From positions 36,394,001 to 36,458,000 of the forward strand of contig OZ024744.1 of the NCBI GenBank assembly GCA_964016885.1: DNA of 64,000 bases, in the 5' to 3' direction. Within the stretch, counting starts at the first letter, position 1; every line of letters begins with the position of its first letter. The notes under the pieces are model-generated. The model ran no database searches and was not told the origin of the DNA. It saw only the letters and a list, made by a program, of their open reading frames with translations. A program made the position numbers and the translations under genes. The DNA comes from Eledone cirrhosa (taxonomy: Eukaryota). Shown here piece after piece: positions 1 to 64,000 of the stretch.

Positions 1-410
1 AACCTATTACTAAATATTCTCACGGAGCTGACAAGTGTCTCTAGGTCTTTCTCATTATTGCCATATAACTCCAGGTCATCGAAGAATTGAAAATGGTTTA
101 CTATTTTTCCTTCTTTCTTAAACTATATTCAGCATTTATTTTGCCAGGAAAATCTCAGTGATTTAATACGTTTCAACCAGTCTGGGTGCTTTCCAATTTG
201 GTAATTTTGCAGCGTATTTCACAATAAGCTTCTGAGTAATTATTACATCAACCTACTGTTTTAATTATCTTACTTCCTTTTGTATTTTAGTTATTCACTC
301 CGCCACGTTTCTATGGCTAACATTGTTGCCTCATATATCACTCTAAAACCCTTTGTTTCTCTTTGCATGAGAAGAGGTATCTCTAATTAATATCTGTAAT
401 TAGCCCACTT
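1..410 (-). mobile_element. Internally deleted remnant of an R4/Dong-like LINE reverse transcriptase
   Basis: Reverse strand reads KYAAKLPNWKAPR (~180-220, RT domain-0 NWKAPG motif) and DDLELYGNNEKDLETLVSSVRIFS (1-80, YMDDLKL region); the intervening RT domains are missing. Confidence 0.6.
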
Positions 411-584
411 CACGTCTCAGCCTCATTATGCTATTATTTATTCGTCTGTCCATTCTCCTTGTAACAAACATCTTTGGCTATTACATCTGCTTGCATTTTG
501 TACAGATTAATAGTATATATCCTATTAAATGGCGGAACAATATTGCTTCTATTTTGTTTATTTTTTGTTATTATTATTATTATT

Positions 585-766
585 GTGGATTGGCAGTATT
601 GGGAGAGGGTCGGACGCCATGCTTTGACGTATAGAGTTACGGCCCTTGCCATTCTGAGTTCAAATCCTGCCGAGGTTAACTTTGCCTTTCATCCTTACGG
701 GGTCGATAAAATAAAGTACCAGTAATGCACTGGGTAATTGCTGGCCTTGTGCCTAACGTAGAAACA
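585..766 (+). mobile_element. tRNA-derived SINE, copy 1, within (ATT)n
   Basis: A-box-like TGGCAGTATTGG, B-box GAGTTCAAATCC, central GCCTTTCATCCTTACGGGGTCGATAAAATAAAGTACC, 3' end GGCCTTGTGCCTAACGTAGAAACA followed by ATT repeats. Similar copies at 27301 and 36919. Confidence 0.85.
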
Positions 767-987
767 ATTATTATTATTATTGATCTGTTCGGACGTCCTT
801 TTTGCTCGCTCCCAGCAAGTCACTTTATTTGCCTGTTAAAATTATTTGTTGTTAAATATTTCTTGTTGTGTAGGTGATATAAGCCCTTAGACTTTGCCCT
901 GTGAAGGTGAAAGTAAAATATTTGGGCCTTTTGACCCAAATATTTGAACATTTTACTTTAAAAAAAAAAATTGTTTAAAAAAAAAAC

Positions 988-3057
988 ATGGCTGAGTCAC
1001 GCCCCCCCCCCCCCCCAGCAATATGTCTGATGTCGTCTGACAACGGCGTAAAAGTTGAGAGGAGGGTTACAAAAATTGTTACAACAGACACCACCACAAA
1101 CAACGTGAACAAAGACAACACTGAGAACACTAATTTCGAAAAGATTACCACACCAGCTACATCAATAACAGCGTCAACCAAAATACAGACAACAGAAAAA
1201 AATGACAACAAATGCAACAACGATATTAACACCACTAACAAGAAAATAAACAACGACAACACCAACAGCAACAATACAAATTGCACCGAAAACAACAGCA
1301 ACGGTGGCACCAAAAACACAACAAACTACAACATTGATAATAGCAACAACACCAACAACACCGTTCGTAGCAACAGCAACAACACCAACAACACCGTTCG
1401 TAGCAACAGCAACAACACCAACAAAAAGACCAGTAGCGACAGCAATAATGGTATCGCTAAAAAAGGGGCCACTTCTTTAGCAGATGTGGCCCGAAATATA
1501 GAAACAGTGCTAGCCATGAAAGGGATGGCAGTCGCAGGAGCCATGGTGTCGAGAAACGACAACATAGTTTCCCTGAAACCTCCACCCGATTTCTTCAAAG
1601 ACTGCGCACGGTGACTTACCGCACCGTAAGCAAAATGTCGCATCGGGTGGAGAGAGCCATGGAGGTTCAAATCCAAACGGCCTTGGGGCGCGTCTGGGCG
1701 CGGAAAACACACATCACCCGAGGCAAAAAGTACGGCACAATAGACGTACTTTTCGCCACCCACCAAGAGGCGAAGTCTCACTCTTTGGAAACCCTAAAGA
1801 GTGAGGAGATAGTCTTGGTGCCCTCCTACTGCGGGCAGAAAATTGTGAAGATCAAAGTAACCTAGGTCCCAACCGACGTGCCCATACATTGGCTGGCCGC
1901 GTCTGTACTGGCTGGAATCGAGGAGAAGACCACCATACGGCAAATACAGAGAATGGGAAGAGAGAACTGGTCAGGAATAGGCATGCAAATGCTAATACAG
2001 ACTGACCAGGAGTGCATCGAGGCCATCCCAGACCTCATAGACCTCGAAGAAGGGCTCCAACTTCCTATAAGCGTGGAAGGAAGGCGCCTAAAGTGCTATC
2101 TCTGTGGGCAGAAGGGTAACCTCAGGGTCTTCTGCCCGCAGAAGACAGCCAAGAAGAGGGCCCCCTCCTTCCGACGCCTGATCCGCTGCTACCAAAAGCA
2201 GGGCAGGCAACAGAGGCAGAAGAGCCTTCCATGGTAAGTAGGATGGCAACGTCCGTGGCACCGATAACAAGGCCACGGATAACTAAAGCAGCGGCAGCAG
2301 TGGCGGCAACACCAACAGTCACAGTAGCTACATCGGCGGTAAAATCGTCGCAGCAAGGTCCATTACCACCACCAACAGCAGTGTAGCTTATGCCCCTCCC
2401 GGACGCCGCGGGGTCCGAAATGGAGTGTGAGGTGGGAGGGAAGTGGCAAACGGTCTGCCACAAAAAAATAAAAAAGAAAAGAATCACTTAGATTCACCCT
2501 CCAAAATCAAACGCAGACAAAGAGGGGTAAAGGCTGCGAGGAGACTTGCAGCAACACCGCCACCACCAATATCACCAACACAAGCATCACCACCAACAAC
2601 AACCACACCACCATCACCAGAAACACCAACATCGCAAACACAACATAGCACACACACCCAACAGCAACAACAAGAAAACAGCAACAAAATCACCCCTCCC
2701 CCCAAAAAGTACACAGCCATAAACATGGCAAAAAGAGAACTCATACAATATATAAAGCAGCACACAGACATCACAGAAAAAAACTACTACACTCCACCAA
2801 CACCAAGAACTCTCCCGACAAACATAAGCATCATTGAAATCTCAATAGAACAGTACAAACCTTTAAAACAAAAATTCCCCAACGCAGCCGGAGACTTCAG
2901 AGGGTCTGTTACCAAGAGGATATACACTGACATCCTCTTGGAAACACCCATGACCAGTCAAAGGGTTCTACTGTCCCTTCACCACACGATCAAGGTAAGA
3001 GACCCTTTCTCACTTGCCCCGTTTCTAATCCAACATGGCCGTACTCAGAATAGGTAG
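988..3057 (+). pseudogene. Tx1 ORF1 (gag-like nucleic-acid-binding protein), disrupted
   Basis: Asn/Thr-rich N-terminus, middle region matching ORF1 of copy 3, knuckle CYLCGQKGNLRVFC, Pro/Thr-rich tail; several stops and frameshifts. Confidence 0.8.
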
Positions 3058-6000
3058 TATAAATGCACGTGGTCTGCTGTCATCTTGGAAGCAGGGTCAC
3101 CTGCTCAACGACCTCAGGTCACTAAACATAGATGTGGCGGCCGTCAGTGAGACCAGAATCTCCGAAGCAGAAGCCTTCGCACCGATCTTCGGCGGCTACG
3201 ATGTATACGCATCTCAAGCCGTCCAGGATCGGGGGGGATGGGTTGTCGTCCTTTTTCGGAGAGGCTTGGATCTCACCATACGGGCCATCTTCCTAGACCC
3301 AGAAGGTAAGTCGGTGGTGCTGGACGTGACAGGCAGCGAAGGCAATGCTTTCAGGCTAGTAGCCGTCCACGCCCCAACAGGGGCTGGACGGCCAGATTTT
3401 ATCAGACGTCTAGAGACCTTTCATGGAACGTCCCGCTCTTTAGTGTTAGTGGGCGACTGGAACGGTATCGTGGATGCACGCTGGGATAGTGTGGGGCTAG
3501 TGGATAGGGGAGGAGGGTGCAAGAGCCTCACCAACCTGCTCAAACGTTTTGAACTGTCTGACAGGTATCGACTGGGTCACCCGAATGTGCCAATGTGGAC
3601 ATGGACAAACCGTATCGGGTCATCCAGATCGTATCTCGATAGGGTATTCTGCAGAGAACTAGATAAGGCTAGTTTAAGTTGTCCACAATTTAAAATAGTC
3701 GACTACACAGACCACACATTTGTGATCTGTGAGATCGACATAGACAGATTTCATAGACAAGGGCCTGGTTACTGGAAGCTGAACGCGTCTTTCCCGGCGC
3801 GCAAAGCCAACAGAGACCGGATTAGCATATTAGTTAAGCGGGCGTTGACGGGTGCGGTCGTCAACAACAGGTGGTGGTTCGCCCTGAAAAGGGCAATTAA
3901 AGTAGAGTCGATTAGGTTTGCAAAGGACTAGTGATAGAGGAACATAGAGTAGAGGGAGAGCTAGTCAGAAGGCTAGAAGAGGCGTTTAGGACAGGCATCG
4001 CAACCGATGTGCTTGCGACGAATCGACCAATTCTTCAACGCAAATCATGAAGACTGCGTTGTCAAAGCTAGAACGTGTGCTCTAAGACACGATGGGACGA
4101 AAGCCATTCAATGGGCCCGGGTGGTGGTGGGGCGACGTGGCAACAAGTCCACAATTCGGTCTTTGCCTGATCAAAACGTTGCATATAAAGCAGCACACAA
4201 ACATCACAAAGAAAAAAAAAAACTACTACACCCCACCAACACCAAGAACTCTCCCGACAAACATAAGCATCATTGAAATCTCAATAGAACATTGCAAACT
4301 TTTAGAGCAAAAATTCCCCAACGCAGTTGGAGTCTTCAGACGGTCGGTTACCAAGAGGATATAAACCGACATCCTCTTGGAAACACCCATGACGGCTTTT
4401 CAACAGCACTTTGCTCAATTGTTCGGGAGCGGCGGCGGGCTGGATCGGTGTATGGACTTTGGTGCATACCTCGACGGACTGCCGCGGCTTTTGACGACCG
4501 CAGTGCAGGGCTGCGAAAAGCCGATAACAGCAGGTGAAATACGGGAAGCGATGTCTGACTGCACGAGGGGTAAATCGCCAGCTTTGGATGGTCTGCTCTA
4601 CGAGCTTTATGCGTATATGCCAGACTAGTTCGGGGGCTTCTTGGCAGATGTCTACTGCAACTGGCAGCAGAACAGGAGCATTCCCAGTATTGTGAGCCGG
4701 GGAGCCGTGGCGCTGCTGGGAAAAGACCCGAACAAGGGGACGTTATAGACAACTTCAGGCGCATAACTCTGCTAAACGCAGAGTTTAAGATTTTGGCCAA
4801 GGTGTTAGCAAAGAGATTGGTGCTTGTCGTCGGTGATCTGGTAGGAGAGGCGCAGTCATGCGCCATCTCGGACAGATCCATCCACGGCAACCTCCACCTC
4901 ATGTGATTCATCATAGAGAGGGTGGTTAAGGAAACTGGCCAGGGTGGAGCCCTGATCAACTTGGATCAATCTAAAGCATTTGATAGGGTCGACCATCGGT
5001 ACCTGGCTGCGGTCTTCGAGGTCGCCGGTTTAGGGCCCGTCTGCAGAGGCGTGATCGCTGACATGCACAGCGACATCTGCTCGATTGTGAGGGTGAATGG
5101 TCACATTTCGCAGCCGTTCAGCATCATGCGCTCGGTCCTCCAGGGTACTCCCCTCTCGTCCCTCTTGTACGTATTGGCTCTTGAGCCGTTACTACACAAA
5201 TTGAAGACGAATGGCGTGGGGGGGGATACGGGAGATCCGTGTCAGCATACGCCCACTACGTCACCGTGCTGGTGTCGAGCACCAAACACGTCCAGATGCT
5301 CGCCACCGCTCAAAGGAATACGAAGATGTGACAGGAGCAAAGATAAACCAGGAAAAGTCGGTGTGCTTGCAACTCGGCACCTGGAGAGGCACTGGACGGA
5401 AGGACCGGTTAAATTGCTCGGGGTCTGGTTCGGTTCGGACCTCCAGATGGAGAAAATCTGGAGTGAGGTGACGAGCAGGGTCGCCTCTCTCACTCAGAAA
5501 TGGGCCGAGAGAAGGCCGTCTCTGAAAGGTCGGGCGGAGGTGGTGAATGCGTACATAGCTTCCGTCATCCTCTACCACCTGACCGTTGTACATTGCCGCA
5601 GCCCAACTCTGACCAAAATGGAACGCCTTCCCTTCCGCTTTTTGTGGAAGGGACGTGCTCCCATGGTCAGACGATCCATTTGCTGTTAACACTCTGTGCG
5701 TGGAGGACTAGGCATGCCGTGGCTGATAATACACAAACATGCGCTGAGACTGCGATATCTCTGGTGCTTCCTCGAGGGTAAACAGGTGTGGTCGCCGTTT
5801 GCCAGACGCAATTTTCCCCAGCTCGTCTCCTTGACGGAGCTGCAGTCCTGGATCAGAAAAAGATCGAGGGATAGCGCTTGGAAGCTGGAATGTCTCCAAG
5901 CGCTCACCGCCCTCTACCGGTTGGGCACTAGTATCGGTGGAATATCCAGCTCGGCGTTCTATAGAGGGCTAGTGGAGGGAAAGAGCGACGACGTTGACGG

Positions 6001-6434
6001 GGAGACCCTGGGTGTCGAAGACGATCAGCTGTTCGCTCTCTTCAAGAGAACTTTCAGACAGGGGCCTATGGACAACTTTCAGAAATCCCTGGCCTCGCAG
6101 TGCTACCGGGGAGCGTTATCGGTTCGGGATAAGCTCTACAGACACGGAAGTGCCGTCAGCTGAGCCTGTCCGAGATGCGCGCAGGGCGACGAAACGGTCC
6201 TCCACGCACTCGTTCAGTGCCCGAGGATTGCTGACTTGTGGAGCTATGTCGAACATTTGCTGTCGCGTGTAGGACGAATCCAGTTATGGACTGAGTCTAT
6301 TGTGCAGATAGCCCCGCCATTCTCCTTTAATGAGGAGGAAGGGCTGGCAGTTTTCATCTGCCTGGTGGCCTTGGCGAAAGAGATTGTGTGGTGGACAAGA
6401 TTGAAAGGGTTGAAAATGGACAAGTTTCACTTGA
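3035..6434 (+). pseudogene. Tx1 ORF2 (APE endonuclease-reverse transcriptase), disrupted
   Basis: APE motifs SINARGL, VSETR, GDWN, SYLDR, TDH, GPGYWKLN; RT motifs GKSPALDG, ITLLNAEFKILAK, LDQSKAFDRVDH, QGTPLS; CPRC...ETVLHALVQC. Confidence 0.9.
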
Positions 6435-8000
6435 TTATGTACTCCCGCTACGTTGATGATATAAACATCGTAGTAAAAACACCCCCACCAGAGAACAGTC
6501 AGGAATTAGAGAAAAACACCATGGAAAGCATCCAGAAAATAGCTAACTCCACCCACCAGAGTATTAAAGTTACTATAGACTACCCAAGCAAACACCTCAA
6601 CCATCGATTACCTGTACTAGACACAGGGCTCTGGTTAGAAACCATTAATAACAAAAAACAAATCCTCCATTCTCATTATGCCAAACCCATGACTTCTAAA
6701 TACCTGATCCACCGAAACTCAGCTGTTTCGGATCACACCAAAATCAACATACTGATTGCGGATTTGGTACGGGTGATGAGGAACGTGTCCCGCATGTGCA
6801 ACCCCAAAGAACTAGAGATACCCATACAACACCTCATCCACCGTATGCAGTTCTCTGGTTACAACCTGAGAGATAAAATCAGAGTATATAGAGGAGCCAG
6901 AACCAAATGGGAAAAAATGTAAATAATGATACAAATGGGACCTGCCCCTTGTATAGGAGAACATTTTGGAATAGAATAGAACGAACTAGGAATAAGGTTA
7001 ATAGAATAAACTCATGGTATGATAGCAATAAATACCAGAGTGTAATATTCATCAATACAACCCCTAGAGGTGAACTGGCTTACAAATTTAGAAGGGCCCT
7101 AGATAAACTTAAACTAAATATTAAGATAGTGGAAAGACCAGGTACCTCCATAAAAATACTTATTAGTAATACATACCCTTTTCAAAGACCTCCCTGTATA
7201 GATAAGAAATGTATAATCTGTAAACTAAGCCCCCATATTAACTGTAAAACTAGAAACATAGTATATAGCCTAAGATGTACTGAAGGACAATGTAAAGATA
7301 AGAATATAGTGTACATAGGTGAGACAGCTCGTAGTATAGGGGAACGGTTAAATGAACACTGGCAAGACCTTCAAGATAGTAAAGAATCATCTGTACTCTA
7401 CCAACATGCTAAACTAGAACATAAGGGGAAATTAGAGAACATAGAAATAAAAATATAATCTACACACAGAAAAAACGCAATGTTTAGACAAATCCCAGAG
7501 GCAATAAACATAAATGAACTCCAACCAAATTAAATAGAAAACATGAATGGAATAGCAACATCACAACTTACAATTAAGGACAAAATGAAAACACACACAC
7601 ATAGAACAAACAACTAACTAGTAACATGTAAATAAACAAATAAATAAACAAATAAAAACACACACAGACACTCAGATGTAACACATACTCAAACTAAGCA
7701 CACAACACACACAAAAACAAGATGGCGTAGGACAGAACAAAGGAGAGGCAGAAAACCAAGAAAAGAACCCCGGTCACTGATGAGGTCACAGAATATGTGA
7801 CGAAAGAACTTTGACAATATATGAACAACGGTCCGTTGTGGAACCAACCAACCAACCGGAAATATATAAAAAAATTTAATTTATAATTTAACTCATAATA
7901 AATTGGAGTGTAACAACTGGTCCGTGTGTTTCTTATTGGCAAAGTATAACAATATCGGTTTCAACACACGTTTTCAGATAAAGAATCTTGCTAAAGAAAT
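6434..8000 (+). mobile_element. 5'-truncated Penelope-like element (RT C-terminal half, GIY-YIG endonuclease, 3' pLTR region)
   Basis: YSRYVDD, LPVLD, Cys linker CIDKKCIIC, NIVYSLRC...YIGETARSIGERLNEH; ends at (TA)n; second copy at 38671-39645. Confidence 0.88.
7773..7815 (+). ncRNA. Minimal type I hammerhead ribozyme motif in the Penelope 3' region
   Basis: gtca-CTGATGA-g-gtcaca gaata tgtgac-GAAA-g aa c-TT-tgac: core boxes, 6-bp stem II, very short stem III, stem I gtca/tgac. Confidence 0.7.
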
Positions 8001-8019
8001 TCAATATATATATATATAT

Positions 8020-11000
8020 ACGATATTAAACAAATGGAAACTATATTTATAAAACCATATTTATTTCATTATATATATTTCAGGGATACCATATTAAAAA
8101 TATGGCATGCCTTTCTCAGACAAAATACAATATATAAACCGTTTTATAAATAAATTTGGCATACCTAGAACAGTGCAACTTCCATTTAAAAAGTTGATTT
8201 GGTAGTGAAAATGTTGAGGGCAGTTAAAAAAAAAGAAGGACGAAGAGAAAAAAGAAAAAAAGAAGAAAAAAGAAAAAAGAAGAGAAGAAGAAAGAAAGTG
8301 TATAGTGCTAAGGACAGTTAGAGAAGAAGATGAAGAGATGTATGTAAAGAAAACAACAGAGCGAGATAGAGAGAAAGAGATATGGGAGAGAGAAATATAT
8401 TGAGGAAGTGAAAAATGATAGGCAGCTTGGAGACAGATGATCAGCGTACAAATGAGATATTAAGGAGGGAAGGGGGTACTGTAATTATTTATTTATTTAT
8501 TTATGATAAATAAAGAGAGGTAGAGAGAGATATATGTGGTGGGAGAAAAGAGGTAGATCGAGTAATATCTATCATACGAGGTGGGAGAGATACAGTTAAA
8601 AATTAAAACAGCCGATATATAAGTCCCGTCAAGTGTAGAGGAGAAAAAGAAAGAAAGATGATATATTTAAAATATTATGTCTCGTCCATTTGAATTATCA
8701 ATTCATATGAATTAGGTATTACAATGTAGATGTCAATATTCATGAATGAGACACATATCAATAATGTGTGAAAAAATGAAAAAATAATGACCCCATGTTT
8801 AGTTTAAAAATTCTTAGGTTTATAAGCAAAATCTGAGATAAAACTTCAAAAATAGTGAAATACATAAGTATATATGTATTTTCATGAAAAAAGAAAAAGA
8901 GAAAAGAGAAGGTTATCTCAAATTCAAGTTGACAATTATGGACACACATGTGAATTTACGTGATCGGCTCTGTAAAATCATATTTTCATGAAAAGCTTCA
9001 TTGCGTTACAAAAGATTCCACCATACATATATGTACATACATATATATATAGACATAAAGTGTACATTAATATTAATAATAATATTATTCTTGCCCTCAC
9101 TTACATGATTATCGTTCAAGCATAGAATAGACAACAGATATCAATATATTAAAAATATATTAAAAATATATACTAAAAACATATATTAAAAACGCCAAGA
9201 ATATCTTCGTCACTCCACAGAGTAACTAGGGACGCAATAAAACATAGTATGCCACGCATATCAACCACAGAAAACCACCCTTCAAATTTATTTAACAATA
9301 TATTGTCAAGTTCATTAGAAGCAATCAGAATCAAAAGTAAACTAAACCAAAATTATTCAACAAACCTTATTTAGCAGAAATCATTCAAAAAAAAAATTTA
9401 TTCTACAAATGCTCTTATATTTATTATAGAAGTTTATCTAGCTTAAAAATGTATTCAATAGATTGGGAACATCACCATTATAGGGTACTTTAATTAATCT
9501 TATTAATTTATATACTCATGCAGAAGGTTTTTTAAAAAATTGAAGGAATCGAAAGATTTATCGGCAAGTTTCATAAATAGTTAAATATCTTAAGTAAATA
9601 TACTACATTTTAAATTTATATTTATATTTAAAAGTTGAGTTCAATCTATGTCTGCAGCAGCTGAATAAATTGGTCCGTAAATTAAGGGAATTTTTAGATT
9701 TTAGTATAAAGAATATCTCCTCCGCGCAGAGGTCACATGTCTCAGAAGAGGAATTAAAAGGAATCCCTTTTGAGACTATATTCCAAACCATCGAATATCC
9801 AACGTTATCATGTTTAAGTTGCCAGAGTAAACCTGATAGTGATGTTGAAGATGTTTTACTTGGATCCGTGAAAGAATTCTTGTGATTATTATAGCGAAGT
9901 TTAAATTCTGTCGAGGTGGAACCAACATAATTAAAAGAATTTAAGTCAGTTTTAACATTACAGTTGTATATTATATTTTTAACTAAGCAATTGTTATTTA
10001 GCGGACATTTAGATCTATCTCTACAGTTACAGTTGTTTACTTGAATATTGTTTAGGCTATTTTCGGTATTTTGGCTAGGTTTTAGATTCCTATTATTTAT
10101 TCTATTAATATTTTGTGCTAAATTTTTGGTGGACGAGTATGTTAATTTTATAGTATGTCTATTGAAAATTGAGTGATACTTATGTGTTCTAGGGAAGCGT
10201 TTGTCAAGAGCATTAAAAAATAGTTTAGCGATGTGGGTTTTAATGTTTAGTGAGGAAGGGGGGGGGGGCAAACCATATTATATTTCTAGTTCTATTTCTT
10301 TTCTGGTTTTTGGAATTATTGTAATGCTTTCTATTATAGTTGTTAAAGTTGTTACTGTGATTAAAATTGTTGTTATTTCGGTTAGTTTGTCTATTATCGA
10401 TGTACATAATTGTATCACTATATCCTGCTCTAGCTAACGCATCATTGTAATACTGGGCTTTTTCGTCGAAAATATTTTTTATTAGATGAGATTCTAGAGA
10501 TACGTTTTTGAACAGAGTTCACTATCGTATTTTTGACAGATCTGGGGTGATTAGAGCTAAAACTGACATAATTCAAGTTTTCATTTAACTTGTGAAATGG
10601 ATAGTGAAGGCATGTGTTGAGATTTAATGTTACATCTAGGAAATTGACTATTCTATGGTTATTTTCAATTTCTATTTTTAGATTAAGGTAATTAAAAAAT
10701 TGTATAATTTGTTTTCTTTTTCTATTAAGTTCACATTTATTATTTTCAATAAGTAAAAGCATGTCATCTCTATATAATCCTCCGGTAAGACCGGGTATTT
10801 TCCTATGCAGCGAATTAATTATAAATAGGCCCACAAGGTCCGTTACCTGAGCTGAGTCGGATGATCCCATAGTAATGTCAAAATTATTATCTCTATCTGC
10901 CCTAGTCCATAGTTGGTTATTAAATTCTATCAATGTTTTCCTTGCCGATAATATAATGTGCATTTCATTGCTAGTTAGGTCTGTATGTTTGAATGCGTAA

Positions 11001-12512
11001 TTTAGAGCCTTATTTAGTAGATTAGGGGTAATAGATGAATAGTAGTTAGCAATATCTAGTTGAATAAATTTATTATTATTGTTATATTTAATTTCATTAA
11101 ATCACTCAATGACCTCCCAAGTTCCCTTCCACAAGGTCAAGTTAGGTAAACAGTTCAAGTTTTTAATTTGCTGTATCACCCTGTCTAGAATGTTTTTGCT
11201 AAGCTTACCCAGGTCAGATTTTGATGGTGCAATCAATCTGACTGGCAAGTCATTTTCAAAATTCCTTTTATGATCTTTCATATTGATCTTGGGTTTCCTG
11301 GGCACGAAAGGTTGTGTTTTGTTCTCAATTTCCAACTCATGCATTATACAAGATGCCTCAACATTCATTTTCTCAAGTTCAGCCTTATCTGCTACCTTGT
11401 ACTTTTTCCTTAGTTCTTTCAGTATGAGGCCATTATACATGTCTTTTTCCACTCCATAGAGGTTGTTGGTTTTGTCCGATTTCACCAAGATCTTCTCTGT
11501 TCTCTCTAACCTCACAATATTATCCTTAAAGCTTTTCAGATACTCCTGGCCTTTGAAGTTTCTCTTGAATTTGACTCCTTGTATGATAGAAATTATATCG
11601 TTTTCAAAATCAATTAAAAGTTTGTTGGGGGGTGGATTTTTTTGGATTTGAAAACTTTGTCTAAGTCTGAGACATTTTCATTTATATTAGATTTATCAAA
11701 GTGGAATGCACGCCGCCTGATTCTCCTTATAAAAGAGTCTGATTTATCTATTAGTTGTTTAATAAAGTCCTTGTTTCTAGGTAGAGATATGTCTTTTAGA
11801 GAAGAAGAGATCTTAAAGAATTCCATTTTTTCAGTTATAATATAAAGCGCTCAACAGTATTGGAGCAAAATATATGCAAAAGTTTTATTTAAAATTGTAG
11901 GGTTACAACGAGTAAATATTTTATAACTGATATAAAGGCACTCAACAGGTTTTGGAGTAGGTTTACGATATTAAACAAATGGAAACTATATTTATAAAAC
12001 CATATTTATTTCATTATATATATTTCAGGGATACCATATTAAAAATATGGCATGCCTTTCTCAGACAAAATACAATATATAAACCGTTTTATAAATAAAT
12101 TTGACATACCTAGAACAGTGCAACTTCCATTTAAAAAGTTGATTTGGTAGTGAAAATGTTGAGGACAGTTAAAAAAAAAGGACGAAGAGAAAAAAGAAAA
12201 AAAGAAGAAAAAAGAAAAAAGAAGAGAAGAAGAAAGAAAGTGTATAGTGCTAAGGACAGTTAGAGAAGAAGATGAAGAGATGTATGTAAAGAAAACAACA
12301 GAGCGAGATAGAGAGAAAGAGATATGGGAGAGAGAAATATATTGAGGAAGTGAAAAATGATAGGCAGCTTGGAGACAGATGATCAGCGTACAAATGAGAT
12401 ATTAAGGAGGGAAGGGGGTACTGTAATTATTTATTTATTTATTTATTTATTTAGTTATAGTGTTAAGGATACGGAGAGAAATATGATAAATAAAGAGAGG
12501 TAGAGAGAGATA
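8020..12512 (-). mobile_element. Near full-length Penelope-like element (Naiad-like) with ~500-bp direct terminal repeats (probable pLTRs)
   Basis: ORF fragments 11826 to 9603 contain KSDKT, PVRLI, MGSSDSAQVTDLVG, GLYRDD, FLDVTLNL, SNHP, CNCxxxxxCPL, YVGST and CDLC...CCRH. Bases 8020-8533 are repeated at 11966-12512. Confidence 0.85.
9603..11826 (-). pseudogene. Penelope RT-GIY-YIG polyprotein, frameshifted
   Basis: Colinear ORF-track pieces 11614-11826, 11102-11515, 10442-10963 and 9603-10271. Confidence 0.85.
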
Positions 12513-12900
12513 GAGAGAGATATATATATAATAGAACAAATAACGAATACAGGGATGCAAAAACACAAAGCCTCATTAAGATCAGGCTTAAAAAAAGAGG
12601 AGGAATATTCGGTGCTTGGGGCGGAAGTCTTTCGAAGAAGATGGAGAGTTCGGAATGGAAGATAACAGGTTGGTACATGAAAGTTTGTAAAATGTTGTTA
12701 AGAAGGTTGGGGGTAGTAGGCGAGTAATACAGTATTCGGAAGTGCGGGCCAAAGTGGAGGATCCAGGTGATTCATAGGTGCTGGTATGTGTGTGTTGGCG
12801 ATGGAGTGAAATTGATATGTGTACATTATTGCTTCTGTCTGTCTGTGTGTCTCTACATGTGCGTATCTCTGAGTCTTATATTATTGGTGTGTGTGTACGT

Positions 12901-13250
12901 GACTTTTTGTATTGTTTCTATAAATGTGAGTGTGTACGTTTGTGTGTGTGTGTGTACATGACTTTTTGTATTGTTTCTATAAATGTGAGTGTGTACGTTT
13001 GTGTGTGTGTGTGTACATGACTTTTTGTATTGTTTCTATAAATGTGAGTGTGTACGTTTGTGTGTGTGTGTGTACGTGTACATGACTTTTTGTATTGTTT
13101 CTATAAATGTGAGTGTGTACGTTTGTGTGTGTGTGTACATGACTTTTTGTATTGTTTCTATAAATGTGAGTGTGTACGTTTGTGTGTGTGTGTGTACATG
13201 ACTTTTTGTATTGTTTCTATAAATGTGAGTGTGGACGTTTGTGTGTGTGT
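12901..13250. repeat. Minisatellite, six copies of a ~59-bp unit with a variable (TG)n
   Basis: GACTTTTTGTATTGTTTCTATAAATGTGAGTGTGTACGTT(TG)nTACAT repeated six times. Confidence 0.95.
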
Positions 13251-14398
13251 TTGTATTTTTACGTGTGTTGGGATTCTTTTGTCTTTTATGAGTGTATCTG
13301 TGTGCACGTACGTGTGCATTTTTTAATGTGTAGTTTTTTGTGTGTTAGTTTTCGTGTGAGTGAGTGTATATACTTATGTATGAGTGCATCCATGCATGTC
13401 TCCATGTGTGTGCTTCAGACTTTCTGTATCGTCTGTAGCAGAATTATTTTGTGTTTTATTTGTTTTTATATGTGTAAAGGCAAGTGTGTGTATGTTTATG
13501 TATGGTTGTGTCTGTTTGTGGGCATTTGTATATCAGAATATTCACGTGTATTACGAAGGTGTCCAAGCGAAGTGTGGTCAGGATGGTGGTCAGAGATAAA
13601 ATGGTCAAAGGGGAATCAAAAGGAGGAGGGGTAAGGGAGGTGGTAATGCACACGGGGCGGAAGTGGTTGGGGGGGGGGGGGCTGTGGTGATAGTGTGTGT
13701 GTGTGTGTGTATTTGTGGTACAGGGTTGAATGTTGTAGTAAAAAGAGGTTGTTTGTAGTATTAGATGGTAAAGTGGTTCGAGTGTGTGTGTGTGTACGGG
13801 TGGTAGAACAGTGGGGTGTGGAAATTGATAGGAGATAGTAGTGTTAGTGGTGGGATGTGTGGTACGTTAGTTAGTTAGTGGTGTATTTGAGCTTAGAGTT
13901 GAGTATTTATAGACTAAAACTCTATTGGGTGTCAATAAATTCCTGATATAGCTAACAACACATAGTCGATTACATTGGAAAGTAAACAAAACAAAATCTC
14001 ACCTCTGTCTAATCAGAAAGAAAATGCGCACGGAAATATTGAATAATACGCTCCTTGATTTAGCAATTAAGATAATAATTATGAAACTCGGTTAATGAAT
14101 CAGCGGTTTGACCTGGGAAGCTGATAAAAGTTCAAGCAAATATTCAATCACGCAGCCATATTGGATTCTTGAGGGCCTTGAGATTATTATTCGGAGAAAA
14201 ATCTACAAAAAAAAAAATTAATAAAAAAAACAAAAAAAAACGAAAGTAATTATTATATCTATTACATTAGAAAAAGTAATCAGTGGAAAGAAGTATTGTA
14301 ATGAATCTGATATTCGGGACGGTTCGTATCTATAATAATGATTATTATTGTATAAAAAAATGAAGATAATAACGATGAAGATGACGATGATAATTGTT

Positions 14399-14501
14399 AT
14401 TAACTTTGCCTTTCATCCTTATGGGGTCGGTAAAATAAGGTACCAGTAATGCAGTGGTGTCGATATAATCGACTTTCCCCTCCCCCCAAAATAGCTGGCC
14501 T
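14399..14501 (+). mobile_element. 5'-truncated SINE, longer variant
   Basis: Same central domain as 585-766 plus a GTCGATATAATCGAC hairpin segment; ends GCTGGCCT then (ATT)n. Confidence 0.75.
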
Positions 14502-14629
14502 ATTATTATTATTATTATTATCATCATCATCATAATTATTATTATTATTTTACGCATTAACACAGCATTGCCGAGCGCAGCTCTGTGCGCCTTGGATATA
14601 TGCAGTGTGGGTTTTCCTGATGCTGTTTC

Positions 14630-14736
14630 TCTTCTTCTTCTTCTTCTTCTTCTTCTTCTTCTTCTTCTTCTTCTTCTTCTTCTTCTTCTTCTTCTTCTTC
14701 TTCTTCTTCTTCTTCTTCTTCTTCTTCTTCTTCTTC
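14630..14736. repeat. (CTT)n microsatellite
   Basis: About 35 perfect CTT units; source of the spurious poly-K and poly-L ORFs. Confidence 0.98.
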
Positions 14737-14864
14737 AAATTATAAAGGCATACAATTAGGAAGATCATAAAATGATAATGTATTAAAAATAGAGTAAATT
14801 ACATATTATCAATATTATGAGAAATTTTATATCCCCCTCACACACACACATATGTATATATATA

Positions 14865-15446
14865 AACTTAAGAAAATTAACAAAGAATGGCAAGACAACA
14901 AACGGAAACAAGGCAAAACGAAAACAAAAAACTTTTTTAAGGGGAAACCTTAAAAGATATTTAAAAAAAAATAAAAATACAAACGAAGGACCCAAAACTT
15001 CAGGTCCTTCCAGGATCACAGCGTCTGACATAAGCCGAATGATGTCCAAAGGCGTGAGAGACGAGAAACAAAACATTAATTTATAGCAATTAAGCTACAA
15101 GTATACATAGAATTTTATGTGACAAGGAAAAAGTGTGGTGTCTCTTGTAGTACAAGATTCGTGACTGACACAAAGAAAAAAAAAAGGAAGCAAAAAGAAA
15201 GGAAAAAAAAAAATCAAAAAGGAGAAAGTAAGATATCCCGTTAAAAAAATGTAAGCCATTGAAATAAATAGTGGGAGAAGAGATAGCACGTTCTTCACAT
15301 TAGTATTGACAAACTTAAGAAAAATAACAAAAGACAAGAAAACGAACGGAAAGAAGGCAAAAGGGAAAACAATTTTTTAATGGGAAACATTAAAAAAAAA
15401 AAATAAATAAATAAAAGTACAAACGCAGGACACAAAACTCCAGGGT
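14865..15446. repeat. Two diverged ~140-bp direct repeats (14865-15006 and 15311-15446), unclassified
   Basis: AAACTTAAGAAAA...TTTTTTAA.GGGAAAC.TTAAAA...TACAAACG.AGGAC.CAAAACT.CAGG present in both. Confidence 0.6.
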
Positions 15447-15619
15447 CATTGGCCGTTGAGATGGACGTTGGCAATTTCGACGCCTCCCAACGGTAATATA
15501 TATATATATGTATGTATATATATATATGTAGGAGAAAGTATGACCCACTCTACTACCCTAAGTATTGAGTACTCTGGTGCGTTATGGTCCATCTGGTTCC
15601 TTACCACAACTCCTCCGTT

Positions 15620-15653
<34 letters not shown>

Positions 15654-15851
15654 ATATGTATATATATATATACATGTCCCCCACTCCCCACTCTCAAGCG
15701 TGAAACTAAAAACCATATCATTTGTACTGCCTCTGTTTTTTGTTCTCTGTTCATTTATTCAACTATATATATATGTATCTATACATACACACACACACAT
15801 ATATATACATACACACACACATATCTCTCTCTATATATATATATATATGTA

Positions 15852-15970
15852 TTAATATAGAAGAGATTCTACAGGACTAGAACTGTTTCATTCTTTAGAA
15901 ATCATCAGGATTCCTGATGATTTCTAAAGAATGAAACAGTTCTAGTCCTGTAGAATCTCTTCTATATTAA
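15852..15970. repeat. Perfect 59-bp-arm palindrome containing a hammerhead-like core
   Basis: 15852-15910 is the exact reverse complement of 15912-15970; each strand carries CTGATGA..GAAAC..GTC. Confidence 0.9.
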
Positions 15971-16364
15971 AACTTTTATACTCTGCTATGTATTGAGTAC
16001 CTTACTTACTGTGTTTACCTCCGATTCAACCCGGAATAACGTACCTTATATATATATGTATGTATACGTGAATGTGTTTGTGAGCATATAAAGAATTGTG
16101 TATCATAGGAATATATCTCTCCGATTTAAAAAAGCAAGCTTTAATGTTTAATCACGACACGACTTCTCGGACATCAAGTATATACTAACACATTTTATAT
16201 GCTAATCTACTGACTTAGGTACTGTTAGCGTGTAGTGTTAAAATACTTCGATATTTGTTTCGGCTCACTCCACTGCTAGTCCAAATCTCGCCGTGGTCAA
16301 GTTTTGTTTTCCTCCTTTCGAGATCGATATATAAACTGCTAGACCAATATTCACTCATTCTCCC

Positions 16365-16416
<52 letters not shown>

Positions 16417-17209
16417 CCCTATTTCTCTCTCCCCCTCTTTCTCTTTCCCGTTTCTCTACATCGCCGTCTCTCTGTTTCCCCCTTCCGTGCCTCACCCTCT
16501 CTCTCTTTCTTTCTATCTTTAGAAGAAATCGATTAGTTCTGCCTGGAGAAGCATGGACTGCGACAGGTGTAAAATATCCAAGACATACATTATGTAATAA
16601 CCGTGCCTCTACGACTCCATCAACAGTGAGGAGGCTGGCTGTGCTGTCTTGATCTTCTTGTATATCAAGTGTCTAAATACAAGTAGACACTACAAAAGTA
16701 GCGCGGTGAACGGAGGGCAAATTTAATCGATATAATTTTAATCTTTAGTGGTTTTAGATCAATTTAATGAGGTTTTGATTTGTCTACCTTTTTCAAAAAC
16801 CAGGGTTTAATCCTTAATAAAGTTATGTCGATTTAACTAGTTAAAAAATTGCACAAATACGAAAACTTTTTCACACGTGAGCAACGCATTGATGACCTCT
16901 ATTTTATTTTGTTTTTGTTTTTTTCCTCCATGAAAATTGGAGCTGTGATGATCAGGATTTTCTTGCTTTTCTAGAACACAATTGAAAGTTGCTTGCCAAA
17001 AATTACCTACCAATACATAATAGCCTATATTTATATCCTTCAGAAAACATACACATTCACTACATACTAGGTTCTCAGGCAACCTTCTTTTAATTGTGGT
17101 TTTCGCCCATCTTTAACAAATTTAAACTCTGCCTCAATACCAGAGCTTCATCAGATCGGGATTCAACCTGGTTTCTTTGGCGTTAAACGACTGAGAGTAC
17201 AAGGAACTC

Positions 17210-17405
17210 CTTTAGATTTAATCCTTGCCAATCGCAGGTTTATCCTTTCAGTTGCTGCTGGTACCGTTTCAGCTGAGCTGACTGGAACAGATGAGGTGAT
17301 ATGAAGTGAAGTATATTGTTCAACAATACAACGAACCACACTCTCCAGGAACTGAACCCACTATATACGATTGAGGGCTCAATACCGTAGCCACTAGCGT
17401 GCCTT
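17210..17405 (-). mobile_element. Degenerate tRNA-derived SINE of a second family
   Basis: Reverse strand: AGTGGCTACGG (A-box-like), GGTTCAGTTCC (B-box-like), then TTGAACAATATACTTCAC...CCAGTCAGCTCAGCTG, resembling a CORE-type body. Confidence 0.5.
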
Positions 17406-18006
17406 ATCTTCAACTACGAATAGATTGATATATTCTTCTGCAACACATCATAAAGAAGAATTGATTCATCTTTGAAGTACGAAAACTTCATTAAGGATTA
17501 TTTGAAGTTTTAATCATCCATCATCCTATTTTCGTTTTAATAAGTTTTATGGAAATGTATAAGGCGTATATTAAGATGAGTTATCTTATATTCATTAACT
17601 TTTATTTGTTTATATGTTTATACCAATATTCATGGTATTATATATGTTGAGATGTTTTCAAGAAAAATGTGAAGATAATGAATGCGCACGCAGAATATTG
17701 TTTGTTGTGACATTGTTTAAGCAATCATACAAGCAAGTAAACAATATGTATATATATGTGTGTGTGTATGTATACACACACACATATATATATATATATA
17801 TAGTTATGTAATAAACAACATCAGAAAATTATTTCATTTACCAGTGGTTTCTTGAAAGCAAATAAATCTGCTTTCAGTCGTCGGAATTGAAAAACATGGT
17901 GTTTTTATTAAATGTCGATTTGAAAACAAAAAATTATAAGAAATATTAAAGTGAGGCTGAGGAAACAACGAGCGAAGAAGAAAAGAAGAATTATATATAT
18001 ATATAA

Positions 18007-18129
<123 letters not shown>

Positions 18130-18440
18130 TATATATAAAAATAAATAAACAAACATATACACACTCCACCACGCGCATATACTTAGAAAATAAGCTGTCA
18201 CATAGGCGTATATGTATCAACTGGCATAGACAAATACATACATATACATGAAGTCAATATAATAATAAATAAATAAATGAATAAGAACAAAACATTTTTA
18301 ATGTCATAAATAAAAAAATAAAGAATGAAAAAATAACCCGTTGACAACGATAAGAGAGAGGAGAGGGGGAAACAAATAAAAATAAACAAACACTCTTGGT
18401 AAGTAATTGCACAAAATAATATATATATATATATACATAG

Positions 18441-19651
18441 TCATTAGTTAAGCAAAACAAGGCCACAAATTTCACAAGGAAGACGTTATTTAAAGAGTGT
18501 TAGCTTAGTTGTAGTTTAATGTAAGGAATAAGGAGTGTAATTATAGTTTAACATAAGGAATAATAATAATAATAATATCCGTTTACAATTGTTTCGCTAC
18601 TCCATATAATGTTTCTGAATCAAATGATTATAGATAATTATTGATCTGGTTCAGATGAAGATAAGAAACTTAGGTAAAAATTATGGAGGAGCTCTTCAGA
18701 ACTTCAAAAGAGATAATGAAAATATTGATAAAGATACGATGGAATAAGGAATATAAAGTAAGGTAAAGAAAGATGGTTACATCAATGTAATGTTCCATAT
18801 ATTGGTATTTCACGACGGTTTCCTGGGTCTATCTATTGTCTGCTATAGGCAAGCATTTTTCTTCTGTCGAGGCTGTATTAAGCGAGATCTGCCTATGCGT
18901 AACAAAATGGCCACCTAAGGACATATTTACCTTACTAATTAGAGACGGGATTCAAGGAAAGTAACTCCTTGAAAATTTAGAAATTGTAGGTATCACGACC
19001 TCAACCGATTAACGATTGAAAGGAGGTAACTATTATCTGTCAACATGGAAGGGCAAATTCCTTCGCCAACAGAATATTCGCCAAACATAGTCATCTAATC
19101 TCACTTTTACTCATAGCTAACATGTTAAATATTTAACCAAGACTGGGATAATTATAAGTTACCTCCCCTACACTGTCTCTCACTTAAACTCATTAGCACT
19201 TCTTCGCTATAAATCAACTACAATTTCTATATTTTCAAGGAGTTACTTCCCTTGAAACCCGTCTCTAATTAGTAAGGTAAATATGTCCTTAGGTGGCCAT
19301 TTTGTTACGCATAGGCAGATCTCGCTTAATACAGCCTCGACAGAAGAATAATGCTTGCCTATAGCAGACAATAGATAGACCCAGGACACAGTCGTGAAAT
19401 ACCAATATATGGAACATTAAATTCATGTAACCATCTTTCTTTACCTTACTTTATATTCCTTATTCCATCGTATCTTTATCAATATTTTCATTATCTCTTT
19501 TGAAGTTCTGAAGAGCCCCTCCATAATTTTTACCTAAGTTTCTTATCTTCATCTGAACCAGATCAATAATTATCTATAATCATTTGATCCAGAAACATTA
19601 TATGGAGTAGCGAAACAATTGTAAACGGACATTATTATTATTATTATTATT
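18441..19651. mobile_element. Non-autonomous foldback element with long inverted arms; distal right arm displaced to 26234-26333
   Basis: 18578-18989 is inverted at 19218-19629; (AAT)n on the left and (ATT)n on the right; 18441-18540 is inverted at 26234-26333. Confidence 0.85.
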
Positions 19652-24748
<5,097 letters not shown>

Positions 24749-24754
24749 GTTGTT

Positions 24755-25345
24755 ATACCTTGAATCTCAGTCATTGATGTTGGTTAACTGGAAAGTCCGT
24801 TGGAATGAATATCAAGCCACTACCTGCAGCCTCAGATATTCAGGACGTATCGGAGGGTTCTTGTTGTTCCAAGCAAGCATGCCTTTTGAAGCGTTCCAAA
24901 AAGCGTGAAGGGGCCGAATTTCTTTAACCATCCCTGGAAACTTTTGGAGATAGTCCCCAGTCCGCCTATGACAATCGGGATCACTTTGCCTTCATGGCAG
25001 TTCCAAATCCTTTTCACCTCCCACTTTAGGTCCTGGTATCGGTTAATTTTCTCCCTCTCCTTCTCTTGCACTCTCGTGTCGAAAGGGCAGGCCACATCCA
25101 CAATCAAACACGATCTTTTTTCTTTGTCCACAACCACCAGTTCAGGTCTATTGTGTTCCAGTTTTTTGTCCGTCTGTATCCTAAAATCCCACAGCACCTT
25201 CACCTGATTGTTCTCCATCACCGCCTCTGGCCTATGCTCATACCATTTCTCAGAATGTGGTAAATTGTTTACTTTGCACAGGTGCCAGTGGATCACCCTG
25301 CCCATCACATCGTGTCTCCAGCCCTTATAGTGGGTCTGGACTAGG
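24755..25345 (-). mobile_element. R4/Dong-like family B, 5'-truncated copy (RLE domain and 3' UTR)
   Basis: LWDFRIQTD..NRPELVV..IVDVACP..EKINRYQDL..PIVIGGLG; ATT arrays on both sides. Confidence 0.9.
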
Positions 25346-25377
25346 TTATTATTATTATTATTATTATTATTGTTGTT

Positions 25378-26233
25378 ATTCCTTGAATCTCACTCATTGA
25401 TGTTGGTTAACTGGAAAGTCCGTTGGATTGAATATCAAGCCACTGCCTGCAGCCTCAGATATTCAGGACGTATCGGAGGGTTCTTGCTGTTCCAAGCAAG
25501 CATGCCTTTCGAAGCGTTCCAAAAAGTGTGAAGGGGCCGATCTTCTTCAACCATCCCTGGAAACTTTTGGAGATAGTCCCCAGTGCGCCTATGACAATCG
25601 GGATCACTTTGACTTCATGGCAGTTCCAAATCCTTTTCACCTCCCACTTTAGGTCCTGGTATCGGTTAATTTTCTCCCTCTCCTTCTCTTGCACTCTCGT
25701 GTTGAAAGGGCAGGCCACATCCACAATCAGGCACGATCTTTTTTCTTTGTCCACAACCACCAGGTCAGGTCTATTGTGTTCCAGTTTTTTGTCCGTCTGT
25801 ATCCTAAAATCCCACAGCACCTTCACCTGATTGTTCTCCATCACCGCCTCTGGCCTATGCTCATACCATTTCTCAGAATGTGGTAAATTGTTTACTTTGC
25901 ACAGGTGCCAGTGGATCACCCTGCCCATCACATCGTGTCTGCAGCCCTTATAGTGGGTCTGGGCTAGGTGTTTACACTCGGACACAATGTGAGCCACAGT
26001 CTCCTCTCTCTCTCCACAGATCCTGCACAGTGGGCTAGCCTCCTCCTTGTAAATATGGTGCTTCAACCACTTCGTTTTGAGGGCCTGCTCCTGCGCAGCC
26101 ATTAGCATTCCTTCTGTAGCCTTTTTGAGGTCTCCTCTTCTCAACCAGTTCCATGTCTGTGGATCTCTAAATTCAGTTTTCTCAAAGAAGGTACTATGAA
26201 GGGATTTTCCCTTAAGGCTGCTCTTCCTCCTTG
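25378..26233 (-). mobile_element. R4/Dong-like family B, 5'-truncated copy (CCHC and RLE)
   Basis: AAQEQAL, CRICGEREETVAHIVSEC, RHD, NRPDLVV; near-identical to 24755-25345 and 63015-64000. Confidence 0.92.
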
Positions 26234-26518
26234 TTACACTCCTTATTCCTTACATTAAACTGCAAATATGTTGACACACTTTAAGTAACGCCTTCCTTGT
26301 AAAATTTGTGGTCTTGTTTTGCTTAACTAATGAATATTTCGAGCTCTGTGCACCTAATCTCTGCATGAACCCAGCCATCTAGCTGTCTTCCACTCCATAT
26401 TGCACATTGAGCCTTTACGCTTTTGGCTTCTAACGAATTCACCAATCTCTCTTCTCCTCTCCTATTTCCATCTCTCTCTTTAAGATTGGTTTACTCTTGA
26501 ACCGTGTATAAATATACC

Positions 26519-26549
<31 letters not shown>

Positions 26550-27300
26550 TGCACAAACATATACACACACATATATATATATATGTATATATATATACAG
26601 ACATATATATATATAAATATAAAGTGAAGATGGGCATTGTTTGGTGTTCCGAACTTGCATGCTACACCGTTCATCCAATTTTCATGAAACCTCACACATA
26701 TATAAAACTCAACACGTAGAGTGGAATAGGCTACTTGAAATTTTCGAAAAATCGATAATCGCGCCCTATGACAGAATGTTTTTCGATTCAAATGAAATTT
26801 TGTGTGAATTCGAACACAAGAACTCTTATTTTACATCTGGCGCAATAAAAATAAATTCCATATGCCCATATAAGGACGTGCGTTATTGATTGGACGGCCA
26901 GCTGCATGTCTTCCCAGCTGTCTCAGTAAACGACCGACCATTAAAGAGTTTATCTTTTCATATTCCACCTTATTCAAGTGGAAATACAGTATTATCCCTA
27001 TTCGAAAAGGGAACCAATTTAATGGTGTCTTTTGTGAGTAAATTTTCAAACAGTCTTAAATAATCATTCTTTTTGAAAAAAAAAATTATTAAATAATACG
27101 TTGACCAAGTTGTATCGTACACATACAAAGTTGTAAAAAATGTTACGTCCGTACCAATGTTTTCCTTTTTTAAACAAAAGGTTCTAAAAAATTACTTAAT
27201 TTATAATACTACTGTTACACTCTTTTGCACAGGAAGTGAGTAACATTTCGGGTGTTTAAACGTAAGTTCACCAGGGTTTGTGTCTTCATTATTAACCCAC

Positions 27301-27481
27301 GGTGGATTGGCAGTATCGGTAGAGAGTCGGACGCCATGCTTTCCAGCATAGTTACATCCCTTTACGATCTGAGTTCAAATCCCGCCGGGGTTGACTTTGC
27401 CTTTCATCCTTACGGGGTCGATAAAATAAAGTACCAGTAATGCACTGGGTAATTGCTGGCCTTGTGCCTAAAGTAGAAACA
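27301..27481 (+). mobile_element. tRNA-derived SINE, copy 2, with 13-bp TSD
   Basis: TSD ATTATTAACCCAC at 27288-27300 and 27482-27494; B-box GAGTTCAAATCCC. Confidence 0.9.
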
Positions 27482-27872
27482 ATTATTAACCCACATCTAA
27501 TGGCATTTTTTTGTTCTGCTTACGACTAAATGTTATGAGCGTATTTGCAATTAATTGCGCACACGTGCACACCTGCATGCAGATAGACACAGACAGCCAA
27601 TAAAAAATCGATAACTTGCTTATTAAGATATCGGTCAAAAAGAGAGATTGAATGTACTTTAGAACATTTTTTGAATATATTGTTCTTTTTGGCATGATAT
27701 GTCAGAAATATAGCTACTATACACTTTGGTTATTTTTTGTAACTAAAAAACGGTTCCTTTTGGGTGGATACTTAACGAGAAAAATCCTAGGGTTTTGGAC
27801 AAGTTTGTTTCAGGCGCTGTATAGACGCCTATTTTCTCACACCTTGGTCACGAATTCGTATTCTTTTCCAAT

Positions 27873-28131
27873 AGATATTTTCCGCTCTATAAGGCTCACC
27901 AGGATATAAGGCGTATCATTTAAAATCAGGTCCGCGCAACGGCGTGTAAGGCAGACCAGGAAAATGCTATCTTCTTTACTTTTAGTCTAGATCTATTACT
28001 TCTGTTAGAGCCATGATTGATTACCATTGTATTATTTATACATAAGGCTCACCGGAGTATAAAGCGCAGAGCTGTTTTTTTTATTAAATTTAATTATTTT
28101 AAGTGCAAATTATAGACCGGAAAATTCGGTA
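27873..28131. mobile_element. Degenerate MITE, probably TA-flanked Tc1/mariner-pogo type
   Basis: ATTTTCCGCTCTATAA at the left is inverted to TTATAGACCGGAAAAT at the right; internal ATAAGGCTCACC repeats. Confidence 0.55.
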
Positions 28132-28253
28132 AGTTATTGTAATCATATTTCCAAACCTTCCCATTCACCAGTAACCATGCTAACGAATCTGGTGTCACCT
28201 CTCTCTGTATTTAATCACCTCTCTCTAACCTAACAGCTTCGTTACACGTCGTT

Positions 28254-31200
28254 ATGCCCACACGGAAACGTTCAAGACTTACCTCCAAAAAAGGTACAGC
28301 TACTGCTTTGAGACAACGAATTAGGCGTTCTCAGGTATGAGTTCATTCACAATTGATTAATCCTTTATGCAATATTCTCCCTTAATGTTAGCAAGTACTG
28401 CGTTTATCCTAACTGTCACCACTGTTAAGCAACTACAACATTCTAATCGTAGTTATATTAAATTTATTGTCTTACCTTGATTCCCTTTTGTTCATGTTAG
28501 ACTTTTCTCATTTACTATTGACACTGCCATTGGCTTAGCTAACCAGTAGAATTAATTAATTTTCTCTAGCAAACACCTGCTGAGCGCGAATCTCGACTCG
28601 CTGATAGACGTCTTTCCCGGCTGGTTGAGTCACCAACATCACGTACGACAAGGCTTGCTGATGTTCGCCTTCGTCGCCAACATGCGCTGGCGGAGGAATC
28701 ACCAACATCCCGTCAGACAAGGCTTGCTGGGGTTCGCCTTCATCGTCAACAAGCACTTGCAGAGGAGTCCACGGCAGACAGAGACAACAGGCTTGCTGAT
28801 AAGCGTTCCCGGCATACGTTAACTACTACTACCAAGAGCACAGACTGGGTAAAAGCAGCCTTCAGATATAACCCCTCTGAGGATTACGGACTTCTGCCTA
28901 CAATTTCCATCGGTAAAATGGATAATGTCTGTACATCCTGCAACGCAATGAAGTGGCCAGGCGAGGCGCCTTCTATGTGTTGTGCAGGAGGTGAGGTGCA
29001 ACTAGGAGCATTGGCTGACCCGCCATACGTTCTTCTGAATCTACTTACAGGTGACGACACTACGGCTACAACGTTCCGCCGTAACATGTGGAAATACAAC
29101 TCCTGTTTCATGATGACCTCCTTTGGTGTAGACAATAACAACACCAACAACAGCGTGAACCCCAACAACAACGTTTTCACTACATTCAGACTTCAATGCC
29201 AATGCTACCATCGCATGGGTAGTCTACGTCCGCGTCCAAATGAAGAGCCAAAGTTTCTGCAGGTTTTCTTTTTGGGTGGAGGTGAGGCCGAGATTGACCA
29301 ACGCTGTAAGTTAAACGAGGGTGTAGATAGGCGAATAATAGCAGGTCTGCAGGCAATGCTCCATGTGACTCATCCCTACGTTCACGATTTCAAGTTTGCC
29401 TTGGGACAAATTGAAACCACGCCGAACCTCAAGGTGATTATAAGGGCTGACAGGCGACCAGCTGGCGAGCATGCCCGTCGTTTCAATGCACCAAATACCA
29501 ATGAGGTGACAGTGATTTTGGTTGGCGAGGAGCACGGTAAACGCGATATTGTCCTTCAGCACTGTGACAGTCGGCTGATGTTTGTCACAGAGACACATAG
29601 ATCTTATGATTGCCTTCAGTATCCTCTTTTATTCCCCCACGGAGAGGACGGATACAATTTTGCTCTTCGTCATGTAAATTATTCCAATGGTAGTGAATCA
29701 CGGAAATCCATTTCATGTATGGACTTTTATGCCTACCGCTTTATGGTAAGGAGTAGAGATTTTAATCAGCTTCTTCGATTCAGGCAGCTGACGAATCAAT
29801 ACATTGTGGATATGTTTGCCAAAATCGAGGCCGAACGTCTGCTCTTTATTCGACTCAACCAAAAGAAACTGCCTGCGGAGGAATACATCCATTTACAGGA
29901 CGCCCTGATTCGTGATGGCTATGCCGGAAACGTCGGACAACAGGTGATCCTTCCATCAAGTTTCACAGGATCCCCTCGGTATATGCACCAAAGAACTCAG
30001 GATGCAATGTCTTATGTTCCTAAGTTTGGCAGGCATGATCTTTTCATCACCCTCACTTGCAATCCAAAATAGGAGGAAATTCAAACCTACCTCTTCCGGG
30101 GCCAGGTGAGTAGTAACAGGCACGACCTCATAGCCAGAGTCTTCCAGCAGAAACTCAAGAAATTGATGTGGCTACTGAAAGACGGCAAAATATTTGGTGG
30201 TCTTAATGCATGGATGTATACCGTGTAGTGGCAGAAGCGGGGACTACCACATGCTCACATCCTTATATGGTGCAAGGACAGGATACGGCCAACATTATTT
30301 GCGCAGAACTGCCCAATCCGCAAACCGATGTGGAATTGTTCAAAACCGTGAACAAACAATTGATGCACGGACCCTGCGGCGCCCTTAACTTTAATTCACC
30401 TTGCATGGAGAATAACAAGTGCACTAAAATGTTTGCACGACCTTTTACACGGGAAACACGCACAGGGATCGACGGCTATCCTATCTGCACGGGCAGGAGA
30501 TTGTCCTCGACAACAGGTGGGTGGTACCATATAACCCTCTTCTTGCCAAGATTTTTAATGCTCACATCAATGTTGAGTCATGTACGTCGGTGAAGAGCAT
30601 TAAGTACATATGCAAGTACATAAACAAGGGAGGGGATATGGCTGTCATTGAACTCCAAGGTGGCAGGGCACAACCTGATGAGATACAGCAATATCAAATC
30701 GGCAGGTACATTTCATCCAATCAGGCGATTTGTAGGATTTTTGGTTTTGACATTCATCAGCGTTCACCAACAGTCGTAAACTTGAATATTCACTTGGAGA
30801 ATGGGCAAAGAGTGTACTATACTGACGAAACCGCCAGCCGCGTTGTGGCCAACCCACCTGCAACAAAATTAACGGCTTTCTTCCAATTGTGCCAAGAAGA
30901 TCCGTTTGCTAAAACGCTTCATTATGCCGACGTCCCAACCTACTACACCTGGGCACATAATAAATGGACCAGGCGCCGACAGGGAGCACGCGTTCACGTG
31001 AACGGAGAAGACGTTTTGAAAAGCGATGCCATCGGGAGGGTGTACACAGTGCATCCAAATTACCATGAGTACTTTTATTTACGTATGTTGCTGCACAGTG
31101 TTAGGGGTCCTACTTCTTTCACTGAGCTACGGCGCATCAATGGCAAACTCTGCACTACGTATAGGGAGGCATGTGCCAAACTTGGACTCTTGGAAGATGA

Positions 31201-32949
31201 CGCTCAATGGGATCAGACTCTGGAGGAGGCTACTGCCTTCAAAGCACCAATTCAACTGCGCCAGCTGTTTTCGATCATGCTGATGACATGCGGTTTGAGT
31301 GACCCCTTAAAGCTTTGGGAGGCACACAAAAACAGCATGGCCGAAGACTTCCTCCACCGACTTCTACGTCAGGACCCTACGGCTGGGTTTGAATATAATT
31401 CTGCTATCTACAACGAGGCCTTACTCGACCTAGATAAACGAGTCCAAGCAATGGGAGGTCAGGGCGTCGCTACCTTCTGTTTGCCCCAACCACAGCAATC
31501 ATCCAGTTCATTAAACATCGAGTACATGCGCGAGGTTAGCTACGACCAGGTGCATTTGGCAGTTTATGTACAGCTCAACGAGCCTCGACTTTTGTCAGAC
31601 CAGAGGACTGCCTACAACATGATAATCTCCAGTATTGACTGCAAAGCGGGAGGTATTTTTGTTCTTGATGCTCCGGCGGGAAATAGCAAGACCTTCGTCA
31701 TCAACTTGCTTCTGGCTAAAGTTAGGCAATGCGGACAAATTGCTTTAGGAGTGGCCTCCAGTGGCATAGCGGCAACCCTGATAAATGGCGGTCGTACAGC
31801 CCATTCATTATTTAGGCTACCCTTAGATTTATCCAAGAGGGAAACGCCCACCTGCAATATCAGTCGCAGCTCGACAAAAGGCAAAATTCTGAACGAGTGC
31901 AACCTCATCATTTGGGATGAAGCGCCAATGAGCCATAAAGGCGCCTTTGAGGCTCTCGACTGTACCCTTCAGGATCTTAGGCACAATACACGGCTTATGG
32001 GTGGCGTGACAGTTTTGCTTGCTGTGGATTTTCGACAGACCCTTCCTATTATTTCGAAAGGAACAAGGCAGACGAGGTGAACGCAAGCATCAAGTGTTCC
32101 TACTTGTGGCAAAATATAAAAACGATGCATCTTACAACTAACATGAGAGTCCATCTTAGTGGTGATGAAGAGACCACGGTGTTCTCCAGGCAACTATTGG
32201 AAATAGGCAATGGCACTATAGTTGGCGAAAATGACGGTGCTATATGTCTTCCGTTTGGGCATGTTGTACCTAAAGCCGAAAATCTCATGTCAACGGTGTT
32301 TCCTTACCTACCCAGAAATTACACTGATCCCGATTGGCTGAAGCAGCGCGCAATCTTAGCGCCGAAAAATTTCACTGTGGATGCATTAAATTTTAGACTC
32401 CTAGAACAACTCCCTGGTGATTCCATCAGTTACAAGTCCATAGACTCTGTTCCCAACACGGACGAGGCGGTGCATTACCCGGTTGAATTTCTAAACAGCC
32501 TTACACCACAAGGACTTCCCCAGCATAACTTGCTACTTAAAAGAGGCTCTCCAGTTATGCTGTTAAGAAACTTAGACCCTCCGAAACTTTATAACGGAAC
32601 GTGGCTGACCATTAAGACCATGATATCAAAAGTCTTAGAGGCTACTGTCTTAAATGGACCAACCAGTGGTGAGGATGTCTTCATACCCAGAATACCGCTC
32701 ATTCCATCTGATATGCCCTTTCAGTTTCGACGACTGCAATTTCCATTGAAATTAAGCTTTGCAATGAGCATTAACAAGGTGCAAGGGCAGTCATTACAGG
32801 TGGTTGGCTTAGAACTTTCTGAACCTGTTTTTTCACATGGCCAGTTGTATGTTGGGTGCTCAAGGGTCGGGAGTCCAGAAAGCCTCTTCATCCATGCCCC
32901 TGAGGGCAAGACACAAAACGTCATCTACCATGAGGCGTTAGAGAATTAA
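28254..32949 (+). pseudogene. Helitron RepHel (HUH Rep plus Pif1/SF1 helicase), two predicted exons, few lesions
   Basis: Zn motif CTSC..MCC; Rep motifs FITLTCNP, WQKRGLPHAHIL, YICKYINK; helicase DAPAGNSKT, GGRTAHS, IWDEAPM, FRQTLP, RLQFPLKLSFAMSINKVQGQSL, HGQLYVGCSR. Predicted intron 28335-28569. Confidence 0.93.
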
Positions 32950-34944
32950 CACATGGTTACCCTCACACGAGCGCTTTTTCACTGCGAAACGTCAAAGCTT
33001 ATCCACCAAAGCTTATCCATTCTTCTAATCTGCAGTACTTTCTGCTTTAGAAAAACCTCATCTATCTCTAACATCTTCTACCCTCGGGCCAATTCCCCAT
33101 TCAGAGCCTTAAAGCATCCCTTCGCGCACGCCGTTATCTATCAGCTTCATTGAGCATCACAATCCGGCAACCGAAAACGCCATTCTTCTTGCTACCATTT
33201 ATCGCGACTCCCGCCATGCAAAAAACGTCCAATTTATTAGGATTATCCATCGTAAATCTCTTTACATTAACGCTCACCATATTCAGCAAAAAATTTATGA
33301 CGATTCTTCCATTTCTTATATACGGACTATCAAGACTATACCGCCGCGCATCATCCTGTATTGCGCCCAGTCTTCTCAGGCGATCATCGAGCCTCATTTT
33401 GGCCGAGAAGCATCCTGTGTAGCATCGCGTCTTCTAAAGCGATCAACATGCCATCCACTGTCCTCACAATTGACTCACAACTCCTCATCTATTCCCTGTG
33501 ACGCCCCTAAACATCATCAGCATGGCTTATTTTTCTGCCGCGTTTAACCGGCCCTCATTCTAGGTCATAAACAACTAAACCGCATGTCTATTTAAATTAA
33601 TGGTCAAAATGTTCAGCAAAACAATTATACCAATTCTTCCCCTTCACACTCAAGGCCTAGCCATTATATCTTATAGGTCGGGATTCGCAATTTCTACGAT
33701 TTCAATATTGACACAACAATCCGTCAGGTTTTTCGGCACATTTTGCTCCGATAGGAATATCAACGTGATTTTCACTTAATTCGTAAGTGTTCAATCTTCC
33801 GTATGCTTTTATTTTTTTATACAACACCGACTACAATCACTTAACTTTACTTTGTAGGGTAGACGCGAATCACAAGGGAAACAATCCTGTGATATACAAC
33901 ACCACCAAATTCTTTGGTCTACCTAGATTTCAATGGCTATATCCTTTGCTTTTGTACGGTTGTACATTTGACAATGTCGCAAAACATTATTCCACTTGAT
34001 TCTTACCTTTCAGCTATGAATTGGGCAGTGCCTTAAAATCCCGTTTTAATTGCGTGCAATTTTTTTGTATCTTATGTATGGAGAATCGAAAACCCTTTTT
34101 CTCATAACCTGATACATGCATTACACATGCTCCATGGGATGTTTGTGGACTATTTTTTCAAAATACCAATATCACAGATTGGAGCACAAAAGGAAACGTT
34201 GTTCTTCATTTATTTAAATCCAGCGCCTTATAAACCCGTGTGTATCCGGGTACACTAGCTAGAAAGAGAAATGGAAACATTGATTCCTCGGTCCGATTTG
34301 ACGAAAGTAGATTTAGTTCCACAGCAAATTAACAAACCATACTTGAAGACACGTTGAGGCTGTTGCAAAGGGCAATAACCCTAGATACAATTTTGACCAA
34401 CTTTTTTTCACCTATAGCAAATTTACCGGGACAGGTTTTTAGCTACTCAAATCTACTTCAGAGATCACGCATTGATGTAAAAAATCAATAAAACTGAAGC
34501 AGGAGCTTGACTTTGCGCAAAAAAACAAGGCAAAGTTACACATGGGAAAACTTTTTACAGGAACGACCGATATTCTTAAAAACTGTCACAAAAGACTCGC
34601 CATTATGCCGCGGTTAAGATAAAGGCCCTTTTAATTCTTCTTCTGCACATGTGAGCGCAAAAATTGTAAAAAAAAAAAAGCTGAAAAGAATCGTCATTTT
34701 CACCCTGCTTTAAATTAACTGAACATTCAATATCAAGCGATTTTGACTTCCGTCAGTCGTGCAGAGAACAATTTCAACGATACACTGTGTAACTACAATT
34801 AATAAATTACACACTGCGTCTACTAACCTATTTTTTTCATTGAAATTCGAAGTTTTGAACCTGTGATGCACGGGAAGTAACTTTCACACATTCTAACAGA
34901 CCAAAGATCGACTTACACCCGGGCAACGCCGTGTACTTCTGCTA

Positions 34945-35002
<58 letters not shown>

Positions 35003-36918
35003 CATTTACGTATCGAGAGAGAAAAAAAGGAAGTATAGGTGATACATGTAGTTATTTGCCAAATAGCCTGTGCAGAAGGTGCTCAATACTAGTGCCGGCA
35101 GTGTTAAATATTAGAAGTGTTAATATTTAGTGGGCGAGAGAATTAGCAGGGCGTAAGCACGAGGAAAAGTAAGAAATAGGAGAACAGACCGTTAATACAT
35201 GTTTATTTAAAACAGCACATACGTACGTTTCGCCCGGATGGGCTTCTCAAGGGCATAAATAACTAGTGTTCCTTACATGGCCCGGAAAGTGTTTTTGGAG
35301 GTAAGTTCACGTCAGAGTTCTTCGAAAAAAAAGCGTGTTTTGATTTTGCAGTAGGTCAAGGGAGGTAACTTAGGCCGGTGTTAGGGTAGTCTTTCCGGGA
35401 CAAATTTTTTATCCGTTACAAGATCTGATTACAACCTTACCATTGTCGATACGCACAGGGTCAGGTAAGCAACGTTTGTTTTGAGACGTTTGTTTTTCTG
35501 CACCTGTCCGCCCGGGTCATTTGAAGCTGGGTCTGGGATGCATGGTTAGTTTCCGCCGGGGTGTTAAAGCTTGTTGCAGGGAGACCCGGTATACGGTTTC
35601 ACTCCTCATCCTTAGCCCATCTGAAGAAGGATATTTTTAAGCGATGTGTACAGACTATCGTCGTTTCAGCTCTGCTGTTGATGAGCTCGTAGGGTGTCGT
35701 TATGATGTAGTAGACCTCCATGAGGCAAAACTCGCACATCCTCTTGAAGTTGTACGGTGCAACCCTGCCGACAATATCCCAGTGCGTGGAGAAGCTGATG
35801 TTTAAGTCTTTTAATGATATGATGTAGTCCGCGAGCGAAGTGGAGTGTCTTAATTTCTTATTTGCCTCCAACCACTCTAAGCAGACTCTCAACTCCATAG
35901 TCTATAGCATCTCACATAGGATCTCGAGGCTCTCCGCCAATGAGGATATCTTCAACCAAGCGGCAGATTACTATAATAGGGCCTTGATAAGCGCTGGCTT
36001 TAATCGAGGAATTTCCTACATCACTAACGCTAGCTCCAGAACCCCCCCCCCCCTCGCAAGACGAACGTTATAGTAAGCCATACCTATAACCGATCACGCG
36101 GCGACTTCGTAGGAGTCGGATATAATAGTATAGATAATCGCATTAAGGAACACGGCCGCAAAGTTAATTACACTGGCGATGGTATAGGTAACTTACCACA
36201 CAATAAAGATCACGACCCCGGTGACAGGGACCACTGTAGCCTACTCGAATTATTCCCCTACTATAAAATCAACAAAGGCGACGGCCTACTACCAACGCCT
36301 TCCAACCAACATCTTCCTGTACATAAACATAGAAGAAGGAAGTAGAGTGCACCCGAGCAAACAGTGAAAGGGGCACGTAACGAGCTACAGCACATTAACA
36401 TGCATAAGAACGGTCACCTTGATGGAACCACCCGTAGCAAACGTACAAGGACACGTAACCGCCACTGTAACGTCCTATGATTTCATCCCTCCTACTCTCG
36501 GAGTGTGGCCTCCAACATACCCCGGATATTCTTCGAAGCCTTAGAGAAGAACATCCCACCCAACCATAGGTATAGAAAAATCCTTAATAGGAACAATATA
36601 AAAATATCCTTCTCTACTACTCCTAACCTAGCAGACATAATAGGAACAACTAATCACAGTAAGTTCACCTAGACACAACACCTTAGCACAGACGCACCAA
36701 CACCTGGCAATAACTATATCGGCCTTAACGACTCCCTTGCAGCATCCAATATTGCTGGCAACAGCCCCTACAGACGCAACCAGCATAACCGTGACATGAC
36801 TGGGGAACATGCAGGACATGGCGTGCGGAATAATAATAGTACCACCCCGCGCACAGTGGGGTATAATGGTGCTAAGGACAGGTGCGGGGGCGTAGGTAAC
36901 AACGTAGATAGCAATAAT

Positions 36919-37137
36919 TGTTTCTACTATTGGCACAAGGCCAGAAATTACCCAGTACATTACTAGTACTTTATTTTATCGACCCCGTAAGGATGAAAGG
37001 CAAAGTTAACCTCGGCGGGATTTGAACTCAGAATAGCAAGGGCCGTAACTCTATGCATCAAAGCATGGCGTCCGACCCTCTACCGATACTGCCAATCCAC
37101 CGCCAATCCACCAATCCACCAATACTGCCAATCCACC
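36919..37137 (-). mobile_element. tRNA-derived SINE, copy 3, nested in the Penelope element with a 17-bp TSD
   Basis: TSD ACGTAGATAGCAATAAT at 36902-36918 and 37138-37154; reiterated 5' end. Confidence 0.9.
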
Positions 37138-37995
37138 ACGTAGATAGCAATAATGATAGCCTTACCGTGGAAATTAGAAGGGACCGCGACGGAAATTGCA
37201 ACTGACGCGACAAGGGGCGCTACCCCCTTAGGGGATACTGCTTGACTAATAGGGTTATATATAGGTGCACGGTAACTAGCCACAATAGCGTTAAACATTA
37301 TTTATGGGCTACCTCTGGCCCGTTCAAAATTAGATTTCGAACACATCTCCACTCTTTCACAAATAAGAAATTAAGACACTCCACTTCGCTCGCGGACTAC
37401 ATCATATCATTAAAAGACTTAAACATCAGCTTCTCCACGCGCTGGGATATTATCGGCAGGGCTGCACCGTACATCTTCAAGAGGAAGTGCGATCTTTGCC
37501 TCATGGAGCTCTACCACATCATAACGGCACCCCACTAGCTCATCAACAGTAGAGCTGAAACGACGATGAGCTGTACATATCGCTTAAAAATATCCTTGTT
37601 CAGATGGGATAAGGATGAGGAGTGAAACCGTATACCAGGTCTCCCCGCAACAAGCTTTAACACCCCGGCGGGCAGGCGCTGCAAAAAACATCCAGAAACT
37701 AACCATGCATCCCAGACCCAGCTTCAAATGACCCAGGCGCGCAGATGCAACTAACAAACGTCTCAAAACAAACGTTGCTTACCTGACCCTGTGCGTATCG
37801 ACAATGGTAAGGTTTGAACCACATCTTGTAACGGATAAAAAATTGTCCGGGAAAGACTGCCCTAACACCGGCCAGAGTTACCTCCCTTGACCTATTGCAA
37901 AATCAAAACACGCTTTTTTGCGAAGAATGAACTCTGACGTGAACTTACCTCCAAAAACATTTTCCGGGCCATGTAAGGAACACTTTTAGTTATTT

Positions 37996-38037
37996 ATGCC
38001 CTTGAGAAGCCCATCCGGGCGAAACGTACGTAGGTGC
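37996..38037 (+). ncRNA. Variant hammerhead-like motif (mirror copy at ~35215-35257, -)
   Basis: atgcc-CTTGAGAA-gccc atcc gggc-GAAAC gtac GTA-ggtgc; self-complementary ACGTACGT at stem III. Confidence 0.55.
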
Positions 38038-38093
38038 TGTTTTAAATAAACATGTATTAACACGATCTGTTCTCCTATTTCTTACTTTTCCAC

Positions 38094-38440
<347 letters not shown>

Positions 38441-38670
38441 TATAAATATTAAAATAAACCTACATACACTACCACATACACATACACAAGCGTGCAAAAA
38501 TACAAAAATACAACCACATACACATGCTTACACACGTAAGAAAATAAGCATACAACCAAATGAACGCACAAACGTAACCGCATACGTGAGCGCATTCGCG
38601 CGAAAAGAGCACACGCAGACAAAACCATACGTAAGACTATATATATATTGCTATACTTTGGGAGGGTCAT

Positions 38671-39645
38671 GTTGCCAATAAGAAACACACGCACCAGTTT
38701 CTTTCACTCCAATTTATTATAAAAAAGAAAAAAAAAAAGAAATTTCCGGTTGGTTGGTTGGTTCCACAACCGGACGGTTGTTCATATATTGTTAAATTCT
38801 TTGGTCACACATTCTGTGACCTCTTCAGTGACTGGGGATTCTTTTCTTTGTTTTGTGCCTCTCCTTTGTTCTGTCCTACGCCATCTTGTTTTTGTGTATG
38901 TTGTGTGCTTAGTTTGAGCATGTGTTACGTCCGGGTGTCTGTGTGTGTTTTTATTTGTTTATTTACATGTTACTGGTTTGTTGTTTGTTCTATGTGTGTG
39001 TGTTTTCATTTTGTCCTTAATTGTAAGTTGTGATGTTGCTATTACATTCATGTTTTCTATTTAATTTTGGTTGGAGTTCATTTATGTTTATTGCCTCTGT
39101 GATTTGTCTAAACATTGCGTCTTTTCTGTGTGTAGATTTTATTTTTATTTCTATGTTCTCTAATTTGCCCTTATGTTCTAGTTTAGCATGTTGGTGGAGT
39201 ATTGATGAATCTTTTCAATCTTGAAGCTCTCGCCAGTGTTCATTTAACCATTCTCCTATACTACGAGCTGTGTCACCTATGTACACTATATTCTTATCTT
39301 TACATTCTCCTTCAGTACATCTTATGCTATATACTATGTTTCTAGTTTTACTGTTAATATGGGGGCTTAGTTTACAGATTATGTATTTATTATCTATACA
39401 GGGAGGTCTTTGAAAAGGGTATGTATTACTAATAAGTGTTTTTATGGAGGTACCTCGTCTTCCACTATCTTAATATTTACTTTAAGTTCATCTAGGGCCC
39501 TTCTAAATTTGTAAGCCAGTTCACCTCTAGGGGTTGTATTGATGAACATTACACTCTGGTATTTATTGCTATCCTAGCATGTGTTTATTCTATTAACCTT
39601 ATTCCTAGTTCTTTCTATTCTATTCCAAAAGTTGGTCCCTTATAT
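38671..39645 (-). mobile_element. Penelope-like 3' fragment (GIY-YIG region and pLTR), same family as 6434-8000
   Basis: Reverse complement aligns with ~6950-7942, including the hammerhead motif at ~38790-38835. Confidence 0.88.
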
Positions 39646-39839
39646 ACATATATATATACAAACATATATACATATGCACACATGCACACACAGACAATAT
39701 ATATACACTCACATATGCATATATATATAAATATATTTATATATATACACACACACATACATACAGACATACATACAAGCGTACACATACAAACATGCAT
39801 ACATACATATATAGACACACACATACATACACATACATA

Positions 39840-39937
<98 letters not shown>

Positions 39938-39950
39938 CATGCATATATAA

Positions 39951-39981
<31 letters not shown>

Positions 39982-40040
39982 TACATATAAATACACGCAC
40001 ACATACAGACATACACACAACACTCACACACACACTTATA
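39645..40040. repeat. (TA)n/(CA)n microsatellite tract
   Basis: Direct inspection. Confidence 0.95.
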
Positions 40041-41127
40041 GAAAAGAATAATAAAAAACCTATAAAAGTAAGTACACATGAGTCTGTCTGCGAATGCGCC
40101 CGCACACAGTCCTATGTGGGAACAAAATACTAGTGGGTGAGTGAGGACAAGAGGGGAGTAAAAATGAAATAAACACAATTATAAAGAGTAGGTAAGGGAG
40201 AAACGTATGCGAAGAGATCTAGATAAGAGTATCTGGTTAAGGATTAAACTGAGTAAAGGATAAAGGTGGTGGGTGTGTGTGTAAGGGGTAAGGTAAAAAG
40301 TAGAGGGAAATATAAGTCAACAGAAAAATAAATATAATAGGAAAAATATAAATATCAGGAGATATAGGAGGAGATGAGGGAGAACATATGGGTAAGGAAT
40401 GTGAGTTCAGAGAGTAATAAAAATCGTAGTGGATGGAAGGCGTAATGAGTAAAGAAGAAGCTCAAGGTGGTTGAGTCATCGTAGAAATGTCAATCCAGTT
40501 ACAAAATAGATGCGATTTCAGGCGAGGACAACATCTGAAGATCTCGGTCTTGGAGTTAAGGCAACTGGAAGTGGCTTTCAAATTTTGGAGAATTCTCTTT
40601 TCCTGTACCTTTCCGACGGAATTACTTCATTTATATATATATATACTAGACCGAAAAATGCGGGCGCATGTGTATTAATATTCTTAAATAATAATAAACC
40701 TGGAAAAGTGCAGGACAAATAGAATTAACTCTTAACATATTGAAGCTGGAATTTGAATTTGATGAATTTAATGTACAGTAAAATTAGCAATGCCAAGAGA
40801 TAATAAGAAATAATAATGAATTAGGGGATTTATTAGATATTAAGTCATCAGTTTGCATAAGTCAACAATCACCATTTTGCCAACCAAATGCAATTAATGT
40901 CATCAATCTTTTGTACATAAATTGTCAGTTCATTTAAGTTGTCACTTTTTTTGTCCCTTTAGTGGGGTAATTATACTGTATTACTTTAAAGATTGACAAT
41001 AAAAATTAATTGAAATTAATAGTAAAAAGTAATGAGCTAAATTTTGCATAAATTGTCATCATATGAAAATTATTAATCTAATTTCATTTAAAAAAAAGTT
41101 AAGCCAAAATTTGTCAAGATCGAATTA

Positions 41128-41245
41128 CAGTTGACTCTCCCTAATTGTCAGCACCATTTTTGGCCCAACTTTTATTTGTTGTGACTCTCCCTAATTGTCA
41201 GTCATTTTACAGTTCCTTTGAGTGACAATTAGAGATAGTCAACTG
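41128..41245. mobile_element. Small TA-flanked MITE (pogo/Tigger-like CAGT...ACTG)
   Basis: TA-CAGTTGACTCTCCCTAATTGTCA ... TGACAATTAGAGATAGTCAACTG-TA, with an internal repeat of the TIR core. Confidence 0.75.
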
Positions 41246-41717
41246 TATTTCAAAAGGAAAATTCAGTGATCAAGTGCGATATCATTCTGAGTGATAATCT
41301 GGATTACTGTTCCTTTCTTATGAGGAAAGCAGAGACTATCTTTTAGAGATTAGCACCAAAGATTAAGTAGGCCATTCCTAATGAATCAAGGTGATTTCTA
41401 GATCGTTTCTAATTATTTAATTAATAATTAAAGTAAAAAATTATCTTGGTTGTCTTTAGGTCATTCTTGTGTTATTCTAAATCTATCCATGAAAGAGCTA
41501 GGAATGACCATTCCACATGCCAGTGCCGAAACGCTGGCACAGAAATGCCTGCACCGAAACGTCCTGTTCCATGCCATCTTAACAACCTTCACCTCCTTGT
41601 GATTAAGTGTGATGTCATAGGCTTATTTAATTCATCAAATTCAAATTCCAGCTTCAATATTTTAAGAGTTAATTCTACTTGTCCTGTACTTTTCCAAGTG
41701 TATTATTATTTAAGAAT

Positions 41718-41744
41718 GCTGGCCTTGTGCCTAAAGTAGAAACA
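41718..41744 (+). mobile_element. 27-bp SINE 3'-end insertion with 16-bp TSD
   Basis: GCTGGCCTTGTGCCTAAAGTAGAAACA flanked by ATTATTATTTAAGAAT (41702-41717 and 41745-41760); absent from the opposite arm of the inverted repeat. Confidence 0.88.
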
Positions 41745-42204
41745 ATTATTATTTAAGAATATTAATACACATGCGCCCGCATTTTTCGGTCTAATCCCCC
41801 CCTTTTTTAAGGCATTGCCGCAAATTATTTTATTTAAATTACCTTGACCATTTGCTAAGGCATTTACAATCCTTTTTTCATCAATAAAAATTAATTTTTC
41901 ATTTCAATATTTTTATAAAATCCAAAATATTAAAATTGAAAAGGTATTTTGTAGAATATAATCAATAGAGACATTTTCCTTTTCTGAACACCCTTACTAC
42001 AAGCCTTCAGGTGTGCCCATAGAGACAAAGCTATAATAGACTATACTCTAATGATCAATTTAGAGTTTAACTTAACAAGTGAAGTTATTAAAGAGGCTAG
42101 AAAAACAAGCAGTTAAAATAACTGAGTCAAAAATAAATAAAATTAAGCAGTAAATACATAAAATGCCAATAAACAGTGAGCTCAAATTCAACAATAATTT
42201 GTCC

Positions 42205-42430
42205 ATAATTAGCAGTTAGTCCAAAATAAAATTATGTAGTCCAGAATTAGCATTTAGTCCCAAATAAAATTAAGTAGTCCAGAATTAGCATTTAGTCCAA
42301 AATAAAATTAAGTAATCCAGAATTAGCATTTAGTCAAAAATAATCAGCAAGCAGTCCAAAACAAAATGAAGTAGTCCAGAATTAACAGAAGTCCTAATTA
42401 TAAGTTGGTAGTCCAAGATCAATAGTCCAA
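42205..42430. repeat. Tandem ~39-bp repeats in the 3' region of the Helitron-like element
   Basis: AAATAAAATTAAGTAGTCCAGAATTAGCATTTAGTCC, about five degenerate units. Confidence 0.85.
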
Positions 42431-42439
42431 ATAAAAATT

Positions 42440-44360
42440 CTAAATTGTTTCCATAAACAATACAATCACATTAGGTAACTTAGGAGGAAATTTATTGTGC
42501 CTTTTTTTGATAATGTTGTCACTAATTTCATCCCAATTTTCAGCACCACTTTTTACCAGACAAGTATAATGGCCTGCCGTAGATGATACTCCTTCATGAA
42601 GAATAGCAGCTTTTAATGTGAAATTTGTGCCATATATTTACTGCCCTTTTGAGCTAAAGTTCATAATATCACAATTAATTCTTTGTTCTCCTTCATTATT
42701 AATCAAAACTCTACTAATTGAGATGACAAGATATTTGAAATCGTTAGTAAATTCAATTCTTGAAGTTATTTGATGCTCAGTGTTTTCAGAACAAGTATCA
42801 CAGTATTTAGTCAAAGTATTTGTTGTTGAAAGTAGAGATTTAAATTGTTGTGTGCCATTAATAGGATTTAATATCAAATCCTCTTTTATTTGAAATGGAA
42901 GTTCAGATTCTATACCACATCCAGGTCTTGAATTACAATTGCAAACATTGTTATTTAAAGCTTGGCAATTTGTTTCATACAATCGGATGCATCTAGTATG
43001 ATCAGTTTGAATAAATTGAAGTTTTTCTCTAAATACCAAGTCCAAAATTCATGAGCACATTGCTTATTTCCATCAAGAAATCTTCCTCCAATTATTCTTC
43101 TTAAGTTAGAGACATTATTATGATTATTAAAAATGATATTGCTTAATTCTTGATGTACTCCATTCATGTTGTTAAAATTATGCAAATTGTACAAATTCAG
43201 GCAATTGATTCAGTGATTGCACAACTGAATTTGCAAAACAAGTATTTCTTTGGTTGGTCAATTGATGTTTAGGGATTAAAGTTTGGCTGTTTTCATTTCT
43301 TTTCTTCTTTTTGGCAGGTTGGTTTGAATTTTCTTCCAAATTAAGTCTTTTAGTTCATTTCTTGGGCATGCTAGAAGCATTTGCCATGCAAGGATGCTTT
43401 TTCCTGCAAGGTGGCAATGGAGGCAAATCTGCTCTTCCAGTACTAGCCCGTAGTTTGTTGTACTCTTCCCATGCAGATTTGTCAACCATGATCAATGATC
43501 TTGGATCAAAGTCACAGAGATACACATTGCAAAGTTTTCTGGCTCTTGAAAGAGCCACATAAGCTTGACCATCAGAAAATATCTGATTTCCTAAATCAGC
43601 AATTATTCCATCCACAGAAATTCCTTGTGATTTGTGAATTGTTATAGAGTAAGCAAGAGACAATGGAAATTGTGTTCTGGTGACAAAAACACCAGGAGAA
43701 ATTTCATAGTCTGCTTGAACTCTTCCAATGGAAATGGATTTGTCCTTTTTGGTATCAAAAGACACCAACATTTTGTCACATTGCTTCCATTCCCAATTAA
43801 TTCAATAACTGTTCCAATAACACCATTGCATAAGCCTTGATCTACATCAATGTTTCGTTTCAACATCACTCTTGCTCCAATTCCAACATTTAGCAAAGTT
43901 TCTAGTCCAGCAGTATCAGAAGTTTTCTTGTTTTTGCCTTTTTCAACATTTTTCTTTGTTCTTCCATTTACTTGTCTCATACCAGAATCTTTTGCAGCAA
44001 GTTTCACTGCATTTATGTTGCATTTTTTAATCATTTCATTATTCAACTCATCAACAGCTTCATTCAAAGGTAAAATGCATACAAAATTTAATTCAGGAAT
44101 AGAATACAATTCAATCAATTTTTTAGCAATTTCTTCGACAGATGCTTTTCTATCAGTAAATAGGCATCTTTTTTGAAGAATGCTAATATCAGAGTCTGAT
44201 GAGGAACCAATCCTAGTTCTTCCAAAATATCAACATAGTTGTCTTTGTCTTCTATTTGTCTCATATTAATGGTTAGCTCATCATATTGAAAGTATTTCCA
44301 CAATGAATGCCCACTAATGCCAATTTCTGTTTTTTTGGCCTCATATGATGAAATTCTCGA
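42440..44360 (-). pseudogene. 5'-truncated Helitron/Helentron-like Pif1 helicase fused to a C-terminal USP (peptidase C19) domain
   Basis: Helicase: LWKYFQYDELTINMRQ, GARVMLKRNIDVDQGLCNG, RTQFPLSLAYSITIHKSQG, GQAYVALSRA. USP: LTNQRNTCFANSVVQSL, KQCAHEF, CDTC, AILHEGVSSTAGHY, WDEISD. Confidence 0.85.
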
Positions 44361-44741
44361 TAATGTTTATTTGAGTTACTTAAGGGAAACTACTTGGTAC
44401 AGCTACGATGGATGTATACTAGAGTTATGTCTCTTAGCGTTACTCCTCATCTGATTTCGTCACTTAAAGTCACACAACTCTATTTCTATGACACCAATCT
44501 TTTCAATATTGACAAATTTCGATTCAGCTTATGGAGTTCTATCTACGGAGATGAGTAGCATGACATTTTATTCGAAATTTAAAAAAGTTATGATGAGTCA
44601 AAGTCAATGAGGTGCCTTATCCGCCACTACTTGACCACATATTTTAGCGTAACTTTTTCCTACTGACCCAAATTTCAATTTCGTTATAGCAAAATGTAAC
44701 CTGGGATGAGTCCATTCTAGTGCAAAAAACCTGATCAAATT

Positions 44742-47700
44742 GTGCTGGGATTGTATGGAGCTAGTGGATAGGGGAAGAGGGTGCAAGAGCCTCACCAACC
44801 TGCTCAGACGTTTTGAACTGTCTGACAGGTATCGACTGGATCACCCGAATGTGCCAATGTGGACATGGACAAACCGTATCGGGTCATCCAGATCGTATCT
44901 CGATAGGGTATTCTGCAGAAAACTAGATAAGGTTAGTATAAGTTGTCCACAATTTAAAATAGTCGACTACACAGACCACAAATTTGTGATCTGTGAGGTC
45001 GACATAGACAGACTTCATAGACAAGGGCCTGGTTACTGGAAGCTGAACGCGTCTTTCCCGGCGCGCAAAGCCTACCAAGACCGGATTAGCGTATTACTTA
45101 AGCGGTTGTTGACGGGAACGGTCGTCAACAACAGGTGGTGGTTCGCCCTGAAAAGGGCAATTAAAGTAGAGTCGATTAGGTTTGCAAAGGACTAGTGATA
45201 GAGGAACATAGAGTAGAGGGAGAGCTAGTCAGAATGCTAGAAGAGGGGTTTGGGACAAGCAACGCAACCGACGTGTTTGCGGCGAGATTGGCATTCGAAC
45301 AATTCTTCAACGCAAAACACGAAGGCTGCGTTGTTAGAGCTAGAGCGCGTGCTCTGAAACACGAGGGGACAAAAGCCTTCAAATTGGCCCGAGTGGCAGA
45401 GGCGCGACGTGGAAACAAAGCCACAATTCGGTCATTATCTGAGCAAAACGGGTGAGGGTTGCTCGAACCCGAGCAGATGTATGAAGCTTTTCAGCAGCAA
45501 TTTGCTGAACTGTTCGGGAGCAGCGGCGGCCTGGATCGGGGCATGGACTTCAGTGCATACCTCGACGGACTGCCTCGGCTCTCGACGACCGCAGCACAGT
45601 GTTGCGAAGAGCCAATAACCTCCGGTGAAATACGGGAAGCGATGGCTAACTACATGAGGGGTAAATCGCCAGGTTTGGATGGTCTGCCCTACGAGCTTTA
45701 TGCATTTATGCCAAACTTGTTCGGTGACCTCTTGGCAGACGTCTACTGCAACTGGCAGCAGAACGGGAGCATTCCCAGTTTTATAAGCCGGGGAGCGGTG
45801 GCGCTGCTGAGAAAAGACCCGATCAAGGGGGATGTTATCGATAATTTCAGGCCCATTACTCTGCTAAACGCAGAGTTCAAGATTTTGGCCAAGGTCTTAG
45901 CAACGAGGTTGGCGCTTCTCGTCAAGGGTCTGGTGGGAAAGGCGCAGGCATGCGCCATTCCGAACAGATCCATACACGACCACCTCCACCTCATGCGATA
46001 CATCATAGATAGGGTGGTTAAGGAACCTGGCATGGGTGGGGGCCCTGATCAACTTGGATCAATCCAAAGCATTCGATAGGGTCGACCATCGGTACCTGGC
46101 GGCGGTCCTCGAGGCAGCCGGTTTCGGGCCCGTTTTCAGGAGTTGGATCGCTGCGAAGTACAGCGACATCTGCTCGGTTGTGAGGGGGAACCGTCACCTG
46201 TCGCAGCCGTTCAGCATCATGCGCTTGGTCCGCCAGATTTGACCCCTCTTGTCCTTCTTGTACGTATTGGCTCTCGATCCGTTACTGCACAAACCGGGGG
46301 CGACGAGGGGCGTCCCACACGAACTAGGATGCGGGAAATCCGAGTCGGCTTACTCTGACGACGTCACCGTGGTGGTATCGAGCACCAGACACATCCAGAT
46401 GCTCGGCACCGCTCTCAAGGAATATGAAGCGGTGACAGGAGCAAAGATAAAACAGGAAAAGTCGGTAGGTTTGCAGCTCGTCACCTGGAAAGGCAAGTCC
46501 ATGGCGTCCGACAGCGTCGTGGGGCGTTGGACGGACGGACCGGTTAAATTGCTCGGGGTCTGGTTCGGATCGGACCTCCAGATGGAGAAAAACTGGAACG
46601 AGGTGACGAGCAAGGTGGCATCCCTCACCTATAAATGGGCCGAGAGGTGGCTGTCCCTGAAAGACCGGGCGGAGGTGGCGAATGCGTACATTGCATCCGT
46701 CATCTGCTACCGCCTCACCGTCGTCCCTTGCCTCGGCCCACCTCTCACCAAAATGGAGCGCCTCCTCTTCCGCTTTTTGTGGAAGGGACGCGCTCCCATG
46801 GTCAGACTATCCATCTGCTGTCAACACCCTTTGCGTGGAGGACTGGGCATGCCATGGCTGATGATGCGCAAACATGCGCTGAGGCTGAGGCATCTCTGGT
46901 GCTTCCTTGACGGTGAACAGGTGTGGTCGCTGTTCGCCAGGCATGTTTTTCCACAGCTCGTCTCCTTGACGCTGCTGTCCTTGGTTGGCAGGAAAAGCCC
47001 GAGGGATAGCGCTTGGAAACTGGCATGTCTGCAGGCGCTCACTGCCCTCTACCAGCTGGGCACTGATATAGGTGGAACATCCACCTTCGTGTTCTATAGA
47101 GGGCTAGTGGAGGGGAAGAGCGACGGCGTTCTCGGAGAGATCCTGGGCGTCGCAGAAGATCAGCTGTTTGTTCTCTTCCGGAGAACTATCAGCCCAGGGC
47201 CTATGGATAACTTCCAAAACTCCCTGGCCTAGCAGTGCTACCGGGGAGCGCTGCCGGTTCGAGATAAGCTCTAGAGGCAAGGAAGTGCGGTCAGCCGAAC
47301 CTGTCCGAGAGCGCGCAGAGCGACGAAATCGTCGTGCACGCACTCGTTCAGTGCCCGAGCATTGCTGACTTGTGGAGCTATGTCGAACAGTTGCTGTCGC
47401 GTGTAGGACTGATCCGGTTATCGACTGAGTCTATTGTGCAGATGGTCTCGCCGTCTTCCTTCGAGGAGGAAGGGCAGGCGGTTTTCATCTGCCTGGTGGC
47501 CATGGCGAAAGAGATTGTGTGGTGGAACAGGTTGAAAGGGATAAAGACAGACACTCTCCACTTCGGCGAATCCCTAATTAACTTTTTCAAGTTTCACTTG
47601 AAGAGGAATATCAGGGAGGATTTTATTGTTTATATATATATATACGTTTCTATGTCCTTTTTTTCTTTTCTTATATAAATAATTAAAATATTTACACGCA

Positions 47701-47786
47701 CAAAACCCACATCGTACCCTCCTGTACCGTCCTGTGCCGTCTGTAATGTTTTCTTGATGTCAGCCCTTGTGGCCAATAAATAAATC
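44742..47786 (+). mobile_element. Tx1-clade LINE, copy 2 (5'-truncated, 3' end present)
   Basis: APE C-terminal half, RT (GKSPGLDGLP, YSDD) and degenerate CCHC; ends GCCCTTGTGGCCAATAAATAAATC then (ATT)n. Confidence 0.92.
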
Positions 47787-47801
47787 ATTATTATTATTAT
47801 T

Positions 47802-50800
47802 GTTCTTTGAGTCTCAGTCATTGATGGTAGTTATCTGGAAAGTTTGTTGAAATGAATATCAAGCCACTCCCTGCAGCCTCAGATATTCAGGATGTATCGG
47901 AGGGTTCTTGCTGTTCCCAGCAAGCATGCCTTTTGCAGCGTTCCAAAAAGCGTGGCGGGGCCAATTTTCTTTAACCATCCCTGGAAACCTTTTGAGATAG
48001 TACCTAGTGCGCCTATGACAATCGGGACCACTTTGACTTCATGGCAGTTCCAAATCCTTTTTACCTCCCACTTTAATTCCTGGTATCGGTTAATTTTCTC
48101 CCTCTCCTTCTCTTGTACTTACGTGTCGAATGGGCAGGCCACATCCACAATCAGGCACGATCTTTTTTCCTTGTCCACAACCACCAGGTCAAGTTTATTG
48201 TGTTCCAGTTTCTTGTCCGTCTGTATCCTAAAATCCCACAGCACCTTCACCTGATCGTTTTCTATCACCGCCTCTGGCTTATGCTCATACCACTTCTCAG
48301 AATGTGGTAAATTGTTTACTTTGCATAGGTGCCAGTGGATCACACTGCCCATCACATCATGTCTCCAGCCTTTATAGTGAGTCTGGGCTAGGTGTTTACA
48401 CTCGGATACAATTTGAGCCACAGTCTCCTCTCTCTCTCCACAGATCCTGCAGGTGGACTAGCCTCCTCCTTGTAAATATGGTGTTTCAACCACTTCGTTT
48501 TGAGAGCCTGCTTGCGCAGCCATTAGCATTCTTTCTGTAGCCTTTTTAAGGTCTCCTCTTTTCAACCAGTTCCATGTCTGTGGATCTCTGAATTCAGTTT
48601 TCTCAAAGAAGGTTCTATGAAGGGATTTTTCATGAAGGCTGCTCTTTCTCCTTGTTATTTCCTCCTTGGACATCTCCTGGTCTATTGTCCTCTCCTTCAG
48701 TACAATTCTGAGCATTGGCTCCTTACTATTTGTGTAGGTCATTTTTCTCCATCTGAACACAGTCCGCTATGCTGATAAGACCTCTTCCACCTTCAGATCT
48801 CCTTAAGTAGAGTCTATCGACATCACTCCTCTTGTGGAACATGTTGTAGATAGTCAATAGTTTCCTAGTTTTCCTATCCATTTCTTTTTGTTCAGCAACA
48901 TTCCATGTCAGAATTCCCGCACTGTACCTAATAATAGACACAGCTCGGGAATTTACTGCACTTATGGCATTCCTACTGTTCAGATGTGACTTTAATACGC
49001 TCCTTACTCTCCGAAGTATTCAGATCTTATCAATTCCTTCATTTTTTTGTTCTTGATGTGATCAGCCTCCAGAACACCCAGATACTTGTATCAGTGTCAA
49101 TTTCCTTTATCATCTTTACCTGTTGGTACCTGGATTCCGTTACTTCTGCTCAATTTACCCCTCTTCATCACAAGGACTCCACACTTACTAATACCAAATT
49201 GCATACATATATCATTGTTGAAAATATGGACAGTGTCAACAAGCACATCCAACTCCTTCTCACTCTTCCCGAAGGGCTTAAGATCGTCCATGAAGAGGAG
49301 GTGATTGATGGTAAGCTCTCCCTTTCCCAACTTGTATCCTGCTCTCACTTTTCGCAGTATAATGGTCAGGGACATCAGGGCAAGGACAAACAACAGAGGG
49401 GACAGACTATCTCCCTGGAAGAAACCTCTCTTGATCTTCACGCTTCCCAAGGATTCTCCAGCTGATGTTAACTCTGTTTTCCAGGACATCATACTTTTGC
49501 CCAACAACTGTTTGATGTTATCTGCCACCTTGAAGATCTCCAGGCTTTTGGTGATCCAAGAATGAGGCACCATATCAAATGCCTTTCTGTAGTCTATCCA
49601 TCCCATGGCAAGACCAGTGTGTCTCCTCTTGCAATTCATCATTACCATCTTATCAATAAGTAACTGGTCCTTTGTACCACGGGACTTCTTTCGGCATCCT
49701 TTCTGTTCGTCAGGTAACAAGTTGTTTTTATGTGGGGGTGATGGTAGATTTCCTCAGACATAATGCTTGTCAACAGTTTCCACATTACGGACAGACATCT
49801 GATAGATCTATAGTTGGCAACATCATTACCCTAGAATCGGTCTTTCATTACCAGAACTGTGGTACCTTTTATCAACCACTCTGGTACCTCACCTGACATC
49901 AAGCAGTCATTGAACATGGTTGTCAGTTTCGGGTGGAGGGATGTTATATTTTTAATCCAATACCCCTGCACACCATCTGGGCCTGGTGATTTCCAGTTGG
50001 TTAGTTTTTTCGCCTGCCCCTTAAGAGTTTCAACTGTGATACTCAAATCAGTTTGTTGGTGTGCCTGTTCACTAATCTCCTTTTGTACTGTCTCAATCCA
50101 CACTGCCTGGTCATTATGTTTAACATCCTGTTCCCATATTCCTCTCCAGAATGTCTTAGTTTGTTCCGCCTCAGGGATCAAGTCGTTGCCTCTTTCTTTC
50201 CCTTCAAGCTGTTCAAACAGCATCATCTGGTTGTTGTCAAAGATGCGGTTCTGTCTATACTGACTGACTCTGCTCTCGTATCGCCTAATTTTTGCACTCT
50301 TTGCTACAATGCGTTGCTTCAATTCCTCTATGATAATATTTAGATTTTCCTCCTAGTTTTGTACTTTATTTCCAGTCTATTTTTAGTGTCTATGTTTTTT
50401 AGTGTCCCGTTCAGTAAGGACTCAAGCTTTCCAATGTCATTTCTCATTTCCCTGATTTGACCATTCAGTGGTTTGTTCCACTAAGGTTCTGATCTTTCTT
50501 GTTTGTTGTTTCCTCTCGCTTTTATGCCAAGTAATTTCCTCACCGCATTTGCTGTTGCTTTGAGGATATCGTTGCACTGGTGAAGGCTCCTCGCCTCAAT
50601 GTATGGGATGACTTTGTTTACCTTAGCTGTTGTTTCTTTTAACTTTTTCCTGTCTACAAATCTTAGGTTCATAGGTTTCCCATTATCATTGTTCAATTCA
50701 TCTACCACTAAGTTTAGGATATCAACCAAATCTTGTCCTAGCCCGTCAGCATTCATCTCCTCAATGGCCCCTGTTCCAGGTATTATTTATTTCAGTATTC

Positions 50801-52169
50801 AGATCATTGTCTGCTTCGGATGGTTCCTCCGTTCTCTCAACCTCTTCACCTTCATTTCCCACTGGCTCGTTTGCCTGGCATACTCCACTCTCCATTTCCA
50901 AGCTAATCGCTCTGCTCAGTTCCTCCAGTTCCAGCTCGCTTATCCACCCATTAGTTCTTATTACCCGAGCCTGCGCAGCCAATTTTTGTTCATCTAATTT
51001 AAATAGACCAATCTCGTTCCAGATGTTATGCATCCGTTTCCTATAGCCTTTCTCCTTGGGGTTACTCTTCAGGTAACATTGCATAACAGTTCTATTCAAT
51101 TCTTTCGTCCAGTTGGTTCTGGTCCCTTTCTTTCTTCTTTTTCCTCCGGCACCAGCAGTATTTGGTTGACAGCCAGGTCCCTGCTGCTGAGCCAGGGAGC
51201 ACCTGCTGGGTGAGAGTCTGTCACATGACATTCCAGTCTCCACTTCACCGTTATTCGAACTGTTTAGGTTCGACATTTAAACACTCTTATCGAGGATTGG
51301 TGCATGTATGGTTACATAACCACCGGTGATTTCATCACCCCCGGTGATTTTAGTGTGGCACTATCACGTTGTAGACGAACATAAATAAACAAACAAACAA
51401 ATAGGTAAAAAAAAACCCAAAAAGAATAAGCATAAGTTTCATTGTAATGTAATGTTTGAATGCCTGACTTAGTTTTTATTTTCTCCTTCTCTGTCTGTTT
51501 GTTTTTCTTTTCATTTTTCTTTTCTTTACGATTTTCGTTGTTGCTGTGGTGTTTTGATTTTGATTTTTGGTTTTTTATTTTTTGACCGGGTCATCAAATC
51601 AGTCTATTTATATCTTTTGATGCCTTCCTCTTTTAGTGGGGGTACTACGATGCATGTCTTAGCAGGAGGTAGTGGGAGAGAATAGCGGCGGTAGCGATAA
51701 TGAGGCAGCGGTCCTGGTGTTGGTGGTGTTGTGCTAGTAGTACTTAGCAGGAGGTAGTGGGAGAGAATAGCGGCGGTAGCGATAATGAGGCAGTAGTGGC
51801 GGTGATGTGATCGTAGTACTGTAGTGATGATGGTGTTGAAGTTGAAGTAGAAATAGAAGTTGAGGTAACTTGACTCGAGTTTTTGGCGTGGTAGTGGTGA
51901 TGGTGGCGGTGGTGGTGTTGGTGATGAAATTATTTAGCCATTTTGCCATGTTCCTCTTTTTCGACTATAACATTTCTGATCCAATATTAAATATTGGGGC
52001 CCTATACCGTAAAGTGATGCGTTGTTGCTTGCTGAACGTTAAAAATGTAATCTTATACTCCATTTGTAATAAGAATTATTCTATCACAGTTGTTTTAAAT
52101 AAGTAAAACTCAAAAACTTACGGCAACGATTCCATAACGATATATCTCCACCATGTGCGTTTTCTTCCC

Positions 52170-52170
<1 letters not shown>
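47802..52170 (-). mobile_element. R4/Dong-like family B, full-length copy
   Basis: Disrupted ORF 51276 to 47879 with [39 protein letters not shown] and RLE; (ATT)n at both ends. Confidence 0.93.
47879..51276 (-). pseudogene. Family B RT-CCHC-RLE polyprotein, disrupted
   Basis: Colinear fragments 50761-51276, 50481-50756, 49831-50322, 49097-49720, 48726-48941, 48458-48760 and 48119-48421. Confidence 0.9.
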
Positions 52171-52204
<34 letters not shown>

Positions 52205-55200
52205 GGCGACCTACGTAGTAAATCGTATCATCGTGAGCTCCGCAAAGGTTTGATATTTTCAGTTATTTAAATTTGCCATTTATGGAAAATTTTTATTGTT
52301 AACTATATATAAGTGCACACACATTGATTTCCGAAAAGGATACTCAAAAATATTGGGGCCTTGAACCCAAAATTTAAACTTTTTATAATTATCAAACAAA
52401 CAATTTTTTCTTTGAAAAATAATGGATGACTCAGATTCACTCCTTCCTCGCAATCCAACACCTCACACCGAAACCACCATTGTAAATATTGCTACGTTTG
52501 CCAACACTGGAATTGTAAGCAGTAGCAATATTTTAAATTTGTCTCAGGCAGACGTTCATTTCCCGCCATTACCAATGACTGCAGGTGTTAAAGCCGCCAT
52601 CACCACCACCACCAACACCACCACCGCGACAACCCCCACCCCCACCACCACCACAGCGACAACACAAACAAAAGAAAAAAAAAATTAAGTCATGATATCG
52701 AAATGAATTCAACCAAAATGAACTCTTCCACACCGAACACCACTGACACCACCACCACCACAACTGAAACTAAAATTAACAATAGCAAAAATAACGATAA
52801 TAACAACAGCAACAATGATTTTAAGAAAACTACCCTGAGTTTTGCCAGAGTAGCAAAAACGTGCGAAGCGATGCAGGTAACTCAGGAAGAATTAGACGAA
52901 GCCAAAGGAATGGTAAAGAAAGATGGGTACAGCAAATTCTTCAGCCTCACCCCCACCTAATAAAACGGAGCAACGTCGCCTATGCACCGTGTCTTATCGG
53001 ACAATGAACATAAAATCGCGCCGAGTGGAACGGGCATCTGAGTCCCAAATCCAAAAAGCTTTGGGACATGTGTGGGCAAAAGTATGGAACCGTGGAGTGT
53101 TCTTTGAAACACCACAGGAGGCCAGAGAACACTCCATGGCCTCATTAAGAAGTGACGACTTTACACTCATCCCAAGCTATTGTGGCCAGAGACTTGTGAA
53201 GATCAAGGTGACCCACGTTCCACCGGCCATCGAAATTCCCTGGCTAATGGCTGCCGTCCTCGCTGGCATCGAGGCCAATACCAAAATAATAGAAATAGCA
53301 AAAGAAAAGCAGGAGAACTGGTCCGGATCTGGGATGCAGCTCCTGATCCAAGCGGACCATAAAAGCATTGAGGAGATGCCAGAGGTAATAGACCTCTGAC
53401 GGCAGCCACCTCACCGTAATTGTCGAGGGCAGAAGACCTAGGTGTGTCGTTTGTGGTGAAGGAACCCACCTAAGGGCTTTCTGCCCTCAGGCTAAAAGGT
53501 TGAGGCCACCTCTCTTATCCACCATAGTGACTCAACCATCAACACCACCAGCAGCAGAAATAGCAGCAACAACTGTAGCAGCAACAACATAATCAACTGT
53601 AACAGCAACAACCCCAGCAACAGTAGCAAAACCAACACCACCACCACCCAACGCCCCAGAACTAGCACCAGCGCCTACACCATCCACCACGCCACATCCA
53701 AAACCAACGCCTGTGGAGGATTTTCCACTCCCCGGCTTATCGCAACTGGAGACAGATTGTGACGACGAGGAGTGGGAAACGGTATCAGGAAAAAAGAAGA
53801 AAAAAAAGAAACCGAAAAAGAAAAAATTCTCTTCCTTCCCCCTCAAAAAACAAAATACAGAGGGAAACAAATAAATTATCGAACAAGAAAGTTAAGACAA
53901 ATATGCCACCATCCACACCAGCATCACCAAACCCATCACCACAAACACCAACACCATCACCATCATTAACCCCAACACCACCATCACCAACACCACAAAA
54001 GTCACCAAAAATTGTAAAAGAAACAAACCCACAACAAACGAAAACAAAACAAAACAACCAAAACGATACACACTAAACACTACGTGCAACACAACACCAG
54101 CATCACAGAAAAAGACTACACAACAACCCAAAAGTTCACACCACATACAAATCACTCGCACATACAAATCACTCGCATCACACAGAAAACGTACACGACA
54201 CTAATCAAAAAATTCCCCAAATTCATCGGAGACTTCCGACAAACACTCTCCAGCAGGATTTATAAGGACATCCTTCCGGAGGAGGCCACAAGCAGTGAAA
54301 AGGATGGACAAACCATCCTTCCTCTACGAGAAGTAAGGTAAGTGGTCTTTCCCATCTTTTCCACTCCATTTCAACATGACCTCAATCATAAATGCGCGTG
54401 GCTTGGGGTCGTCATGGAAGCAGGGCCACCTGCTCAACGACCTCAGGTCACTAAACATAGATGTAGTGGCCATCAGCGAGACCAGAATCTCCGAAGCACG
54501 GGCCTTCGCACCGATCTTCGGCGGCTACGATGTGTACGTATCTCCCAGCCGTCCGGGATCGGGGGTGGATTTTCTGTGCTTTTTCGGAGAGGTTTGGATC
54601 TTGCCATACGGGCCATCTTCCTGTACCCAGAAGGTAAGTTGGTGGTGCTGGACGTGACCAGTGGAGACGGGCAAGCTTTCAGGTTAGTGGCCGTCTATGC
54701 CCCGACAGGAACAGGGCGGCCTGATTTCTTCCGGCGTCTGGAGACCTATCTTGGAACGTCCCGCTCTTTAGTGTTAGTGGGCGACTAGAACGGGATCTTA
54801 GATGCACGCTGGGATTGTGTGGGATTAGTGGATAGGGAAGGAGGGTGCAAGAGTCTCACCAACCTGCTCAGACGTTTTGAACTGTCTGACAGGTACCGAT
54901 TGGATTTCCCGAATGTGCCAATGTGGACTTGGACAAATCGCATAGGGTCATCCAGATCATATCTAGATAGAGTAGTTTGTAGAGAAATAGATAGGTCTAG
55001 CATAGGCTGTCCACAATTCAAGATAATCAGCTACACGGACCACAAATTCGTGATCTGTGTGCTTGACTTAGATAGGCTTCATAGACGAGGACCCGGCTAC
55101 TGGAAGCTAAATGCGTCCTTACCAGCGCGCAAGGTCTACAGAGACCGGATTAGCGAACTAGTTAAGCGGGCGTTGACGGGGGCCATCGACAACAACAAGT

Positions 55201-58027
55201 GGTGGTTTGCTCTGAAAAGAGCAATTAGAATAGAGTCCATTAGGTTTAGTCAGACTTTAGCAATAGAGAAAAATAGAGAAGAGGGAGAATTAGTTAGAAA
55301 ATTAGACGAGGCGCTTAGTAAAGGCATCGCGACCGACGTGCGTGCGGCGAAATTGGCCCTCGACCAATTCAAAGCACGAAGGCTGCGTTGTCAGAGCTAG
55401 GGTGCGTGCTCTCAGACACGAGGGGTTGAAATCCGTTCAATGGGGCCGATTGGCGGAGGCGCGTCGTGGCAACAAAGCCACGATCCGGTCTTTGGTGGGC
55501 CACGACGGGCGTATGCTGCTCGATCCCGGGCAAATGTGTAAAGCTTTTCAGCGATACTTCGCTCAGTTGTTCGGGGGCAGCGGAGGGCCGGATCGAGGGA
55601 TGGACTTGAGTACCTACCTCGACGGATTGCCGCGGCTCTCGGCCACTGAGGTGGAGTGTTGCGAAAAGCCGATAACAACCGCTGATGTACGGGGGGCAAT
55701 GACTAGCTGCACAAATGGTAAATCGCCTGGTTTGGATGGTCTGCCCTATGAACTTTACGTACATATGCCAGACTTGTTCAGAGGCCTCTTGGCGGACGTC
55801 TACTGCAACTCGCAAACAGAACGGGAGAATTCCCAGCTCTGTGAGCCGAGGAGCTGTGGCGCTGCTGAGAAAGGATCCGAACAAGGGGGATAACATAGAT
55901 AATTTTAGGCCCATAACTCTGCTAAACCCAGAGTTCAAGATTTTGGCCAAGGTGCTAGTAAAGAGATGAGGCTTGTCGTTGGTGGTCTTGTGGGAGAGGC
56001 GCAGACATGCGCCATTCCCGACAGATCCATCCACGACAACCTCCTCCTCGTGAGATACATCGTGGAGAGGGTAGCTAGGGTACCTGGCACGGGTGGGTCC
56101 TTGATCAATTTAGATCAGTCGAAAGCTTTCGATAGGGTCGACCATCGTTACTTAGCGGCAGTCCTGAGGGCGGCTGGCGTTGGGCCCGTCTTCAGAGGCT
56201 GGATCGCTGCCATGCACAGCGACATCTGCTCTGCGGTGAGAGTGAACGATCACCTTTCGGAACCGTTCAACATCATGCGCTCGGTCCGCCAAAGATTTCC
56301 CCTCTCGTCCGTCTTGTACGTATTGACTCTCGAGCCATTACTCCACAATTTGGAGACGTTGAGGGGCGTCCCGCGCGAACTAGGATGCGGAAGATCAGTA
56401 TCAGCATATGCGGACGATGTCACCGTAGTGGTGTCGAACGCCAAACACATCGAGTCGATCGACACTACACTAAGAAAATACGAAGCGGTGACAGGAGCAA
56501 TGATCAACCAGGAAAAGTCAGTGGGCCTGCCGCTCGGCACCTGGAGAGGCAGGTCCATGCTGTCCAACAGCGTCATCGGGCGCTGGACGGACGGACCAGT
56601 TAAATTGCTCGGGGTCTGGTTCGGTTCGGATCTCCAGACGGACAAAAACTGGGACGAGGTGACGAGCAGGGTGGCTTCTCTCACCCAGAAATGGGCCGAG
56701 AGGAAGCTATCCCTGAAACGTCGAGCGGAGGTGGCGAACGCGTACATCGCGTCTGTCATCTGCTACCGCCTGACCGTCGTACCTTGTCCTAAGACCCGCC
56801 TGACTGCACTGGAGCGTTTGCTCTTTCGCTTCTTGTGGAAGGGACGCGCTCCAATGGTCAGACAGTCCATCTGCTGTCAACACCCGCTACGTGGAGGGCT
56901 GGGCATGCCGTGGCTGATGATGCGCAGACACGCGCTCAGGCTACGACATCTCCAACTCTTCCTCGACGGTGATCAGGTGTGGTCTCCGTTTGCTACACGC
57001 GTCTTTCCCCAGCTCGTCTCCTTGACGGAGCTGCAGTCCTGGGTCAAGCGAAGACCGAGAGGGAGCGCTTGGAGACTGGAATGTCTTCAGGCGTTCACAG
57101 CCCTCGCGCAATCGGGCAATGTGATCGGTGGAAACTCCACCTTGGCGTTCTATAGAGGATTAGTGGAGGGGAAGAGCGACGACGTGCTTGGGGAAACTCT
57201 AGGCGTCTACGAAAATCAACTAGCCAATCTCTTCGGAAGAACTTTCGGGCCGGGGCCTATGGACAACTTCCAGAAATCCCTGGCCTGGCAGTGCTACCGA
57301 GGAGCTTTGCCAGTTCGGGATAAACTCTACAGGCATGGAGGTGCCGTCAGCCGGGCATGTCCGAGATGCGCGCAGGGCGACGAAACCGTCCTGCACGCAC
57401 TCGTCCAGTGTTCGAGCATTGCTAACTTGTGGGTTTATGTCGAACACCTGCTGTCGCGTGTGGGACGGATCCAGCTATCATATGACTCCATCGTGAGGAT
57501 TGCCCCGCCCTCTTCCTTTAGCCGGGAAGGGCAGGCAGTTTTTATCTGTCTGGTGGCCATGGCGAAAGAGATAGTATGGTGGACACGTTTGAAAGGGCTG
57601 AAGACGAGCACTTACCTCTTCGGTGATGCCCTGATTAACTTTTTCAAATTTCATTTGAAAAGGAAAATCAAGGTAGAAAGGGAAGTGCTCTCTTCCCAGC
57701 ATTTTGTTGAAAGATGGGTGAGAGAAGCAAGAATGGCCCGAGTGAATGGGCCTACTCTGAGTGTGTGTCTGTAAATTAAAGGTGGAAAACTGGGAGATGG
57801 CATTTGCCCTGGCGGTCAGGCTCACTGTGGCTTTTTAATGGGCTTTCTCCACGAATGTCCCTCGAAAGTCTCCCCCCAATTGGGGATTTTTTTTCATTGT
57901 TCTATTATTACGTCCCCTGTTTCTTGTTTTTTTTACACGCAGAAATGCCCATTTGTACCGCCCTGTATTGTTCTGTACTGTCCTTAATGTCTATTTTATG
58001 TAAACCCTTTTGGTTAATAAAGAAATC
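52205..58027 (+). mobile_element. Tx1-clade LINE, copy 3 (full length, diverged subfamily)
   Basis: (ATT)n on both sides; ORF1 ~52422-54341 with CVVCGEGTHLRAFC; ORF2 ~54376-57774 with APE, YADD and CPRC..H..C; 3' UTR ending AACCCTTTTGGTTAATAAAGAAATC. Confidence 0.94.
54376..57774 (+). pseudogene. Tx1 ORF2, disrupted (602-aa RT and C-terminal segment open)
   Basis: INARGL, ISETR, SYLDR, LDQSKAFDRVDH, SAYADDV, KLLGVWF, GGLG, CPRCAQGDETVLHALVQC. Confidence 0.92.
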
Positions 58028-58045
58028 ATCATTATTATTATTGTT

Positions 58046-61000
58046 ACAGTTGCATTTATCTTGCTTTATGTTCATACGAGTTATCACCAAGTCACAACCA
58101 GTGACCTCAAGAGACAACAAGGTCCGCCATGTTCAAGAAAGAACATACATACTCACACATGCATCTATAGTGTTTAGACTTGTGATGTACTTATATTGAC
58201 AGAATCTTCCTTAGTATATGGGCAGTTTCCATTAGTACTATCTTTTGTATTTCTCCTATACGCGGGTTTCCTAGGATTTGCGATAAGTAATCATTAGACC
58301 CCTTAGGTATCATTCCCAGAGCGCCTACAACCACTGGTATTGTTTTAGTTCTAAATTTCCACATTTTTCCAATTTCTATCTCCAGGTCCTTATACTTGCT
58401 CAATTTTTCAAATGTTTTTATAGATACATTCTTGTCTATTGGAACGGACATATCAATTAGCAGGCATACTCTCTTTTTAAAGTCCTTCAATATTATATCA
58501 GGTCTATTTGCATCTATTTTTCGGTCTGTTTGTATGCTAAAGTTCCACAAGATTGAGATGTGATCTTCTTCAAGTATGGGAGGTGGTTGATGCTCCCACC
58601 AATTCTTTTGATGGGGCAGGTCAAAATGCTTACACATTATCCAATGTATGTATTGTGCAGCTCTGTCATGCCTGTTTAGGTATTCGGTTGGAGCTATAGG
58701 ACTGCACATTGAAATTATATGGTCAATGGTCTCTGGTTGTTTTTTTACATACACGGCATAATGGGCTGCATCCATTTTTTACTATGTTGGCTTGGTAATT
58801 TTTTGTTGGCAGACACTGATCTTGTGCTGATATAATCAGTCCTTCAGTCTCCGATTTCAGTCCAGAGGATGCCAACCACTGATGGGTTAAAGTTTTGTCA
58901 ACATCAGGATTGTTAGCTCATTCTGGGTATTTTCCATACAGAGGCTTTTCTTGCCATTTCTTAGCCAGTTTATGTAGCAGTTCTTTCTTTGCAGTTACTT
59001 TTACCTGCTTTGCTTTTTCTGTGTTTTCCATTTCAACAGTAAATGGGACTTCTGAAATTTGTAGTCCATTACTGTATCTTTGTGCATCTTTTGTAATGGA
59101 ATATGATCTTTTGATGCTTTCGTGTTTCAAAACGAGTTTGATCATCCAATCATGGGATTACCTTAGATATGTAGATAATCCAATTGTTGCAGTTTTCAAC
59201 GCAATGTCTAACTGGATTAACCCACGTCCTCCTTCTTTCCCAGGGAGATATCTTCTATCTGTATCTGCCTTAGGGTGATGCATTCTGTGCATGGTTAAGA
59301 ATTTGCTAATTTTTGTATCGAGCCTACGGATCTCTGTGCTTGACCAGTTCATGACATTGTAACTGTAGGTTACTACTGGTATGGCAAGCGTGTTTATGGC
59401 ATCGATCCTATTCCTTGCATTCAATTCCGTTCTTAAGATTGCTCTTACTCTGCGGTAACATTCCTTCCTTATCCTTTCCCTCATTGTCGAGTGCTTGAAT
59501 CCTTCTCCTTCACAAACACCTAGATATTTGTAAGTTTTTTCTTGATCAAGTTCTCTTATCACGTTCCCCCGATCAAGATTAAAGTCTGAACTTTTCAGCA
59601 GCTTTCCTCTGGTGAACGTTGCTTTGGCGCATTTATCCAGTCCAAACTCCATTTTAATGTCATCACTGAACTGCTCCACAGTGGATAATAGCCCTTACAA
59701 TTGTTCTTCATTTTTTGCAAATAGTTTCAGGTCATCCATGTAGAACAAGTGATTAATGGTTTTGTCATAGACTTTATATCCATGTTTTGTTTCATTGAGC
59801 ATTTTACTTAATGGTATAAGTGCGATGCAGAATAAAAGCGGTGATAAAGAGTCACCCTGAAAAATTCCACAATTAATATTAACTTCTCCCGCTTCCCGTG
59901 ATTTTGTTTCACTATTCAAAAGGAGTGTCGTTTTCCATGTCTTCATACTGAATGACAAAAACCTCCTGACAACGGGGGATATTTTGAAAATCTCTAAACA
60001 ATTTTCAATCCAACGGTGTGGCAAACTATCGAATGATTTTTATAATCTATCCAAGCAATTGATAGATTTTTGTGTCTATTATGACTATCTTCCAGTATCA
60101 TTTTGTTAACCAAAAGCTGATCCTTACAGCCATATGAGCCTCGTTTACACCCTTTCTGCTCAATGGGAAATAGGTCATTTGTTATCAGGTGGACATATGT
60201 ATATTCAGTTAGGACTGATGTTAAAATTTTATACATTGTGGTCAAGCAAGTTATCGCTCTGTAATTCTTGGGATTGTTTGTCTCATCATTCTTCGGAAGC
60301 AGGAATGTAATGCCGTTAACTAGCCATGATGGTATCTTTTCTGGCTCCTTAACTATTCCATTGTAAAGTTGGGCTAACAGCTCACGAGACTCTGTGAAGG
60401 CATTTATCCAAAAATTTTGTATTTTATCTTTTCCTGGGAATTTCAATTTGCTGGTTTTTCTTAGAGCCAAACGCAACTGTTCAACTGTTATATTTTCCCA
60501 TATTTGTTCCTCAAGGTGATCTGTATCTTTCATTTGTCTGTCTATCCATGGGGCATGTATATTATGAACTTTTTCTTCGGCCCAAATCTTTTCCCAGAAT
60601 TCTTGCACTTCCTTCTTGGGTGGTATTGGTTTAGCAGTTATTGTTGACTTACCAATTTTTCTGTAGAAGTTTCTTTGGTTGTTTTTGAACATATTATTGT
60701 CCTTATAGAATCTAGATCGTTTTTCAAAGCGCCTTATACGAGAAGCTTTGGCCGACACTTTTTGCTTGATTATTTCTATCAGCATGTCTATGTCACTTGT
60801 TGGTTTTATACTGTACTTTCTTTTCAATTTTGTAAGTTTAGTTTGTTTAACATGTTCACCTACTTTATAGTTTTTTAAAATTTCTATGTCAGTTCGGAGA
60901 AGGTTTATTTGGCGATCGATGTTCTCTTACCAAGTAGATTTCTTGTGGGAATTCCTTTGTTTTTTCATCTTCACTCCACATAAGTGAGTGGTGACTTTAG

Positions 61001-62933
61001 CCGATGCATAATAGAGATGATTTAAATCAGTAATGTTTAGTTTGTTTGTGATGATAATGTTTTTGATAATTATGTTAGTCTTGTGTATTATCTTTTGGTT
61101 CTGTTTGGAGTTCTGGATCTTAGGGAGGGTGTCTCGTTCCCCCATGTCAGATTCTTTCATTTTCATCCATTCGATCATAATTTCATCCTTCAAGTTGGCA
61201 CGTTCATTCTCATTCATTTCTTTATCATTTACGATCTCATTGTTTTCATTTTGAGTTTCATCTTGAGCATGCACTCCCTCCACTTTTTCGACCCTTTCTT
61301 TAATTTGTTCTGTTGTCAGTGATTCCGCCCCAACCCTGGGATTCGAAGTGTTACAATTTACCTCGTTTTCACTGACACATGTTTCATTTTCCCTTCGCTG
61401 ACTTTGTGCTAATAGCTTGATCTGATCAATTTCTATATCAGTTAGTAACTTTTTTTTAACAATATTTCTTCGTATATTGGCTAGTTTGTTACTGTCAATA
61501 TAGCCTCTGTTTTCGGGATGTTTCTTTTTCCAGTTGATATATGTCTGTTCTGTATTCGATGTATTTGATGGGTAGTACATGGCAGTGTAGAAAGCCTCAA
61601 GGATGTCTTTATTATCTTCCCTTGACCCTTTTTCTCTCTTTTTATTTGGATTTCTTGGTTGTGAGCATGGAGGGCCAATAGTAGGAGTATTTCGGTTATG
61701 GGAGGTCTCCAGCTCCGAAGTGATGGGAAGGTTTGAACCATTAGCTGATTTTTCGACCCCAGTCTGGTTCCTCTCTGAGGGACGCGGCCCTTTTTTACCC
61801 GGGTGACGGCCGAACCGGTATGAGATTTTATCATTAGACATTTACTTTATTTTGTCGCGTTTTATCCTTATCCGCCAAGGGGTAATCATTTCGTGTTACC
61901 ACTTCTAGAACGAGTGTCAACCAAGACTAGAGGGGTCGTTCTCCCCTAGAGACACAGGTATTCCCCGCCGGCCGCCATCCCGGTATTTCTTGGTCACGGG
62001 GTTTACTTTTTTGTTGTTTTTTTAAAATTGTTATTATCATGAGTGGTTCCTTAATGTGAGCATTGCGTGGCTTAAGAATGAAATTATTAATAATTGTCTT
62101 CACTCCAGGCACAAGGCCAGCAATTACCCAGTGCATTACAATAATATAATATACTTTTTGCTGAAGTTGCCTGTTATTGTTGTTGGCTATATCGGTGGTG
62201 GTGCTGGGGATTTTTCTATTGTTGGTGGGGAAGGGGGGAGCCAGCAGTACCATAGTCGCTGACGTTTGGCCGGTAGCCGGGTCACTGAGTCAATCTATTT
62301 ATATCTTTTGCTAGCCTCTCCCTTGTCTAGTGATACCGCCACCTTCCCCTTTCTTAAGTTAACAGGGGAATAGTGGGGGTAGCAATGAAGGAGTGGTGGC
62401 GGCGGTGATGGGATAGTGGTTGCAATGATGGATGGAGTGGTGGCGGCGGTGGCGTTGTCGTTACTGAGTTTTGTTGAATGGACTAGTTTTTTTTGATATG
62501 TAGTATCTATGCGTTTGTGTCGCGTATGTTTAATACATGTGTTGACATATTCTATTAATATTGGAATTAAACATTTTGTTAAAACTTGAGACAATAATAA
62601 TAGTAATTATTATTATGATGCTGGGATTGGTGGTGGTGGTGGTGAAATTGCCGTTCTCTGGCTGTTGTATTTAGTGTACACAGCGGGGTGATGGGGTAGG
62701 TGGTGTATCTAGTTTCTGGTGTTGGTGAAATTGCTGTTATTTGGCTGTTCTATATAGTGTAGACAGAGGGATTTTCTTCCATTTATAATCATTTTCTTCT
62801 TTGAATATAAAATGTATAATACAAAATTGAATATTTGAGCGATATAACAATATATTATGGAACCGAATTTTTAAGAGACTTGATTCGGTGCTTTATGCAT
62901 CATTTGTACTTAGAATTGTTATTTCACAATTGA
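58046..62933 (-). mobile_element. R4/Dong-like family A, copy A2 (lacks ~75 nt of the 5' end)
   Basis: Colinear and highly similar to 19652-24573; disrupted ORF 61841 to 58191; (ATT)n at both ends. Confidence 0.93.
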
Positions 62934-63014
<81 letters not shown>

Positions 63015-63016
<2 letters not shown>

Positions 63017-64000
63017 CTTGAATCTCAGTCATTGATGTTAGTTGGAAAGTCTGTTGGAATGAATATCAAGCCACTACCTGCAGCCTCAGATATTCAGGAC
63101 GTATCGGAGGGTTCTTGTTGTTCCCAGCAAGCATGCCTTTTGAAGCGTTCCAAAAAGCGTGAAGGGGCCGATTTTCTTTAACCATCCCTGGAAACTTTTG
63201 GAGATAGTCCCCAGTGCGCCTATGACAATCGGGATCACTTTGACTTCATGGCAGTTCCAAATCCTTTTTACCTCCCACTTTAGGTCCTGGTATCGGTTAA
63301 TTTTCTCCCTCTCCTTCTCTTGCACTCTCGTGTCGAAAGGGCAGGCCACATCCACAATCAGACACGATCTTTTTTCTTTGTCCACAACCACCAGGTCAGG
63401 TCTATTGTGTTCCAGTTTCTTGTCCGTCTGTATCCTAAAATCCCACAGCACCTTCACCTGATCGTTCTCTATCACAGCCTCTGGCTTATGCTCATACCAT
63501 TTCTCAGAATGTGGTAAATTGTTTACTTTGCACAGGTGCCAGTGGATTACCCTGTCCATCACATCATGACTCCAGACCTTATAGTGAGTCTGGGCTAGGT
63601 GTTTACACTCGGATACTATGTGAGCCACAGTCTCCTCTCTCTCTCCACAGATCCTATACAATGGGCTAGCCTCCTCCTTGTAAATATGGTGTTTCAACCA
63701 CTTCGTTTTGAGGGCCTGCTCCTGCGCAGCCATTAACATTCCTTCTGTAGCCTTTTTAAGGTCTCCTCTTCTCAACCAGTTCCATGTCTGTGGATCTCTA
63801 AATTCAGTTTTCTCAAAGAAGGTACTATGAAGGGATTTTTCATGAAGGCTGCTCTTTCTCCTTGCTGTTATTTCCTCCTTGGACATCCCCTGGTCTATTG
63901 TCCTCTCCTTCAGTACAATTCTGAGCATTGGCTCCTTACTATTTGTGTAGGTCATTTTTCACCATCTGAACACAGTCCGCTATGCTGATAAGACCTCTTC
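63015..64000 (-). mobile_element. R4/Dong-like family B, 3' part, running off the window
   Basis: ORF 63086-63955 with AAQEQAL and RLE motifs; preceded by (ATT)n at 62934-63014. Confidence 0.92.

Follow-up and report, generated by a model that had tools for sequence, protein, structure and literature searches.

A hairpin-bearing 3' tail common to an abundant SINE and ATT-targeting Tx1 elements in Eledone cirrhosa

Introduction

The eel elements UnaSINE and UnaL2 are a stringent SINE/LINE pair with a common 3' stem-loop. The eel pair is cited in PMC3747384, and the bivalve elements BivaV-SINE2 and BivaCORE-SINE1 are described as pairing with CR1-14_CGi through a 3' stem-loop (PMC4824008). Like these systems, the SINE studied here ends in the same terminal repeat as a LINE, its tail is probably homologous to the LINE 3' end, and it has a stem-loop in which some changes may be compensatory. 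It differs from them in that the candidate partner belongs to the L1 clade (Tx1), the common region is only about 22 nt long and the stem has 3-4 bp. SINEs with L1-clade tails are known from maize, where ZmSINE2/3 go with LINE1-1_ZM, and from Chlamydomonas, where SINEX-3_CR goes with L1-1_CR (PMC3472496). These pairs also have a common L1-clade LINE/SINE 3' end, and the maize hairpin has a conserved loop and a variable stem, but they come from plants and an alga, end in poly(A) and have a longer common region, whereas our case concerns an animal, a target-specific Tx1 element and a microsatellite tail. Only three L1-clade-tailed SINEs, in plants and a green alga, came out of a survey of 58 SINE/LINE pairs (PMC3472496), and whether stringent recognition is ancestral in the L1 clade is a question left open there (PMC3472496; PMC3747384).

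In animals, the crocodilian SINEU has been tied to Tx1-Mar by a common target preference (PMC4494074). That SINE has an snRNA head and the link is one of target preference, to which tail homology and a hairpin are added here; the text of PMC4494074 gives no match for 'stem' or 'secondary structure'. The Kibi and Koshi Tx1 elements of the same paper also insert into microsatellites, theirs being (TC)n or (TTC)n and ours (ATT)n and (TATC)n, as far as the descriptions set them apart. For octopuses, OR1/OR2 SINEs and MetaSINEs are named in PMC4824008 and PMC5804259, and according to the former the partner LINEs of MetaSINEs are not known. Among the LINEs of Octopus vulgaris, RTE, R4/Dong-like, CR1, Tx1 and Hero-like elements are given as recently active (PMC13282606), and the same five classes are found in the genome studied here. 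In a comparison with MetaSINEs and OR1/OR2, motifs had no match in the searchable supplements of PMC4824008, PMC4758252 and PMC3472496. The full-text literature that we searched contained no animal SINE with a Tx1-shared tail, no cephalopod SINE/Tx1 pairing and no Tx1 3' stem-loop; such a pairing may still be recorded in Repbase Reports, in Dfam or in subscription papers such as the one of 1994 on octopus SINEs.

The SINE and the Tx1 elements

The window is a stretch of 64,000 nt from contig OZ024744.1 of Eledone cirrhosa, and its features are collected in Table 1. The searches extended to 3.0 Gb of genome. The SINE shows several features of a tRNA-derived SINE: it is short, multicopy and without an ORF, has a simple-repeat tail, and occurs with target duplications and 5' truncations. 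Its head has the two box-like motifs of Table 1; ARAGORN and Rfam gave no match in the window. Core and tail probably resemble those of octopus SINEs. In 800 kb taken at round genome coordinates we counted 106 SINE tails and 15 ends of Tx1-A, B or C, the former giving a density of about one SINE copy per 8 kb, or roughly 4x10^5 copies. A longer and more diverged form of the SINE (n=40) often ends in GAAATC or GAAACC, as does Tx1-A. In several loci (L018, L009, L133 and L170) SINE copies stand in tandem or nested, each in the ATT tail of another.

Table 1. Features of the window; positions are counted from its first letter
Feature	Position	Strand	Remarks
ATT array 5' of the SINE, its target site	568-584	+	
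Short-form SINE, young subfamily	585-766	+	39 other copies at 97-99% identity
A-box-like motif of SINE	590-602	+	assigned from tRNA-promoter consensus
B-box-like motif of SINE	656-667	+	assigned from tRNA-promoter consensus
Central core of SINE	684-722	+	
SINE 3' hairpin	743-753	+	GGC-CTTGT-GCC
SINE spacer	754-766	+	13 nt, ends GAAACA; 13 nt in 232/246 copies
SINE ATT tail, also target of Tx1 copy 1	767-781	+	
Tx1 copy 1	782-6427	+	endonuclease ORF 3029-3931, RT piece 4907-5689
GIY-YIG (Penelope-like) element	6428-7942	+	
R4/Dong-like stack	19652-26236	-	AAT tails; SINE 3' fragment 23680-23734
Second SINE copy	27302-27481	+	13-bp duplication 27288-27300 / 27482-27494, begins ATTAT
Helitron Rep/PIF1 helicase ORF	28570-32949	+	
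Third SINE copy	36913-37100	-	with target duplication
Related GIY-YIG copy	38672-39630	-	
SINE 3' fragment, 27 nt	41718-41744	+	hairpin and spacer only; perfect 16-bp duplications 41702-41717 / 41745-41760
Helitron Rep/PIF1 helicase ORF	43642-44229	-	
Tx1 copy 2, subfamily A	44744-47801	+	hairpin 47763-47773 (GCC-CTTGT-GGC), AATAAA, ATT tail 47787-47801
Tx1 copy 3, subfamily B	52203-58042	+	RT and zf-RVT ORF 55909-57774, hairpin 58003-58015 (AACC-CTTTT-GGTT), tail 58028-58042
R4/Dong-like stack	58043-64000	-	AAT tails; SINE 3' fragment 62085-62139

Two of the three Tx1 copies of the window are altered at or near the 3' end. Copy 1 lacks the hairpin because a GIY-YIG element replaces its 3' end from about position 6428, and copy 2 has an internal deletion of about 290 nt ahead of its 3' end. 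The Tx1 ORF2 carries an AP-endonuclease, a reverse transcriptase (RT) and a C-terminal zinc motif (Pfam Exo_endo_phos, RVT_1 and zf-RVT). It scores 357 bits against a U2-inserted, Keno-like element and 186 bits against human L1 ORF2p. In the RT tree it forms one clade with that Keno-like element (support 96/98), apart from CR1, RTE and R4; the tree holds neither a named Tx1 nor human L1, and the clade assignment is therefore indirect. The reference itself is a metagenome relative of Tx1 that sits in a U2 snRNA gene (L366:4530-4671).

Four Tx1 subfamilies were sampled, the ATT-targeting A, B and C, with 46/47, 44/49 and 25/25 ends anchored, and E, which has a TATC tail and whose ORF2 C-terminus is about 60% identical to that of the others. 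Their hairpins are AGCC-CTTGT-GGCC in A, AACC-CTTGT-GGTT in B, GGCC-CTTGT-GGC(C/T) in C and GCC-CCTGT-GGC in E. At least three ATT units adjoin 29 of 30 Tx1 5' ends, and subfamily E lies in TATC repeats. TATC-tailed, TATC-targeting copies (L441-L470, L190, L183, L013 and L178) retain the 3' hairpin despite the other target repeat. Loop variants CTAGT, CTGGT and CTTGT suggest that there are further subfamilies.

A common 3' tail

The three 3' motifs on which the earlier note was built are all present in the window (Table 1). Its statement that they have an identical 13-nt spacer is right for the length, which is 13 nt from the 3-bp stem to the ATT or ATC tail in all three, but the spacer sequences differ and subfamily C has one nucleotide more. 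The loop had been given as CUU(G/U)U. The CTTTT form is peculiar to copy 3; in the family of this copy, 40 of the 44 anchored ends carry CTTGT. A stem of 3-4 bp with a CTTGT loop, 16-17 nt ahead of the tail, is found in most of the 246 distinct SINE copies with a 3' end and in the three ATT-targeting Tx1 subfamilies. The loop itself is present in 217/246 SINE copies, a set picked at up to two hairpin mismatches and so biased to conservation.

We asked how specific this arrangement is. Evenly picked sequence of 800 kb holds 1358 ATTATT starts. A CTTGT hairpin with a perfect 3-bp stem stands 15-17 nt upstream of 50 of them, and every one of these 50 is the end of a SINE (44) or a Tx1 (6). Profiles were made from the last 30 nt of the SINE in a short-form and a long-form version. 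Their scores (short/long) were 13.7/18.1 for Tx1-A, 14.3/19.5 for C, 4.5/9.5 for B and 19.0/17.8 for E, and within the window 10.1/14.8 for copy 2 and 1.2/7.4 for copy 3, against a background mean of -13.7/-9.4 (1274 sites), in which the top five short-form scorers resemble decayed SINEs. The best tail score belongs to Tx1-E, which targets TATC and not ATT; this counts against the ATT-targeting subfamilies as partner. Nine non-Tx1 ends from seven groups all scored -3.1 or lower, and among the LINE ends scored only those of Tx1 lie above background.

The similarity had been thought too short for BLAST, but blastn with word size 7 matches the SINE and Tx1 tails inside the window (E=0.003), in an alignment that takes in the ATT tail. 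Before the tail, the window SINE has 14/22 nt identical to copy 2 as well as to copy 3 and 17/22 to Tx1-E, and the long form has 17/22 identical to Tx1-A. Because 14-17 of 22 nucleotides are identical, the sequences point to a tail captured from a Tx1 ancestor, and they do not support the idea that the SINE mimics a signal of structure alone. Conservation in the long form is 81-99% at the hairpin positions but 54-65% at three positions in the middle of the spacer; it is at the place of these three that Tx1 has its AATAAA.

Insertion sites

Among 90 random SINE copies, 38 have a duplication of at least 8 bp, compared with 99 of 600 mismatched control pairs. Duplications of at least 10 bp at the tail start occur in 99/246 copies, with a median of 16, and 92 of them begin with ATTAT. 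For full-length random SINEs the duplication of at least 10 bp is seen in 22/39 and ATTAT upstream in 29/39. Tx1 duplications are mostly unresolvable within ATT arrays, and automatic calls of 5' junctions are noisy; the two informative ones (L056 and L465) are about 16 bp long and begin with ATT, on the same strand as those of the SINE. The elements are also nested in both directions: 12/30 Tx1 5' ends lie in SINE tails, and SINE sequence comes directly after 16/92 Tx1 3' ends. The mutual nesting indicates that both overlapped in time.

The tail similarity, the target-site duplications, the mutual nesting and the failure of all other sampled LINEs support the earlier proposal that a Tx1 lineage mobilises the SINE. 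We consider it likely, from these sequence comparisons, that ORF2 protein from the ATT-targeting Tx1 subfamilies copies the SINE in trans. Whether the hairpin is the signal that the Tx1 enzyme recognises, beyond the ATT repeat and terminal bases, is in our judgement evenly balanced.

The hairpin as a possible recognition signal

Stem pairs 1 to 3 are paired in 43/46 ends of A, 43-44/44 of B, 23-25/25 of C and 29/30 of E, so the hairpin is conserved across Tx1 copies. In the SINE, pairs 1, 2 and 3 are kept in 232, 235 and 240 of 246 copies and a fourth pair in 116. At pair 3, subfamilies A, C and E have G-C, whereas 44/44 ends of B have A-T. At pair 2, Tx1 has C-G where the SINE has G-C; either a swap or the loss of one C-G pair from the stem of subfamily C would account for the SINE pair. 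On an 11-row alignment RNAalifold predicts this stem alone, with a covariation term of -0.46. The covariation score was reached by 4 of 500 shuffles and the signal was lost on sliding the partners, but the rows are related and independent covarying changes number only two or three.

A covariance model built from 19 Tx1 ends, the check that had been suggested for the structural signal, did not detect SINE tails significantly. It missed the window SINE at E<=10, and in 100 kb it recovered 6 of 50 SINE tails among 18 non-Tx1 matches, the best at E=0.19 and none significant. A sequence-only model recovered 1 SINE tail among 40 non-Tx1 matches, although scores from the two modes can be compared only loosely.

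A partial alternative keeps the same partner and changes the signal. Tx1 would move the SINE by relaxed recognition of the AUU repeat, perhaps with terminal bases, and the hairpin would be a passenger or serve 3'-end processing of Tx1 beside AATAAA. We regard this as somewhat less probable than recognition of the hairpin, but as the most serious competitor. The predicted stem is weak, at -1.0 to -5.1 kcal/mol alone. It is predicted in the last 40 nt of 62/85 short and 7/8 long SINE copies, but folds of the whole SINE give it a probability above 0.5 in only 3/85 short and 0/8 long copies, where an upstream helix, favoured by a median of 2.6 kcal/mol, is predicted to capture the 5' arm of the hairpin. 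The paucity of compensatory events and the possible derivation of the SINE stem from that of subfamily C by a single lost pair point the same way. So do distant Tx1 relatives (22-35% identity): in 40 loci read out of 80, many of which were incomplete, a comparable hairpin ahead of AATAAA was absent; the hairpin would therefore be lineage-specific. Relaxed recognition does not readily explain why the stem is kept across subfamilies that differ so far in ORF2 and in target repeat, or why the SINE retains stem, loop and distance but not AATAAA. Moreover, CCTTGTG stands ahead of an ATT start at 83 sites, of which 79 belong to SINE or Tx1, and the SINE tail also forms the end of two of the remaining four.

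In a 206-nt context the hairpin is predicted to form in 34/41 Tx1-A, 40/43 B and 7/18 C ends. The short-form SINE can also form alternative helices in the models (window positions 718-745 and 736-768), one of which would hide the 5' arm of the hairpin while another would join the bases before the hairpin to the tail junction. A comparable helix to the tail junction is predicted in Tx1-A and B folds.

Other LINE families

LINEs were surveyed by sampling, with RT and endonuclease searches and a random sample, the best 150 candidates being scored per family search. The clade names other than Tx1 are assigned from protein motifs together with the RT tree. The 3' ends of about ten families were compared with the SINE tail, and none, the RTE and CR1-like ends included, matched it better than Tx1. 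Three CR1-like families end in TTGAA, GAAAT and ATCAAAGTT repeats, an I-like family in CAA repeats (20 of 150 matches examined) and RTE in GAT repeats, while the AAT tails of two R4-like families lie on the other strand. Hero-like elements and another I-like element (L351) are present without a scored tail. An RTE-like ORF carries a PHD finger directly after its RT domain and is followed by a GAT-repeat tail (L196:1701-4808 and L194:2050-4137), and a SINE-like sequence with a GAT-repeat tail occurs in L160 and L174.

It is unlikely, though less so than the two candidates discussed after it, that the true partner is a LINE outside our sample, such as another Tx1/L1 lineage or an I, RTEX or Proto-type element, inserting at dispersed ATTAT sites. 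The SINE does have looser targets than Tx1: at least three ATT units occur in 38/45 Tx1 tails and 12/90 random SINE tails, the SINE accepting shorter ATT runs. Its distribution over contigs is different too, as the four largest contigs, which make up 54% of the genome, hold 33/40 best Tx1-B matches and 14/40 best SINE matches. Its youngest copies also look younger, with a median pairwise identity of 98.3%, compared with 95.6% for Tx1-B (one pair at 99.5%) and 93.2% for Tx1-A, these sets being the best matches to a query. All three differences count against Tx1 as the partner as well. The limit of 150 candidates per search leaves room for such an element. On the other hand, the driver of so many copies should be visible, and when the sequences preceding ATT in 800 kb were clustered, the recognisable tail families were SINE, Tx1 and CR1. 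Patterns for hybrid ends led to SINE copies, to scattered matches or to nothing. A search for LINEs carrying exactly the stem of the SINE gave 41 pattern matches, of which 30 loci were read (29 SINE, one unclear), and a second pattern gave 0 matches; a Tx1 end with the last six bases of the young SINE gave 39 scattered matches. Contigs of three runs compared with Tx1 and SINE ends yielded nothing decisive.

Mobilisation by a very young CR1 family through its ATT tail is highly improbable. This family, the only other ATT-tailed LINE found, ends in ATT repeats after a different hairpin of its own and is the youngest sampled. CR1 is moreover a common SINE partner (PMC3747384; PMC4824008). Its tail scores of -19.9/-11.5 are nevertheless at or below the background mean, and ATTAT is found at the 5' junction of 0/21 of its 5'-truncated copies, against the 29/39 given above for full-length SINEs. 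The family shows no target duplication, three apparent ones being TA repeats, and the target signature thus largely refutes it as the partner. Taken together, four CR1-like families part from the SINE by tail and one by insertion signature. The family has an intact 945-aa frame in many copies and a median identity of 100% (L091-L120 and L231-L260), and from its sequence it is probably recently active.

R4/Dong-like elements, which insert in the same microsatellite arrays and whose 3' ends follow 20 of 92 Tx1 tails, are the least credible movers of the SINE, since their coding-strand tail is AAT, opposite to the ATT of the SINE, and their tail scores are -11 to -22. The stacks in the window lie on the strand opposite to Tx1. 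Both long copies, 94% identical, hold the same SINE 3' fragment, which may either be carried by the family or belong to a duplicated block.

Proposed mechanism and implications

Target-primed reverse transcription is established for L1-clade elements. Under mobilisation by Tx1, the SINE RNA would recruit the Tx1 ORF2 protein through its captured tail, with the protein binding the small hairpin. The Tx1 endonuclease would nick the strand reading ATAAT, the AUU repeat of the SINE RNA would anneal at the nick, and reverse transcription would be primed about 16 nt downstream of the hairpin. Second-strand cleavage about 16 bp away would then give the duplication. That the hairpin positions the enzyme is suggested by the distance of 16-17 nt, which stays fixed while the stem bases, AATAAA and the target repeat change. 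The SINE tail may have lost AATAAA after its capture, as a pol III transcript would not need this signal. The looser targets might be explained, as a guess, if a short SINE tail needs less annealing than a Tx1 transcript running through a long array.

More broadly, we tentatively propose, with the balance slightly against us, that in an animal Tx1 lineage the RNA 3' end is recognised stringently, by way of the hairpin, that this was kept across subfamilies that switched target between ATT and TATC, and that a 22-nt module suffices for the several hundred thousand copies of the SINE.

SINE/LINE pairing is seldom seen in the L1 group. A pair of an animal Tx1 and a SINE with a 22-nt tail makes a small and directly testable case, for which the natural stem variants are ready controls. 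The pairing would explain why SINE, Tx1 and R4-like elements are stacked and nested within ATT arrays, and it proposes a driver for a SINE present at such density. If the broader proposal is true, an L1-type enzyme of animals would have a stringent signal of minimal size, and the motor of a dominant SINE in an octopus-like genome would be identified.

Follow-up and report, generated by a model that had tools for sequence, protein, structure and literature searches.

The window analyzed here is a 64,000-nucleotide stretch of the Eledone cirrhosa genome. On its minus strand, positions 40646..44741 hold a dead copy of a Helitron-like element of the HLE2 type (family A), with boundaries common to the copies of this family. 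It is an internal-deletion derivative without the first ~106 bp; the full-length derivative is ~4.3 kb, and the missing 106 bp are absent anywhere in the window. The 5′ non-coding remnant (44377..44741, minus strand) is joined across the internal deletion, which removed DUF6570, Rep, and the helicase Walker A/B motifs. It aligns to positions 8883-9267 of a002 and 11209-11568 of a017, two long copies described below, after which the alignment jumps ~3.4 kb (in a017) to the helicase. On the same strand follow the C-terminal half of a Pif1/SF1B helicase (43481..44364), with ELTINMRQ, the 2B domain, TIHKSQG, and motif VI GQAYVALSRA (43570-43541); a linker (43265..43480); and a USP (C19) catalytic domain (42440..43264), assigned from Pfam UCH and from a structure model of a sister family and ~285 aa long in family A. 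The linker contains a basic stretch, PAKKKKR (43298-43318), that from its sequence is a putative NLS; the linkers of two further families, B and C, have a comparable basic stretch, PPTKKPK.

The initial annotation described a Pif1 helicase fused in frame to a USP, and the fusion holds: motif VI, a TGA codon (43355..43357, minus strand), PAKKKKR, and the Cys box LTNQRNTCFANSVVQSL (Cys codon 43238-43240) lie in one frame on the minus strand. Further on, KQCAHEF is out of frame in the window, where it falls between a 2-bp deletion (~43187) and a 22-bp deletion (~43040). The elements CDTC, LVISISR, the His box LKAAILHEGVSSTAGHYTC (His 42569-42571), and WDEISD are all present and restored to the helicase frame, which runs to a natural stop at 42440-42442. 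The candidate catalytic Cys, His, and Asp listed earlier are likewise all present, with the correction that a Ser occupies the canonical third position and the Asp comes fourth; WDEISD supplies this Ser-Asp pair (42518-42523). Three lesions had escaped the initial annotation: a TAA within the USP (42638-42640) and, in the helicase, the loss of a single base at two places (near 44221 and 43777). The fragments match the expected Pfam families. The helicase pieces match Pif1_2B (E 3.5e-8) and UvrD_C_2 (E 7e-6), and the His-box piece of the USP exceeds the UCH cut-off of 23.9 bits (28.8 bits, E 1.2e-6), which the Cys-box piece just misses (22.6 bits, E 9e-5).

The family-A alignment comprises the window copy and 26 of the 29 other loci, three having been dropped that gave no single long match. 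The TGA is private to the window copy, as the site reads AGA (Arg) in 23 of the 27 aligned copies and TGA in one. The majority frame of the 27 copies is open for 648 codons from the helicase through the USP to the natural stop. Chance adjacency of helicase and USP, which the initial annotation had raised against its own reading, is dismissed because the frame between motif VI and the Cys box is uninterrupted in 9 of the 25 copies that cover it. Across the junction, natural ORFs reach 708 aa (L013), 609 aa (L010), 565 aa (L027), and 562 aa (L017); a wholly open USP occurs in 0/27 aligned copies. A contig from public run X2 differs from the window at all four indels and has a sense codon in place of the TGA (T at 43357), and part of the window lesions may be assembly errors. 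As it stands, the window copy is dead, lacks Rep, and encodes nothing functional; it is ordinary dead repeat DNA.

The 3′ non-coding region begins with degenerate tandem repeats, seen as self-matches (42198..42439, minus strand), and ends with a 3′ ATIR, TTAAGAATATTA (40687-40676), followed after 30 nt by CTAG and then by the T of a TA repeat (right end 40646..40687, minus strand). An inverted internal copy of the final ~135 bp of the element, carrying a SINE-tail insertion, lies on the plus strand at 41625..41794; it ends in CTAA, and in most copies in CTAG. This duplication of the 3′ terminus, inverted ~1.1 kb upstream, is a feature of family A (window 40646-40781 and 41625-41794) and gives the 3′ segment a CTAG end facing outward on either side. 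The duplication may have arisen by fold-back or template switching. Within the inverted arm, 41717..41753 (no strand assigned) is a fragment of a very high-copy repeat, with a depth of 1.2 million in its bin in run X2 and loose ends at 41717 and 41750-41753, and is likely the SINE tail. Depending on the family-A copy, the tail sits in one arm or the other, at an identical ATT-rich spot. We considered whether the 1.15-kb inverted-repeat segment is a separate MITE and rejected this: with 40 of 326 candidates scored, the top matches are at element loci, and the arms hold the element ATIR. Flipping of the segment between copies was also rejected, since the arms differ by the SINE-tail insertion and the interior orientation is constant.

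The surroundings of the copy contain other mobile elements. Decayed LINE fragments with endonuclease and reverse transcriptase ORFs occupy 44742-47700 (plus strand) and 48100-50800 (minus strand), the former adjoining the truncated 5′ end of the HLE2 copy at 44741. A separate, frameshifted, canonical-looking Helitron lies at 28570-32949 (plus strand) with Helitron_like_N, PIF1, and STPRs, the latter an HLE1 marker according to HELIANO (PMC11417382). UCH found no match in its three ORF pieces.

In a search of the same genome, 22 other loci cover most of the query at 89-95% (40 of 202 candidates scored). Family-A copies are mostly ~4.3-kb derivatives like that in the window, in which a 5′ segment of ~470 bp is joined mid-helicase (for example, a007 of 4292 bp and a008 of 4283 bp). 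The two long copies, a017 (7466 bp) and a002 (9951 bp, with insertions), keep DUF6570, Rep with its HUH and Tyr motifs, and Walker A/B. The copies differ by ~1.5% from the majority, with pN/pS of 1.0 for the USP and 1.2 for the helicase, which points to a recent burst followed by neutral decay. The derivative subfamily to which the window copy belongs would have moved in trans.

There are two sister families. Family B is represented by L111, a nearly intact DUF6570-Rep-PIF1-UCH copy (1904 aa, one stop, and 507 aa; ~2,400 aa in total). L111 and L112 (G000:C13 and C10) are 99.5% identical over 10 kb including flanks, with the stop codon in common; the pair is a segmental duplication or an assembly duplicate and was counted once. 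From family C, 16 copies were retrieved, and in the family-C copy L119 motif VI and the entire USP lie within a single ORF. At least five family-C copies (L113, L116, L117, L118, and L120, equivalent to C113, C116, C117, C118, and C120) end their match at one point inside the USP. RepHel is kept in this subfamily while the USP is gone after its first helices, and four of the five have an identical junction, with the His box lost. Thus, forms without the USP have multiplied, whether mobilized in trans or because they can do without the domain. Family C also contains nested copies, as L114, L126, and L130 have a second 5′ end.

From its domains and ends, we assign the window element to a multi-copy HLE2 (Helitron2-type) family. 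An HUH Rep and a Pif1 helicase lie in one ORF in a017 and L111 (Helitron_like_N, EYQQRGAPHxH, YVTxYQTK, PIF1), and DUF6570 (PF20209), an HLE2 marker in HELIANO (PMC11417382), is matched at E 1.6e-10 in family A and 9e-18 in family B. All three families begin with 5′-TC and a 10-bp hairpin on an AC-GGTA-GT core (compensatory changes, ~-10 kcal/mol), then an 11-12 bp ATIR. The ATIRs are of the 8-16 bp type and co-vary between families (TAATATTCTTAA / TTAAGAATATTA in A, TAATATTGTTG / CAACAATATTA in C). In families A and C the complementary ATIR lies ~30 nt ahead of CTAG or CTGG; a search for the family-B right end did not find it. Folds past the 3′ ATIR are weak, at -4.1 (A) and -1.2 (C) kcal/mol without shuffle control. 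The left junction of family A is A|TC in 26/28 copies and the right is CTAG|T in 18/21 counted ends, often within TA repeats; one of the three exceptional right ends may be the internal arm. These A|T junctions, as read from the copies themselves, differ from the insertion between T and T that is usual for HLE2, from which FoHeli1/2 also depart. That trait is typical rather than defining, and we therefore call the element an HLE2 variant.

The 5′-TC, CTRR-3′, and A|T insertion together make up the HLE1 signature. Assignment to HLE1 (canonical Helitron) was nonetheless rejected, as the ATIRs, the 5′ hairpin, and DUF6570 are all present. A strict Helentron was rejected as well, because the ORF ends with the USP and there is no C-terminal AP endonuclease; Exo_endo_phos gave no match at E 0.1 in the L111 ORFs. 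The ends are hybrid, combining the Helitron2 hairpin and ATIRs with Helitron1-like TC…CTRR termini and A|T insertion, and this combination is new here. Helitron2 elements, FoHeli3-5 ("HLE2-reverse"), and the proto-Helentron share with our families a 5′ stem-loop before an 11-12 bp ATIR and a 3′ ATIR ~30 nt from the end, as far as the accessible text of the descriptions goes (PMC3627910, PMC5148889, PMC11417382); a 3′ hairpin is absent in FoHeli3-5, and none is clear in our families. All of them differ from our families, which have 5′-TC, CTAG/CTGG-3′, and A|T: in the same sources, Helitron2 and Helentron insert at TTTT|T/C or T|T, FoHeli1/2 begin with TC and end with ATTTT, and the proto-Helentron starts with 5′-TT and is reported only from Phytophthora. 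HELIANO counts zero proto-Helentron-like elements in its 404 genomes (PMC11417382). Hybrid ends matter for annotation, as tools keyed to Helitron1 or Helitron2 ends can misclassify such families.

The intact USP domains of the sister families score 43.8-49 bits against Pfam UCH (gathering threshold 23.9; L111 43.8), and the best PDB sequence matches of the L111 domain are USP36 and USP15. AlphaFold run on a single sequence gave a pLDDT of 33 and was discarded, whereas AF2 on the family-B domain with a 27-row alignment reached a pLDDT of 84.7 and a pTM of 0.85; the model thus depends on the alignment. Foldseek matched this model to USP21 (E 5e-18, TM 0.76), and VIA to USP14 (Z 25.9, rmsd 2.3 Å over 260 residues). 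Across USP14, USP2, USP12, USP21, and USP30, Z is 24-26 and rmsd ~2.4 Å over ~260 residues, and among the many USPs matched rmsd spans 2.2-2.7 Å. Giant-virus USPs fit as well (E about 1e-16), so no donor can be named; coronavirus PLpro follows at E about 1e-7. Nor was a donor subfamily found by an HMMER scan of cluster representatives, in which the 24 of 119 matches that were Pfam-scanned are helicase-USP fragments, stand-alone USPs, and multi-USP proteins. The model shares with cellular USPs (USP2, USP14, USP21, USP12/46, USP30, USP36) and giant-virus minimal USPs the full hand fold, the zinc-ribbon cysteines, and the Cys and His boxes. It differs from them in its 16-21% identity, its minimal length of ~285 aa, QQCA in place of QQDA, and its fusion to a transposase.

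The catalytic residues are retained. In L111 they are the oxyanion N10, C15, H246, S262, and D263, and the Cys codon is kept in 26/27 family-A copies. Among 30 long USP domains of relatives, at ~21% median identity, the Cys is present in 27, the His in 26, and the fourth-residue Asp in 29. The Ser-Asp pair is as in USP16/30/45; in these active enzymes, too, the third position is a Ser, and most USPs tested require the fourth-residue Asp (PMC10867860). One substitution stands out: the conserved Asp of the ubiquitin-tail motif QxDA is a Cys here (QQCA), as in 3/30 relatives, with Asp in 23/30. This change could alter substrate binding. The USP is predicted to be active on ubiquitin.

The USP is under purifying selection between families and decays neutrally inside family A. 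Its dN/dS is 0.17 between A and B, where dS is near saturation, and 0.45 between B and C; the helicase gives 0.11 and 0.135, and the USP B-versus-C value is thus well above that of the helicase. Across 24 proteins, the more RepHel has diverged, the more the USP has as well (Mantel rho 0.79, with 0/2000 permutations as high), which is consistent with one old acquisition inherited alongside the transposase.

To place the fusion among known proteins, public protein sets were searched with the Rep-helicase part, and the best 120 of 306 proteins were examined. Precomputed annotation gives a C-terminal PF00443 in 24 of these 120, in all 24 downstream of the helicase, and insect relatives with an in-ORF C-terminal USP include Rhodnius, Nasonia, Linepithema, Diaphorina, Bemisia, and Cardiocondyla. 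With profiles built from these matches, the position after the helicase holds a USP in 35 of the best 120, an OTU in 49 (one protein with both), and Ulp1 in 3; no domain was seen there in 34, of which 32 are short-tailed or without a helicase end. Combinations also occur: P0097, P0109, P0032, P0068, P0092, P0095, and P0107 have a tandem double USP (whitefly), USP plus OTU, or an N-terminal Ulp1 with a C-terminal USP. An earlier word-index search with the USP domain only, weak and restricted to proteins of 505-2000 aa, had found nothing. On a RepHel tree of 31 rows, hand-picked from 121, there are at least three changes of protease class, and a grouping of all OTU proteins in one clade is rejected (p-AU 0.00026, in a test picked after the first tree, with a quick search and no mixture model). 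The trees cover DUF6570-type relatives only and are midpoint-rooted, so that an ancestral USP is not established by them.

The association of UCH with Helitron-like elements is not itself new. HELIANO (Li et al., NAR 2024) lists UCH as one of 20 domains stably carried by such elements, almost only in HLE2 and enriched in subgroups c and d (PMC11417382). With this listing and the 24 relatives above, the view in the initial annotation that the arrangement is not a recognized one has to be given up. The concern that the architecture is already annotated proves partly right: those c/d elements resemble ours in a DUF6570-marked transposase with PF00443, but HELIANO counts UCH, found mostly in lungfish and axolotl, among domains "encoded in different ORFs" from RepHel. 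Here, and likewise in the insect relatives, the USP is C-terminal within the RepHel ORF. The accessible text of that report contains no catalytic or functional analysis of UCH. In zebrafish Helentrons, VTD deubiquitinases cleave K48, K63, and K11 chains in vitro, and protection from the proteasome has been proposed (Erven et al., Nat Commun 2022, PMC9741609). Those Helentrons, with VTD and/or OTU, also pair a rolling-circle transposase with a papain-fold deubiquitinase for the same proposed purpose. They differ in protease class, in a C-terminal AP endonuclease, and in demonstrated activity, where our elements have a C-terminal USP of predicted activity. In the literature searched, which lies outside Repbase reports and subscription papers and was in part accessible as excerpts, HELIANO and Erven et al. 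alone are relevant to an in-frame RepHel-USP, and no such fusion was found described or assayed. What is added here is the in-frame fusion, the swappable slot after the helicase, and the hybrid ends. The central proposal of the initial annotation, a rolling-circle element with its own intronless C-terminal USP, is borne out, with the fusion in frame, the catalytic residues kept, and purifying selection between families.

We favor the following reading, to which we assign a probability of roughly 0.6. The window contains a dead, truncated copy of an HLE2-type family whose single large DUF6570-Rep-Pif1 ORF ends in an in-frame USP, and this USP is likely an active deubiquitinase tethered to the transposase, stripping host ubiquitin while the transposase works on DNA. 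Helitron Rep uses its HUH and Tyr residues to nick single-stranded DNA; transposition depends on these residues as well as on the helicase and goes via circles, and the rolling-circle model has a 5′-phosphotyrosine intermediate (PMC4778049). A viral HUH-DNA adduct is recognized as a DNA-protein crosslink and recruits PARP1 and SPRTN, and such crosslinks are SUMOylated and ubiquitylated for proteolysis (bioRxiv 2026.01.09.698661). By analogy, the host would mark the covalently bound RepHel with ubiquitin as a crosslink, and the tethered USP would reverse these marks, its main target presumably being the bound RepHel or neighboring chromatin or repair marks. The transpososome would thereby survive long enough to complete strand displacement. 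The presence of Ulp1, of a SUMO-protease family, in the slot of some relatives fits such crosslink protection. Weighing against protection of the transposase are the USP-deleted family-C copies, the Asp-to-Cys change in QxDA, and the USP dN/dS of 0.45 between B and C. Helraiser, a reconstructed bat Helitron1, also transposes in human cells, and the accessible description mentions no protease domain (PMC4778049).

There are three other explanations for the USP. An active deubiquitinase could instead be aimed at host targets (H2A-K119 or H2AX, PCNA or FANCD2 ubiquitin, or silencing factors at donor or target sites) and so lift silencing or steer repair to fill-in. We consider this a serious but distinctly less probable reading. 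Fusion to a DNA-bound transposase through an NLS-like linker would bring the USP to chromatin, and the folds nearest to it include USPs that act in chromatin and repair (USP21, USP36, USP1, USP12/46), though all are tied at 16-21% identity. The OTU and Ulp1 swaps in the same slot, however, suggest low substrate specificity, which bulk removal near the transposase fits better than one histone mark. It is improbable, in our estimate, that the domain is a processing protease or an isopeptidase for a ubiquitin-like modifier (SUMO/NEDD8/ISG15-like) in the manner of viral PLpro, cutting the ~2,400-aa polyprotein or the modifier. The Cys in QxDA, the Ulp1 domain in the slot of some relatives, and a 2A-like GCVELNPGP close to the start of the protein in families B and C, which hints at polyprotein processing, could all be read this way; yet the top structural matches are canonical ubiquitin-specific USPs across the full hand fold, PLpro appears in the viral fold list with far less support than giant-virus USPs (about 1e-7 versus 1e-16), and Peptidase_C98 (USPL1) gave no match to the domain.

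That a fragment of a host gene was captured and is carried along as a functionless passenger, or that the USP is a neighbor by chance, is largely refuted and very improbable. Helitrons are known to capture genes, and both the neutral decay in family A and the USP-deleted family-C copies would suit a passenger. Neutral decay within a family is, however, expected of any transposon gene, including the helicase, and a passenger would not be expected in frame and intronless in three families and 35 of the best 120 distant relatives, with catalytic residues kept at ~21% identity, dN/dS below 1 between families, and co-divergence with RepHel.

Returning to tethered ubiquitin removal at the transposase, a broader and more tentative proposal, which we regard as possible rather than probable, is that in one HLE2 clade the C-terminus of the transposase is a "protease socket" whose occupant can be exchanged. 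OTU would have replaced an ancestral USP at least twice and Ulp1 once, since host SUMO/ubiquitin-dependent DNA-protein-crosslink repair attacks the covalent HUH-DNA intermediate and any tethered isopeptidase protects it. On the same proposal, the families would represent HLE2 with Helitron1-like ends in an animal, a kind of intermediate previously reported from Phytophthora only. With the same position swapped repeatedly, host ubiquitin or SUMO would look like a general obstacle to the transposition of Helitrons. If active, the USP would be a third unrelated deubiquitinase class in rolling-circle transposases, beside VTD and OTU, and a minimal stand-alone USP of ~285 aa, like a means of stabilizing HUH transposases, could serve Helitron-based gene delivery.

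The 2A-like sequence ALILSLLIIGCVELNPGP lies at L111:727-747 (ORF aa 127-133), after a hydrophobic N-terminal region. CVE[LF]NPGP is in frame in family B and in 6 of the 10 family-C copies that have an NPGP match, a degenerate GVQSNPGP is found in family A (a002), and DIESNPGP or DVEYNPGP in 3/120 relatives. No mention of Helitron 2A peptides was found in the accessible literature, including one 2A survey (PMC12338488). Ribosome skipping at this site is uncertain because a Cys stands for the canonical Asp; the sequence could release the transposase from an N-terminal leader.

What the first reader, a model, noticed from the sequence alone, without database searches (positions are those of the whole stretch)
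44742..64000. Strand-polarised LINE array chained through (ATT)n: APE-type Tx1 and RLE-type Dong share one microsatellite target in opposite orientations
Seen: 19 kb with no unique DNA, ordered Tx1(+) / ATT / DongB(-) / ATT / Tx1(+) / ATT / DongA(-) / ATT / DongB(-). The same rule holds at 19631-26233 (three Dong copies, all minus) and at 570-782 (SINE then Tx1, both plus). Every intact Dong end abuts AAT in its own sense, and every intact Tx1 end abuts ATT in its own sense. Established: Dong (R4 clade) targets TAA repeats, and the Tx1-clade Kibi and Koshi families target other microsatellites. Inference: two unrelated endonucleases nick opposite strands of the same repeat, and each insertion leaves or extends the target. 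This would give self-growing arrays with forced head-to-head and tail-to-tail pairs. Whether an ATT-specific Tx1 family is already catalogued could not be checked.
Basis: partly seen in the sequence, partly recalled or inferred. Interest (0 to 1): 0.8.

Follow-up and report, generated by a model that had tools for sequence, protein, structure and literature searches.

The report
Two jumping genes share ATT repeats
Two unrelated kinds of retrotransposon sit in the same three-letter ATT repeats, nearly always facing opposite ways, at thousands of places in this genome, likely because each one targets the repeat and copies it on insertion, which builds long chains of elements.

Summary
44744-64000 is five LINEs joined by four (ATT)n tracts; the array runs 7.6 kb past the window (about 27 kb, seven elements). 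Intact heads of two L1/Tx1-like subfamilies follow exactly ATTATTATT|G in 1,278 of 1,384 and 2,291 of 2,390 genomic copies; none of the first follows AAT; background is 0.09%. Restriction-like-endonuclease (Dong-like) elements use the same tracts in the opposite sense: 192 of 197 junctions obey the polarity. Empty-site controls (a 17,555-copy repeat ending in (ATT)3, and an inverted-repeat arm in the window) show the tract came first and is longer after insertion. Corrections: the first Tx1 is 5'-truncated with no tract; the SINE is not tract-specific; half the junctions are head-to-tail; tandem duplication also grows arrays; only about a third of truncated Tx1 copies keep the 5' tract. Opposite-strand priming is inferred; nuclease strand choice and RNA-tail pairing cannot be told apart. 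Precedents: Kibi/Koshi, Dong, SART/TRAS, Keno/Utopia. I found no ATT-targeting Tx1 in print; Repbase and Dfam were not searchable. New variant of a known kind.

The parts
44744..47786 (+). Tx1-like subfamily B, 5'-truncated in the endonuclease region, with a deletion near the end of ORF2; no tract at the 5' junction
   Evidence: weak RVT_1 hit
47787..47801 (+). (ATT)5 tract, tail-to-tail Tx1/Dong joint
47802..52169 (-). DongB: single-ORF RT + CCHC + restriction-like endonuclease element, head intact, ORF broken
   Evidence: (RVT_1 1.2e-15)
52170..52204 (+). (ATT)11 tract, head-to-head Dong/Tx1 joint
52205..58030 (+). Tx1-like subfamily A, full length but with stops and frameshifts; ORF1 with CCHC knuckle, ORF2 APE-RT-zf-RVT, AATAAA just before the tract
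   Evidence: intact relatives L215, L201
58031..58042 (+). (ATT)4 tract, tail-to-tail joint
58047..62933 (-). DongA: second RLE family (44% identical to DongB in the RT region), lacking about 65 nt of its head
62934..63015 (+). (ATT)27 tract, Dong/Dong head-to-tail joint
63016..64000 (-). 3' end of a DongB copy with the RLE domain; continues beyond the window
   Evidence: R2 RLE match, E 0.0025
19631..26236 (-). second array: (ATT)7 / DongA / (ATT)33 / truncated DongB / (ATT)8 / truncated DongB, inside one arm of an inverted repeat
18437..18989 (+). other arm of the inverted repeat: the empty site, with (AAT)6 at 18559-18576
570..6422 (+). (ATT)5 / SINE 585-766 / (ATT)5 / Tx1-like B from 782 (rearranged, 3' end lost at about 6422)
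   Evidence: (Exo_endo_phos 6e-11)

Best explanation
The region is a chain of L1/Tx1-like and Dong-like retrotransposons that sit in (ATT)n tracts in fixed, opposite orientations, and it likely grew by repeated targeted insertion in which each element duplicates part of the tract. Shown: fixed phase ATT|G at Tx1 heads, (ATT)n at Tx1 tails, AAT-sense tracts at both Dong ends, pre-existing tracts at empty sites, longer tracts at filled sites. Inferred: the Tx1 APE nicks the AAT strand at the TpA step (the only TpA in the repeat, in the same register on both strands, and the step L1 endonuclease cuts, recalled); the RNA, cleaved a few AUU units past the AAUAAA, pairs with that primer, so no poly(A) is copied; a second cut in the same register leaves tract on both sides. 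The Dong RLE would prime from the ATT strand with an AAU-ending RNA. Every insertion would turn one target into two, so arrays lengthen; tandem duplication adds to them. Seeds are short ATT runs already in other repeats and SINE tails.
For: 1,278/1,384 and 2,291/2,390 heads in exact phase, 0 in the wrong sense; TxB heads 27 of 28; background 0.087%. Dong 3' ends 69 of 76 AAT, 0 ATT; 5'-truncated Dong 38 of 47 abut AAT; 5'-truncated Tx1 12 of 36 abut ATT, 6 more are fused to a truncated Dong in the expected polarity (hand-sorted). 192 of 197 tract junctions fit. Empty sites: repeat X ends in (ATT)3-AC-(TA)n or a one-base variant in 26 of 30 position-ordered copies, 2 are expanded, 2 hold Dong(-); L333 and L347 hold Tx1(+) at that site with X on the left and the (TA)n on the right, L333 with (ATT)12 + (ATT)6; L092 holds Dong(-) with an interrupted tract on both sides. 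Window inverted repeat: (AAT)6 empty in one arm, 6.6 kb of Dong in the other. 163 Tx1 3' ends: tract starts 6 nt after AATAAA in 110, within 20 nt in 138, none has A>=8. APE motifs and YADD intact in natural copies; many TxC copies have open ORF1 and ORF2.
Against: 14 of 36 truncated Tx1 copies have no tract, tract variant or Dong at the 5' junction, and neither has the copy at 44744; these may be later or target-site deletions, or insertions outside tracts. One true wrong-sense copy (L141) and two inverted tract joints (L087, L267). Some copies sit in (TTC)n or (ACT)n (L198, L200, L213, L194), so specificity is not strict. Tract length after insertion could also come from slippage. No biochemical or transcript data.
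Confidence: 0.82

Rival explanations
1. Tail-pairing sets the target and the polarity: the endonucleases are loose TpA or AT-rich nickers, and only nicks whose primer can pair with the AUU (Tx1) or AAU (Dong) RNA end are used. The arrays are the same, but no strand-specific nuclease is needed.
For: The TpA step lies in the same register on both strands; no poly(A) at 163 Tx1 ends although AATAAA is present; copies in (TTC)n and (ACT)n; the SINE shows a weak version of this (duplications that start with ATT, no tract). Compatible with most of the best explanation; it differs on what selects the strand.
Against: Pairing of a few bases alone predicts many insertions at short ATT matches, as for the SINE (1 of 33 in tracts), whereas 92-96% of Tx1 heads follow at least three perfect units.
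Confidence: 0.35
2. The 5' tract is carried by the element: transcripts begin in an upstream tract and the (ATT)n is copied with the head, so Tx1 is not target-specific.
For: Intact heads have the tract in 35 of 35 cases but truncated copies in only 12 of 36.
Against: Truncated copies are still several hundred-fold above background; empty sites carry the tract at the insertion point; four different heads all begin with G straight after ATT; neighbours across the tract differ from locus to locus.
Confidence: 0.07
3. The arrays come from tandem or segmental duplication of one ancestral cluster, not from independent insertions.
For: A 32 kb array at G000:C1:55.42-55.46 Mb has five TxC copies and a repeated [DongA 4184-4995 + TxC] unit; repeated units also at L056/L057 and L068/L069.
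Against: In the window every neighbour is a different subfamily or has a different truncation point; thousands of loci have different neighbours; empty sites exist.
Confidence: 0.05
4. Passive build-up or assembly artefact around microsatellites.
For: Long tracts are hard to assemble; loci were chosen by element searches.
Against: Single-base phase and strand are fixed in more than 3,500 heads, which neither passive build-up nor mis-assembly predicts; the element is covered end to end by contigs of three other public runs.
Confidence: 0.02

Closest known systems
Kibi, Koshi and crocodilian Tx1 families (Tx1 clade, microsatellite-specific)
   Same: APE-type two-ORF LINEs that insert in a simple repeat: (TC)n, (TTC)n, (TTCC)n/(TTTC)n (PMC4494074 and PMC3812793, passages read); a telomere-repeat Tx1 is cited from the anole (PMC10088271, passages).
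   Different: Target here is (ATT)n; host is a mollusc-like invertebrate (inferred); relation to Kibi/Koshi not tested, no reference sequences were at hand.
Dong (R4 clade), TAA-repeat specific; Dong, DongAg, DongBg
   Same: RLE element in TAA repeats, already known from a snail (PMC3812793, passage); Dong-R4 is abundant in octopus genomes (PMC13282606 parts 1-2 of 3; PMC8967140 passages).
   Different: Nothing new in the target; here two families (44% identical in RT) share tracts with Tx1-like elements. The HDV-like ribozyme of silkworm Dong (PMC3774820, passages) was not detected here.
SART and TRAS of Bombyx mori
   Same: Two families inserted in one tandem repeat in opposite orientations, forming arrays (PMC10088271, passages).
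   Different: Both are R1-clade APE elements in telomeric repeats; here an APE and an RLE element share an interstitial trinucleotide repeat at thousands of loci.
Keno (Tx1, APE) and Utopia (RLE)
   Same: An APE and an RLE lineage converged on one target site, in U2 snRNA genes (PMC4640811, passages).
   Different: Same 3' flank, so same orientation; a gene target; no self-renewing target or mixed arrays described in the passages read.

Membership tests
L1 group / Tx1 clade | ORF2 with N-terminal APE, RT and C-terminal zinc knuckle | tested here: met
   PF03372, PF00078, PF13966 on natural intact copy L215; best solved match human L1 ORF2, E 8e-50, against R2 at 1e-19
L1 group / Tx1 clade | Separate ORF1 with a CCHC knuckle (feature recalled) | tested here: met
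   C-x2-C-x4-H-x4-C in window TxA and in L201 ORF1
L1 group / Tx1 clade | Sequence-specific insertion in a repeated target | tested here: met
L1 group / Tx1 clade | RT phylogeny groups with named Tx1 elements rather than L1 proper | not testable with these tools
   No named Tx1 reference was returned; the label 'Tx1' rests on layout and targeting
Kibi / Koshi | Target (TC)n or (TTC)n | tested here: not met
   Target is (ATT)n; only a few copies touch (TTC)n
Dong / R4 clade | Single ORF: RT, CCHC linker, RHD and PD..D..K restriction-like endonuclease | tested here: met
Dong / R4 clade | No N-terminal C2H2 fingers, unlike R2 (feature recalled) | tested here: met
   none found in one copy of each family
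Dong / R4 clade | Insertion in TAA repeats in the element's sense | tested here: met
   69 of 76 3' ends; 38 of 47 truncated 5' ends; 27 of 37 intact heads, most of the rest with interrupted AAT or (AAG)n
Dong / R4 clade | RT phylogeny with named R4/Dong elements (against HERO, NeSL) | not testable with these tools
   1,998 homologues, none of the 120 listed named as an element
Dong / R4 clade | HDV-like ribozyme at the 5' end | tested here: inconclusive
   No Rfam ribozyme hit in 7 loci; a rough pairing descriptor gave no convincing fold

The most novel reading that the evidence does not exclude
An uncatalogued, recently active ATT-specific Tx1 lineage and two Dong lineages build a shared niche: each insertion multiplies the target for the other clade, making polarised mixed arrays of tens of kilobases, and the two unrelated clades also share a 5' UTR layout through exchange or a common internal promoter.
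Probability: 0.2. Interest if true: 0.75.

Novelty: new variant of a known kind. Interest (0 to 1): 0.55.

Why it matters
It adds a new target, (ATT)n, to the microsatellite-specific Tx1-like elements and gives a natural side-by-side case of an APE and an RLE enzyme using one three-base repeat from opposite strands. How microsatellite targeting works is described as poorly understood (PMC3812793, passage); here intact, near-identical copies exist (TxC), and the target is short and symmetric about its TpA step, so nuclease choice and RNA-tail pairing can be separated by simple swaps. It also explains where several thousand LINE copies lie in this genome and why ATT microsatellite markers there would often be multi-copy. 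Each ingredient has a precedent, so it is not a new kind of system.

Tried and rejected
HDV-like ribozyme as the cause of the fixed first G: no Rfam hit and no convincing fold by a rough descriptor; not excluded. SINE as a third tract-specific element: rejected (1 of 33). Target-site duplications outside the tract at 9 Tx1 loci with non-LINE flanks: none found beyond a TA-repeat match. Single-sequence structure model of the endonuclease: pLDDT 36, not used. Word-indexed protein search for ORF2 gave 3 hits, none named; the Atlas gave only generic APE-RT clusters. Transcript ends: no RNA holder listed; contigs of other runs cover the element but cannot show ends. Earlier findings of the scan: nothing in three look-ups. 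One paper search was swamped by unrelated uses of 'Tx1'. Not readable: Kojima and Fujiwara 2004, Fell et al. 2025, Xiong and Eickbush 1993, Osanai et al. 2004, and the supplements of PMC4494074, whose Fig. 3 lists Tx1 targets I could not see; any of these, or Repbase/Dfam, may already hold an ATT-specific Tx1. In the automatic tally, the 55 'truncated Tx, no tract' rows were dropped because many are library artefacts or internal deletions; the hand-sorted set of 73 3'-anchored copies replaces it.

Full report
The window lies at G000:C28:36,394,001-36,458,000 of a 3.0 Gb genome. The nearest named relative of the Tx1-like ORF2 is an Argonauta hians protein, 59% identical over a 495-residue fragment, so an octopod host is inferred, not shown.

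Observation. The stated order is correct: a 5'-truncated Tx1-like copy (44744-47786, +), (ATT)5, DongB (47802-52169, -), (ATT)11, a full-length Tx1-like copy (52205-58030, +), (ATT)4, DongA (58047-62933, -), (ATT)27, DongB (63016 onwards, -). All but one base of 44742-64000 match other loci at 80% or more. The array goes on for 7.6 kb past the window with two more truncated Dong copies and ends in (ATT)17: about 27 kb and seven elements. The left end has no tract. The window copies carry stops and frameshifts.

What the elements are. A natural intact ORF2 (L215) has APE, RT and zf-RVT domains, matches human L1 ORF2 best and keeps the APE motifs and YADD; ORF1 has a CCHC knuckle. At least four subfamilies occur, told apart by their heads. 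TxC, absent from the window, shares ORF2 with TxA, has copies 97-100% alike to one reference copy and many open frames. The two minus-strand families have one ORF with RT, a CCHC linker and a PD..D..K domain that matches R2; they are 44% identical in RT. Clade names rest on layout and target; no tree with named references could be built.

Genome-wide test. Of 1,384 exact TxA head 28-mers, 1,278 follow ATTATTATT and a G; none follows (AAT)3 within four bases. Of 2,390 TxC heads, 2,291 do. TxB heads: 27 of 28 have an ATT-type tract, some interrupted. In 40 evenly spaced 10 kb stretches, 0.087% of positions have (ATT)3 ending within 12 bases upstream. Dong 3' ends: 69 of 76 AAT, none ATT. Exact 3' motifs number 7,739 for Tx1 and 9,620 for DongB. 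Over 329 sequences (1.65 Mb, overlapping, chosen by element searches), 192 of 197 element-tract-element junctions have Tx1 on the ATT sense and Dong on the AAT sense: 57 Tx1-Tx1, 39 Dong-Dong, 55 head-to-head, 41 tail-to-tail. The off cases listed are a tract inside one element, a library artefact, a 3'-broken Dong, inverted tract joints and one true wrong-sense Tx1 (L141).

Target or tail? Three tests. First, truncation: 38 of 47 5'-truncated Dong copies with an intact 3' end abut AAT. Of 73 Tx1 copies anchored at the 3' end and taken from the position-ordered list (sorted by hand), 35 have an intact head, all after ATT; 36 are truncated, of which 12 abut ATT, 1 is borderline, 3 abut (TTC)n or (ACT)n, 6 are fused to a truncated Dong in the expected head-to-head sense and 14 have none of these; 2 heads were not reached. 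This is far above background but clearly weaker than for Dong, and is the main result against strict targeting. Second, an empty site in the window: 18437-18989 and 19218-26337 are arms of an inverted repeat; one arm has (AAT)6, the other has 6.6 kb of Dong copies at that point, with a short loss of flank at the last 5' junction. Third, a repeat with 17,555 exact copies of its 25-mer ends in (ATT)3-AC-(TA)n or a one-base variant in 26 of 30 copies, is expanded in 2 and holds Dong(-) in 2; two further copies hold Tx1(+) there with the (TA)n resuming after the element, one with (ATT)12 before and (ATT)6 after; the Dong copy L092 has an interrupted tract on both sides, as a target-site duplication would leave. 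So one site is used by both clades in opposite senses, the tract came first, and it is longer afterwards.

Mechanism (inferred). Under target-primed reverse transcription the primer comes from the strand opposite the element's sense: the AAT strand for Tx1, the ATT strand for Dong. The Tx1 junction phase is the TpA step, which lies in the same register on both strands and is the step cut by L1 endonuclease (recalled). Among 163 Tx1 3' ends the tract starts 6 bases after AATAAA in 110 and none has a run of eight A, which fits an RNA ending in AUU units that pairs with the primer. Whether the nuclease or this pairing chooses the strand cannot be read from the genome. Each insertion leaves tract on both sides, so targets multiply. 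Tandem duplication adds: a 32 kb array on C1 repeats one Dong fragment plus TxC unit. The SINE is not tract-specific (1 of 33 heads), though its ATT tails are used as targets.

What is known. Passages read: Tx1-clade targets (TC)n, (TTC)n, (TTCC)n/(TTTC)n (PMC4494074); Dong in TAA repeats, including a snail element, and the statement that microsatellite targeting is not well understood (PMC3812793); Keno and Utopia converging on one U2 site (PMC4640811); SART and TRAS in opposite orientations in telomeric repeats, and a telomeric Tx1 (PMC10088271); a 5' ribozyme in silkworm Dong (PMC3774820). Octopus repeat papers list Dong-R4 and L1-Tx1 but gave no target analysis in what I read (PMC13282606 parts 1-2 of 3; PMC9115989 and PMC8967140 passages). 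Searches found no ATT- or TAA-specific Tx1, but Repbase, Dfam, the 2004 and 2025 screens and the supplements of PMC4494074 were out of reach.

Verdict. Interest 0.55.

Noticed in passing
heads at 52205 (+), 52169 (-), 782 (+), 24647 (-); L062, L121, L266, L217, L074, L076, L001: The 5' UTRs of the Tx1-like and Dong-like families are all about 200-215 nt and align in register, with short shared blocks. Weak: 5 of 12 cross-clade pairs are reached by at most 6 of 600 AT-matched genomic windows in both comparisons; a Dong-head profile scores Tx1 heads up to 9.6 bits against 3.1 for non-Dong background, E 0.16 at best; the reverse search does not beat background. Shared promoter or UTR exchange is possible.
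   Followed up: partly
18437-18989 and 19218-26337: Inverted repeat with arms of about 550 bp and a 228 bp spacer, 89-97% alike, one arm interrupted by the Dong array; possibly a foldback element.
   Followed up: partly
L349-L378, L333, L347, L092: A very abundant repeat (17,555 exact 25-mers) ending in (ATT)3-AC before (TA)n; likely the end of a TA-targeting DNA transposon; its internal tract is a target for both LINE clades.
   Followed up: partly
G000:C1:55,423,600-55,455,650 (L311-L315): 32 kb array with five near-identical TxC copies, several with open ORF1 and ORF2, and a duplicated Dong fragment.
   Followed up: partly
L198, L200, L213, L148, L154, L160, L169, L194: Some copies abut (TTC)n, (AAG)n or (ACT)n, Tx1 on the TTC sense and Dong on the AAG sense; drifted tracts or relaxed targets ((TTC)n is the Koshi target).
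   Followed up: no
28570-32949 (+) and 43642-44229 (-): Helitron remains: Helitron_like_N and PIF1 domains.
   Followed up: no
about 6420-7620 (+): Penelope-like fragment with a weak GIY-YIG match (E 3e-4, below cut-off), joined to the broken end of the Tx1 copy at 782.
   Followed up: no
585-766, 27302-27481, 36919-37100: A 182 bp SINE covering about 2% of the background sample, with short duplications that start with ATT; its mobilising LINE was not identified.
   Followed up: partly
9603-11677 (-): Three open frames of 191-224 codons with no Pfam match, between two copies of a 486 bp direct repeat (8019-8504, 11964-12446).
   Followed up: no
L201:360-6363: The TxC element is covered end to end by contigs of public runs labelled as three organisms; flanks could not be read.
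   Followed up: partly
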